Position numbers and translations under genes: made by a program. Under the pieces are notes generated by a model. It did not search any database, was not told the DNA's origin, and saw only the letters and a list, made by a program, of their open reading frames with translations. From contig JARRRL010000047.1 of NCBI GenBank assembly GCA_037380725.1, positions 1 to 55,887 on the forward strand: 55,887 bases of DNA, given 5' to 3'. The DNA is from Gammaproteobacteria bacterium (GTDB lineage Bacteria > Pseudomonadota > Gammaproteobacteria > Pseudomonadales > JANQJO01). The stretch's first letter is position 1. Each line of letters opens with the position of its first letter. This document shows positions 1 to 55,887 of the stretch, piece by piece.

Positions 1-652
1 CCCTCGCTGCCGACTGAAAGGCGTATTGTCCCGCGTCCGTCACCTCACGATATCTGATTTTCAGGTTCACCACGTCTCGCAACAAGGACACCTCTTGCCG
101 ACCGGATACCACAAGCGTTGGATTAGGCTTACTGACCACGGTATTAGAGCACGTTAAGGTTTCGTCTACCAAAAATAATTCAACAATAGCCACCTGATTC
201 GGCCTTACCACCTCACCACGGCAATCACGAATGTTGTTCGTGCTGGCGCCCGTGAATCGAAATCGCACCGTATCGCCACTCACCGCATTCTCCGTTCCAC
301 CCAATACTTGCCCTGTTGCAAAGAGATGCGTGTCATCCGCGAGAAATGTACTCGCGAAATCACTCCCATATGTCACCGATTCCCGATACCCCGCACGACC
401 CACAACCGATTGCAATTCCCGAAACGTATACAGCGCATTGTCATACAATTCGCTGACTTGAAAAGCCAAGACATCCACCTTACGTGTGATGGCGTACAAT
501 TGGATCGCACCTGCAATTAACATCGTCATCAAGGTCGCCGCGATCATCAGTTCAACTAATGTAAGTCCTCGCTGTACTCGCCAGTAAGCTCGCCTCCCCT
601 CAGCGGTTTTACACCCGAAGCCTTGAATCGCACACGCACCACGCTCACCCAT
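1..652 (-). CDS. pilW: type IV pilus minor pilin, PilW-like (N-terminal ~217 codons; the gene runs off the left edge of the window)
   Basis: It is absent from the ORF track because it has no in-window stop. My minus-strand translation from ATG 652..650 gives MGERGACAIQGFGCKTAEGRRAYWRVQRGLTLVELMIAATLMTMLIAGAIQLY...DTVRFRFTGASTNNIRDCRGEVV...LTCSNTVV. This shows a prepilin N-terminal methylation motif followed by a PilW-like body. The start overlaps the stop of the upstream pilV-like ORF (ATGA). Confidence 0.7.
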   Translation of the reverse strand, partial: MGERGACAIQGFGCKTAEGRRAYWRVQRGLTLVELMIAATLMTMLIAGAIQLYAITRKVDVLAFQVSELYDNALYTFRELQSVVGRAGYRESVTYGSDFASTFLADDTHLFATGQVLGGTENAVSGDTVRFRFTGASTNNIRDCRGEVVRPNQVAIVELFLVDETLTCSNTVVSKPNPTLVVSGRQEVSLLRDVVNLKIRYREVTDAGQYAFQSAAR

Positions 653-1203
653 CACAAACAATTTCCTAGGTTCTCACACACAATCGTGGACAGCTCGTAA
701 CAATGCTTCGCACACGCCTCAGGGAGTGCTCCACCCGTTTGCTCCGTGGCATCCCACTGAATCCGTATCAACAGCTTATTCGCATCCCTTGGATCACCTG
801 GTGGCGGATCAGCCGGGATATACCGAACCGCCGCCACCACATCTTTGCCGATAAAGTCGAGCAATTGCTGTTGAAACAAATACAGATCCAATGCAGCAAT
901 TTGTCTCCCCGTACAAAAAGTATTCACACACGCCTGAGGCAATGCGGCGGACGCCAAAGTCGAGGTTCCATCAGCATTGAGCGTATAATCATAGGCCCCC
1001 TCGTTAAGAGAAGTCGCATTTGTTCTAGCATTGATGACTAAATTGTCCGCTGCCAAGATCGTTGCAGCGCGATAGCGCGATGCCTGAGCATTCGACAGCA
1101 CCAATTGATGTAAATAAATACCTCCCGCAATACACATACTCACCAAAAATAACGCCACCGCGACTTCAAATAAGGAAAAACCCTGAGCACCTCTCACAAA
1201 CAC
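652..1203 (-). CDS. pilV: type IV pilus minor pilin, PilV-like
   Basis: 183-aa ORF. The N-terminus MFVRGAQGFSLFEVAVALFLVSMCIAGG is a prepilin-type cleavage/methylation motif with a hydrophobic helix. It sits between the fimT-like and pilW-like genes with overlapping stop and start codons. The start codon is GTG. Confidence 0.75.
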   Translation of the reverse strand: MFVRGAQGFSLFEVAVALFLVSMCIAGGIYLHQLVLSNAQASRYRAATILAADNLVINARTNATSLNEGAYDYTLNADGTSTLASAALPQACVNTFCTGRQIAALDLYLFQQQLLDFIGKDVVAAVRYIPADPPPGDPRDANKLLIRIQWDATEQTGGALPEACAKHCYELSTIVCENLGNCL

Positions 1204-1751
1204 CTCGCCCCATCCCTTAACGTGATTACGCCAGACGAAATCACTTCCAGTATTCTTTGATTAAACGACGTACCCGTATTGAGCCTACACAATGTAGCGG
1301 TAAAGGTATTCGGATTAGATGGATCTGTGGTACGCAAATGCCCGGTGTGCTCAAAAACAAATTGTGTGGCGTTCGCCGTCACTTGAACATCGTCAATTTG
1401 GATGCGCTTGAGTACACTCTGATCAAAACTGTTCGCATTGGGCTCCAAAGCAATCATCAACCAAAATGCGGAATTATCACTGGTTGACGTGCAATTTTCC
1501 TGTGTTTCAGACGCAACACGGCATACCGTAACCGGATAACCCCGACTGATCGCTTCACCACGCGCCAGCTTAAAAAACTTCACCAACAAGCGCTGCTCTT
1601 TCAACAAATCAGTGTCTTCGATAAGATTTCGAAAACTTGTCCCAGCCAACGCCGATATCACCGCAACCACCGACAAGACCACCAGTAATTCAATCAACGT
1701 TATTCCCAAAGTGGATTTGAAGGTTTGAAATAGACAGCGCTTTCCTGACAT
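1194..1751 (-). CDS. GspH/FimT-family type IV minor (pseudo)pilin
   Basis: The N-terminus ...KSTLGITLIELLVVLSVVAVISALAGTSFRNL is a prepilin methylation motif of FimT/FimU/GspH type. ATG at 1751 overlaps the pilY1-like stop (TGATG), which suggests translational coupling. The track ORF starts one codon earlier, at GTG 1754. Confidence 0.75.
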   Translation of the reverse strand: MSGKRCLFQTFKSTLGITLIELLVVLSVVAVISALAGTSFRNLIEDTDLLKEQRLLVKFFKLARGEAISRGYPVTVCRVASETQENCTSTSDNSAFWLMIALEPNANSFDQSVLKRIQIDDVQVTANATQFVFEHTGHLRTTDPSNPNTFTATLCRLNTGTSFNQRILEVISSGVITLRDGARCL

Positions 1752-4700
1752 CACTGCACCACATTGAGGTTTTTTCGCGTTGACGGCGCAACGAGACGAA
1801 AACCGATTCCAAGCGCACTCGATCCCGAAGCATCCGATCGTGATACAAATGCATCCGTTTTATCCCAAGAACCCGGATGAGAAACAACCTGCGGCACGCT
1901 GATCGTCGCTTGATCGAAACTGATACCTGCCGGCGACACGGCGCCAGCCCCAGCTACAGTCACCTTATCGGCACCATCGAACACACCATCTCCGTTCAAA
2001 TCCAATGTAGGCTGTGGGGATTGTAAGCCCAGTCGCTTATCCAAAAACATCAACCAACCTGTCGCTTTTCCCGTACAAGCGCCTCCATAGTTATCGGGAA
2101 TGACACTGCTGAAGAAGATCTGATCGCCCAACAGTGCAGGATGACTGATCACTCGCTCACCCTCCTCGGGTAAAGACAGGTACCATCCATTCGCCCTTTC
2201 ATCGGTGTTTACGCGTTTCAGTACACGGTAATTCGCTTGCTCTCCCTGAATGGAGACAGTGCCCTGCTTGTCCATCATAATATGATTAAGCGTACCAAGC
2301 TGAACCGTTCGGGGTGAATCCGTGTTCACCTTCACAGCGTAAAAATGCTGCGTGATGCTATTAAAATCAAAATGATCGCTTTCCGTTAAATACTGACCAC
2401 TGCCCACGTAAACTTGTATGGTGTTGTGATCAATGCGATCAATAGCCGGTCGAGTCCAGACGGGTTGGTGATCCGCTGTCGCAAACAATAAGGTAGGCGC
2501 GGCGGTGATGTGCATGAGATCGAAATACCAACATTGCCCAAAACGATCGCACGCGATCGCCACATCCGCCGTACCATCCGCATTCAAATCCAGGACATTG
2601 GGCGTCCCCAGTCCATTACCGCGTCCATCATTTGGTTGATCAGACGGTGCCACCGTGTGCACAATCCATTGCTTTGTTTTATCCTCCAGATCAACCATGA
2701 TCAACGTGGCTTTTTGATCGGCATCGACTTTCGGAAAACCATTCCCGAAAATCGCTACCCAGCGATAGCGGGGATTATTGGCGGAAGATTGTGGATCTTG
2801 AATGCGCACAATACTGGCATCTGCTAAGGTCAAATTCAGATCAGCACCCGTGATATCATCCTGATTTAATTCCCACAGCACGCGTGGACTGTGGGAGTCA
2901 TCCAATACGGTGTCGTATCCCAAATCCACCGCTGCCAGACAATTCCCACCCACACCACAAGTCACCACGCCAACTGTTGTCCAAGCCTGATGAATAAACG
3001 CATCCCCAATCGTAATGGCGCCATCCAGTGTATATTCATGCACTTCATCACGATGCGCCGTGATGGGGAGCTTGCCGATCGCATTTTGCAGTATATAAGC
3101 GAACGTTTCCTCTCCCGTTGCTAGATCCGTGAATCGCAATACGCCATCATTGCCACACGTAACGACATAAGGTGTGCGATTTTGGGTTTGCTCGCGAAAC
3201 GCCACATGCGGCGTTTCCGAACCATTTTGGTACGTCTTCAAACGCACGAGAGAAGGCCCAAGCAATTTGGGCTCGCAAAACACCGAGTCGCCAAAAATGT
3301 TGTCTCGATTCTTGAAATCACTGCTCGATTCCGCGCTGGCCTCACCGAGGTGATAGCGGATAAGCTGCTCAACAAACTCATCATCCGTACCTGAAAAACT
3401 GGAAAATAGTGGCTTTTTATCCAAAATCTGCTGTTTCTGTACGGTTGATAATTGCGAACTGGACCAAGCAACACTTGTACCATTCGGTAAACTGGTTTTG
3501 ATCAAGCGTGCGTTTTGGGCTCCACCCGCGGCACCGCGTCCAACTCGATTCGCCAGCCGGGCTTCCGCTGTATCGGACCAAGCTGTAGGCGCAGGTGTTG
3601 TTGGTCCCGCATTCGTATTGGAATTCGTATTGGAATTGGAACCCAGAGCAAGCGGATGAGCTTGCAGCGATCCCCCCCAATTCCCCTTCGTGTTATCGTA
3701 GGTCGATTGCACCAATAACCAATGATCATTGACCTCTCCCACAATAAAATTACGAGGTGTGACATCATTTTCTTGCGAAAAAGCGATTCCTCCAATCTCG
3801 TCGATGGGTGCCGGACACTTTCCGCCGGCACTGAGGCTCCGCAACTCACCAAGCGAGTACTGATAATACACCAACTCTTTGGATGCTAAGAAAGAACCGT
3901 TAATTCCATTTCCATTCCCATCAATCAAGCGGATATTGCCGTTAGCCGCTACGACAATGGCGTTCAGAATCGTATAGCTGCTTTCATACGGGTGAGAAGG
4001 ACTGATGAAATCACCATTCTCGGCGTAAATAATAATATTTGAAGCATCGCCATTTTGATTCCAAGTGATTAAGGATGACGAGGGAATCGGAAAACTGGGC
4101 AAATTCGGTATACCCCACATGCTGTTCGACGTAAATTTTATCCCATTTTTCAACAGCAGGTACACGGGCTCTCCCGCCGCATTCACGTTCACTTTAAAAT
4201 GAATACCCGTGCATTCTTCTAAAAATAAGTCATCCAGATAATACGTTCCGCTGTACAAATTGATGGTCAGATTATTACTTTGGCGAATGCGAACTCGACC
4301 GTAAAAGCCAGGATTCAAATCCATTTGTGTTGAGTTTTTCCACTGAAACAACGTTTCGCTTGCGGGCGGTGACCACGAGGAAAACGGTGTGACCCCTGAA
4401 TCCGTATCCCCGCTATACCGGGGAACGTCGCACGCTGTGTACGGAATACCGGAATTTGTCACGATCGCCCGGCCATTGGTGTTGGGCGAGCCAATCGGTA
4501 TACCGGTGTACGTGCCAGCAGTCACCAAGCAATCCTTCCCTGCGGGTACATCCGCACATAGGCTAGGCCTGTTAACAAAATGCGGTGTATGCTGCGCTAA
4601 GCCAATCGTCACCGTTCCCCGTACGGTACCTTCCCAAAATTCGGATTGATTGGTGGCGCTGCCACCCACAATGACATTACCCAACACATTGGGGTTGTCA

Positions 4701-4942
4701 CGAAACGACAGAAAACCTTCCGCATAGACATCGCCTTCCCGTACCCAAGATGGGTTATCGTACAACCACAAGCCGGTATCGCCATCACCACCTGAATACA
4801 ACGCAACACCGCTTATACACGGCAGCACCGTGAATTCAGGTGAAGCATGCGCCATGACGGTAAATAAGGTGAATAAGACAGTCCAGAAGAGCGTAATAAG
4901 ACCATTTACAACTTGAAATAACACGTTATTCTGATTACGCAT
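1751..4942 (-). CDS. pilY1: PilY1-like type IV pilus tip-associated adhesin
   Basis: The track ORF is 1099 aa. The likely real start is ATG 4942 (MRNQNNVLFQVVNGLITLFWTVLFTLFTVMAHA/SPEF, a signal peptide). The C-terminal ~500 aa look like the PilY1 beta-propeller (YVVTCGNDGVLRF..., WVAIFGNGF...). Two Asp-rich loops, DLNADGTAD and DLNGDGVFD, resemble PilY1 Ca-binding sites. The gene is co-oriented with and abuts the minor pilin genes. Confidence 0.8.
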   Translation of the reverse strand: MRNQNNVLFQVVNGLITLFWTVLFTLFTVMAHASPEFTVLPCISGVALYSGGDGDTGLWLYDNPSWVREGDVYAEGFLSFRDNPNVLGNVIVGGSATNQSEFWEGTVRGTVTIGLAQHTPHFVNRPSLCADVPAGKDCLVTAGTYTGIPIGSPNTNGRAIVTNSGIPYTACDVPRYSGDTDSGVTPFSSWSPPASETLFQWKNSTQMDLNPGFYGRVRIRQSNNLTINLYSGTYYLDDLFLEECTGIHFKVNVNAAGEPVYLLLKNGIKFTSNSMWGIPNLPSFPIPSSSLITWNQNGDASNIIIYAENGDFISPSHPYESSYTILNAIVVAANGNIRLIDGNGNGINGSFLASKELVYYQYSLGELRSLSAGGKCPAPIDEIGGIAFSQENDVTPRNFIVGEVNDHWLLVQSTYDNTKGNWGGSLQAHPLALGSNSNTNSNTNAGPTTPAPTAWSDTAEARLANRVGRGAAGGAQNARLIKTSLPNGTSVAWSSSQLSTVQKQQILDKKPLFSSFSGTDDEFVEQLIRYHLGEASAESSSDFKNRDNIFGDSVFCEPKLLGPSLVRLKTYQNGSETPHVAFREQTQNRTPYVVTCGNDGVLRFTDLATGEETFAYILQNAIGKLPITAHRDEVHEYTLDGAITIGDAFIHQAWTTVGVVTCGVGGNCLAAVDLGYDTVLDDSHSPRVLWELNQDDITGADLNLTLADASIVRIQDPQSSANNPRYRWVAIFGNGFPKVDADQKATLIMVDLEDKTKQWIVHTVAPSDQPNDGRGNGLGTPNVLDLNADGTADVAIACDRFGQCWYFDLMHITAAPTLLFATADHQPVWTRPAIDRIDHNTIQVYVGSGQYLTESDHFDFNSITQHFYAVKVNTDSPRTVQLGTLNHIMMDKQGTVSIQGEQANYRVLKRVNTDERANGWYLSLPEEGERVISHPALLGDQIFFSSVIPDNYGGACTGKATGWLMFLDKRLGLQSPQPTLDLNGDGVFDGADKVTVAGAGAVSPAGISFDQATISVPQVVSHPGSWDKTDAFVSRSDASGSSALGIGFRLVAPSTRKNLNVVQ

Positions 4943-5204
4943 TCGAAATCGCGTTACGCGCTGATTGTCTAAGCACCGTTCGGTTAGCTTGTAACACACA
5001 TTACTCTGACCATTACACTGGCAGCAATGATAGCGGTATAATCGCCTCATAATCGTACAACTGCTTATATTGTCATGTGGAGAGAACTATCCGCCCTAGG
5101 CAACTGACCCCAGCATACAGTCGCAGCGGATTCCGAGGTCGCTATTACATTTGTCAACCATGTTTATTAATGTAGTCGATACTGGCGTATTCAGCCTACT
5201 TATG

Positions 5205-5236
5205 TGTTCGAGATGTGCTGTTCGAGATGTTCGAGA
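5205..5236. promoter_or_regulatory. three direct copies of the 9-mer TGTTCGAGA in the pilY1-operon / pilZ divergent intergenic region
   Basis: The copies lie at 5205..5213, 5219..5227 and 5228..5236 and were read directly. They sit ~265-295 nt upstream of the pilY1 start and ~240 nt upstream of the PilZ-gene start. Confidence 0.4.
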
Positions 5237-5476
5237 GGTAATGCGATTCTTAGCAGAACACGGCAAGTCTTGCTATACTATCCGAGTTTGGAACATTATC
5301 ACTGTACACAAATGTACACACAAGATTTCCCTTGCCTTTGCCGCCAAAGCAAGGAACACCGAACCCAATACAATTACCAACCGTTATTTTCAGCCAACGA
5401 CTTTCAACCAGTTACTTGCTTTTTACTTTCAACGAACTACTCAATTTTATCCGCCAACTACAAAAAGAGAGCCGTC

Positions 5477-5788
5477 ATGACATTAGGAAACCGATCCTAC
5501 GAAGAAAAACGCAGTTTTATCCGCATGAAGATTGATGCAATGGTGAGCTTCAGCATCGAAGGTAAAAACGAACGGTATGAGGGTCGATGTAAAAACATCA
5601 GCGGTGCCGGTTTGTTACTGGAAACGCCCAAAAAAATTCCCCTTGGCACGCGCATCAATGTGATCATTCCATCGGAAAATTCTACCATTGACAACCTGAG
5701 CGCCACGGTGGACATCACGCGCGTTACACCACAGCCGGATCAACATTCCTACGAACTCGCCGGGGTCATCACTCAAATCAAGCCCTAA
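5477..5788 (+). CDS. PilZ domain protein (c-di-GMP-binding type)
   Basis: The inner start at ATG 5477 gives 103 aa, MTLGNRSYEEKRSFIRMKID...CKNISGAGLLLE.... Both PilZ signature motifs are present: RxxxR (RSFIR) and D/NxSxxG (NISGAG). The longer track ORF (from 5204) has a non-protein-like N-terminus. Confidence 0.8.
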   Translation: MTLGNRSYEEKRSFIRMKIDAMVSFSIEGKNERYEGRCKNISGAGLLLETPKKIPLGTRINVIIPSENSTIDNLSATVDITRVTPQPDQHSYELAGVITQIKP

Positions 5789-5894
5789 CTCATAGCCAAT
5801 CCCAAGCTCATATCAATACCCAATAGAGCGCCACGGTTACCGAATAAAACGTCATCAAGCCACCAGTCAAGCGGGCCACCGTATAGGATTACTC

Positions 5895-7209
5895 ATGAGA
5901 CGCCCTTTTGTACTGATGCTTTGCTTTGTCCTCGTGGCTTTTATGCACCGGTGCGCTCTGGCAGCCACATCACTCCCCGCCTTCCTCGACACGTGCCCAA
6001 GCGCTCCGATACTGCCCTTCTCCGCTTCAGCTCAATCCACGGTACAGCGCATTCACAATGAAAACGAATTACAGCACGCCATCAAAAACCTGAAACCCCA
6101 TACAACATTGCTGTTGTCCCCGGGTACGTATCTCCAAAACACTTTATATCCATCATGATCACGTCACCATTCGCGGTGAAAAAAACGAGTGCACCAGCAC
6201 CTCGCTCCTTGGACCCGGCATGGAAGCGCCGTACGGTGCTACACCTCATGGCATTTGGAGCGATGCCGCACACCTTACGATCGCAAATCTCACCCTGCAA
6301 GACGTGTATTACCATACCATTCAGTTCGCACCGAAGGCCGATGAGCCTCTGGTGTATCATGTCAAATTGATCGACTCTGGCGAACAATTTATTAAATCGA
6401 GCCCCAGCACGTATGGCCAGGGTGTGAACCGGGGGCGCGTCGCGTATTCCATATTGGCTTACACGAATGGCCCTTCCACCGCCGATCACGGTGGTGGCAG
6501 CGGCTACACCAATGGCGTGGACGTGCACGCCGGTCGTGATTGGATTGTGGAGAACAATATTTTTTATGGATTTCACACGCCGGACGACAGTGATAATTTA
6601 TGGAACCCTGCCGTACTGTTTTGGAACGGCGCAAGCGGTACCATTACGCGCAATAATCGCTTCATCGATGTAGATCGGGCCATAGCTTATGGCCTCACGA
6701 AGCGGCCTTCTCCACCTAAAGCGGATTCCAAGACACACACGCCTCCCCACCACCTCTATGCCGACCACGCCGGTGGTCAAATCGTCAACAACATGATCTC
6801 CCTACATCCTGGTTTATTCAGTTCGCACAGAAGACAAAACGCAGACGCGAGCATTCTCGTGTGGAACTCACCGAACACAAAGGTGATGCACAACACCATA
6901 CTCAACAACAGTAATCATTATTATTCCATTGAAACGCGTTTCAACAGCAGCGGCGTCGTCATCAAAAATAATTTGTCCGACGTCACCGTCCACGCACGCC
7001 GCCCCGAAACCGCGCCGCTCATCCAGTTCAACCTGTATCGCGCCTACCCCACATTATTTGTCGCCGCCAACATTGGCGATTTACACCTGAAACCCACCGC
7101 AAACATACGCTACGAAACCGCCCCCCTTCTTCCCGAGGTATTGGAGGATTTCGATGGAGACCTTCGCACAGGCAAAACCGCCACACCGGGCGCAGACGAA
7201 CTGCGATAA
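5895..7209 (+). pseudogene. secreted right-handed parallel beta-helix repeat protein (polysaccharide-lyase-like), reading frame broken by a 1-nt frameshift
   Basis: ORF 5895..6158 carries a signal peptide (MRRPFVLMLCFVLVAFMHRCALA) and ends ...LLLSPGTYLQNTLYPS*. Read upstream of ORF 6220..7209, frame +1 gives ...KTLYIHHDHVTIRGEKNECTS...GMEAPYG.... The two pieces therefore join across the A4 run at 6136..6139. The body has beta-helix-like repeats (NNIFYGFH..., ITRNNRFIDVDRAIAYG, VMHNTILNN, VIKNNLSD) and the typical C-terminus DFDGDLR...PGADE. Confidence 0.7.
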
Positions 7210-7356
7210 TCCATTATTCGCCCAATCATCTTCCGATCACATCCAATCGACTCATAGGGTGTTTTCGAATAACGTAAAACCAAGCGGTTTCTCTCGTCTC
7301 TCTATCGGGTCAGAGGGGTCGATAATATAGTTTTTGGCATGCCAATGCCCCCACCA

Positions 7357-7746
7357 TTAGGAAGATGATTCTGGGGGGATTAGCAATAGAATTGCCATTA
7401 ACCCAAAAAACAATGTCATTGTCATGATTACTCCGATCATGAAACTTTTAAGCGCTAGCTCGTACCAACGAGGCATATACGCCTTCACATTTTTGATGTT
7501 TCTTTTTTTGTCCAGCGAAGGCCGCAAAGCTAACCAAGCAAAAATTCCTGTTCTAATTAAAAAACCTGGAAAACGAGCCATGAGAATGGTTTCAGCCAGT
7601 GAGAAGTGCGGTTCTTTAAAATATTTTTCCAGTAATTTTTTTGGGGTAAAGATACTTAATAATAGCCAGGTAGTGGGCATCCACAGTACGCCAGCTATCA
7701 TAACCGTGAAAAAAACTGTGGCTAAATCTTCCCCTGTTATTTGCAT
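7357..7746 (-). CDS. small polytopic membrane protein (hypothetical; possible partner or immunity protein of the upstream LysM protein)
   Basis: 129 aa with 3-4 hydrophobic helices (VFFTVMIAGVLWMPTTWLLLSIF; IRTGIFAWLAL; FMIGVIMTMTLFFGLMAILLLI). Its start overlaps the end of the LysM gene by 10 nt, and it is on the same strand. Confidence 0.65.
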   Translation of the reverse strand: MQITGEDLATVFFTVMIAGVLWMPTTWLLLSIFTPKKLLEKYFKEPHFSLAETILMARFPGFLIRTGIFAWLALRPSLDKKRNIKNVKAYMPRWYELALKSFMIGVIMTMTLFFGLMAILLLIPPESSS

Positions 7747-8873
7747 AGTTGATCAATACCAATTAATTTAACTAAGTCGTGTTTGTGATAGAATCTGTCG
7801 TAAATAAAAGCAGACCCTTTACCCGCCCCCAGTGATAAAGCTGCAGCCCCAATACCCAGGGTTAAAGCAGTGACCCAACCAGTGGGTGTGCCAACAAAGT
7901 ACAAGGTTAACAAAGCCCCCGTTCCAATACTAGCAGCCGTGCTACCAAAAGTTTCGACAAATACCTCATTTTTTTGTTGTCGAGTGGATGCTTGGCCAAT
8001 GTCGTAGCACCCCATGCCCACTCCGGCAGCGGTTAAGATGATGCCACCGCGTGTGGCGTATCGAGCCATTCGTTTCAGGCGATCAAGCTGGTTGTCGATA
8101 GTGGCTGTGGCCGGAATAGACTTGGTGCGGCTAATGCGAATTGCTTCGTTGGCGGTTTTTCCTTTAAACAGCATCTTTTCAAAGGGACCGATTTTTTGTG
8201 AATATTTTTTGAGGGCGAGCCGCCGTCGATAATCATATTGACTTTTGCTCAGAGCGCCGCGCTGATAGTGATTGTACAGGGTTTTGACTTCGGCAATAAA
8301 GGCATTGTTTGCTTGTGCCGTCAAACCACCCCAGGTGTTAAAGCCTGCACCCACTGCTGTACTCAATAAACCATAGTTTTCGTGCATCCAAGCTAAGGCC
8401 CAGAATGCGTCTTGCTCTTTCGGTAACGTAGGGATATGGCGCTTAAAGCGTTCCACGTAGTTGCCAGTTGGTTCTAAACGATGGCGAGTGGTGGCCGGTG
8501 CTCTTTTTTCTTTGTAAAAATCTTCTGGGACAGGACAAGACGCCATCGCGCTGTGCTCCGGCAGTGGCATTAGTCGGATTAGCTGCCCAACACGAATCTC
8601 ATTTGGGTCGTAAATCGAGTCATTAAAGTGGAGTACTGAAGCTAGTGCCATTTTGTACCGAGGATCGTTGTAACGAATGGCGTAGTGGCTGGTGATAATC
8701 TGACTCAGCGTGTCGCCTCCCTTGACTACGTATAGCAAAGGGGTTGCCAGCTGGTTGTTTAAAGGTTGCTCAATTAAATGAGTAAGTGTGTCAGTGTTTC
8801 CCACAGGACTTCCTATATGCTTGATTGAGATAATGTTAACGTAATTATTATTGGTGTGATTGCTACCGTCCAC
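7737..8873 (-). CDS. LysM domain protein with a C-terminal glycine-zipper / bilobed hydrophobic region
   Basis: 378 aa. The LysM motif is YVVKGGDTLSQIITSHYAI...DPNEIRVGQLIRLMP. The C-terminus has Gly/Ala-rich membrane segments (GGIILTAAGVGMGCYDIG; STAASIGTGALLTLYFVGTPTGWVTALTLGIGAAALSLGAGKG). There is no signal peptide. Confidence 0.75.
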   Translation of the reverse strand: MDGSNHTNNNYVNIISIKHIGSPVGNTDTLTHLIEQPLNNQLATPLLYVVKGGDTLSQIITSHYAIRYNDPRYKMALASVLHFNDSIYDPNEIRVGQLIRLMPLPEHSAMASCPVPEDFYKEKRAPATTRHRLEPTGNYVERFKRHIPTLPKEQDAFWALAWMHENYGLLSTAVGAGFNTWGGLTAQANNAFIAEVKTLYNHYQRGALSKSQYDYRRRLALKKYSQKIGPFEKMLFKGKTANEAIRISRTKSIPATATIDNQLDRLKRMARYATRGGIILTAAGVGMGCYDIGQASTRQQKNEVFVETFGSTAASIGTGALLTLYFVGTPTGWVTALTLGIGAAALSLGAGKGSAFIYDRFYHKHDLVKLIGIDQLCK

Positions 8874-9094
8874 GCTTTATATCTTACGTACCGTCCAGCG
8901 CAGAATCGGACAGGCCGGTCGACTATGGTGATTTATGGTTTTGGTGGTGTCAATTAAAATCTGCCCATTTGTTGCTTTGTTGTAACTGTTTGTTGTGGCT
9001 GTCGGGAAACGACGAAATGGTGACAAAAAACGTAAAAATGACGGTGTAAAAACGGGTCAAACATGGATGTGAGAAGAGCACATTTATCGCACCT

Positions 9095-9120
9095 CGTTCC
9101 CACGCTCCCGCGTGGGAACG
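9095..9120. repeat. REP-like palindromic element, copy 1 (CGTTCCCACGC-TCCC-GCGTGGGAACG)
   Basis: A perfect 11-bp stem with a 4-nt loop, read directly. It lies in the intergenic region between the LysM gene and rraA. Confidence 0.7.
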
Positions 9121-9252
9121 CATACCTAACTACCATGCTGCTCAAACCTCCAATAACCCAGTCGTACCTGTATAATTTCTAGTACTGGAATATCATCAAT
9201 GAGAATGGCTTCATCTACATCACTTCACTTCATTTAACTGGGTTTTAGTATG

Positions 9253-9278
9253 CATTCCCACGCGGGAGCGTGGGAACG
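9253..9278. repeat. REP-like palindromic element, copy 2, inverted relative to copy 1
   Basis: CATTCCCACGC-GGGA-GCGTGGGAACG. It is the reverse complement of copy 1, including the flanking GTATGC, and lies ~135 nt away. This is the arrangement of an inverted REP pair (BIME-like). Confidence 0.7.
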
Positions 9279-9426
9279 AAAGTAAATATAATCTTGAGTA
9301 CCACCACTTACGCGGCAGTGAACTAAAAGCACGTTGACATTTTTGGCTTTATTACTGCCAGTTTATTTAATTTATAAATCGAAGAGACACAATAGATCGC
9401 ACAGGCGATCAAACCACCCCAGACTC

Positions 9427-9927
9427 CTACACCATCACATTTTCATCCGAAATGATCACACCATTCGGATCTGAATAGATAAATTGACCCGGCATCACGT
9501 GTGCTTCCGCAATATAAATCGGGACATTCACTTCACCGGTTCCACGCTTTAAGCTCTTTCGTGGATGCACACCCAACGCTTTCACACCCACATTAATGCT
9601 GGCCATCACCTCAACATCACGCACGCATCCATTCAGCAAAATGCCCGACCAATTATGGTCAGCCGCCATTTGCGCTAAGCGATCTCCCAGCATCGCACAA
9701 CGGTGTGACCCGCCACCATCCACCACCAACACACGACCACGACCCGCTTGACTCAACTGTTCTTTAACCAAAGAATTGTCTTCAAAACATTTAACCGTGA
9801 CCACTTCCCCAAAAAACCACAAGCACGATCCATAATCTGAAAAAATCGGTGCTAACACATGCACGGACGGATGCGCATCACACAAATCAGGTGTCGAGAA
9901 TTTTTGCTCCGAGCGTTCCGGTTCCAT
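9427..9927 (-). CDS. rraA: ribonuclease E activity regulator RraA (RraA / HMG aldolase family)
   Basis: 166 aa: ...TPDLCDAHPSVHVLAPIFSDYG...GRGRVLVVDGGGSHRCAMLGDRLAQMAADHNWSGILLNGCVRDV...ALGVHPRKS.... These are typical RraA family motifs along the full length. Confidence 0.85.
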   Translation of the reverse strand: MEPERSEQKFSTPDLCDAHPSVHVLAPIFSDYGSCLWFFGEVVTVKCFEDNSLVKEQLSQAGRGRVLVVDGGGSHRCAMLGDRLAQMAADHNWSGILLNGCVRDVEVMASINVGVKALGVHPRKSLKRGTGEVNVPIYIAEAHVMPGQFIYSDPNGVIISDENVMV

Positions 9928-9973
9928 CGTTTCACTCCTAGCGTTTCACGTGTTCAAAACAGCACAAACCGCT

Positions 9974-12094
9974 TCATCCACAAAAGCCATCGCTGTCTGT
10001 GTCGACACAAAAGAAACGAAAGTGCCCTGCTGCTTGACCCAAAATTTTGTCCCGACGATTAACATAATAACTTTGAATATTAATGCGACAGCCCACATCA
10101 CTCGCATCGATCCCCAGCGCTGCCGCACACGCGTTCACGTCACAATCCACCGTGGGAATAAAACTACTGACCGAATACAATCGCCCACTGGGAACCGATT
10201 CGCACTCACTGGCTGGGGAAATCGTACTGGCCGTTAAATCCACGTGAGAAAATTCATACGTGTATTTAACCCGCGCGTGACTGCTCGCCAAACTTGAACT
10301 GACGGCTGTGTTCGCCGGATCCATAATGATCGCTGTTTTCATCTCCGATGGCGAGGTCCACTGATACAAAGGACGCGCCACACTCACCACCGTTGGATTC
10401 GCTGAATCAGCCGATCCCGTCACGAATGTTCCATCCACCAACACCTGACTCGACGCCTCTGGAATGCGAGGATGATTACGCACAATCGCACGCGTTCGCG
10501 TCGATCCATCGTTGAAATTCACCGTAATGGTGTACGTCACCGCCATCCCCAAGGTCACACACACACCCGAATCATTACTAATATAACGATTGTCTCCTGA
10601 CGAGTACGAGAGCGTTTCCGTGCCATCACCACCCAATGCGCTCGTATCCGTCGACGTTACCACCACACTGGTCACGGTTTTGGTGCCCGGGTAAACGCCA
10701 ATATCCGCCATAAAATGACCTTCACCACTGCCTTCATCACAACCGAAGCCGCTGTTGTGATAAATTTGAAAGCCGGAAACACGCGCTTGGGCAAAACTCG
10801 TATCACCTAATAATTCCCCGATAAAACCATACAAGTCCAATTGCGAATCAAAGGCGCAGTTGTTACTGCCCAATACCTGTATGAACACCGCCACTTGATC
10901 CATGCTTAAGGCCGTATCCGCGCCAAAACGGTTTGCGCTCAAACTCCGTTTCGCCATCAATCCCAGTAAATCGTCATTACTGATTCGGGTCACACGATCG
11001 GCAGAAACGCCAATATTATCCGATACATTCGTCAACATGCTGTTGAATTCCGCGATGACGGTATCCGCCACTAACGGCGTACCCATATAATGGTTATTGT
11101 ACGCCTCAATTACGCTGGATACCGTTGCTGTTGTACCATTTTTAAACGCCTCTGTGAATGCATCCGCAATCGGTTGTGGAAAATTGTATTGACCACCTTG
11201 ATTACAACTCTCGCTGACCAAACGCGTCAGATAACCACTGACTTCATCGGAACTGGCATCAGCCCCTTGCATCGCCAAGGCGTAATACTCACTTTCCAAT
11301 GACGCCACTTTGAACGCCTTTTCCGCGTTCCCACCAGCGGCAGCCACCCCATTCGCCGCCGCCAGCAGCGCATTTTGATTGCCAGAACCATTCGCTGAAG
11401 GGATGCTAATTTTGCCACCATCCACCAAATCAGCCGCATCTTGTAGCACCAATTCTCGCGTACTTTCCACCACGCCAGCGCTGGGCACAGGTGGCGCGGC
11501 ATCTCCCGGTACTTCACGAACATCGGATAAAATTTTTGCCGCCAAATCGGTTTCCGGCGACACATTCACCGTCACGTCTCCTCGTGGTGCAACAGGAGAC
11601 GTTAACGTTAAATCACCCTTGCTCACACGTATTTCATAATAATAATCACTGTCCTGCCCAGCCTCTTCTGGTGCCAAGGGCACATCATTTATCGAAAAAG
11701 CGCCACTGGCGTCTGTCATTACCGTTCCTATATCTATGGCTTCCGCCGATGCGTCACCACCGGCAATACGATACAACGACACCGTCGCATTAGGTAAAAC
11801 CATATTCGTGAGCGCCCCAGTGGTTTGCGCGGCCTCCGCCTTTTGCACTGGCCACAAACCCGCCACCCAATCTTGTACCGTTTCCCAACGCGTCGCAAGC
11901 GCAGACACATCCTCACCATTGGCGACCACAGCCCCCGACAGCGTCGCCACAGTTGCGCTTGTCGCGTTATCTGAACTGTCTGTGCTATCTGTGCTTTCTG
12001 AACTGCTTGTCCCCCCGCCTCCACATGCAGTCAGTAGCGCAAACACCACACTCAACGATAACACGCGACAACTTGGGCGCCGCCGGTTTGCCAT
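9974..12094 (-). CDS. large orphan lipoprotein with a carboxypeptidase-regulatory-like (Ig-like) module
   Basis: The likely start is ATG 12094 (MANRRRPSCRVLSLSVVFALLTAC/GGGGTSS), giving a signal peptide and lipobox. There is a Ser/Thr/Asp-rich linker. The segment VSLYRIAGGDASAEAIDIGTVMTDASGAFSINDV resembles CarboxypepD_reg modules. The track ORF extends to 12346 through the upstream tandem repeats, which I consider non-coding. Confidence 0.7.
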   Translation of the reverse strand: MANRRRPSCRVLSLSVVFALLTACGGGGTSSSESTDSTDSSDNATSATVATLSGAVVANGEDVSALATRWETVQDWVAGLWPVQKAEAAQTTGALTNMVLPNATVSLYRIAGGDASAEAIDIGTVMTDASGAFSINDVPLAPEEAGQDSDYYYEIRVSKGDLTLTSPVAPRGDVTVNVSPETDLAAKILSDVREVPGDAAPPVPSAGVVESTRELVLQDAADLVDGGKISIPSANGSGNQNALLAAANGVAAAGGNAEKAFKVASLESEYYALAMQGADASSDEVSGYLTRLVSESCNQGGQYNFPQPIADAFTEAFKNGTTATVSSVIEAYNNHYMGTPLVADTVIAEFNSMLTNVSDNIGVSADRVTRISNDDLLGLMAKRSLSANRFGADTALSMDQVAVFIQVLGSNNCAFDSQLDLYGFIGELLGDTSFAQARVSGFQIYHNSGFGCDEGSGEGHFMADIGVYPGTKTVTSVVVTSTDTSALGGDGTETLSYSSGDNRYISNDSGVCVTLGMAVTYTITVNFNDGSTRTRAIVRNHPRIPEASSQVLVDGTFVTGSADSANPTVVSVARPLYQWTSPSEMKTAIIMDPANTAVSSSLASSHARVKYTYEFSHVDLTASTISPASECESVPSGRLYSVSSFIPTVDCDVNACAAALGIDASDVGCRINIQSYYVNRRDKILGQAAGHFRFFCVDTDSDGFCG

Positions 12095-12095
12095 G

Positions 12096-12155
12096 CCTCT
12101 ATTTAATGTGCCACTATTTAATGTGCCACTATTTAATGTGTCACTATTTACTGTG
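12096..12155. repeat. four tandem 15-nt units (CCACTATTTAATGTG-like) abutting the lipoprotein start codon
   Basis: The units are 12096..12110 cctctatttaatgtg, 12111..12125 and 12126..12140 ccactatttaatgtg (identical), and 12141..12155 tcactatttactgtg. On the coding (minus) strand the last unit supplies AGAGG 2 nt before the ATG. Confidence 0.85.
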
Positions 12156-12458
12156 GCACAATCACCGTTGATAGTCAGCGGGTTCACAATCATGATATCC
12201 TCCTGGACACAGCGAAACGCGCAAACGCAAAAAGCAAAATGGAAGCAATACTGTGTCAAAATGATTGTCCAAAAGATGGCATTCAGACAACCGGTAAACA
12301 AAACAAGAAACGCTCCATCAGAATAGCATTTTTTAACTGCTACCACTGACCTTCGGACTGCATCACATTTTCAGTATACGTCTTTGATTGAGTCACCTTT
12401 ATTCTTGTCCTATTGAGTTTTAATTTGAGCAATCACTGAACGACGGGAGAACCGACTC

Positions 12459-13271
12459 ATGCACTTTCGAAACTGGCTTTCATTCATTACCTTGATCGCC
12501 GCCATGACGCTTTCATCGCCAGCGCTTTCTTTCGGCCCAGACGGACACCGTATTGTCGCGCAGCTTGCTGAAAAACATCTTACGCCACGCGCTCAAAGCG
12601 CCATACTCAAAATAACCAAAGGCAAACACCTGGCTCGGCTGGCGACGTGGCCAGATCGAATACGCTCACGATCAGCCTGGAAACACACCAAACCGTGGCA
12701 TTACCTATCGATCGATGACGACGAGTCTTTCAATGACTATTCACACAGCAAAGATGGCGATATTCTCGTGGCGCTTGCACACTTTGAGCAGGTGCTCATG
12801 GACAAAAAAACCAGCCCTAAAAAAATGTGGCAAGCCCTAGCCTTTTACACTCACTTCGTTGGGGATATTCACCAACCCTTGCACGTGGGTCGCCGCGACG
12901 ATTATGGCGGGAACAGCATCCACGTTAAGTGGTTCAATAAAAGAACAAATTTACATGCCGTTTGGGACAGTAAACTCATCGATTACGCGTCATTAACCGT
13001 TAAAGAATATGTGACCTTCTTGGATAAGCGCTCGGAAACCCAAATCAAAACCTGGCAAAACAGTACGTACCTCGATTGGGCAAAAGAATCCAAGTGCCTG
13101 CGTCACAGCGTGTACGAGTGGGATAAGCCCACCAATAAGCGCCTTTCTTCTAAGCATCACATTCCCAATTTGTCTCACCGCTACGCCGATCAACACAAAA
13201 AATTGATCGACGAGCAACTGGCTAAAGGCGGGATTCGCTTAGCGGGAAAATTGAATCAGATTTTTCAATAA
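12459..13271 (+). CDS. secreted S1/P1-family nuclease
   Basis: 270 aa with a signal peptide (ITLIAAMTLSSPALS/F). S1/P1 landmarks are present: FGPDGHRIVA, WHYLSIDD, HFVGDIHQPLHVG, GGNSIHV and HAVWDS. Confidence 0.85.
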   Translation: MHFRNWLSFITLIAAMTLSSPALSFGPDGHRIVAQLAEKHLTPRAQSAILKITKGKHLARLATWPDRIRSRSAWKHTKPWHYLSIDDDESFNDYSHSKDGDILVALAHFEQVLMDKKTSPKKMWQALAFYTHFVGDIHQPLHVGRRDDYGGNSIHVKWFNKRTNLHAVWDSKLIDYASLTVKEYVTFLDKRSETQIKTWQNSTYLDWAKESKCLRHSVYEWDKPTNKRLSSKHHIPNLSHRYADQHKKLIDEQLAKGGIRLAGKLNQIFQ

Positions 13272-13310
13272 CAGATATAAGTACAGACGATTATCAAGAA
13301 AAAATGACCA

Positions 13311-14369
13311 TCAGCACGAGGACAGTGCCACACCTTGTCGCCGGGCGCGCGCACTCAAATCCCTGAGCAAATGGTCAATCTGTACTCGCCTTTGCGCTTG
13401 TGGCAACAATGGAAACAATGCACCATCAAAAGCATTATGTGAAATCAGACTTTGTACGTCTTCCGAAAGCGTTTGCCATTCTGCACTGTTCGCAATCAAC
13501 AAAACACGATCCAATGCCACAGTATGCCGATGCGCAAGCGCATCCAGTACATCGGGTGCACGGCGTTCGCTTTCCGCTAGCCTTTTCAAGGCGTCAAATT
13601 GCACAGCAGGCTGTGAAATTGCACTTAATAACGCTTCTCTAATTTCAGGACGGCGCGGCAGCTTGCCATCCACGTAAGTATTTGGATGCTGTGCAATAAG
13701 ATGAATGATATCCGTTCGACCCTGGAACAACGCATTTCGAATAACCGAATAATCATCCACACTGGGATCAAGGCGTCGGTCACTTAACAAAACACGCACC
13801 GTTTTATCGTGACCTCGATACACAGCATCTCGTAGCGCCTTATGATTATCTTCCGTGGGATCAACACGAGGATCCTGCAGCAACAGCGCAACAATTTCGC
13901 TGTATCCCTTCCTCGAGGCGTCTTGAATGTTCACGTTATCACCCGCCCCAGGGTTGGCGCGCCCATCTTTCAATAACAAGGCTACGATCTCAGTATTCCC
14001 CCTTAACACGGCGGAATAAAGACCCTCGCTGTGATTAACACTCGGATCAACACCCCCTTGCGAAATCATAAGATCCACAAGGTCTACACGACCGAGCTGA
14101 CAAGCCTTCAAAAACACGCTGAGCGCTTGCTGATTCTCACGCGGAGGCGCAAACAAGTGGGTATGAGTCGTCGGTCCCCTCAGATCATACCCGCACTGAT
14201 CGACGCACAAACGCTGAACCACATCAGTCACGTTGGCAAACGCGGCTTCATTTCGATTTTCGAAAAGCCATGACGAGGTATTCTGATTTTGTGTAGGAGT
14301 GGAAACAGGGCATTCGGAAACAGAAACCGGAAACAAAACTCGTTGAAGTTCTGCATCAAAAGAATTCAT
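13311..14369 (-). CDS. ankyrin-repeat protein (eukaryote-like, no signal peptide)
   Basis: 352 aa with 4-5 consecutive ~33-aa ankyrin-type repeats (LKACQLGRVDLVDLMISQGGVDPSV; LYSAVLRGNTEIVALLLKDGRANPG; ASRKGYSEIVALLLQDPRVDPT; LRDAVYRGHDKTVRVLLSDRRLDPS; IRNALFQGRTDIIHLIAQHP). Confidence 0.8.
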   Translation of the reverse strand: MNSFDAELQRVLFPVSVSECPVSTPTQNQNTSSWLFENRNEAAFANVTDVVQRLCVDQCGYDLRGPTTHTHLFAPPRENQQALSVFLKACQLGRVDLVDLMISQGGVDPSVNHSEGLYSAVLRGNTEIVALLLKDGRANPGAGDNVNIQDASRKGYSEIVALLLQDPRVDPTEDNHKALRDAVYRGHDKTVRVLLSDRRLDPSVDDYSVIRNALFQGRTDIIHLIAQHPNTYVDGKLPRRPEIREALLSAISQPAVQFDALKRLAESERRAPDVLDALAHRHTVALDRVLLIANSAEWQTLSEDVQSLISHNAFDGALFPLLPQAQRRVQIDHLLRDLSARARRQGVALSSC

Positions 14370-14377
14370 TTAAATTC

Positions 14378-14456
14378 CACGTTACAAGCCACGTTACAGG
14401 TAGCATTCGCAAGAACATAATTTGCGAGAACATAATTTGCAACAGAACAGCATAAT
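14378..14456. repeat. two different tandem duplications directly upstream of the ankyrin gene
   Basis: The first is a 12-nt pair: cacgttacaagc (14378..14389) and cacgttacaggt (14390..14401). The second is a 15-nt pair, gcaagaacataattt (14409..14423) and gcgagaacataattt (14424..14438), followed by a degenerate third unit. Confidence 0.8.
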
Positions 14457-14468
14457 CGATAAAAATTA

Positions 14469-15152
14469 TCAATAATACGCATTCTCTTTCACACTGTGGT
14501 CCGTCGCATCCCGCACCCGTTTAATCTCCGGTACCTGTTCCAACAGCGTTTTTTCAACACCTTGCTTTAGCGTCAAATCCACAGCCGCACAACCTTGACA
14601 TCCGCCACCAAACTGCAGCACCGCCGTTGTGCCTTCATCCACCAATTCCACCAGAGAAACCATACCGCCATGCGAGGCCAGAGAAGGATTGATTTCTGAA
14701 TAAAGCACATGATTGACACGCTCTTCCGTCGAGGCATGCTCACCAAGCTGCGGCACCTTACTCTTTGGTGCACGAAAAGTCAATTGTCCACCCATGCGTT
14801 CTTTGGCGTAATCCACCACCGCATCTTCCAAATACAAGAGACTGGCTTTTTCTATCCAAGCGGTTAAACCTACGGGCAAGGATAAAACACAATCGTCTTC
14901 CGCCGCTTCACCCTCAGCACAATAAGCCATACAACATTCAGCATAAGGCGTACCGGGACGCTCAACAAAAATTCGAATTCCCATATTGGACTTGTTTTGT
15001 TTTTCCAAAAGCTCGCTCAAATAATGTTGCGCTGATTCAGTAATCACAAGGTTGGTCGGCATCACATCAGCAGTCGCTCCTTCCTCCACACGCAGGTCTT
15101 TTACGTCTTTCGCTTCGACACACTCAGCTTCGGTACGGTTATGCTCTGACAC
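14469..15152 (-). CDS. nfuA: Fe-S cluster biogenesis protein NfuA
   Basis: ...[44 protein letters not shown]... (degenerate IscA-like N-domain), followed by ...[17 protein letters not shown]...[22 protein letters not shown] (Nfu domain with CxxC). The GTG start at 15152 has GGAG 6 nt upstream. An alternative ATG at 15062 would give an E. coli-like length. Confidence 0.85.
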
Positions 15153-15671
15153 GGTTCACTCCATTCATAAAAGTTTACAACATAAAAATATGTAATCGAA
15201 TTTTATAGCCAGCTCTTCAACACACTTTCAGGTCAACCAGTACACCAGCCGGTTATAGGTTACCACGCTCATTGAGAAAGAACACATCGTTGTGCACGAG
15301 CACAGTATACCGGGTCTTATCGCACAAAGAACCCTCATCCCCATGAGCTGTGCTGCCCTTTTGGAACACAATCACACGAACAACTTCACGCACAACGTGT
15401 ACAAGTTGTTACGCAGAAAACGCTGCCATCACACAATATTACTGAAAGGGAATAGCAGGACTCTCGGTAGCTCTTATATCTTCATAAGTACAACGAAGGG
15501 AACGCCAATGACAGCGTCATGCCGTCCAGGGGTTCAGAGAAGGTCAGTTTGGGTGGGCTGCCGCGTCTCAAGTCACCGAGCCGCTATAACCGGAAAAAAT
15601 CATGAAAATCTATAGCTTGAGCTTCTTCACGATCAAGTATTTGCCTTCGTTCTATTTGGAGAGTTTAGGCC

Positions 15672-17954
15672 ATGTTATTACCACCACATGACACATCGAT
15701 TAAAAGAGCAAACACACAAGCACCGCGCCTACTCATCACCGTGGCTGCCGCCGCCGTCATCACCTCAGCCTGTGCACCTATGCCCGCTGACCAAACTCGC
15801 AGCGTCAATTCCACGTATCAACGCATAACGAACTACATTTCTACTGGAAAACCCAGCAAAACCACTCCAACTTCAATCTCATTAGCCGATCAGCAAGACG
15901 ACGCCAACAAGCAACAAAAGAAAAGGGGTGGATTTTGGCCATTCTATCGCGCTGAGAGTGATACGAAAGCATCCCCCACGACCGCAGCAACGTTAACCGA
16001 GACCCAAGCCCCTTTCAGCAGTAGCACACAGGCTGAACGCGCTGCGCAACCAAGTGCGAGCACCGTAAGCACAACAACGCCCACGACTGAAACAGCTCAA
16101 AGCAGCAATAACAGCAGCAATAACAGTACCTTTCTCTCTTTTTTGCAAGATAAGACCGGTATTGGCATCTCTCCGGGCCATGACAGTGGGGGCAATCAGC
16201 AAAACGACAGCCCAAGCACTGCCTCAGCGACTGCGTGGCCACCAAAAAAACACGCCAGCACAAGCGAAATGCCCGTAAACAATCCGCTGATCGATACGGC
16301 CCAGCAATTACGAGGCATGCCAGTCAATACGTCCATTGCCGATCTCTACAGTGGACGCTTCCATCCCAAACAACCTGATCTTGAAAATGATACGATTTCA
16401 GAAAACAGTCGATCCGGTTTTGCTAAGTTGTGGGATCGGTTTACCCATGTTTTCAGTAACGAAGATGACCAGAATGAAGTCGCCCCCCCTCTGAGCCCTG
16501 AGATCAGCAAAAACACCACACAAGCCAGCCCAGTAGCCATCGTTACTCCGCAGAGTGCTTCGTCCCAAAAAAGTACTCCGCCACAGAAAAGTACCCCAGC
16601 ACAGAAAAGTACTCCAGTACAGAAAAGTACCCCAACCCAGGAGAGCACTTCGCCTCAATCAACACAATCCAATCCTGTAGCAGAACAAGCGAACCTTGAC
16701 ACCCAAAACACCCTGCTTACCAAGGCGCCGTCGATATCAACCAATTCCATGCCCACGACCACGCCAACAATGGTATCGCCGCCCTCCCCCACCCCAGCGA
16801 ACCCCACGCCGAGCCCGATAAACCACCCAACAAGCGCTGACCTCAAAACGAACAACGCGATATCGATCGCGCTAAAAAACAATCCCATTATGATTACGGC
16901 ATTGGACTTAACCGTCACCGACTTGAACGCCAACAACGATGACGGCGCCAGCACCATGAACGAACGCACCCTAGCGCTCATCACGAAAGGCGCCATTGAT
17001 GACACCGATCTCTATGACTTTGTGTCCCCAGCTAACGCCGAAACACTGAAAGCGCCCAACACATTGAGCGCGACAATGCAAAACCCACTCTCAAAACCCA
17101 TGACGCTGTTGCACCACATTATTATTCGCCAAGACACCAATTGGGATCAACAATACACCGCCCACACGACACCACAAGCGGTATTATTAATGAAACTCAA
17201 GGACAATGAGACAGGCGTTCACCTGACCGACACGCGGCGTACCATTGCGCTAACACCAGAACAAACCCGCTCCATTCAGAGCATGAAAAAAGCCATTACG
17301 CCCTTGATCACAGAAATGCTATCAGAATTAGCCATCAGCGCATACGCATCCCTTGAGCGTAATGAGCCCTCCGCCAATGCCTATGACAATGCTTATGACA
17401 ATACGAACGACAACAGCTACTATTCACCGAACAGTGCTCAGCATCCCAGTAAGCAGAGCCTCAACGAGGACACCACGTATTCCCACGTTCTGGATCTATC
17501 GGACGCCGCACTCAAAAACCAAAGCAATTCGGACTCCTCGCGATTTCAAGTGATTGCAGTCACACCGACCACAAGCACCCGACCTGAGCCCACTTCGGAT
17601 TCGCCTACTCAGTCTTCTTCTACTCAAGGTTCCCCTTCTCAAGGTTCCCCTTCTCAAGGTTCCCCTTCTCAACAAAAGCTTGCCACATCAAGCTTGTTTT
17701 ACAGCATTCAAATCCAGCACTCATCGACGTTGGCATACTTAAAAGATTACGTGCGTAATCTGTCCCTGGATAGCGATGAAATTCAAATTGTTCGCCAAAA
17801 GGCGGGTAAGCACATACGATATATCGCAATTTACGGTCACTTCGACTCCGCTGGCGACGCCCAATCCTCCTTACATCTTCTACCCGAAGACGTGTTATCA
17901 GAAGGCGCATTTGTACGTCGCATCAACTTAAGCCACCCACTCAGTGCGGGCTAG
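15672..17954 (+). CDS. low-complexity lipoprotein with a C-terminal SPOR-like (septal peptidoglycan-binding) domain
   Basis: 760 aa. GGAGAG lies 8 nt before the ATG, and there is a lipobox (LITVAAAAVITSAC). Long Ser/Thr/Pro/Gln-rich tracts carry tandem repeats. The C-terminus FYSIQIQHSSTLAYLKDYVRNL...IRYIAIYGHFDSAGDAQSSLHLLPEDV...AFVRRI is SPOR-like (DamX/FtsN type). Confidence 0.7.
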   Translation: MLLPPHDTSIKRANTQAPRLLITVAAAAVITSACAPMPADQTRSVNSTYQRITNYISTGKPSKTTPTSISLADQQDDANKQQKKRGGFWPFYRAESDTKASPTTAATLTETQAPFSSSTQAERAAQPSASTVSTTTPTTETAQSSNNSSNNSTFLSFLQDKTGIGISPGHDSGGNQQNDSPSTASATAWPPKKHASTSEMPVNNPLIDTAQQLRGMPVNTSIADLYSGRFHPKQPDLENDTISENSRSGFAKLWDRFTHVFSNEDDQNEVAPPLSPEISKNTTQASPVAIVTPQSASSQKSTPPQKSTPAQKSTPVQKSTPTQESTSPQSTQSNPVAEQANLDTQNTLLTKAPSISTNSMPTTTPTMVSPPSPTPANPTPSPINHPTSADLKTNNAISIALKNNPIMITALDLTVTDLNANNDDGASTMNERTLALITKGAIDDTDLYDFVSPANAETLKAPNTLSATMQNPLSKPMTLLHHIIIRQDTNWDQQYTAHTTPQAVLLMKLKDNETGVHLTDTRRTIALTPEQTRSIQSMKKAITPLITEMLSELAISAYASLERNEPSANAYDNAYDNTNDNSYYSPNSAQHPSKQSLNEDTTYSHVLDLSDAALKNQSNSDSSRFQVIAVTPTTSTRPEPTSDSPTQSSSTQGSPSQGSPSQGSPSQQKLATSSLFYSIQIQHSSTLAYLKDYVRNLSLDSDEIQIVRQKAGKHIRYIAIYGHFDSAGDAQSSLHLLPEDVLSEGAFVRRINLSHPLSAG
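16566..16655 (+). repeat. in-frame 18-nt tandem repeat x5 (QKSTPx hexapeptides) inside the SPOR lipoprotein gene
   Basis: The sequence caaaaaagtactccgcca / cagaaaagtaccccagca / cagaaaagtactccagta / cagaaaagtaccccaacc / caggagagcacttcgcct encodes QKSTPP QKSTPA QKSTPV QKSTPT QESTSP. Confidence 0.85.
17625..17669 (+). repeat. three perfect 15-nt tandem copies (caaggttccccttct; QGSPS x3) inside the SPOR lipoprotein gene
   Basis: Read directly: 17625..17639, 17640..17654 and 17655..17669 are identical. Confidence 0.9.
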
Positions 17955-18127
17955 ATCGTTTGGTAGAATCACACCATTGCTCAGGTCTTGAACTAAAATA
18001 ATTGGGATGGCCAACAAACCAGCGCGCCACAGGCTTTCGCACACCAAATGGGCTTTTACACGTCATTCTTCACAGTGCTATCACAGCGCTTGAAAGGTTG
18101 AAAATAACGAAAACACAAAGGTTTGCT

Positions 18128-19354
18128 ATGGTCTCGCCCCATTCCCTTTCCTTCGCTCTCGGCTACCTTCAGCCATTCCGCTTCCAACCCTGTTATCGAT
18201 TTATCCATTTTTTTCTGTGCTTTACCGTACTCACGGTTATCAGTTCTTATGCGCCAACAACACGGGCCGAGTTGTATAAATGGCAAGATGAAGTCGGCAA
18301 TTGGCACTTCAGCGACAAGCCGCCGCGCGGAAACGATCCAGACCATCTGGCCCCACACGTAGAACGGATCAGCACCTACGACAACGACGCCCAAGACAGC
18401 AGCGGGGATACCCCCAGCGACGCCGATGGCAAGAGCCAGCAAGCTCTCGATACCGACCTGGCTGCAAAGCTAGCGGAAAAATTCCCCGATACCTCTCCCA
18501 TCGCTCAAGTCACCTTAGCCGTGGTGGCAATTGAAACCCCCATGGGGTCCGGTTCAGGATTTTTTATTACTTCAGATGGCCTGATCGTCACGAACAAACA
18601 CGTCGTACGACCCAGCAAAACCGCTGCGCTGGACAAAACCAAATCCAAAATCGCACGCACTAAAATTGACATTGAAAAACGTGAACGAGATCTCGCTCAA
18701 GAACGCGACAGACTGGAACGTTTCGATCGGCAATTGAAAGACCGAAAAAAATATTTGGATTCAAAAGGAATGACCAACAGTAAATCCCTCGCTGAAGAAG
18801 AATACCTCGCCTACAAAGAACGTTATGATCGACGTAAACGTGATTACGAACAAGCCCAAAATCGCCATCAATCCAAAAAACGTGAATTCGACAAAATGGT
18901 TGCCGAGTTTAATTTCAAGTCCAGTCTATCGGACGTCGCGCGCCGTTTTAAAGTTTTCCTGAAAGACGACTCCGAACATCAAGCCACCCTCGTCGCCCTC
19001 AGTGACAAATACGATTTAGCCTTACTAAAACTGAGCGGCGCGCACACCCCGACCTTGACACTGGCTTCAGTAAAAAAATTGTCTCAAGGCAGTAACGTCT
19101 TTGCCATTGGCAGCCCCTTGGGGCTGCGTGATTCCGTCACCAAAGGTATTATTACTGGATATCGCAACCACTTTGTGGTCACCGACACACAAATCCTACC
19201 GGGCAACAGCGGTGGGCCGCTGGTTACGGAATCGGGTCAAGTCATAGGCGTAAACACCTTAAAACTGGCTCAAGAAGCCAATCGACAAGGATTTGGCCTG
19301 GCCATACCCATTACCACCGTTCAAAAAGAATTCCGCCGCCACCTACTTCCATGA
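18128..19354 (+). CDS. DUF4124-type N-terminal domain fused to a trypsin-like (S1C) serine protease that carries a long coiled-coil insertion
   Basis: The likely start is ATG 18128 (hydrophobic signal/anchor FFLCFTVLTVISSYA). ELYKWQDEVGNWHFSDKPP is the DUF4124 signature. The catalytic motifs are GSGFFITSDGLIVTNKHVV (His), YDLALLKL (Asp) and GNSGGPLV (Ser). Confidence 0.8.
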   Translation: MVSPHSLSFALGYLQPFRFQPCYRFIHFFLCFTVLTVISSYAPTTRAELYKWQDEVGNWHFSDKPPRGNDPDHLAPHVERISTYDNDAQDSSGDTPSDADGKSQQALDTDLAAKLAEKFPDTSPIAQVTLAVVAIETPMGSGSGFFITSDGLIVTNKHVVRPSKTAALDKTKSKIARTKIDIEKRERDLAQERDRLERFDRQLKDRKKYLDSKGMTNSKSLAEEEYLAYKERYDRRKRDYEQAQNRHQSKKREFDKMVAEFNFKSSLSDVARRFKVFLKDDSEHQATLVALSDKYDLALLKLSGAHTPTLTLASVKKLSQGSNVFAIGSPLGLRDSVTKGIITGYRNHFVVTDTQILPGNSGGPLVTESGQVIGVNTLKLAQEANRQGFGLAIPITTVQKEFRRHLLP

Positions 19355-19505
19355 CAAGCTTCGTGCAAGCTTCATGACAAGAGGTCCCATAACGATTCCT
19401 CACACGCCCCTCAGCGCAACCCACAACATGCGCGCCCCATAGCAACAAGCAAGCCGCCACACATCGCCTTGATGACATGCTCACAGCACATGCTCATATT
19501 GCTAT

Positions 19506-19557
19506 ACTCAACTCACTTCGACTCAACTCACTTCGATTCAACTCACATCGACTCATC
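19506..19557. repeat. ~3.5 tandem 15-nt units (ACTCAACTCACTTCG) upstream of the 19592 membrane-protein gene
   Basis: 19506..19520 and 19521..19535 are identical. 19536..19550 is attcaactcacatcg, and it is followed by the partial unit actcatcgcg. Confidence 0.85.
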
Positions 19558-19591
19558 GCGACTTGCTTTGTTATAACAGGTTGGAACAATA

Positions 19592-21652
19592 ATGCCCTCA
19601 GCAGACCAGACCTCCACCCAAGACAACATCAACCACAGCCCTATCATACCCACTCAATCGGGTATCAACTCACAAACGGGTTTTCCTTCTTCGAACATCG
19701 CATACTCACTGGTCAGCTGCGATCGTGTTTTCTATCTCATTTGGGCTGTCGTCACCCTTTGGCTCTTAGTTGCCGGGCTCACAAACCAAGGCGAAACCGG
19801 GGATGGCTATCAGAGTATTGTTAACACACGTTACCTGCTCGGAGATGCCAGCTTCTGGTACGTTCAACGTGGCCCGCTGAACACATTTCTGTTGTTGCCC
19901 GCTGAAATCGCCCATAGCATGCTGCACCTACACCCTTTAGACGTCCGTCCTTTTCACATCATGACCACACTGATTCACAGTGGCTTTTTGCTGGGCGTGT
20001 GGTTTCTTTTGCGGCAACAATACCCCCATCAGGCCTCGTCACGCTTGTTGGTGTTTGTCTGCACCATCTTGTCACTGATGTTTTACGCCTGGTCGGTGCA
20101 AATCAGTCCTGATATTTTGCCAGGTTTGATGTATCTCTCTATGATTTTGCTGACACAACGCTGGTATGAACAACGCACCGCGAAACAAGCGGGTACGAAA
20201 ACGTTACTGGGCATCTGCGCACTGGGCATCGCTGGGCCACTCATCAAGCCCACGTATGTCATTTTTTGGGTTTCGATCTGGTCCTACACAGCCTGGACTT
20301 TCGTCCTGTCGCATCTGTCATCCCAGCGCGCCAAGCTACGACTCACCTTTGCGGACTTGTGGCGATTTTCAATCGCAGGCGGGGCCAGCGCATTAGTGGT
20401 TTGGTTGGCGTATGCCGTGCATGTCAGTTTTTTAAACCCGGATCCGTTCCTCATTCATCCACTGAGTTACGCAAAAGCCATTCAAGAACAGATCGAGGCG
20501 GATAAACTGCCCATTTATTTCCCGTGGTACATCTATCTGATCAATTTGCACAATTTTGGCATTGCTACGCTGGCGCTTTGCGCTGGCCTGATCGCAACAA
20601 AAATCCCGTTTTTACACCGACGATTTTCCACCGCCTCAGCAACACCTCTCTCCTCTCCATTACCAGAAAGCCAGAACGCTTCTCCATCGACGTCTACACA
20701 GTATCGCCACGGTTTTCAGCTGTTTTGTTTGCTGTTTTGTCTGGTTTTTATGCATCTGGTGTCGTATCGAGAAGTACGTTACTTGATCTATTTAATGCCT
20801 TTAACCGCACTCATACTGGTGCCGTCGACCACCTTACTGCTGAAGTGGAAACGTGAGCTACTCACCCTGGTTCTAGTCCTGTTGTTGATTGACTACGTCA
20901 GGATTGTGCCATTCGCATTAGCACAAGTGACACTGGGCAGTCGATTGAACATCATCAAGCTGTTTAAAGTCCTCGAAGACATTCGCCCGCTTGACGATAG
21001 TGTTCAAAACGCAACTCAAAGCACAACTCAAAGCACAACAAACCCTATCGGATCGGAACCTGAAAACCCTGAAAATTCTAAAACCCCTGAAGAAAACAAA
21101 GTGCTGATTTCCCCCATCCTCAGTTTTGCGTTATTTCCCGATAGTCCCATTATTGGTGACCGCTATCACGGTTATTATCACCTTTCCGACCTACTGGTCT
21201 TCAATCTCTTTGAATCGCGTTACATCGTGAAAGCACTCCCGAAAAATTTCGGTATACATTACGCCGACTTAAGTGCAGGTGACGCCGTCGTCTACGCCAA
21301 TCATCAATTGGTGCGCAATCCCAAACAACCCGAAGAAGACGCGTTGTTCTTTAATAACTTTTTTCAAATTTCAGGCATCGTTAAACACATTAATCTGAAA
21401 CGAGATGGTGATTTTTTCTACGCCCAAAACTCAACAGGACCGCTGTTAATTGTCCCACCTGATCACCTCCAAGAAACGCTGACATTCGTGCCAAAAGCGC
21501 CTGCCGCAGCAGACCTTGAACGCTGGGGATGGGCCACAGCTCACGACGAGACAGCCACAATTTTAGCCATTGAGGTGAATGTGTTGTGCAAACGCGGCTG
21601 GTGCTACCCGATCGAAGCACAGCGACAAGGTGAGGCCAGCACGAAACAATAA
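19592..21652 (+). CDS. polytopic membrane protein with a C-terminal soluble domain (possible GT-C-fold glycosyltransferase, ArnT/PMT-like)
   Basis: 686 aa with at least 10 hydrophobic helices in the first ~470 aa, followed by a ~200-aa hydrophilic C-terminal domain. This overall topology is typical of GT-C enzymes. I cannot point to a definitive catalytic motif, so the functional call is weak. There is an in-frame 12-nt duplication (TQSTTQST). Confidence 0.55.
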   Translation: MPSADQTSTQDNINHSPIIPTQSGINSQTGFPSSNIAYSLVSCDRVFYLIWAVVTLWLLVAGLTNQGETGDGYQSIVNTRYLLGDASFWYVQRGPLNTFLLLPAEIAHSMLHLHPLDVRPFHIMTTLIHSGFLLGVWFLLRQQYPHQASSRLLVFVCTILSLMFYAWSVQISPDILPGLMYLSMILLTQRWYEQRTAKQAGTKTLLGICALGIAGPLIKPTYVIFWVSIWSYTAWTFVLSHLSSQRAKLRLTFADLWRFSIAGGASALVVWLAYAVHVSFLNPDPFLIHPLSYAKAIQEQIEADKLPIYFPWYIYLINLHNFGIATLALCAGLIATKIPFLHRRFSTASATPLSSPLPESQNASPSTSTQYRHGFQLFCLLFCLVFMHLVSYREVRYLIYLMPLTALILVPSTTLLLKWKRELLTLVLVLLLIDYVRIVPFALAQVTLGSRLNIIKLFKVLEDIRPLDDSVQNATQSTTQSTTNPIGSEPENPENSKTPEENKVLISPILSFALFPDSPIIGDRYHGYYHLSDLLVFNLFESRYIVKALPKNFGIHYADLSAGDAVVYANHQLVRNPKQPEEDALFFNNFFQISGIVKHINLKRDGDFFYAQNSTGPLLIVPPDHLQETLTFVPKAPAAADLERWGWATAHDETATILAIEVNVLCKRGWCYPIEAQRQGEASTKQ

Positions 21653-21681
21653 TCAAACGGGGTATCAGTCAGTAATACCTT

Positions 21682-21705
21682 CTGGCTGAGTTCTCACTCA
21701 GCCAG
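21682..21705. terminator. perfect 10-bp hairpin between convergent genes (possible bidirectional terminator)
   Basis: ctggctgagt-tctc-actcagccag lies between the 19592..21652 (+) and DUF1993 (-) genes. No U-tract is present on either side, so the terminator role is tentative. Confidence 0.35.
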
Positions 21706-21753
21706 AGCAGAAAATCCCACCTTCAAACTTGACCGTAATCACGCACGCGCTGA

Positions 21754-22278
21754 TCACTGCTCATTTAATTGAGGCGGTTTACCCAAATAGTCCATTTTAC
21801 CCAGCTCAACGCCCACATGGCGTAAAATAGCGTACGCAATGCTCACGTGAAAATACACATTGGGCAGCACAAACTGATTCACATAATCGGCGCCATTAAA
21901 ATTCAGTGTCACATTCGGTAATTTCAGCTCAATGGCTTTTTCTTCCGCTCCTTGAAATTGATCTTCCGAGATGGTTTTCAAAAAGGCTTGTGTATTGTCA
22001 ATTCGCTCAATCAGTTGCCCCAAGGTGGTTTCGTTATCTTCGTACTTGGGCGCTTCCAAACCAGAAAGTCGTGCACCACACCCCTTCGCAATATCGCAAG
22101 CGATTTGTACTTGCTTGGACAGCGGAAACATATCTGGATACAGACGATACGTCACCAACACCGACTCATCAATTTTTTTCGCTTCCGCATACGCATCCCC
22201 TTTTTTCAAACAGGATTGCAAATTACCTAACATGTGAACTATTTGTGGGATGGTATTACGATAAATGGTATAAGACAT
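21754..22278 (-). CDS. DUF1993 family protein
   Basis: The start at ATG 22278 is preceded by AGGAG. MSYTIYRNTIPQIVHMLGNLQSCLKKG...YRLYPDMFPLSKQVQIACDIAKGCGARLSGLE...VLPNVYFHVSIAYAILRHVGVELGKMDYLG matches the DUF1993 family pattern along its whole length. Confidence 0.8.
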   Translation of the reverse strand: MSYTIYRNTIPQIVHMLGNLQSCLKKGDAYAEAKKIDESVLVTYRLYPDMFPLSKQVQIACDIAKGCGARLSGLEAPKYEDNETTLGQLIERIDNTQAFLKTISEDQFQGAEEKAIELKLPNVTLNFNGADYVNQFVLPNVYFHVSIAYAILRHVGVELGKMDYLGKPPQLNEQ

Positions 22279-22694
22279 CAAATCACTCCTTAGAAAATCG
22301 TCATTAGGTAGTCTTGCTTGCACACTTGCTCTTGTACTGTATTTTGGGTGTTTTTCAACCCACTGTCAGTGCTCATTCACTTTTTGCTTTTACAACATAT
22401 TTGCCTTCAGAACACATCGCAACACACTTGTCATCACAACACGTAACGCAAAAGAAAAGCAACCAGAGCCATGCTAATGTAGCATATGCAGCACACAATT
22501 GATCGCCTTTAAATTACTCCTTTAGGCTTCTTCGTCTTACTGCAAGATGTCCTTGCTCTTACTTTCCGCTGCCGCATTTTCGGTACAATCTGATCAATAA
22601 TAAACCAAAGCACCACGGCTCAGCAGCATTGCCAGCAATGACGCGGAAGTAGACGTAAAAAGTAGAACGGGTACTTTATTCGCTTCATTAAGTG

Positions 22695-25218
22695 TTAACG
22701 TCTTTCTGCTGTGCCAGGCCCCAACGGTTTTATCAAGAGTATCAATTCTGGCAAAAGCGTCAACGAAGCGAGCAAAGCAATCAACATCGCCAAGCTGGTA
22801 AACAAGCCAAAATAAATGGTCGGGTAAAAACTGGATAGCGTCAAAATAGAAAAACCAAAAATAATAGTTATTGACGTGTAATACATGGCCTTGCCAATGG
22901 TGGCGTGACTGCGGAACATGGCCGCCGAATACTGGCCATCTCGCGCAAACTCAGCCTTAAAGCGATACATGTAATGAATGGTATTGTCGACCGCTATCCC
23001 AACACTGATGGCCGCGATGGTGATGGTCATCATATCCAGCGGAATGCCCAAACTACCCATCATGCCTAATACGACTCCCGCCGCCAAGAGGTTGGGTAAC
23101 ATCCCAATCAATGCCAACTTCAATGAACGAAACAGCACCACAAACATAATCAGAATGCAGGCAAAGACTACCCCAATGGTCGCAATCTGAGATTTGAACA
23201 AACTTTTTAACATGTTGTTATACAACACCACCATACCCGTAAAATGCACTTCTTCGGGGTTTAAACCCTGCTCATTAACCAGGTAATCGTGAATCTGATC
23301 CAGTAAAGCTTGCCGCTTAAGCTCCGTATCGGATTCCCGCACACGCAACGTAAAACGAACTTTCCCCGTGGCCTCATTCACATAGGGATCCAATAAAAGA
23401 CCGCGCAAATCATCAGGAAACATGGCATTCAAAAAAGCGAGTTCCAAGGCATTTAATGATGCCCCTTTAATTTGCTCCGCCAGTTCAATCGTGGTGATCA
23501 CCGACAGTACTTTACCCGTTTCTGGCAATGCTTCTAACCACGTGTGAATATCCCGAAATTGCGCCATATGCGCTTGCGTGAAAATCGTCGAATCACCGTA
23601 AACGTCATCCAGACAGTCATCATCGAGGAAACAATCTTCCTGATCGTTTTCCAAATCCCCTTTTAATTTTACATCCAGAATAATATCCAAGGGCGTCGTT
23701 CCCCCCAGATGCTCATCAATGGTTTTCATTCCCTGATAGATTTCTGTTTTTTCCTTAAAATAATCGATAAATCGATTCTCCACGGACAAGCGACTGATTC
23801 CCCACGCACTGAATACGCCAAGTACGAGTGCCGCTACCGTCAACCCGCCCCCCATGCGCATCGTGAGGTTCGCAAACTTCACGCTGAACACGTCTTGCGA
23901 TTGTTGACGTTTCACATCACCAGGCTCGCGCGCAAAAAAAGACAATAAAACGGGAAACAACAGAAAGGCCGTCGCGTAGGAAAAAGCAATACCCATGGTC
24001 ATCATAATGCCGAAATCAATAACCGGTCGAATATTACTCACCAAAAGCGACACAAACGCGACCACAGTCGTGAGCGAGGTATACAAACACGGTCTGGCCA
24101 TTTGTCCGACCGTCTCCGCAATCAAAGCCCGCTGTGTCCACTGCGGATAGCGATCCACCAACTCACGATATCGCACAATCAAATGGATGATCATCGACAT
24201 GGTAATAATCAACAACAGCGCAATGAAATTGGACGATATGACCGTTACGGGAAAACGCAAGAAACCTAAAAAACCGACCATCACCCAACACGTCATCGAA
24301 AAGCCGTCGAAACAAGATGCTCAGCATCAACACCAAAAACACCACCACACCGAGGCCAAACACGCCCACATCGCTGCGCACGTAGTCGAGCATATCAACC
24401 ACGATCATGGGAATACCGCCCAAAAACAAAGTACCGATATCATTATACTGATGCACCACCGCACGAATTCGGTCCACGGCTTCTCTGTGCGCTTCAATGG
24501 CTTGATGATTGAGGTCTTTCACTTCCAATTCGAGTTGCGCCAGGCGATTGGCCTCCTCAGGCTCCAAGGGCGCTTGACGCGCTTTGCTTCGCAAAGCGTT
24601 GCGAGACGCCACAGCCTCTGCACTGCGCGAATCGGTTTTCAATACCACTTGTATTGCGGTCGTTCGTCCGTCCTGACTGACCAACAAATCCCGATAAAAC
24701 GGATTGCTCGTAAACGCAGCCTGCGCCGCGCTCCAATCTTGATAGCCATCCTCCAATGTACCCAAATGCTCCGACACATTTGTTAACGACATCTCCGGAT
24801 CATTCAGTATGGGTACATCCAGCACCGAGTTGATCTTCTTCACTTGAGGCACACGCAGCAAGTCCTGCTTCAACGATTGCAACTTCGTGATCACTGGCTC
24901 ACTGAATAAGGGCGCTGTCGGTGTGAACGCAATCAATAGATAATCATCAGTGGAAGGGAAATTCTGGCGTGAGGCCCGATAATATGCGAGGTCTTTATCG
25001 TCCTCCAAGGTTAAAGAGTCAGCGGACGCATCCAGTTCAAACTGAGGCGTATAACGCAAAACACTCACAATCGCCAGCACCATCACCAGAAAAAACAAAA
25101 CTGGCCGCGACAGCACAACCCGGTCGTAGACACGCCCCAACAAGGTGGCATTGAGGCGGTGACTGGCTTGATTGTCTTCAGGCTGGGATGATGAGACAGA
25201 TTCTTTCGAGCAATCCAT
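22695..25218 (-). pseudogene. RND-superfamily (MMPL/HpnN-like) exporter, reading frame broken by a 1-nt frameshift
   Basis: ORF 24163..25218 covers the N-terminus, TM1 and the large periplasmic loop, ending ...VGVFGLGVVVFLVLMLSILFRR and then drifting out of frame. ORF 22695..24296 begins MTCWVMVGFLGFLRFPVTVISSNFIALLLIITMSMIIHLIVRYRE... and covers the second half, with a second loop and 6 TMs. The two frames can only be joined within 24297..24320, which contains an A4/T4 run at 24299..24302. Confidence 0.75.
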
Positions 25219-25546
25219 AATGATTTACACTCTCCAACAGAACGATTCTTCGCAGACCGTATCTTCGTCAATACGACGGCAGCATAGATTGACAACACAC
25301 GCGCAGCACTTTATCACGCGATGAGCAAAAAAGCCTACCGCGTTGCTTCTGAAATAGCGAGGTACTCGTCACAAGCGGCCCCAACTTAGCTGAGCGAGCC
25401 AGAGAGACAACTATCCTGAAAAACACCGGGACTGTGTGCGCTATGGCGTTAAGGAATAGGCTGTTATGACGTTCAACAGCAGAGTAGACTATATTTTACC
25501 CAGACGTTATCTGTAAAATATTTATGAATGCCCTACAAATTCGCGC

Positions 25547-28500
25547 TCAGTGCGCCGATATCTGTCCAGACAGTTGTTCAGAACCAGACAGTTGTTCAGA
25601 ACCAGACATCTGTTCAGAACCAGACATCTGTTCAGATAAAGAAGGCCCACGGAGATACTTCAATTCAATGAGGGCTTGTTCAATGGCCGTCTCACCAATG
25701 CGGTAAGGCTGATCAAAATATTCCCCACAATTTAACTGTAAATGGTTCAAAGTCGCCTCAAGATCCAGATCTTTTTGCTCGCAGACCGTATTGATCCATT
25801 GTAAAAACTCCACGCCTTTAATGGGGCGCTCTTGGCTGTGGCTTTCGGCATCCTTTTTCCGTTGTTTCGTGCCGAGGTTTCTCAAGACATCCGCTCGATC
25901 TTCTGCGGTTTCAACCTGGCTCATCACGTACTTCACTACGAAATCTTTCGTAAAGACGTCAAAATATCTTTCGATAAATGCCGCATTGTCATCCGCACTG
26001 GGAGTGAAGGTGCGATCTTGAAACCCGGCAACGCCACCTGGCAAACTCACGGCCATATCGACGGCGTGCCTGGCCAAGGCCAACGAGTGTACACCACCGT
26101 TGTATATTCGTGTACTGTCAAAAAAAGCCCGCGTTTTAGCATCCGCAACAGCTTGTTTTATTCGCTCCTCAAATGAGGCATTAGCGGGCAACTGTTTACA
26201 CACAATATTTTGGAAAACCTTATCAAGGCCTTCCACTTGCCCTGATTCACATTCCTGAAACCCGCTAATTAAGACCCCCATTTGAGCACAAAAGGCGGCT
26301 GGATCGGATTCCGCAAGCTGCTCAAGCTTCACACCAACTTCAGCAAGCGTTTTCCGAACGCTGGCTCGATGTGTCGAATTAACAAAAAACACATCTTCCT
26401 CGTCGTACAAAGATTGATCACTGGTGATGACCCTAAGCCGTTCAAGATAATTTTCCTGAATTTGACGAGGCGACAGGACCTCCTCTCTGTTCGACTCGTC
26501 TCTGTTCGTTAACAAAATCGGGTCAGTATAGTATGGTGATTCCTCATTTTCCAAGTCCAGTCGTTTGAAAAACGATTCGAATTTCTGTTGTATCGGGTAA
26601 TCACTCGGCGCGGTAAACTCGACGGAGGAAACACGAACCGCTGCGCGCACTGTTTCAACATTCATGGTTTCTGGCATGGAAAATGCGAACACCATTGACA
26701 GAATTTTATCCCCAAGCTGGGATAAATGCGCCAACGAATCATCCAATGTCAATCGCTTTTCCAATTGATCGACAAATTCAAAAATAGCGTCAATGTGTAA
26801 TTGGCGATCTTCCTGCTCTAACTTTTTACTCAGAATCGCCACCCACTGATCGTCATTCAGATTGAAGTTTTCAACGTGTGACGTCATATCCAGAAGCGAT
26901 TTGACAGCCATTTTCCTCACAATATCGATTCGATGTGGTTCAAGCAAATTCAGTTTCACCACCGATTGCACTTCCGCCTCGCTCAATTTTACCCGACCTT
27001 TTATCCATCGGGAAGCCAGGTCGTGTTTTTGATCCTCATTCAAATAAGGTAAGAAAATTTCCGTATTGTATAAGAACACCTTGGGACTACAGCGGTGATA
27101 GATCTTTTGAACAAGTGTGTCCATCTTGTCATCGGACAGATCAAACAATTGAATATTCCGAACCAATAACGCGTGAAGGTCGGCATCAACACCCTGTTCG
27201 GTCAGCTTGGTATCAAGGCACTGTTGGGCAAATTCAAATCGTTCCGATAGATTTAATTGAAATTTATCAATATTCTTCAGAAACAATTTAGGAGATGAAT
27301 GCCGGAGTATATCGGCAAATTCCAATCGCTTTTCAGGTGAGACGTCAAAATTTTTCAGGTTATTTGACAAGGCATCGAGGCAGCCCTTCGCTTGAAGCTG
27401 ATCAAAAAAATTGTTAATTTTAGATTCGGACAAAGCGAAGTGACGGATGTTACGGGCCAAGGCATTTTCATCTTGCTCGAAAAGTCGGCGCGCAATGTTT
27501 TCTCGCTGCTCAAGACTCAGTCTCGATAGGTCAAATTGCGTCACATCAAAATCATGCGAAACCGTCCCCTCTGCTGTCGCTTTCTCCAAAAACGGGAGTT
27601 GGCATTCACTCGGAAGGTTAAATTTTTTAAAATATTTATGAAACAGTTTTGGACTTTGCGCAGCGAATTTATTGGCCAGATCCATGCGCTGTTTTTGAGG
27701 CATGCATTCAAAATCGATCTTCTCAATACAATAATCAAACAAGAGGGGACACTGCTCAATGATACAAGTGGCGAATCCATATTGCTGATCAACACTCAAC
27801 GCCGACATGTTGAACTCATCAATCTTATTCTCTAATAAAATTTTTTCATAGTAAAATTCATTTTGTGGTTTTTGTAGAAGATTGATCATGCGCTTTAAGT
27901 ATTTCAGTTGACGATCAGAGTCCATTTCATGGATTTTAAAGGATATCTTTCCTAAGTTCGACAACAATATAAGATCATCAGACTCGGATTTGACGCTCAG
28001 GCGTTCCAACAGCAGGTCGAGAAAATCCAATTGCTGGTCGGAATCCAAACTCGAAACGTCAAAACAATTAAAATACACTTGCAAGTCATTGCGACTCTGC
28101 TCAGCCATCGCTTCCGACAACAACAGGCGGTGTTTGAATTTCAGGGTATTAACACCAAACGTATCCAGTTTCTTCAGAAACTGATCCGCATCCTCTGGGG
28201 ATGAGGCCAGAATCTCTCGGGCGAATTTCAGTTTTTCTTTACTGCGATCTTGCATTTTCTCCAACAGACGAACATCCATGTCATGATGACTATGCCAGTG
28301 TTTTATGGCTTTTCGCAACGCGAGTGTGGCGTCTATTTTAGACTTAATGCGAAACAGCTTTGAACTGCCGCTGTTATTGGCTGGGTCACGAAATGAGGCA
28401 AAACACCCAATTCTGGCGGGAAACGATGAATCCGTACGCGAGGCAAGCTGCTCGATCACGCTGCTCGGCGCAGCCGTTCGATTGCGGACGGGTTGCCCGA

Positions 28501-36033: not shown

Positions 36034-37896
36034 TTGACTTTCCAGGACATATCATCACAATGCTACACGTCAAGACTTAGAGACAGCTGGATCACAACCA
36101 CCAGCCGTTTGATGAAATTCAGAAAAATCAAGAGGTTTTTGTTATCTGACATGCCACAAACACCTCCTAACAATGACCCCAACACTCACAGCGCGCCTAA
36201 GAGCATGACAAGCACGACAACACACACCATTGCATCTGAAACGACTGGTCACGATAACAACACAGACGTTCAGCACAATACGAACGATTCGAACACCGTG
36301 AGCGCAGACCTCAGTCCAGCGCCTGCTACGTCTACAGATTCTTCTACGTCTACAGATTCTTCTGCGCCTACAGATTCGTTTTCGTCACGCCCGACAGAAC
36401 CGTTGGCGACGAAACCGACCAAAATGGGGAACTCAGTCTCTCAAAAGCGTGTAAAAACGGGCAGCATCGAACGTCGCTGGACACTGGCGAGAGCCAGCCT
36501 CTTGGCTTGCTCTCGCCTGGCGGCTCGCACCGCACGCGCCTACTGCAGTCCCACTGAAGGCCGACAAAGAGAAATTAGCAAAGCGCTGACCACAGAAGCC
36601 AACTATTTAGTTGGGGAAATTGGCAAACTGAAAGGCAGCGTCGTCAAAGTCGGGCAATTGATGGCGCTTTGGGGTGAACACTATTTACCCAAAGAAATCA
36701 CCAGCGCTTTACACCAATTGGAAGACCAGAACGCCCCATTGGAGTGGTCCGTCATTGAGGCGTGCCTACTGAACGCCCTTGGTCCCAATACATTTAATGA
36801 TTTTGAGTTTGACCCCAACCCCATCGGGGCCGCCAGCTTTGGCCAAGTGCATCGAGGTCGACGTCGCAGCGATGGCAAGGATATTTGCTTCAAAATACAG
36901 TACCCTTGGGTGGCCGACGCCATTGAAGCAGACTTGGCGATCATGACGCAGCTTCTTCGAATTACCCGCATGATTAAATTTTCACGCGATCTCGAACAAT
37001 GGATGTCGGAAGTCACTCGACTGCTGCGTGATGAAGTAAATTACGATTTGGAACTGGCCGCCACGCAGCGCTTTTATGATTACCTGAAAGACGAACCTGG
37101 CTACCACGTTCCCGAAGTCATTCCCAAATATTCATCTCGTACAATCCTGGCCAGTTCCTTTGAGTCTGGCGTCAGCATCAACTCGCCCGAAGTAAAACAA
37201 TTATCGCAAACAAGACGCAACAAGCTGGCTACAGCCAGCTTGTTGTTGTTCTGGCGTGAAATTTTTGATTGGGGAGAAATGCAAACTGACACCAATTTTG
37301 GCAACTACTTCGTGCGCATTGACCAGACGGATCAGCATAATGACGAACTGGTACTGCTCGATTTTGGCGCTACACATCGTTTTGACCCAAGCGTTTTGCA
37401 ATGCGGCTATAAGCTGATCGCGGGGACCTATCTCAATCGCCCACAGTGGGTAGAAGACGCCATACGTCAATTAAATTTTCTTCACCCCAAAACGCCACAG
37501 CGCGTTTACGATGATTTTTTCCGTCTGTGTCGTTTGGCACTAGAACCTTTTCTGGAAACCACCGGAGCACACCACGATGAACAAGGTTGCTACAACTGGT
37601 TAAAATCGAATCTAATCAATCGAATTCTACTCTTCGCCTCTCAAAATGCTCTCTCCACCTCTTTTCAGGTACCGCCGAGAGAGTTAATGTATATTTCGCG
37701 AAAAATCATCGGCGCTTATACATTAATGGGTCTTCTGGATGCCAGAGTCGACATACGTCTCATGCTAAAACCATTCATTGATCGACTGAATTTAAGCGAC
37801 GAGACAATTTCGGGCGTCACGACAACAGGTGAAAACGGAACAGGCGCAATTGCAGCGGACACTAAGAACACGCACACGGATGACAGTGAAAAGTAA
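36034..37896 (+). CDS. ABC1/UbiB-family atypical protein kinase with a long low-complexity N-terminal extension
   Basis: The kinase-like core shows KVGQLMALWGEHYLP, IGAASFGQVHRG, ICFKIQYPWV, DTNFGNYFV and LLDFGATHRF. The start is uncertain: TTG 36034, ATG 36112, ATG 36151, or the internal MGNSVSQKRV.... The upstream ~130 codons are Thr/Ser/Asp/Pro-rich and include an 18-nt x3 repeat at 36328..36381 (TSTDSS TSTDSS APTDSF). Confidence 0.75.
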   Translation: MTFQDISSQCYTSRLRDSWITTTSRLMKFRKIKRFLLSDMPQTPPNNDPNTHSAPKSMTSTTTHTIASETTGHDNNTDVQHNTNDSNTVSADLSPAPATSTDSSTSTDSSAPTDSFSSRPTEPLATKPTKMGNSVSQKRVKTGSIERRWTLARASLLACSRLAARTARAYCSPTEGRQREISKALTTEANYLVGEIGKLKGSVVKVGQLMALWGEHYLPKEITSALHQLEDQNAPLEWSVIEACLLNALGPNTFNDFEFDPNPIGAASFGQVHRGRRRSDGKDICFKIQYPWVADAIEADLAIMTQLLRITRMIKFSRDLEQWMSEVTRLLRDEVNYDLELAATQRFYDYLKDEPGYHVPEVIPKYSSRTILASSFESGVSINSPEVKQLSQTRRNKLATASLLLFWREIFDWGEMQTDTNFGNYFVRIDQTDQHNDELVLLDFGATHRFDPSVLQCGYKLIAGTYLNRPQWVEDAIRQLNFLHPKTPQRVYDDFFRLCRLALEPFLETTGAHHDEQGCYNWLKSNLINRILLFASQNALSTSFQVPPRELMYISRKIIGAYTLMGLLDARVDIRLMLKPFIDRLNLSDETISGVTTTGENGTGAIAADTKNTHTDDSEK

Positions 37897-38200
37897 AAAA
37901 ACGGCATATCTCAAAACAAACTTTTCACACCGACTCACACGACTAGACACTAAAAAACCAAAAGTTTACATCAATCTGTATTTTAAAGTCTTAAAGTGTT
38001 CCAACCACATTTCGGTTTTGGAAATAATAAACGCGCTCAGTCTTTTCTTCTCAAAGTTTCCTCAGTATGATAGGGTCCTTCGCCACCTGTGCGCTGAGTT
38101 CGGTTATACCAATACCCACCAGCCTTACTAACGGCGAAAATAGCGTGATTCGCGTCACGATTGAACATTGAGTGGATCATTTTAAGAAAGGGGGACTACC

Positions 38201-39403
38201 GTGAAAAAACTCAATACCAAGACCCGTATCGTTACAGCGGTTGCGGCAGGTATAGCTAGCGTGGCGCAAGTACCCGCAGTCCTAGCTGACAGCGTTTCAG
38301 TGACTCCGGGTGTAGGCTACTATTCATTCGACAGCGATTTAAAGTACGATGATACCTCCGCACCCTCACTTGGCCTGCAGTATCAGTTTGGCAACAAATT
38401 CGCCGTTGAAGCAAATTACAGCGAATCGGAAGTCGACTTCGAAAATTCCGCAACTGACTTCGATTGGCGCTACGTACGCCTTGACGCCTTTTACCGGTAT
38501 ACTGGCGTCAGCGATAAAATCATTCCTTACCTCGTAGTCGGCGCTGGCGATGCGAAGAGTGAGCTCAATAGTGGCGAAAGCGACAACGAAACTTTGCTGA
38601 ATGCTGGCGCCGGTGTTCAGTTCCTTCTGGATAAAGGTCTATCAATTGTTGCAGACCTCCGTGGGATTAACAGCATTGATGCTGAAAAAACTTCTGGTTT
38701 AGCCAGTCTTGGCCTCTCCTACACCATGGGATTCGGGCAATCTAAAAGCAGCAAAGGCTCTTTTGATATCAGCAAAAACGACAGCTCCGATGCAGACTCT
38801 GATCACGATGGCATTGCCAACAGCGCGGATCAGTGTAACGATACACCTGCTGGCGTTGCGATCGATTCAAACGGTTGCGGTTTAGATGGTGACAACGATG
38901 GCATCGCGGATTATCGCGATGAGTGCGCACAAACGCCCGCCGACATCGAAGTGGATAACGTGGGTTGCCCGAACGACCTGGATCGCGACGGTATCGCCGA
39001 TTACCAAGACCAGTGCCCCGAATCTGCCACCGGTGCGCTCATTGACAAGAGTGGCTGCGCCGTTCAGGTTTCTCAGAATATTCAGTTCCAATTGAATTCC
39101 GCTGAGTTGCCAGAAAACTCAATCGGCAAAGTGGAAGAAATCGCTACGTTCTTGAAGCGTTATGACCAGACTATCGCTATCATAGAAGGTCACTCCGATT
39201 CATCCGGTGAGCAGCAGTATAATGAGAAGCTGTCTAATCTGCGCGCTGCACAGGTAAAACAAATTCTTGTCTCGCAATTCGGTATTGATCCCAAGCGAAT
39301 CAAAACCGAAGCGTACGGCGAATCCAAACCCATTGCCAGCAACGATACCCCAGAGGGGCGCATTTTGAACCGCCGAGTAACCGCAACGGTTACTGCGCAT
39401 TAA
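38201..39403 (+). CDS. OmpA-family outer membrane protein with thrombospondin type-3 repeats
   Basis: GTG start with GGGGGA upstream, and a signal peptide (AAGIASVAQVPAVLA/D). There is an N-terminal beta-barrel region. Four TSP3-like Ca-binding repeats are present (DSDHDGIANSADQC, DGDNDGIADYRDEC, DLDRDGIADYQDQC). The C-terminal OmpA domain shows IEGHSDSSGEQQYNEKLSNLRA...NRRV. Confidence 0.85.
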   Translation: MKKLNTKTRIVTAVAAGIASVAQVPAVLADSVSVTPGVGYYSFDSDLKYDDTSAPSLGLQYQFGNKFAVEANYSESEVDFENSATDFDWRYVRLDAFYRYTGVSDKIIPYLVVGAGDAKSELNSGESDNETLLNAGAGVQFLLDKGLSIVADLRGINSIDAEKTSGLASLGLSYTMGFGQSKSSKGSFDISKNDSSDADSDHDGIANSADQCNDTPAGVAIDSNGCGLDGDNDGIADYRDECAQTPADIEVDNVGCPNDLDRDGIADYQDQCPESATGALIDKSGCAVQVSQNIQFQLNSAELPENSIGKVEEIATFLKRYDQTIAIIEGHSDSSGEQQYNEKLSNLRAAQVKQILVSQFGIDPKRIKTEAYGESKPIASNDTPEGRILNRRVTATVTAH

Positions 39404-39898
39404 TGCGGCCACCTGTACAAAACAAAACTGATCCAAGCTCTTGCCATCCAATTCAGCAACCGCATGAAACGCCGTTTCGACCGGATCGACATAACGAATA
39501 CTCGCTTTTGTCAGCCACAAATCAGCACGTGCACGCATCATTTCAACAAGACGTCGGTCGAGTTCCGTTCGAATTAAGCCCCACCCCGACATCGACATCA
39601 CGGTGTATAGGCTGCCCGCAAATGCTGTCCCGTGGACGTTTCGATTTGGCGGCAACGGCGCAGCCAAAATAAAGCGCTCACGATGAATGGGAAATGCCGT
39701 GATTTCCATTTGTTTACATATTGGAATTTCAGCCCATAAATACTGCGTGAATGCATCCCCCGCCGCGCGAATCTCAGATGTTATGTTTTCATCTGAAAAA
39801 ATGCTATCATCTTGTCCTACTTTATTCACAAGATCACTGTCCTTCCGCTTACGTTCTTCATCCGAAACTGCGCACAAACTCGTGTCACTTGCTGTCAT
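39200..39898 (-). CDS. YiiD_C/PaaI-like thioesterase-fold protein (3' end uncertain; the ORF overlaps the ompA-family gene by 204 nt)
   Basis: 232-aa ORF. The core FTQYLWAEIPICKQMEI...ILAAPLPPNRNVHGTAFAGSLYTVMSMSGWGLI...ADLWLTKASIRYVDPVE resembles putative thioesterases of the YiiD C-terminal type. There is no in-frame stop until 39200, well inside the convergent OmpA-domain coding region. Confidence 0.55.
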   Translation of the reverse strand: MTASDTSLCAVSDEERKRKDSDLVNKVGQDDSIFSDENITSEIRAAGDAFTQYLWAEIPICKQMEITAFPIHRERFILAAPLPPNRNVHGTAFAGSLYTVMSMSGWGLIRTELDRRLVEMMRARADLWLTKASIRYVDPVETAFHAVAELDGKSLDQFCFVQVAALMRSNRCGYSAVQNAPLWGIVAGNGFGFAVRFGFDSLGINTELRDKNLFYLCSAQIRQLLIILLLTG

Positions 39899-40188
39899 CC
39901 CACCCCGCCCCTACTTATAAAAATCCTATTACTTTACACCATACGCCCAAATCAAAATGCGCAATCGTTGCACCCTAAGTCATTGTTCCCCATTTCGCAA
40001 GTTCCCGTTGAACACGCGTGACATAAATGCCGCAAAAACTGATAGACTGGGAACGAAGAATTCACCTGCCGACGCACGCGTGAACCACACGCGGACAGGC
40101 CTGATTTAGATTAATACATATAAAATACAATAGCTTAAACAAATTATTTCGCCCAAACCGCTCTTTCAATAAGCACCGAAAACACAGG

Positions 40189-41181
40189 ATGGGTAACATG
40201 AGCACAAAAAAAGAACTGCCATCCAGTATCAGTAAAAAACGCCAGAAAACGCTCCCGCCCGGTTACGAATGGCAGGCCGTAAGTGCTTGGCGAATCAGTC
40301 AGTTGCAGCCATCCTCTTGCCCGCCGCCGCGTACGCACAGTTACCGCTCCCCCATTCTGACTCACCGAGGAGAAGACTTACACCATAATTTGCGAGATCA
40401 CATTCAGGTCCCCACCGAACAACCACCTTCACGACTTCAGTCCAATACAGACGACACACCCAATTCAATCAATCACATACAGAACACTCGCAGCAAGATG
40501 CGTCTCTTAGAAGATCTCGAAGAACGCTTCTTTTTGACTTTTCGAGGTTTACCAAGTGAGCAGCAAGTTGCACTGCGCGATCGCCTCCAAGAGGCAGATT
40601 TAGCCCTGTTCCACTTTCAACAACAAACCCTCGCCAAGCGTCAATCTACGCTTAGAGAACAAGCCGAACAACGCCAGCTAAGCCACGATGCAAACGCACA
40701 ATGGGAACGGCTCGCTCAGCGACTAAAAGCAATCATCGCTCGCGCACAGGACAAACACAGCCAAGAGAAAAAACAAGATACAGGCAGCGACGACTCACCG
40801 CAATATGCTCTCTCATTCCAATCATGGAGCGCTCTGGTCGAAGCGCTGATTCTGGCGATATCCAGCACAGCGAAATCAGGTCTCAACGCAACCCATTACC
40901 TGCCGCCACTGAGCGCGCCTCCCGGCAACGTTCGCTTACGTCGCCAAATGGCAGCGCGTATAATGCAATCAGAGGCTAAAAAGCAAAGCAAACAACTAAA
41001 AAGGATGCAATGGCTATTACGCCAAGATAAGAAACACAAGCACGCTCAATTTGGTGCGCAACCCACGGAACATAAATCTGAGGCAGACGCCACTTTTTCC
41101 GATTACCCCCCTTCCGAACACTCGTCCTCAGAACACTCACCTTCCGACTACTCGCCTTCAGAACATCCATTTCACCCCTGA
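40189..41181 (+). CDS. hypothetical Gln/Ser-rich coiled-coil protein with a C-terminal PSEH-type repeat
   Basis: 330 aa with no signal peptide or TM segment. The central region is helical, and the C-terminus reads DYPPSEHSSSEHSPSDYSPSEHP. I recognise no family. Confidence 0.55.
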   Translation: MGNMSTKKELPSSISKKRQKTLPPGYEWQAVSAWRISQLQPSSCPPPRTHSYRSPILTHRGEDLHHNLRDHIQVPTEQPPSRLQSNTDDTPNSINHIQNTRSKMRLLEDLEERFFLTFRGLPSEQQVALRDRLQEADLALFHFQQQTLAKRQSTLREQAEQRQLSHDANAQWERLAQRLKAIIARAQDKHSQEKKQDTGSDDSPQYALSFQSWSALVEALILAISSTAKSGLNATHYLPPLSAPPGNVRLRRQMAARIMQSEAKKQSKQLKRMQWLLRQDKKHKHAQFGAQPTEHKSEADATFSDYPPSEHSSSEHSPSDYSPSEHPFHP

Positions 41182-41213
41182 AGCGCACCGCTCCAGGGGC
41201 TTCATGAATCGCT

Positions 41214-41996
41214 TCATGGCGACCAAAAAACATGAATGGGCACACGTTGCTGCGCCAACAGCGCTCGGACAGGCAACGCGCTGTAATCTTGACTATCCAA
41301 GTCGGATAAAGCGTCCTGGTATACGTCCCATTTTTCCTGCCCCGTTATCAACAACACAATACGATGACTGTTTAGTATTTCACGTAGCGTTAACGATAGG
41401 CGTGGCGTATCGGTCTTTGCCGGGTGCACGCCAATACATGGCTCAACACTGGTCAACCCCGTCTGAATTTCTGGGCAATCCGGAAACAAGGACGCAATGT
41501 GTCCATCAGAGCCCATACCCAAAATAGTGAGATTGTAAGGCTTGGATAAAGTGTTCAAGCGTTGTCCCAATACCCTTTCCGCCTCCGACGGATCTTTATG
41601 AGACGTCAACAAAGGCACAAACGCCGCTCGCCCCGCTAATCCCACCAACAGCGACTCCTGAATCAGCTTTTGGTTACTGCGAGGATCCGTTGGCGCGACC
41701 CAACGCTCATCACTTAAGGTGACGACCACTTTAGACCAATCGACATCCATACGCTGCAAACGCGTATAAAGTGGCTTAGGCGTGCCGCCACCGGTCGCCA
41801 CTAGGGTCGCACTACCTTGTTGAATCAACGCTTGCCCTAACTGCCGCACCACAAACTCTGCCAGCGTATCCAGCATCTCATCCGCTTCATCAAAAATATG
41901 CTCGTCAATCCAGTCTCGTTCAAGCGACGTTGACTCGTCTGCCTCTGTGGTGCGCTGAGTGTGGCGCGCATCGGCTTGGGTTTCATCTGTCATCAT
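41214..41996 (-). CDS. pgl: 6-phosphogluconolactonase
   Basis: The likely start is ATGATG at 41996, with GGAG 8 nt upstream. Motifs present are LVATGGGTPKPLY, TLSDERWV, LGMGSDGHIASLFP and ITGQEKW. The track ORF extends to 42068. Confidence 0.85.
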   Translation of the reverse strand: MMTDETQADARHTQRTTEADESTSLERDWIDEHIFDEADEMLDTLAEFVVRQLGQALIQQGSATLVATGGGTPKPLYTRLQRMDVDWSKVVVTLSDERWVAPTDPRSNQKLIQESLLVGLAGRAAFVPLLTSHKDPSEAERVLGQRLNTLSKPYNLTILGMGSDGHIASLFPDCPEIQTGLTSVEPCIGVHPAKTDTPRLSLTLREILNSHRIVLLITGQEKWDVYQDALSDLDSQDYSALPVRALLAQQRVPIHVFWSP

Positions 41997-42354
41997 ATTG
42001 TTCACTCCAGAATAAATCGCTTCGATGTTATGACCATAGCACGTTAAAATATCTGCATTAAAACACACGGTGGACGGAAAGACACACCAGTCGTTGACGC
42101 ACCACCCATAAAGATGCCCTTTCCAGCAACAGATGAAGTTTTTCTGGAAACAAGATCAGAACGCTGTACGCAAATACGCCCCAGCCTGATAGACTGGTGA
42201 AATAGCGACGAGTAAGTCACCAAGTAGGCCACGACCTTGGCTGAACACGAACATCGCGACCACAAACGCCCGACGATCAATATATAACCCACCATGACTG
42301 CTTCACCGCGCAGGTAACAACACAAGCTTGACCCAAGACAACAGTAGGATACGC

Positions 42355-42732
42355 ATGATGACCGCAAAGACAACGTCTGCAAAAAAGCCATTCAAAAATT
42401 CATTTAAACACTCATTTAAACAAAATCCTATTGCCACCATCAATGCCGCTTTGCAACCGTTGGATGAATTGAATTTCTATCTTCGACAGCACAACCTCAG
42501 CCACAACAGCCCACGTCACGTTATCCTCAGTCAGCTGTGGATGTTGCAAGGACGACTGGCGGGTGAGTGGGATCGACTGCAACTACGCAAACACCCCGCT
42601 TGGCTGAGACTATTTCTGGCTCGCCAAGTCCGTATGGTTTGCGCGCTGACGTGTCGACGCGTGCCCAGCAAATGGCGCGATCATATCATTGAAATTGAAA
42701 GAAATTTACTGAATTCGCTGTCTTTAAATTAA
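42355..42732 (+). CDS. hypothetical basic protein
   Basis: The ORF begins at ATG 42355 with AGGA 5 nt upstream; the track start is TTG 42328. Sequence: MMTAKTTSAKKPFKNSFKHSFKQN...QLWMLQGRLAGEWDRLQLRKHPAWLRLF.... I recognise no family. Confidence 0.5.
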   Translation: MMTAKTTSAKKPFKNSFKHSFKQNPIATINAALQPLDELNFYLRQHNLSHNSPRHVILSQLWMLQGRLAGEWDRLQLRKHPAWLRLFLARQVRMVCALTCRRVPSKWRDHIIEIERNLLNSLSLN

Positions 42733-42806
42733 TTATTTTTGTATCAAGGAGTTATCACTAGACGTGCTTGGTACACAGCAGTAGAAAAGCGATCTGTCTT
42801 GCTTTT

Positions 42807-42836
42807 TTTAAGATCAACCGGTTTAAGATCAACCGA
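42807..42836. repeat. 15-nt tandem duplication (tttaagatcaaccgg / tttaagatcaaccga) just 3' of tRNA-Glu
   Basis: Read directly: 42807..42821 and 42822..42836. Confidence 0.85.
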
Positions 42837-42871
42837 CTAGGCAGGTTAAACCAGATAGCCATTATATAAAA

Positions 42872-42947
42872 TGGCGTCCCCTAGGGGATTCGAACCCCTG
42901 TTACCGCCGTGAAAGGGCGATGTCCTAGGCCTCTAGACGAAGGGGAC
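42872..42947 (-). tRNA. tRNA-Glu (anticodon UUC)
   Basis: The reverse complement reads GTCCCCTTCGTCTAGAGGCCTAGGACATCGCCCTTTCACGGCGGTAACAGGGGTTCGAATCCCCTAGGGGACGCCA. It is 76 nt, nearly identical to the E. coli tRNA-Glu as I recall it, with anticodon loop CUUUCAC and an encoded CCA end. Confidence 0.95.
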
Positions 42948-43032
42948 GCAACAGTTCAGGGATCTGTTACCCTGATTGGCGTCTTGGCATCCTCAAAGTG
43001 AAGTTTGCTGCCTCACCTCAAGTAGGCGGCAA

Positions 43033-43061
43033 TTCTATGGCGACCTTAGACCATAGTCAAG
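43033..43061 (-). promoter_or_regulatory. near-consensus sigma70 promoter for tRNA-Glu
   Basis: The minus strand reads TTGACT-17 nt-TAGAAT. The -35 is the complement of 43056..43061 and the -10 is the complement of 43033..43038. An A/T-rich UP-like tract (GAAATTTTTTTATGCC...) lies upstream, and a GC-rich discriminator (TGCCGCC) follows. It sits ~86 nt upstream of the mature tRNA 5' end. Confidence 0.6.
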
Positions 43062-43181
43062 CCTTTTAGTGACATAATGGCATAAAAAAATTTCTCTTCT
43101 CCTTATCCTTTGAAATCTTTAGTGTATGGATCTTTCACAGCAGTACAGAGCGAAAACCAGGACCTCTTGATCGGTCTACAC

Positions 43182-43213
43182 TTATAGCTACTCTTGTTTA
43201 TAGCTACTCTCGT
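43182..43213. repeat. 16-nt tandem duplication (ttatagctactcttgt / ttatagctactctcgt) upstream of the 43289 gene
   Basis: Read directly: 43182..43197 and 43198..43213. Confidence 0.85.
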
Positions 43214-43288
43214 TTATGTTTGTTAGCTTGTGCGATACGCATGCGTTATGGAAACGTGGCTCATCACGTCAAACTTTGGATCTTGCCC

Positions 43289-44068
43289 ATGCCATCAAAT
43301 TGGATCATCCCCATTATGAGTGTTGGCATTGCCGGAATCTTTGCGGCACTGTACATCGTTTCTTCTTTGGAGCGTATTCGCACCAATCGTTCCATCAAAA
43401 TTGGCACCTGGCAAGATCGAGCCCATCGTTTACAACACTTGTTGGCGGCTTCGCCGCCCAATGCTCTAACCCATGCCGTTAAACAAGCTGGGTACACCGA
43501 AATACAACGATGCCTACTCGAGGTTCTCAAGCTCAACAGCCACAACAGCACCGCTCGAAAGCGTCTCACAGAGGTAAATGAAGCTCTGAAAAAACTGCCC
43601 AGCGAGCCCCCCGCTACCCTCAAACTGGATCCCATTCGAACCCTTGATGAACTGAAAGAAGTCCGACAGCAATTGACGAATTTATTTAACTTCGTACATA
43701 TTGCAGCCAAAACCAAACGCCTTGACGTCACAGCCGCTAAACAAGAATTGGACATTCTCAAAAATCTGTTTACCGAAGCCGGCGTATCCTATTACCTTAA
43801 CGCTGCCAAAGCCGAGGAAAACCAGAAAAAATATCACGCCGCTTTACATCATTACAAAATGGCACTAGGCGAATACAAAAAATCCAACACAAACAACCTG
43901 TACAAGGAACACATAACCGCGATACAAAATGCGGTGGCCGATTTGGAGCTTCGTCAACAAGACCTGCAAAACGCCATGTCCCATTCGGCGACCAACAATC
44001 TCCTCGCCTCCGCTGTTGACGAAATGCAAAACGACGAGGACGCCCTGTGGCAAAAGAAAAAATTCTAA
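43289..44068 (+). CDS. hypothetical single-pass membrane protein with a helical/TPR-like cytoplasmic region
   Basis: The TM segment WIIPIMSVGIAGIFAALYIVSSL lies near the N-terminus, and the rest is helical (…YYLNAAKAEENQKKYHAALHHYKMALGEYKK…). The start is uncertain: ATG 43289, ATG 43241 or TTG 43220. It lies directly upstream of the hybrid kinase. Confidence 0.55.
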   Translation: MPSNWIIPIMSVGIAGIFAALYIVSSLERIRTNRSIKIGTWQDRAHRLQHLLAASPPNALTHAVKQAGYTEIQRCLLEVLKLNSHNSTARKRLTEVNEALKKLPSEPPATLKLDPIRTLDELKEVRQQLTNLFNFVHIAAKTKRLDVTAAKQELDILKNLFTEAGVSYYLNAAKAEENQKKYHAALHHYKMALGEYKKSNTNNLYKEHITAIQNAVADLELRQQDLQNAMSHSATNNLLASAVDEMQNDEDALWQKKKF

Positions 44069-44169
44069 TGAGCGATGCGGCTTCGCCACATCGCATACAC
44101 GCAATGAGCACCCGCAACACAATCAAATCAACGCTGTTACCCCTTACCGACAATGACTGAACACAAGAT

Positions 44170-46529
44170 ATGACTGAACAAACAGTTGAAAACCTCACAA
44201 AAACGCCATCACTGCGGCACCATTTACGTGAACACTGGTTAGCAGCCTTTTTGGTGGGCGTTCTGTTGATCACGATGGCTTCCTTTTGGCAGTACCACCG
44301 ATTTGTACCCACGTTTAATCAGCAAATGCACACCGTCATGTCTGTGGCCGCTCCACTGATCGAACAAGCCATGCAATACGGAGCCACCGATCAAGTCTCA
44401 GCCGCCCTCATCGGCCTCACCAATCATCCCAACATCATTTACGGTGTGGTTGTAGACGCTCAAGGCCAACGCATCGCCAAAATTAACCGCCAACCACAGC
44501 AACGCAGCACTCGCTGGTTAACCGAAACAGTGTTTTGCGTTATTTTGCCCATTCTGTTTGGTTTAAGTGCATTGAAAAGCGCAACGGAATCCCCCCACTC
44601 GTTATCACCTCACCTGATCTGAGCGCACGGAGACAGACATGTTGTATTGTCCACGATGAAATGGTCTTAACACCCAGCCTGGGTTTACTGACAAACCAAA
44701 TCAATCGGCTACTTGAGCAAGTAAACACCAACGTCATGCGGCGCGAACGCGCCGAAGATGATCTCAGGAAAAACCTGGCCAGCTTAGATTACATTGTCGC
44801 CGAACGCACAGAAGCGTTGCGAGACAGCAACAAACGACTCCAAACGCTCGTAACCACCATGGAATCGCGCATTGAACAAACGGAAACGGTGGCGCAATTG
44901 CGCCTTGATTTTCTTACCATCATGGGACACGAAATCAAGACCAACCTAACAGGTTTGAGCACTCTATTGGCCAGCGAAATCGACAATTTACAAAACAACC
45001 ATCACACCCAAAACCTGCAAGTCGTCCACAACTCAGAACACTTTTTGCTTCAAATGATCGACGACATTCTCGATCTGTCCCGACTCGACGCCAGCAAACT
45101 CAAACTCAAGCACCGCCAATTTGACCTAGGAGAATTGATTGAGCAAGTCACGTCCTTGCATCACGCTGAAGCCCGCCTCAAAGGCGTAGAATTGTACAGT
45201 GCTATCCCAGCGAATTTTCCCTGCGTGTTCATCGGCGATGACGCACGCATTCGACAAATACTCAATACCCTCACTCTCAACATCCTGACATTTTCCGATC
45301 ACGGTGAATTATGCCTTTCCGTGGAGCAACGCGATGAACAAACGGTCGTCATTCGCATACAGGACAGCGGCATCAGCATCGCCGCCGACGCCTTCAACGC
45401 TATTTTCAAACCCATATCCAGTGACCTTGATCTGGGTACAGGCGTCACACTCAATGATTGGGGTCTGACACTGGTGAATCGACTGCTCAGTTTGATGAAC
45501 GCGACCGCCGAGTTGAAACACGATACCTCGTGCTACGAATTAGCGATCACCATCCCACTGCGAGAATTTCGACACGAATTCGATGATGAACTGAGTCTCG
45601 ACAAACTGAACGACTTGCATATTACGGTCATCAGTACTGCGCCATCCTCAGGCACACGCATACTTTTACGTTATTTAAATGGGTGGTCAACACACGTTCA
45701 CCACATTCAAAAAGTGCCGGTATCCGACTACAGCCCAGAAGAAATCAATCGCATTATCAACAGTGATTTTTGCATTGTTGATCAGTTAAACTCGATCACG
45801 GCGTTAAACGATCAACTGCATGCACTCAGCATCACTCAACGCACACGCTATCTGCTGCTGGCTGAAGCGCAGCATTTTCCCAGTACCGATACCATACAAG
45901 CTCTGAATATCACGAGCGTCTTACCACTGCCGCTGCACCGCCGCCCCTTACTGACCACGCTCTTATTACATACACACGCCTCACCCGCTACACCCGAACA
46001 ATCCACCGCACAAACATCCACCGCACAAGCTGCTGTATCACAACCCGTTACACAAGCCGTAACACAAGCCGACACAATGGAAAACCCGCTCGCATGGATA
46101 CATCAAGAAAAGGAATTACATGTGCTGCTGGTTGAGGACAATCCCATCAGCGCCATGCTGTACAACACCTTACTTCGAAACATGCATTGTCGTATCTTGA
46201 ACGCTCAAAACGGTATGGAAGCGCTCGAACTGATCCCCTCAGGCCCTTTTGACATCATTTTTATGGATTGTCATATGCCCGAAATGGACGGTTACGAAGC
46301 CACCGCGCTGATTCGAGAATCGTTATCCGAAGAAAAGCTCCCTATCATCGCCCTGACGGCAGACACCAGTCATCAGAATCGAAATCACTGCCGACAAGCC
46401 GGCATGAATGATCTACTCCAAAAACCGAGCTCACAAGCGGAATTAGCATCCATGCTCGACACGTGGATCTGGCATCGTCACGACAAAATACAGCATGGCT
46501 ATCCCGTCACGGACCGCCATCCAACGTAA
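44170..46529 (+). pseudogene. hybrid sensor histidine kinase / response regulator, reading frame broken by a 1-nt frameshift in a C6 run
   Basis: ORF 44170..44622 holds TM1 (LAAFLVGVLLITMASFW) and the sensor region, ending ...LKSATESPHSLSPHLI*. The ORF at 44535..46529 reads ...NGIPPLVITSPDLS.... The two frames cross at cccccc (44591..44596). Downstream lie a coiled coil, a HisKA H-box (FLTIMGHEIKTNLTG), a degenerate HATPase region (DSGISI..., WGLTLVNRL) and a C-terminal receiver domain (VLLVEDNPIS...IIFMDCHMPEMDG...IIALTAD...K). Confidence 0.7.
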
Positions 46530-46545
46530 CTCCAACGTTAGGTCA

Positions 46546-49182
46546 TTACGTCAGCTCAACGGGCGGTGGCGCTAACACTTCCCGACTGCCGTTGGTTCCC
46601 ATCGTACTGACAACCCCCGCTGACTCCATCATTTCAATCATGCGAGCCGCTCGGTTGTATCCGATTTTCAGCTTTCGCTGTACCGAAGAAATGGAAGCCC
46701 GGCGCGTTTCCGTCACAAAGCGCACGGCTTCATCATACAAGGGTTCACTGTTTTCACCATCTTGATCATAACCACCCGGCATGTACGTACCTGGAATCTC
46801 CTCCAATTGGCCATCTCGCACTTCATCGAGGTAGTCCGGCTCACCACGCGCACGCCAATCATCGCAAATGCGATGCACTTCTTCGTCCGACACAAATGCG
46901 CCGTGCACCCGCATTGGCAAACCCGTACCAGGCGGTAGATACAACATATCACCATGTCCCAGCAGCTGCTCAGCACCGCCTTGATCCAAGATTGTGCGCG
47001 AATCCACTTTACTGGATACTTGAAACGCAATACGGGTCGGCACATTTGCCTTGATCAAGCCTGTAATCACGTCCACGGACGGTCGTTGGGTTGCCAAAAT
47101 CAAATGAATACCCGCTGCACGCGCTTTTTGTGCGATACGCGCAATCAATTCCTCCACTTTTTTGCCGACAATCATCATCATGTCGGCGAATTCATCAACC
47201 ACAACCACAATCTTAGGTAACATTTCCAAATCCGGTGCCAAGTCCGGCTCAGCCGACTCCCCGTCTTTCACGAGACTCACCCCCGCAGTGGTGGGCATCG
47301 ATTTAAACAATGGATCTTTGATGGGTTCGCCTTTCTCAATGGCTTCGTGCACTTTGCGGTTATAACCCGCGATGTTGCGCACCCCCAGTGAAGCCATCAA
47401 TTTGTAGCGACGCTCCATCTCCGCCACACACCAGCGCAGCGCATTCGCCGCCTCTTTCATGTCGGTTACCACGGGCGATAACAAATGCGGTATGTCGTCA
47501 TATATGGACAATTCCAGCATTTTTGGATCGATCATGATTAAACGCAATTCATGGGGCGTGGCTTTCATCAACATACTGATTAACATCGCGTTCAAACCGA
47601 CCGACTTACCCGAACCCGTCGTGCCCGCCACCAGCAAATGCGGCATACGGGCCAAATCCGCCACAATGGGATACCCTGCTATGTCTTTACCCAGGCTTAA
47701 AGTCAGCGCAGACTCAGCGGCCTCGTAGACCTCCGACGACACGACTTCGCGCAAACGAATCACTTCACGAACGGTATTGGGGATTTCGATACCCACCACC
47801 GTTTTCCCGGGAATAACTTCCACCACACGCACGCTGATCACGGCCAGTGAACGCGCCAAATCTTTCGCTAAATTACTAATCCTACTTACTTTAATACCAG
47901 GCGCCGGCTGGATTTCAAACCGCGTAATCACAGGACCCGGCAGCACAGTCTCCACCGTTGCTTCAATGCCAAAGTCTTTCAGCTTCGCCACCAACGTTTC
48001 GGACAATTGTTTTAAATCTTGCTCGGAGAAACCTTGTGGCCCTTGATCATCGGGTGGATCCAATAATTCAATGCTTGGCGCATCATGACTCCCCAATTTG
48101 TTAAAGATCCGTCGGCGGCGTGTACGCGTTTTCTTTCGTCCACCTTCGTCACCTTCCTTCCGCGTCGTAGCCGCAGACGCCATAATAATCGCCCCACCAC
48201 ATGACGCCGTTGCTTGTTCCGGCACCGTCGGCGCTAAGCGTGGCACATCAACCACTTCAGCGTTTACGCTGCTCTGCGCCTCACGTCGATGCGCTCGAAA
48301 CTTTTCAACGCCTTTTCGCGTTGCGCCACTCATCACGCGCCCCAAAAACGGAAACATCGGCGCCAATCGGTGTGCAGCAAAGCTCAATACTTCCAACCAT
48401 GAAATTTCGAACACCAAGGTTAAACCAATCAACAAGGCCGCCGCCCACAATAACCGAGCGCTGGTCGGATTAAACATATTGTTTGATTTCAGCGCCAAGG
48501 CGGATCCCAACAAACCGCCCGGAGAACCACCGGGTGCGCCAGGCAGAGGTGAAAACGGCGTCACGAGCACCAATTCCGCCAGTGAGGCGCTGGCGGCAAC
48601 CAATACAATAATGCCGATGATCTGCATCAACACAATCACGGCTGTGTAACTGCGTTTACGCGGCCAAATCATTTCAATAATCACGGCAACGATGGTCAAC
48701 GGTACGCTGTACGCCACATAACCCACCATGGTTAATAACACATCCGCAATTAAGGCCCCCACACGCCCACCGTCGTTATGCACCATCGTTTCATGTGCGA
48801 GCACATTAAACCCAGGATCACCCGCATCAAAGGTCACCAATGAAATAAACAAATACAAGGCAATCGTAGCCAGCAACAGCACAACACACTCTTTAAGTAA
48901 GCGCCGTACACGATTCGTCCACGAAAGTTGTTCGGTCGCTTGTTGCATCGACGCCAGCGTCTCTTGCGCCGGACTGGGTTCTGAGGAGCTCTGTGCGCTC
49001 GTTTCAGCGGACTTGGAGTCCGTAGACTTCGACTCACTCGCCGACTTACGCCGCTTTCGAGCACGCGGTTTAGGCGACTCCTCTGCCGATTGACTCCCAC
49101 TCGCTTCCGTCACTTCCGACTGGTTCACGTCTTCGACTTGCCCCTCATCGTTCTTCCCCACAACCCCTCCAAGCCCAGCCAA
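46546..49182 (-). CDS. ftsK: DNA translocase FtsK
   Basis: 878 aa with N-terminal TM helices and a linker. The motor domain has Walker A ([14 protein letters not shown]) and [11 protein letters not shown]. The C-terminal gamma domain reads [31 protein letters not shown]. The start is uncertain: TTG 49182 gives an ~80-aa Ser/Glu/Lys-rich leader. Confidence 0.9.
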
Positions 49183-49429
49183 CAGCCGGTTCTGTACCCC
49201 ATAAAGTCATCAGTTTATACCACACAGCAAAACCACTCGAATTCATCCATCTACCGCACAACGTCTGCATCGGGTATTTGCTCACCAAACCATCGCACAA
49301 AAACCCTTACAGCTCAAAACGGTTAACCGACAAAGCGCACGACAAAAGACACACAGCCCAACGCCTCCTTTACGCCCGTTCTACACCACCTTATGGTAAC
49401 GCACTCACTTTGTGTTACCCTTAATAACT

Positions 49430-50499
<1,070 letters not shown>

Positions 50500-50580
50500 T
50501 CTATATAGTCTAGGCGCAGTGCTTGGCGCACCGCCCCGATTGCGAGCCCTAACCCATAAGATTTCGGCAAAAGCGATGCT

Positions 50581-51438
50581 ATGGTAGACGTTCCAGTACT
50601 TTCTCCTTTTTCCGTTGGTTTCCCACCGCCTGAAACAGCTTTACAGGAACCCAACGGATTGCTTGCAATCGGTGGCGATTTAACATCCGAACGATTACTA
50701 AACGCCTACCGTACGGGCATTTTTCCTTGGTTTAACGAGAATCAACCTATCCTATGGTGGTCGCCGCACCCTCGGACAGTCCTGTTTCCGGATCATTTTC
50801 TCTGTTCGCGTTCTTTACGAAAACGGCTGCACAATTCAAGATTCAGTGTCTGCTGCGATCAGCAATTTGAAGCGGTGGTTCGAGCGTGTGCAGAACCCCG
50901 TTCCTATGCTGACAGCACCTGGATCAGTGAAGAGATGCTTGCGGCTTATTGCGCCTTGCATGAAAAAGGCTGGGCACACTCAGTGGAAACGTACTTAGAC
51001 GGGGTTTTGGTTGGTGGTTTATACGGCGTGTCCATTGGTCGATTGTTTTTTGGCGAGTCAATGTTTACCAAAGCAACGGATGCTTCAAAAGTGGCTTTAG
51101 CCACCACAGTCGCTCAACTCAAGCACTGCGGCTTTCCGATCATTGACTGCCAGATGCCCAACCCTCACCTGACGAGTCTAGGTGCAATGGAAATTTCACG
51201 TACAACGTTTCTCGCTTACTTACACGAACACATCGACCACTCACCAAACGAAAACCCCTGGCGCAAACCCTGGATTCAGCCTCAGCACTTATACCGCCAC
51301 ACAACAAACCCCGCTTCACACGCACCATCACATACACCGCCACACGCACCAAGTACCAGAACCCAGCCTATTAACACCGAAACGGCTACCAATACAACCA
51401 CCATGAACGCTGCAAGCATCAACAATGACCACCGATAA
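50581..51438 (+). CDS. aat: leucyl/phenylalanyl-tRNA--protein transferase with a ~50-aa low-complexity C-terminal tail
   Basis: FPPPETALQEPNGLLAIGGDLTSERLLNAYRTGIFPWF..., ILWWSPHPR, GGLYGVSIGRLFFGESMF and DCQMPNPHLTSLGA match Aat. The tail HTTNPASHAPSHTPPHAPSTRTQPINTETATNTTT... overlaps the ate start by 14 nt. Confidence 0.9.
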   Translation: MVDVPVLSPFSVGFPPPETALQEPNGLLAIGGDLTSERLLNAYRTGIFPWFNENQPILWWSPHPRTVLFPDHFLCSRSLRKRLHNSRFSVCCDQQFEAVVRACAEPRSYADSTWISEEMLAAYCALHEKGWAHSVETYLDGVLVGGLYGVSIGRLFFGESMFTKATDASKVALATTVAQLKHCGFPIIDCQMPNPHLTSLGAMEISRTTFLAYLHEHIDHSPNENPWRKPWIQPQHLYRHTTNPASHAPSHTPPHAPSTRTQPINTETATNTTTMNAASINNDHR

Positions 51439-52168
51439 CTCTGCAAGCGGCTTGAACCCACTCGCCACATTGCGATTTTTTGCTACACCAACTCACCCCT
51501 GTTCGTACCTAAACCGGGACGATGCCACGACCTTGTTCGTCGACCCAAAACTGCCGCTAAACCAAGATATCTATAGCCTTCTCAATGAAAAAGGTTTTCG
51601 TCGCAGTGGCAGTTACGTGTATCGACCACACTGTAAACAGTGCTCGGCCTGCATACCCGTACGCATCTCCATCGCCGAATACCAGCCGTCTAAGCGGCAT
51701 AAACGCATCATAAAGCGAAACGCCGATTTAGTGTGTCGATTGGCGCCGGCGCACTTCTCACAGACTCACTACGCCCTATACGCCCGCTACATTTCCCTAC
51801 GACACAGCGATGGCGATATGTTCCCCCCCACTGAAGATCAATACACGTCCTTCATACTCAGTGATTGGGCCGGAACTCAGTTTCTAGAATTTTTGGATGA
51901 AGATCGACTGGTCGCGGTGGCCGTAATGGACCAACTCAACAAGGGATTGTCCGCCATATACACATTCTTTGACCCAATGGCGCATTCGCGCAGCTTAGGT
52001 GTTTACGCCATACTGAAGCAAATTGACTTGTGCAAGCAACGAGCTTTACCCCACTTGTATCTGGGCTACTGGGTGAAAAACTGTCGTAAAATGAGCTATA
52101 AAAATGAATTTCAAGCTCTGGAAGCCTTTCGAAATCATAAATGGGAACCTCTGGACACCTCGTTTTGA
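51425..52168 (+). CDS. ate: arginyl-tRNA--protein transferase (bacterial Bpt/Ate)
   Basis: FFATPTHPCSYL, GFRRSGSYVYRPHCKQCSACIPVRI, LSAIYTFFDP, YLGYWV and SYKNEFQALE are typical of Ate/Bpt. The gene lies directly downstream of aat, as in other gammaproteobacteria. Confidence 0.9.
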   Translation: MTTDNSASGLNPLATLRFFATPTHPCSYLNRDDATTLFVDPKLPLNQDIYSLLNEKGFRRSGSYVYRPHCKQCSACIPVRISIAEYQPSKRHKRIIKRNADLVCRLAPAHFSQTHYALYARYISLRHSDGDMFPPTEDQYTSFILSDWAGTQFLEFLDEDRLVAVAVMDQLNKGLSAIYTFFDPMAHSRSLGVYAILKQIDLCKQRALPHLYLGYWVKNCRKMSYKNEFQALEAFRNHKWEPLDTSF

Positions 52169-52428
52169 TACGTTTTGCAACCCAGGCCTGTAACACAGGA
52201 GATGCTATGCTGATAGGACCGCTGTAATGACAAGCACTTAACTCAATTATCAACTGATGGCTAATCGGTCTCTGATCAGCAAATTCTGTTTCCCATTGCA
52301 GTTACCACTGGACGTTTACGCGCAATCCACTACAATGAGCACCTCGGATGTCAACCCGCCCGGCGCATCTTCATCATGGTAAACAGCATAACATTTGAGT
52401 CTTAACAGGAAAAAGGTAAGTTTTTCTC

Positions 52429-52713
52429 ATGGCTAAAGAAGAAAACATCGAAATGGAAGGTGAGGTCGTTGAGACCTTACCAAATACAACTTTCAGAGTT
52501 AAGCTTGATAACGGTCACGTTATTATTGCTCATATTTCTGGGCGTATGCGTAAAAACTACATTCGAATCTTAACCGGTGATCGCGTAAAAGTGGATATAT
52601 CGCCATATGATGTGACCAAGGGGCGTATCACCTACCGTGGCAACGACTCCCGTCAACAACGTTCCAACACAACAGCAACGGACACGCCACAGAACACCGA
52701 TCAAGCGTCCTGA
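52429..52713 (+). CDS. infA: translation initiation factor IF-1 with a 22-24-aa C-terminal extension
   Basis: [70 protein letters not shown] is near-identical in pattern to the 72-aa E. coli IF-1. The ORF then continues [24 protein letters not shown]. Confidence 0.9.
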
Positions 52714-52813
52714 TAACTCAGACAGTTTTTTATTGCACACATGACACAGCATTTGCTCGCCATATCTCCCAACGAAGCGCCAAAGCACAACACTCAGCGC
52801 TCCATCATACTGA

Positions 52814-52849
52814 TTTTTTGACGAATTCAGCTTTTTTGACGAATTCAAA
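52814..52849. repeat. 18-nt tandem duplication (ttttttgacgaattcagc / ttttttgacgaattcaaa) between infA and clpA
   Basis: Read directly: 52814..52831 and 52832..52849. Confidence 0.85.
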
Positions 52850-52952
52850 ATCAGTCTGTGTGTTAAAATCAAGTGGCCCCAAAGAACGCGCTTTCGAGTT
52901 CGACACTTTCGTGTTAAACAGAAGCTCGGTCTTTGTGCTGGAGGTGTGCTGC

Positions 52953-55223
52953 TTAACGTGACTGGATATCGAAGATAAGCGCATCATCTTCTTCGTCTAC
53001 AAAGACCTCTCCGCCCGATATCAACTTTCCGAACAGAATTTCCTCGGCCAGTGGTTTTCTCACCAGATCTTGAATCAAGCGACTCATGGGTCGTGCACCC
53101 AGTTTTTCATCATAACCACGTATCGCTAACCATTTCTTCGCTTTTTCCGATGCATTGATGGTGACTTTCTTCTCGTCTAACTGTGTTTGCAGTTCAACCA
53201 GGAACTTATCCACCACATTCTTAATGACCGTTGTATCCAATGGACGAAACTGGATAATCGCGTCCAAACGGTTTCGAAATTCAGGCGTAAAGAATTTTTT
53301 AATAAACTCAGCACTGTCACAAAAATGATCCTGTTTGGTGAACCCAATCGACGAACGAGACATTTGTTCGGCGCCAGCATTGGTGGTCATCACCAAAATG
53401 ACATTTCGAAAATCCGCCTTACGACCATTGTTATCCGTTAAGGTGCCATGATCCATCACTTGCAACAGCAAGTTAAACACTTCAGGGTGCGCCTTTTCGA
53501 TCTCATCGAGTAAGAGCACACAGTGGGGTTGCTTGGTGACAGCCTCGGTCAACAAACCACCTTGATCGTAGCCCACATACCCTGGCGGAGCACCGATTAA
53601 ACGACTTACGGTGTGCCGCTCCATGTATTCAGACATATCAAAACGCAGTAATTCAACTCCCATCGTACGTGACAACTGCCGCGTCACTTCCGTTTTACCC
53701 ACGCCCGTCGGACCCGCAAACAGGAAACAACCAACGGGTTTTCCCGGTACACCCAAGCCTGCGCGCGCCATTTTTATGGCTGTACACACTTTATCAATGG
53801 CTTCTTCCTGACCAAAAACAGTGAGTTTCAAATCTCGTTCTAAATTGCGCAACACTTCTTTATCGGAAGCCGATACGGTTTTTGCAGGTACACGCGTTAT
53901 TTTTGCAACCACCTGCTCGATATCAGACACCCCAATGACTTTTTTACGCTTACTGGGGGCCAAGAGCTGCTGATACGCCCCCGCTTCATCAATCACATCA
54001 ATGGCCTTATCGGGCAAATGCCGATCGTTAATGTATCGTCCCGCTAACTCAGCCGCCGCGTGCAATGATTTTTCAGTAAATCGCACATTGTGGTGATCCT
54101 CAAAGTGCGGTTTCAAGCCTTTCAAAATTTGAATGGTGGCCTCAATGGATGGTTCTTCCACATCGATTTTCTGGAAACGCCGCGCCAAAGCGCGATCTTT
54201 TTCAAAAATACCTCGGTACTCCGTAAACGTGGTGGAACCCACACATTTAATATTGCCTGAGGCCAGCATCGGCTTAAGCAAATTCGAGGCGTCCATCACG
54301 CCGCCACTGGCCGCACCCGCACCAATAATGGTATGAATCTCATCAATGAACAAAATGGCGCGTTCTTTCTTTTGCAGTTCACCCAGCAGTAATTTAAAGC
54401 GTTTTTCAAAGTCGCCTCGGTATTTCGTACCCGCCAACAAGGCGCCCAAATCCAAAGCGTAAACGGTATAGCCTGAAATGGCTTCCGGTACGTTTTCTTC
54501 CACGATGAGTCGCGCCAACCCTTCCGCAATGGCCGTTTTACCCACACCCGGCTCACCAACATAGAGAGGATTATTTTTGCGTCGTCGACACAAAATTTGA
54601 GTGGTGCGCGCCAATTCATCTTCTCGCCCCACTAAGGGATCAATTTTACCCAAAGTCGCTTGCTCATTCAGGTTGGTGGCATACGCTTCCAAGGGACTGC
54701 GCGATGGCGCATCGGTAGCAGTACTTTCCTCTTCGCCACCGTGTTCCGGAGCACCGGGATCAATTTGATGGGTGTGATGATCATCGGACACTTTCGAAAT
54801 GCCGTGGGCAATGTAATTGACCACATCAATACGAGCAACACTTTGTTTTTTAAGAAAATATACTGCTTGGCTTTCTTGCTCGCTGAAAATAGCCACCAGC
54901 ACATTTGCGCCAGTCACTTCTTTTTTGCCCGAAGACTGGACATGGAAAACGGCGCGCTGCAACACCCGCTGGAAACCGAGCGTCGGTTGCGTTTCCCGTT
55001 CCGTATCCGAAGCAGGAATCAGTGGAGTCGTCTCATCCACAAAATGCATGAGTTCTGAACGCAATTCATCCATATTCGCGCCGCAAGCTTTGAGCACACG
55101 TGCCGCCGAATCGTTATCGAGAAGCGCTAACAGTAAGTGCTCAACCGTCATATATTCGTGACGCTTAGAGCGGGCTTCCCGAAAGGCCAGATTCAGAGTC
55201 ACCTCAAGATCTTTGCTCAACAT
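52953..55223 (-). CDS. clpA: ATP-dependent Clp protease ATP-binding subunit ClpA
   Basis: 756 aa. The N-domain begins MLSKDLEVTLNLAFREARSKRHEYMTVEHLLLALL. There are two AAA+ modules with Walker A motifs, GEPGVGKTAIAEGL and GPTGVGKTEVTRQL. It lies downstream of clpS. Confidence 0.95.
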   Translation of the reverse strand: MLSKDLEVTLNLAFREARSKRHEYMTVEHLLLALLDNDSAARVLKACGANMDELRSELMHFVDETTPLIPASDTERETQPTLGFQRVLQRAVFHVQSSGKKEVTGANVLVAIFSEQESQAVYFLKKQSVARIDVVNYIAHGISKVSDDHHTHQIDPGAPEHGGEEESTATDAPSRSPLEAYATNLNEQATLGKIDPLVGREDELARTTQILCRRRKNNPLYVGEPGVGKTAIAEGLARLIVEENVPEAISGYTVYALDLGALLAGTKYRGDFEKRFKLLLGELQKKERAILFIDEIHTIIGAGAASGGVMDASNLLKPMLASGNIKCVGSTTFTEYRGIFEKDRALARRFQKIDVEEPSIEATIQILKGLKPHFEDHHNVRFTEKSLHAAAELAGRYINDRHLPDKAIDVIDEAGAYQQLLAPSKRKKVIGVSDIEQVVAKITRVPAKTVSASDKEVLRNLERDLKLTVFGQEEAIDKVCTAIKMARAGLGVPGKPVGCFLFAGPTGVGKTEVTRQLSRTMGVELLRFDMSEYMERHTVSRLIGAPPGYVGYDQGGLLTEAVTKQPHCVLLLDEIEKAHPEVFNLLLQVMDHGTLTDNNGRKADFRNVILVMTTNAGAEQMSRSSIGFTKQDHFCDSAEFIKKFFTPEFRNRLDAIIQFRPLDTTVIKNVVDKFLVELQTQLDEKKVTINASEKAKKWLAIRGYDEKLGARPMSRLIQDLVRKPLAEEILFGKLISGGEVFVDEEDDALIFDIQSR

Positions 55224-55266
55224 CGTCTATCCCTTCCTGTCCAAATGCGAAGAACAACCTATTTTG

Positions 55267-55635
55267 TTACGGCTCCGCTTGTTTAACCTCACACAGCAAA
55301 GGGTGTTGATGCTCTCGCGCCAAACGATTCACCTGAGCGGTTTTCGTTTCCGCAATATCCTTCGTGTATGTGCCACAAACAGCTTGGCCCTTAGTATGAA
55401 CGGTCAACATGATCTGAGTGGCCTTTTCAGTGGGCAGGTGAAATATTTGCTGCAAAACCTCAACCACAAAATCCATCGGTGTAAAATCATCGTCCAACAT
55501 GATGACCGAATACATGGGTGGGGGTTGAAGCTCTTCCCTAACCTCCGCCAACGCCAGGTCTTGCTCATACCCCACGTCAGTTTGCTCGCCGTCCCTTTGA
55601 TTTAATGTTAGATGAAGATGAGCAGTTTTACTCAT
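55267..55635 (-). CDS. clpS: ATP-dependent Clp protease adaptor ClpS
   Basis: The core PPMYSVIMLDDDFTPMDFVVEVLQQIFHLPTEKATQIMLTVHTKGQAVCGTYTKDIAETK is the conserved ClpS fold sequence. The gene lies immediately upstream of clpA. Confidence 0.9.
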   Translation of the reverse strand: MSKTAHLHLTLNQRDGEQTDVGYEQDLALAEVREELQPPPMYSVIMLDDDFTPMDFVVEVLQQIFHLPTEKATQIMLTVHTKGQAVCGTYTKDIAETKTAQVNRLAREHQHPLLCEVKQAEP

Positions 55636-55887
55636 AACCAGAACTTATAATCTCCGTGGACATTATGGGTAAACAGTACTTGAACACGTTAGGACCTCCA
55701 CTTTGTGATTAAAAGGCCCGTTCTGCGTCAATTTACTGCGCCTTGTTTACCGTCATTCTACTACATTGACGCCGTAATCAGCACGATCTGTACGAAATGA
55801 AATCAACACGCCGTGCATCACTACAGCATACAACACGAACACAGCAAATGAATCATTAAAATCCACCCCTTACCCAATCGATCACTC

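Follow-up and report, generated by a model that had tools for sequence, protein, structure and literature searches.

A 55,887-nucleotide stretch of a gammaproteobacterial contig (hereafter the window) carries side by side two genes for proteins of about 1000 residues, and the question raised by this locus is what such proteins do and where they act. The initial annotation had described them as copies of one another and as candidate translocated effectors or toxins. Both open reading frames were present where it had placed them, at 25547..28561 (1004 aa, copy A) and 28923..31871 (982 aa, copy B), on the minus strand and offset by 3376 nt. Both genes likely start at an ATG 10 codons 3' of the TTG of the longest frame, which gives proteins of 994 aa (A) and 972 aa (B); the gene callers picked the same start (P0001, P0002). 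The copy A gene would then run from the ATG at 28531 to the stop codon at 25547-25549 (25547..28531, minus strand, 994 aa), within a maximal frame of 1004 aa that begins with the TTG at 28561. Its ATG is preceded by GGCGG 9 nt upstream, and independent gene calls begin there too, both in P0002 and in the L085 ortholog. The copy B gene (28923..31841, minus strand) encodes from the ATG at 31841 a protein of 972 aa identical to P0001.

A single gene has been duplicated in tandem at this locus. By BLASTP the copies were 81% identical, with 89% positives and 10 gapped positions, in agreement with an earlier estimate of about four residues in five, and the string TEQGVDAD, reported as present in copy A alone, was located inside a 9-residue indel; nucleotide identity was 89%. 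The duplicated unit extends from approximately 300 nt 5' of the start codon, with the promoter inside it, to directly after the stop codon. At its 5' edge lies the direct repeat ATCGATATG-N5-ATCGATATG, found at 28808..28830 in unit A (minus strand, roughly 80-100 nt upstream of the copy A -35 hexamer) and at 32047..32069 in unit B (minus strand, 6 nt beyond the yaaA stop codon). These are the 2 matches to this pattern in the window, both at the gene pair, against a chance expectation of 0.05. Each copy is predicted to have its own conserved, near-consensus promoter. The site upstream of copy A (28703..28731, minus strand; TTGACT, 17 nt, TACAAT) matches 10 of 12 consensus positions, ties with two other sites for the top score in the scanned region, and falls inside a block that aligns between the upstream regions of both copies. 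The site upstream of copy B (31920..31948, minus strand) reads TTGATT, 17 nt, TATAAT. The spacer between the copies, 361 nt in length, holds the promoter of the next copy.

The dN/dS comparison suggested in the initial annotation gave an overall value of 0.34 at a dS of 0.26, indicating purifying selection on both copies. By region, the repeats had a dN/dS of 0.28 and the C-terminal domain one of 0.35, and the N-terminal region had both the lowest dS (0.13) and the highest dN/dS (0.61). The same tandem locus was present in two sister MAGs, and the possibility that the copies are pseudogenes was ruled out by the dN/dS of 0.34 and by intact reading frames in three assemblies. Sequence comparison therefore shows two intact genes that are separately promoted, as far as promoters can be predicted, and under purifying selection.

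The pair is flanked by yaaA and by genes for an MMPL/RND pump, an SDR and UbiB, with 328 nt between copy A and the MMPL gene. The gene stands alone, and no partner gene is kept alongside its relatives. Among 80 gammaproteobacterial yaaA loci, none had an ortholog of the pair, and yaaA synteny is uninformative on insertion because none of the 80 shared any other flanking gene. Horizontal acquisition had been proposed from a G+C contrast that proved to be overstated: the copies have 44.2% and 43.7% G+C against a window mean of 48.2%, and clpA and ftsK have 48.3% and 53.1% instead of about 57%. A strong G+C island was ruled out, the gap being just about 4 points. Such a small dip is a weak argument for horizontal acquisition, and the patchy spread of the family over phyla is the better one.

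The proposed architecture of a repeat scaffold followed by a catalytic-looking C-terminal domain was supported, and both parts fall outside the named families. Copy A opens with a Ser-rich region (aa 1-156; 28064..28531, minus strand), for which an exhaustive HMMER search (1.84 billion representatives) detected no relatives beyond the species itself; its first 40 residues include 9 Ser/Thr and are predicted to be disordered. An alpha-solenoid region of degenerate two-helix repeats of about 30-33 aa follows (aa 157-600; 26732..28063, minus strand), and then an all-alpha module (aa 601-975; 25607..26731, minus strand) that represents an undescribed family of 25 representative clusters. In copy B the repeat region occupies aa 156-590 (30072..31376, minus strand) and the C-terminal module aa 591-965 (28947..30071, minus strand). 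The proteins end in a short, acidic, Ser-rich tail of varying length, encoded in copy A by an 18-nt tandem repeat (25566..25636, minus strand; 3.9 copies, 96% match by TRF). The repeated SEQ[ML]SG unit occurs about 4 times in copy A, 3 times in the sister-MAG ortholog and 2 times in copy B. The absence of a signal peptide and of transmembrane segments was confirmed, with a maximum Kyte-Doolittle 19-residue mean of 1.08 and no hydrophobic N-terminal core.

To assess the repeat, an HMM was built from 85 repeats, all taken from foreign proteins. Its E-values were 1.3e-21 for copy A and 9e-15 for copy B; it scored none of the remaining ORFs in the window, and the best of 100 shuffled controls reached E=0.55. 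Within copy A the foreign-repeat HMM was significant at aa 277-304, 338-365 and 395-424, and a self-derived HMM placed strong units at aa 157-196, 240-272, 273-304, 333-365, 395-424, 463-493 and 556-586. Helix pairs were also seen in this region of the AF2 model. The unit length and the predicted helical solenoid resemble those of generic alpha-solenoids (HEAT/ARM, TPR, mTERF, PUF/PPR, TALE-like), and Foldseek of a low-confidence full-length model returned generic solenoids only. However, no Pfam repeat model matched the pair or the arrays of its relatives, and the consensus, FKLPEEQRFEIAKILAKKNPEELAKNIENF, is distinct and particular to this repeat. For ankyrin, HEAT, TPR, Sel1, LRR, PPR and mTERF, Pfam gave no match to the window proteins (E <= 1) or to the relatives' regular arrays (E <= 0.01), which agrees with the earlier failure to assign the repeat to a named family. 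The ankyrin-repeat protein reported elsewhere in the window is encoded at 13311-14369.

Searches of curated families (Pfam-A and NCBIfam at the gathering threshold) returned nothing for copy A and only DUF3861 for copy B, whose 13.5 bits fall short of the cut-off of 27, and neither module was matched by these families in the relatives. A match to a housekeeping family, which the effector reading required to be absent, was thus not found in the profile searches. The PDB gave no credible sequence match in single-sequence or profile searches. The profile and structure searches proposed in the initial annotation ended with no Pfam, NCBIfam or PDB-sequence match and, for the C-terminal-domain model, no Foldseek match at E <= 0.001. 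PADLOC identified no defence system; its sole match was a 17-bit CARF hit on the copy A repeat stretch, missing from copy B and from the relatives.

HMMER recovered 36 matches among the 1.84 billion representatives, and these fell into two classes, one related to the C-terminal domain and one to the repeats. P0008, P0013, P0014, P0018, P0019 and P0024 match the copy A repeat region. Relatives that share the repeat come from a Chlamydiota MAG and from genomes that carry Legionella-type genes, among others, and those of the C-terminal module include a Holosporales MAG and a Ca. Nucleicultricaceae MAG. Holosporales are obligately host-associated (PMC11909080). Genes beside the relatives include Legionella_OMP and Mito_carr. 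A word-indexed protein search with copy A, the C-terminal-domain profile and a catalytic-core profile returned only the paralog or its fragments, as the index does not reach the family. Looking up the exact sequence of P0001 gave no record. Scans of genome contigs and metagenome contigs with the pair alignment found nothing, a scan with a tighter subgroup alignment gave 5 loci, and tblastn against a plasmid collection found nothing. The claim that the last approximately 300 residues are the best conserved part did not hold between the copies, where the N-terminal region had an identity of 0.84, the repeats 0.82 and the C-terminal domain 0.81. In distant relatives, however, the C-terminal 375 or so residues are the part that is kept.

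An AF2 model of the C-terminal module, built with 24 sequences, was wholly helical (pLDDT 84.3, pTM 0.81). Foldseek of this model against PDB and BFVD gave no match at E <= 0.001, and the top row, mTERF, was not significant (E=1.8). Foldseek performs poorly on all-helical folds, so the lack of a neighbour is not proof of a new fold. A Cys, a Gln and a His are the only invariant residues among the 24 sequences, which are 15-36% identical to the query. In copy A these are Cys761 (codon 26249..26251, minus strand), which begins the motif C-[PE]-[ST]-G-Q-x-E just ahead of domain helix 162-177; Gln765 (26237-26239, minus strand); and His815 (26087..26089, minus strand), the His of G-V-H, which lies where domain helix 214-228 begins. 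Glu767, the near-invariant Glu of the Cys motif (26231-26233, minus strand), Arg821 (26069-26071, minus strand; near-invariant) and the acidic Asp839 of a GF-x-[ED]-R loop (26015-26017, minus strand) are further conserved residues; position 839 is Glu in 21 of the 24 sequences and Asp in both window copies. The conserved polar set comprises G764, E767, R821, the acid at 839, an acid at 878, [KR]P at 902-903 and W912. Copy B keeps Cys751 (29589-29591), Gln755 and His805 (29427-29429) and has Lys at the near-invariant Glu (K757) and Arg (K811) positions, so its activity or specificity may have diverged.

These residues suggest Cys761 and His815 as a putative catalytic pair. A PTP-like CX5R motif was ruled out, as Cys+6 is Glu instead of Arg, and Fic and HEPN motifs were ruled out by how His and Arg are spaced and ordered. 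Alternatively, the module may be non-enzymatic, with the Cys, His, Gln and acid forming a metal, structural or ligand site in a secreted or unsecreted protein that binds or scaffolds. An all-alpha fold is atypical for Cys-His hydrolases, Cys, His and Glu/Asp are also a common set of metal ligands, and PDB profile searches and Foldseek found no likeness to known catalytic folds. However, the retention of three invariant residues at 15-36% identity, together with the G-Q-x-E motif and the Arg, is a pattern commoner in catalysis. Moreover, Cys and His each sit at a helix N-terminus in the AF2 model, where the helix dipole lowers thiol pKa, and effectors with all-alpha Cys enzymes are known, such as the NEL E3 ligases. 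We consider a non-enzymatic module distinctly unlikely.

With IpaH/SspH/SlrP-type effectors the pair shares a repeat scaffold for target recognition joined to an all-alpha C-terminal domain with an invariant Cys and the absence of a Sec signal, and one relative of the C-terminal module, P0023, carries LRRs. In contrast, the pair has no NEL domain by Pfam, no PDB sequence match or Foldseek match at E <= 0.001, no NEL structure among the best 50 rows, and a helical-repeat scaffold in place of their LRRs; the NEL catalytic motif is C-x-D, whereas that of the pair is C-x-[ST]-G-Q-x-E with an invariant His. Like Cif/papain-like deamidases and PMT-C3/SseI-type hydrolases, the module has invariant Cys, His and Gln and an acid after the His, and the sequence order Cys, His, acid (C761, H815, 839), with about 54 residues between Cys and His, would suit a papain-like triad. 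Papain-like enzymes have an alpha/beta fold with the His on a beta-strand, whereas the AF2 model of the module is all-helical, lacks a beta-sheet and has His815 at a helix start; the Gln of the pair also lies 4 residues past the Cys instead of after the His. PDB sequence searches and Foldseek yielded no credible match.

The relatives also bear on where the proteins act. In them the C-terminal module is joined to arrays of the ankyrin, LRR or HEAT-like kind. A Sec signal or lipobox is present in about 10 of the 21 full-length relatives, which suggests that the module generally acts outside the bacterial cytoplasm. It is on these points that a cytoplasmic, unsecreted role fares poorly, namely that of a lineage-specific enzyme or regulator of a bacterial target whose solenoid binds a bacterial partner or nucleic acid. 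The absent signal peptide, the lack of a secretion system in the window and the ordinary flanking genes are consistent with such a role, as is the mTERF row, not significant as it is; some alpha-solenoids, mTERF, PUF and PPR among them, are able to bind nucleic acids. Against it stand the very patchy distribution (the 36 matches above), the obligately intracellular habit of the named source lineages, the Sec signals in half of the C-terminal-domain relatives, the fusion of that domain to Ank and LRR arrays and the lack of a PADLOC match. We regard this role as unlikely.

The swapping of a C-terminal 'warhead' among the scaffolds of large modular proteins would also suit a tandem-duplicated polymorphic toxin that targets other bacteria by contact or through a T6SS, and Holosporales are thought to be T6SS-reliant (PMC11909080). 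However, PAAR, RHS, LXG, VgrG and filamentous-haemagglutinin trafficking domains are all absent, no small immunity ORF lies downstream of either copy (in the promoter-bearing 361-nt spacer or the 328 nt before the MMPL gene), the relatives have no conserved downstream partner, and the fusion partners are eukaryote-type repeats. These observations make an interbacterial toxin highly improbable.

The reading we prefer, at a rough probability of 55%, is that of a modular protein that joins a repeat scaffold to a thiol enzyme, is exported independently of Sec and acts on a eukaryotic host or prey cell. This soluble protein comprises the lineage-specific Ser-rich N-terminal region; an alpha-solenoid of an unnamed repeat family common to large proteins of Chlamydiota-type and Legionella-type bacteria; an all-alpha module of about 375 aa from an unnamed family common mainly to Holosporales-type endosymbionts; and the acidic Ser-rich tail. 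The solenoid would serve as a scaffold that recognises the target, and the C-terminal module may be a thiol-dependent hydrolase or transferase acting through Cys761 and His815, each at a helix N-terminal cap, with possible assistance from Gln765, Glu767, Arg821 and the acid at 839. Export would follow a Sec-independent route, with the host or prey cell as the probable site of action.

The proteins look like host-targeting effectors because both modules otherwise occur in intracellular symbionts of protists. They resemble the repeat effectors of Legionella, Coxiella, Chlamydiae and Rickettsiales in being large, soluble, stand-alone, patchily distributed and expanded by paralogy, in joining a eukaryote-directed repeat scaffold to a variable enzymatic domain, and in that such organisms hold relatives of both modules; they differ in that both modules lie outside named families and the bearer is an apparently non-reduced, uncultured marine gammaproteobacterium. 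Counting against an effector, the genome appears capable of free life (RND pump, hybrid sensor kinase, type IV pili), and P0005, a relative of the C-terminal domain, lies on a marine gammaproteobacterial contig among ordinary free-living genes.

The route of export was considered against two sets of substrate criteria. A Dot/Icm substrate is expected to come from a genome with that system and to carry a C-terminal signal made up of a Glu-rich 'E-block', small polar residues and a hydrophobic residue close to -3/-4. Copy A has 4 Glu, 10 Ser/Thr and 1 Lys/Arg in its last 35 aa and an Ile at -4, a composition compatible with such a signal, and the window has no Dot/Icm gene. A T3SS substrate is expected to have an unstructured Ser-rich N-terminal signal along with a chaperone and a T3SS encoded in the genome, and no T3SS gene or chaperone was visible in the window. 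Overall, no T3SS, T4SS, T6SS or T1SS genes were found in the 56-kb window, where type IV pilus parts are present. The initial proposal of translocated effectors or toxins thus gained support from the architecture, the host-associated relatives, the Ank, LRR and HEAT-like fusions and the Sec signals, but not from the window itself, which offers pilus parts and no secretion system. An effector role for the pair is plausible on this indirect evidence.

A broader interpretation, which we offer as tentative, is that the C-terminal module is a new all-helical class of thiol enzyme (Cys-His with Gln and an acid) with a fold absent from the PDB, carried on interchangeable scaffolds in distant eukaryote-associated bacteria, that the 33-aa repeat is a new class of alpha-solenoid, and that the source MAG belongs to an unrecognised associate of a eukaryotic host. 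The scaffolds in question are the 33-aa repeat, ankyrin, LRR and HEAT-like arrays, and the carriers Holosporales-type alphaproteobacteria and marine gammaproteobacteria. In this view the 33-aa repeat is shared with large candidate effectors from bacteria of the Chlamydiota and Legionella types.

Next to nothing is known of the effectors that Holosporales and many uncultured symbionts use (PMC11909080). What the locus offers for testing is a well-defined, confidently modelled domain whose three invariant residues are kept across phyla, and a repeat family extending to Chlamydiota-type bacteria. With two near-invariant positions altered in copy B, the tandem pair amounts to a natural experiment on how paralogs diverge. 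If the domain belongs to an ordinary cytoplasmic protein, the finding shrinks to two new domains of unknown function. If it is a host-directed thiol enzyme, it would represent a new biochemical class for effector biology and a sequence marker of host association in unclassified MAGs.

Two paralogous genes lie in tandem at 25547..28561 (copy A) and 28923..31871 (copy B), as the initial annotation had reported, with maximal ORFs of 1004 and 982 aa; both are encoded on the minus strand. Translation was assigned to ATG codons at 28531 and 31841, each 10 codons downstream of the maximal-ORF start (994 and 972 aa), because the independently called proteins P0001 (copy B, 972 aa) and P0002 and the sister-MAG ortholog begin there; residues are numbered from these codons. 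BLASTP aligned the proteins at 81% identity (89% positives, 10 gapped positions), matching the earlier estimate of four residues in five, and TEQGVDAD lay within a 9-residue indel confined to copy A, as had been noted. Hydropathy analysis detected neither a signal peptide nor a transmembrane helix in either protein (maximum 19-residue Kyte-Doolittle mean 1.08), again as first described. The G+C content of the pair (44.2% and 43.7%) was below that of the window (48.2%), but the contrast was smaller than originally estimated: clpA reached 48.3% and ftsK 53.1%.

The duplicated unit extended from ~300 nt upstream of each ATG to a few bases past the stop codon. Each copy has its own near-consensus, sigma-70-type promoter-like site on the minus strand, TTGACT-17-TACAAT at 28731-28703 for copy A and TTGATT-17-TATAAT at 31948-31920 for copy B; both scored 10/12, the highest score in the scanned region, which was equalled by one further site, downstream of copy A. 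An identical 23-nt element, ATCGATATG-N5-ATCGATATG, comprising two ClaI-type palindromes, marked the 5' edge of each unit (28808-28830 and 32047-32069) and occurred nowhere else in the window (0.05 occurrences expected by chance); it might serve as a regulator site, form a weak hairpin or simply mark where the duplicated segment begins. The comparison of substitution rates that had been proposed gave dS 0.26, dN 0.089 and dN/dS 0.34, indicating that both copies have been kept by selection and that the duplication is not very recent. By module, dN/dS was 0.61 for the N-terminal 156 aa, which had no relatives outside the species, 0.28 for the repeats and 0.35 for the C-terminal domain. At the 5' end dS was lower (0.13), which suggests that gene conversion has acted on this part.

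The same tandem locus, beside the same MMPL gene, was found in two same-species sister MAGs (GCA_037380785.1 and GCA_037380745.1; 98.8% nucleotide identity), and the orthologs of other window proteins in MAGs that NCBI names 'Gammaproteobacteria bacterium' presumably belong to the same two assemblies. The flanking YaaA was at most 60% identical to that of any of 185,579 species representatives, which indicates an organism without a close sequenced relative. Of 80 yaaA loci compared, 0 contained the pair and 0 had the other flanking genes in common with the window. In the sister locus L086 (GCA_037380745.1, JARRRM010000060.1, 1-2300), the upstream copy was chimeric, matching window copy A at 91.8% identity and copy B at 88.1%, which points to gene conversion between paralogs or assembly collapse of the tandem repeat. 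The MMPL/RND-type transporter gene adjoining copy A (22695-25218, minus) was split into overlapping ORFs (24163-25218 and 22695-24296), whereas the sister locus L085 has it as one uninterrupted ORF (at least 648 aa); the split is either a frameshift or an error of sequencing or assembly in the window's genome. The sole Rfam match in the window was a single tRNA gene (42875-42947, minus; 57.7 bits).

Pfam, NCBIfam, PADLOC and PDB sequences yielded no credible match for the pair, in keeping with the initial description of an unknown family. A word-indexed search of 5.8 billion proteins returned the paralog only, and no match emerged when GTDB genomes and JGI metagenomes were scanned with the pattern of the pair. 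With HMMER, an exhaustive search of 1.84 billion representatives identified 36 hits in two classes.

Hits of the first class matched aa ~240-590 and were large proteins (P0008, P0013, P0014, P0018, P0019, P0024, P0028, P0033, P0035 and P0036) with arrays of the same repeat that are far more regular than those of the window copies. An HMM built from 85 repeats of these proteins only (consensus FKLPEEQRFEIAKILAKKNPEELAKNIENF) recognized both window copies (E=1.3e-21 for copy A, 9e-15 for copy B), at positions also given by self-comparison. No other window ORF scored, and the best of 100 shuffled controls reached E=0.55. Pfam has no model for this ~33-aa repeat, the degenerate, helix-like repeat described initially. 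A full-length model from a two-sequence alignment was poor (pLDDT 48), with helix pairs across aa ~60-590 and generic solenoids as its only resemblance. P0019 came from a Chlamydiota MAG, P0014 adjoins two Legionella_OMP genes, and the P0024 contig carries a mitochondrial-carrier gene. No repeat-class protein had an N-terminal Sec signal peptide or lipobox, and the two window proteins likewise had none. The C-termini of P0013, P0014, P0019, P0024 and P0036 (P0033 partial) had another conserved domain in common, without a Pfam family (motifs ETDDPxDLLLCGTExxSCQR, NKxLLGY..DGKN and AP(F/Y)EYxD), indicating that the 33-aa array bears at least two different 'warheads'.

The second class comprised 25 representative clusters that matched aa ~601-975, the C-terminal module. 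In an alignment of 24 sequences (15-36% identity to the query), only Cys761, Gln765 and His815 (copy A numbering) were invariant (24/24). Strong conservation was also observed at positions 763 (Ser/Thr, 24/24), 764 (Gly, 23/24), 767 (Glu, 23/24), 814 (Val, 22/24), 821 (Arg, 22/24), 839 (Glu, 21/24; Asp in both window copies), 878 (Asp/Glu, 22/24), 902-903 (Lys/Arg then Pro, 22/24 each) and 912 (Trp, 23/24). The AlphaFold2 model from this alignment was confident and entirely helical (pLDDT 84.3, pTM 0.81), with Cys761 directly before helix 162-177 and His815 at the start of helix 214-228 (domain numbering). Foldseek, which is weak on all-helical folds, found nothing at E <= 0.001 in PDB (best E 1.8, TM <=0.2) or BFVD, and a PDB profile search gave chance hits only. 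We interpret the module as an undescribed family, probably a thiol enzyme, in which a Cys-His pair would be aided by an acidic residue, Gln and Arg. The same Cys/His/acid set could also bind metal, and a non-catalytic binding or metal-site domain is an unlikely though reasonable alternative to a thiol enzyme. In copy B, Lys replaces Glu767, the sole exception among the 24 sequences, and also Arg821, suggesting that the paralogs may differ in activity.

Relatives of the module included proteins from a Holosporales MAG (P0007) and a Ca. Nucleicultricaceae MAG (P0010); Holosporales, whose effectors are unknown, live in obligate association with eukaryotic hosts (PMC11909080). The module has been shuffled onto eukaryote-type scaffolds: in most relatives it is fused to a ~36-aa HEAT-like 'HHPxQxDAA' array, in P0005 to ankyrin repeats and in P0023 to LRRs, and the closest relative, P0003 (35% identity), carries yet another helical array. 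About 10 of the 21 full-length relatives had an N-terminal Sec signal peptide or lipobox. No conserved partner gene was found near them; they stand alone among housekeeping genes. In the marine gammaproteobacterial contigs L083 (11962-12207) and L084 (8435-8680), an 81-aa ORF without a Pfam family begins at the P0005 stop codon and might encode a partner, a chaperone or an immunity protein; the window has no equivalent. Four Holosporales-type module carriers (P0016, P0020, P0022 and P0029; ~aa 196-320) contained an internal Cys-rich hydrophobic segment (e.g., CCCCMPCYCTCFLPYKLYNC...KRR) similar to the Cys-rich membrane or palmitoylation modules of eukaryotes.

We consider the pair most likely to be modular effector-like proteins, with a confidence of about 0.55. 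The new solenoid scaffold would recognize the target and the new Cys/His module would be the warhead; we infer that both proteins would be exported by a Sec-independent route and would act on a eukaryotic cell. The C-terminal tail is encoded by tandem 18-nt units, each specifying SEQ[ML]SG; copy A has ~4 of them, copy B 2 and the sister-MAG ortholog 3. This acidic tail is rich in Ser and carries Ile at position -4, a composition that is compatible with Dot/Icm-type C-terminal signals and that we treat as a lead. The effector or toxin interpretation first proposed is partly supported: the scaffold-plus-module design, the eukaryote-type fusions and the sources and Sec signals of relatives speak for it, and the lack of secretion-system genes in the window beyond those for a type IV pilus speaks against it. 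The unclassified source MAG and the ordinary marine gammaproteobacterial context of P0005 also argue against it, and a cytoplasmic, lineage-specific enzyme or regulator is a less probable account that we still take seriously. An interbacterial polymorphic toxin is improbable, since both a trafficking domain and an immunity gene are absent.

The window also encodes the ankyrin-repeat protein noted initially (13311-14369), which adjoins an S1/P1-type nuclease (12459-13271; PF02265, E=6e-62). Ankyrin repeats have a eukaryote-like distribution, as do S1/P1 nucleases. Six other large ORFs of 330-790 aa without a Pfam family (7737-8873, 9974-12346, 15672-17954, 19592-21652, 34080-35870 and 40189-41181) may be further lineage-specific, possibly host-interaction, proteins; cluster members of 15672-17954 and 19592-21652 were confined to closely related MAGs.

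The pair resembles IpaH/SspH-type and Legionella-type repeat-plus-enzyme effectors in design, and the residue signature of the module recalls Cys-His-Gln/Asp hydrolases, but the window proteins fall outside all of these families by sequence, motif and fold. The architecture and likely biology are familiar, but neither building block has been described before. Domains of unknown function are numerous; this new domain family is concrete, testable and spans symbiont lineages.
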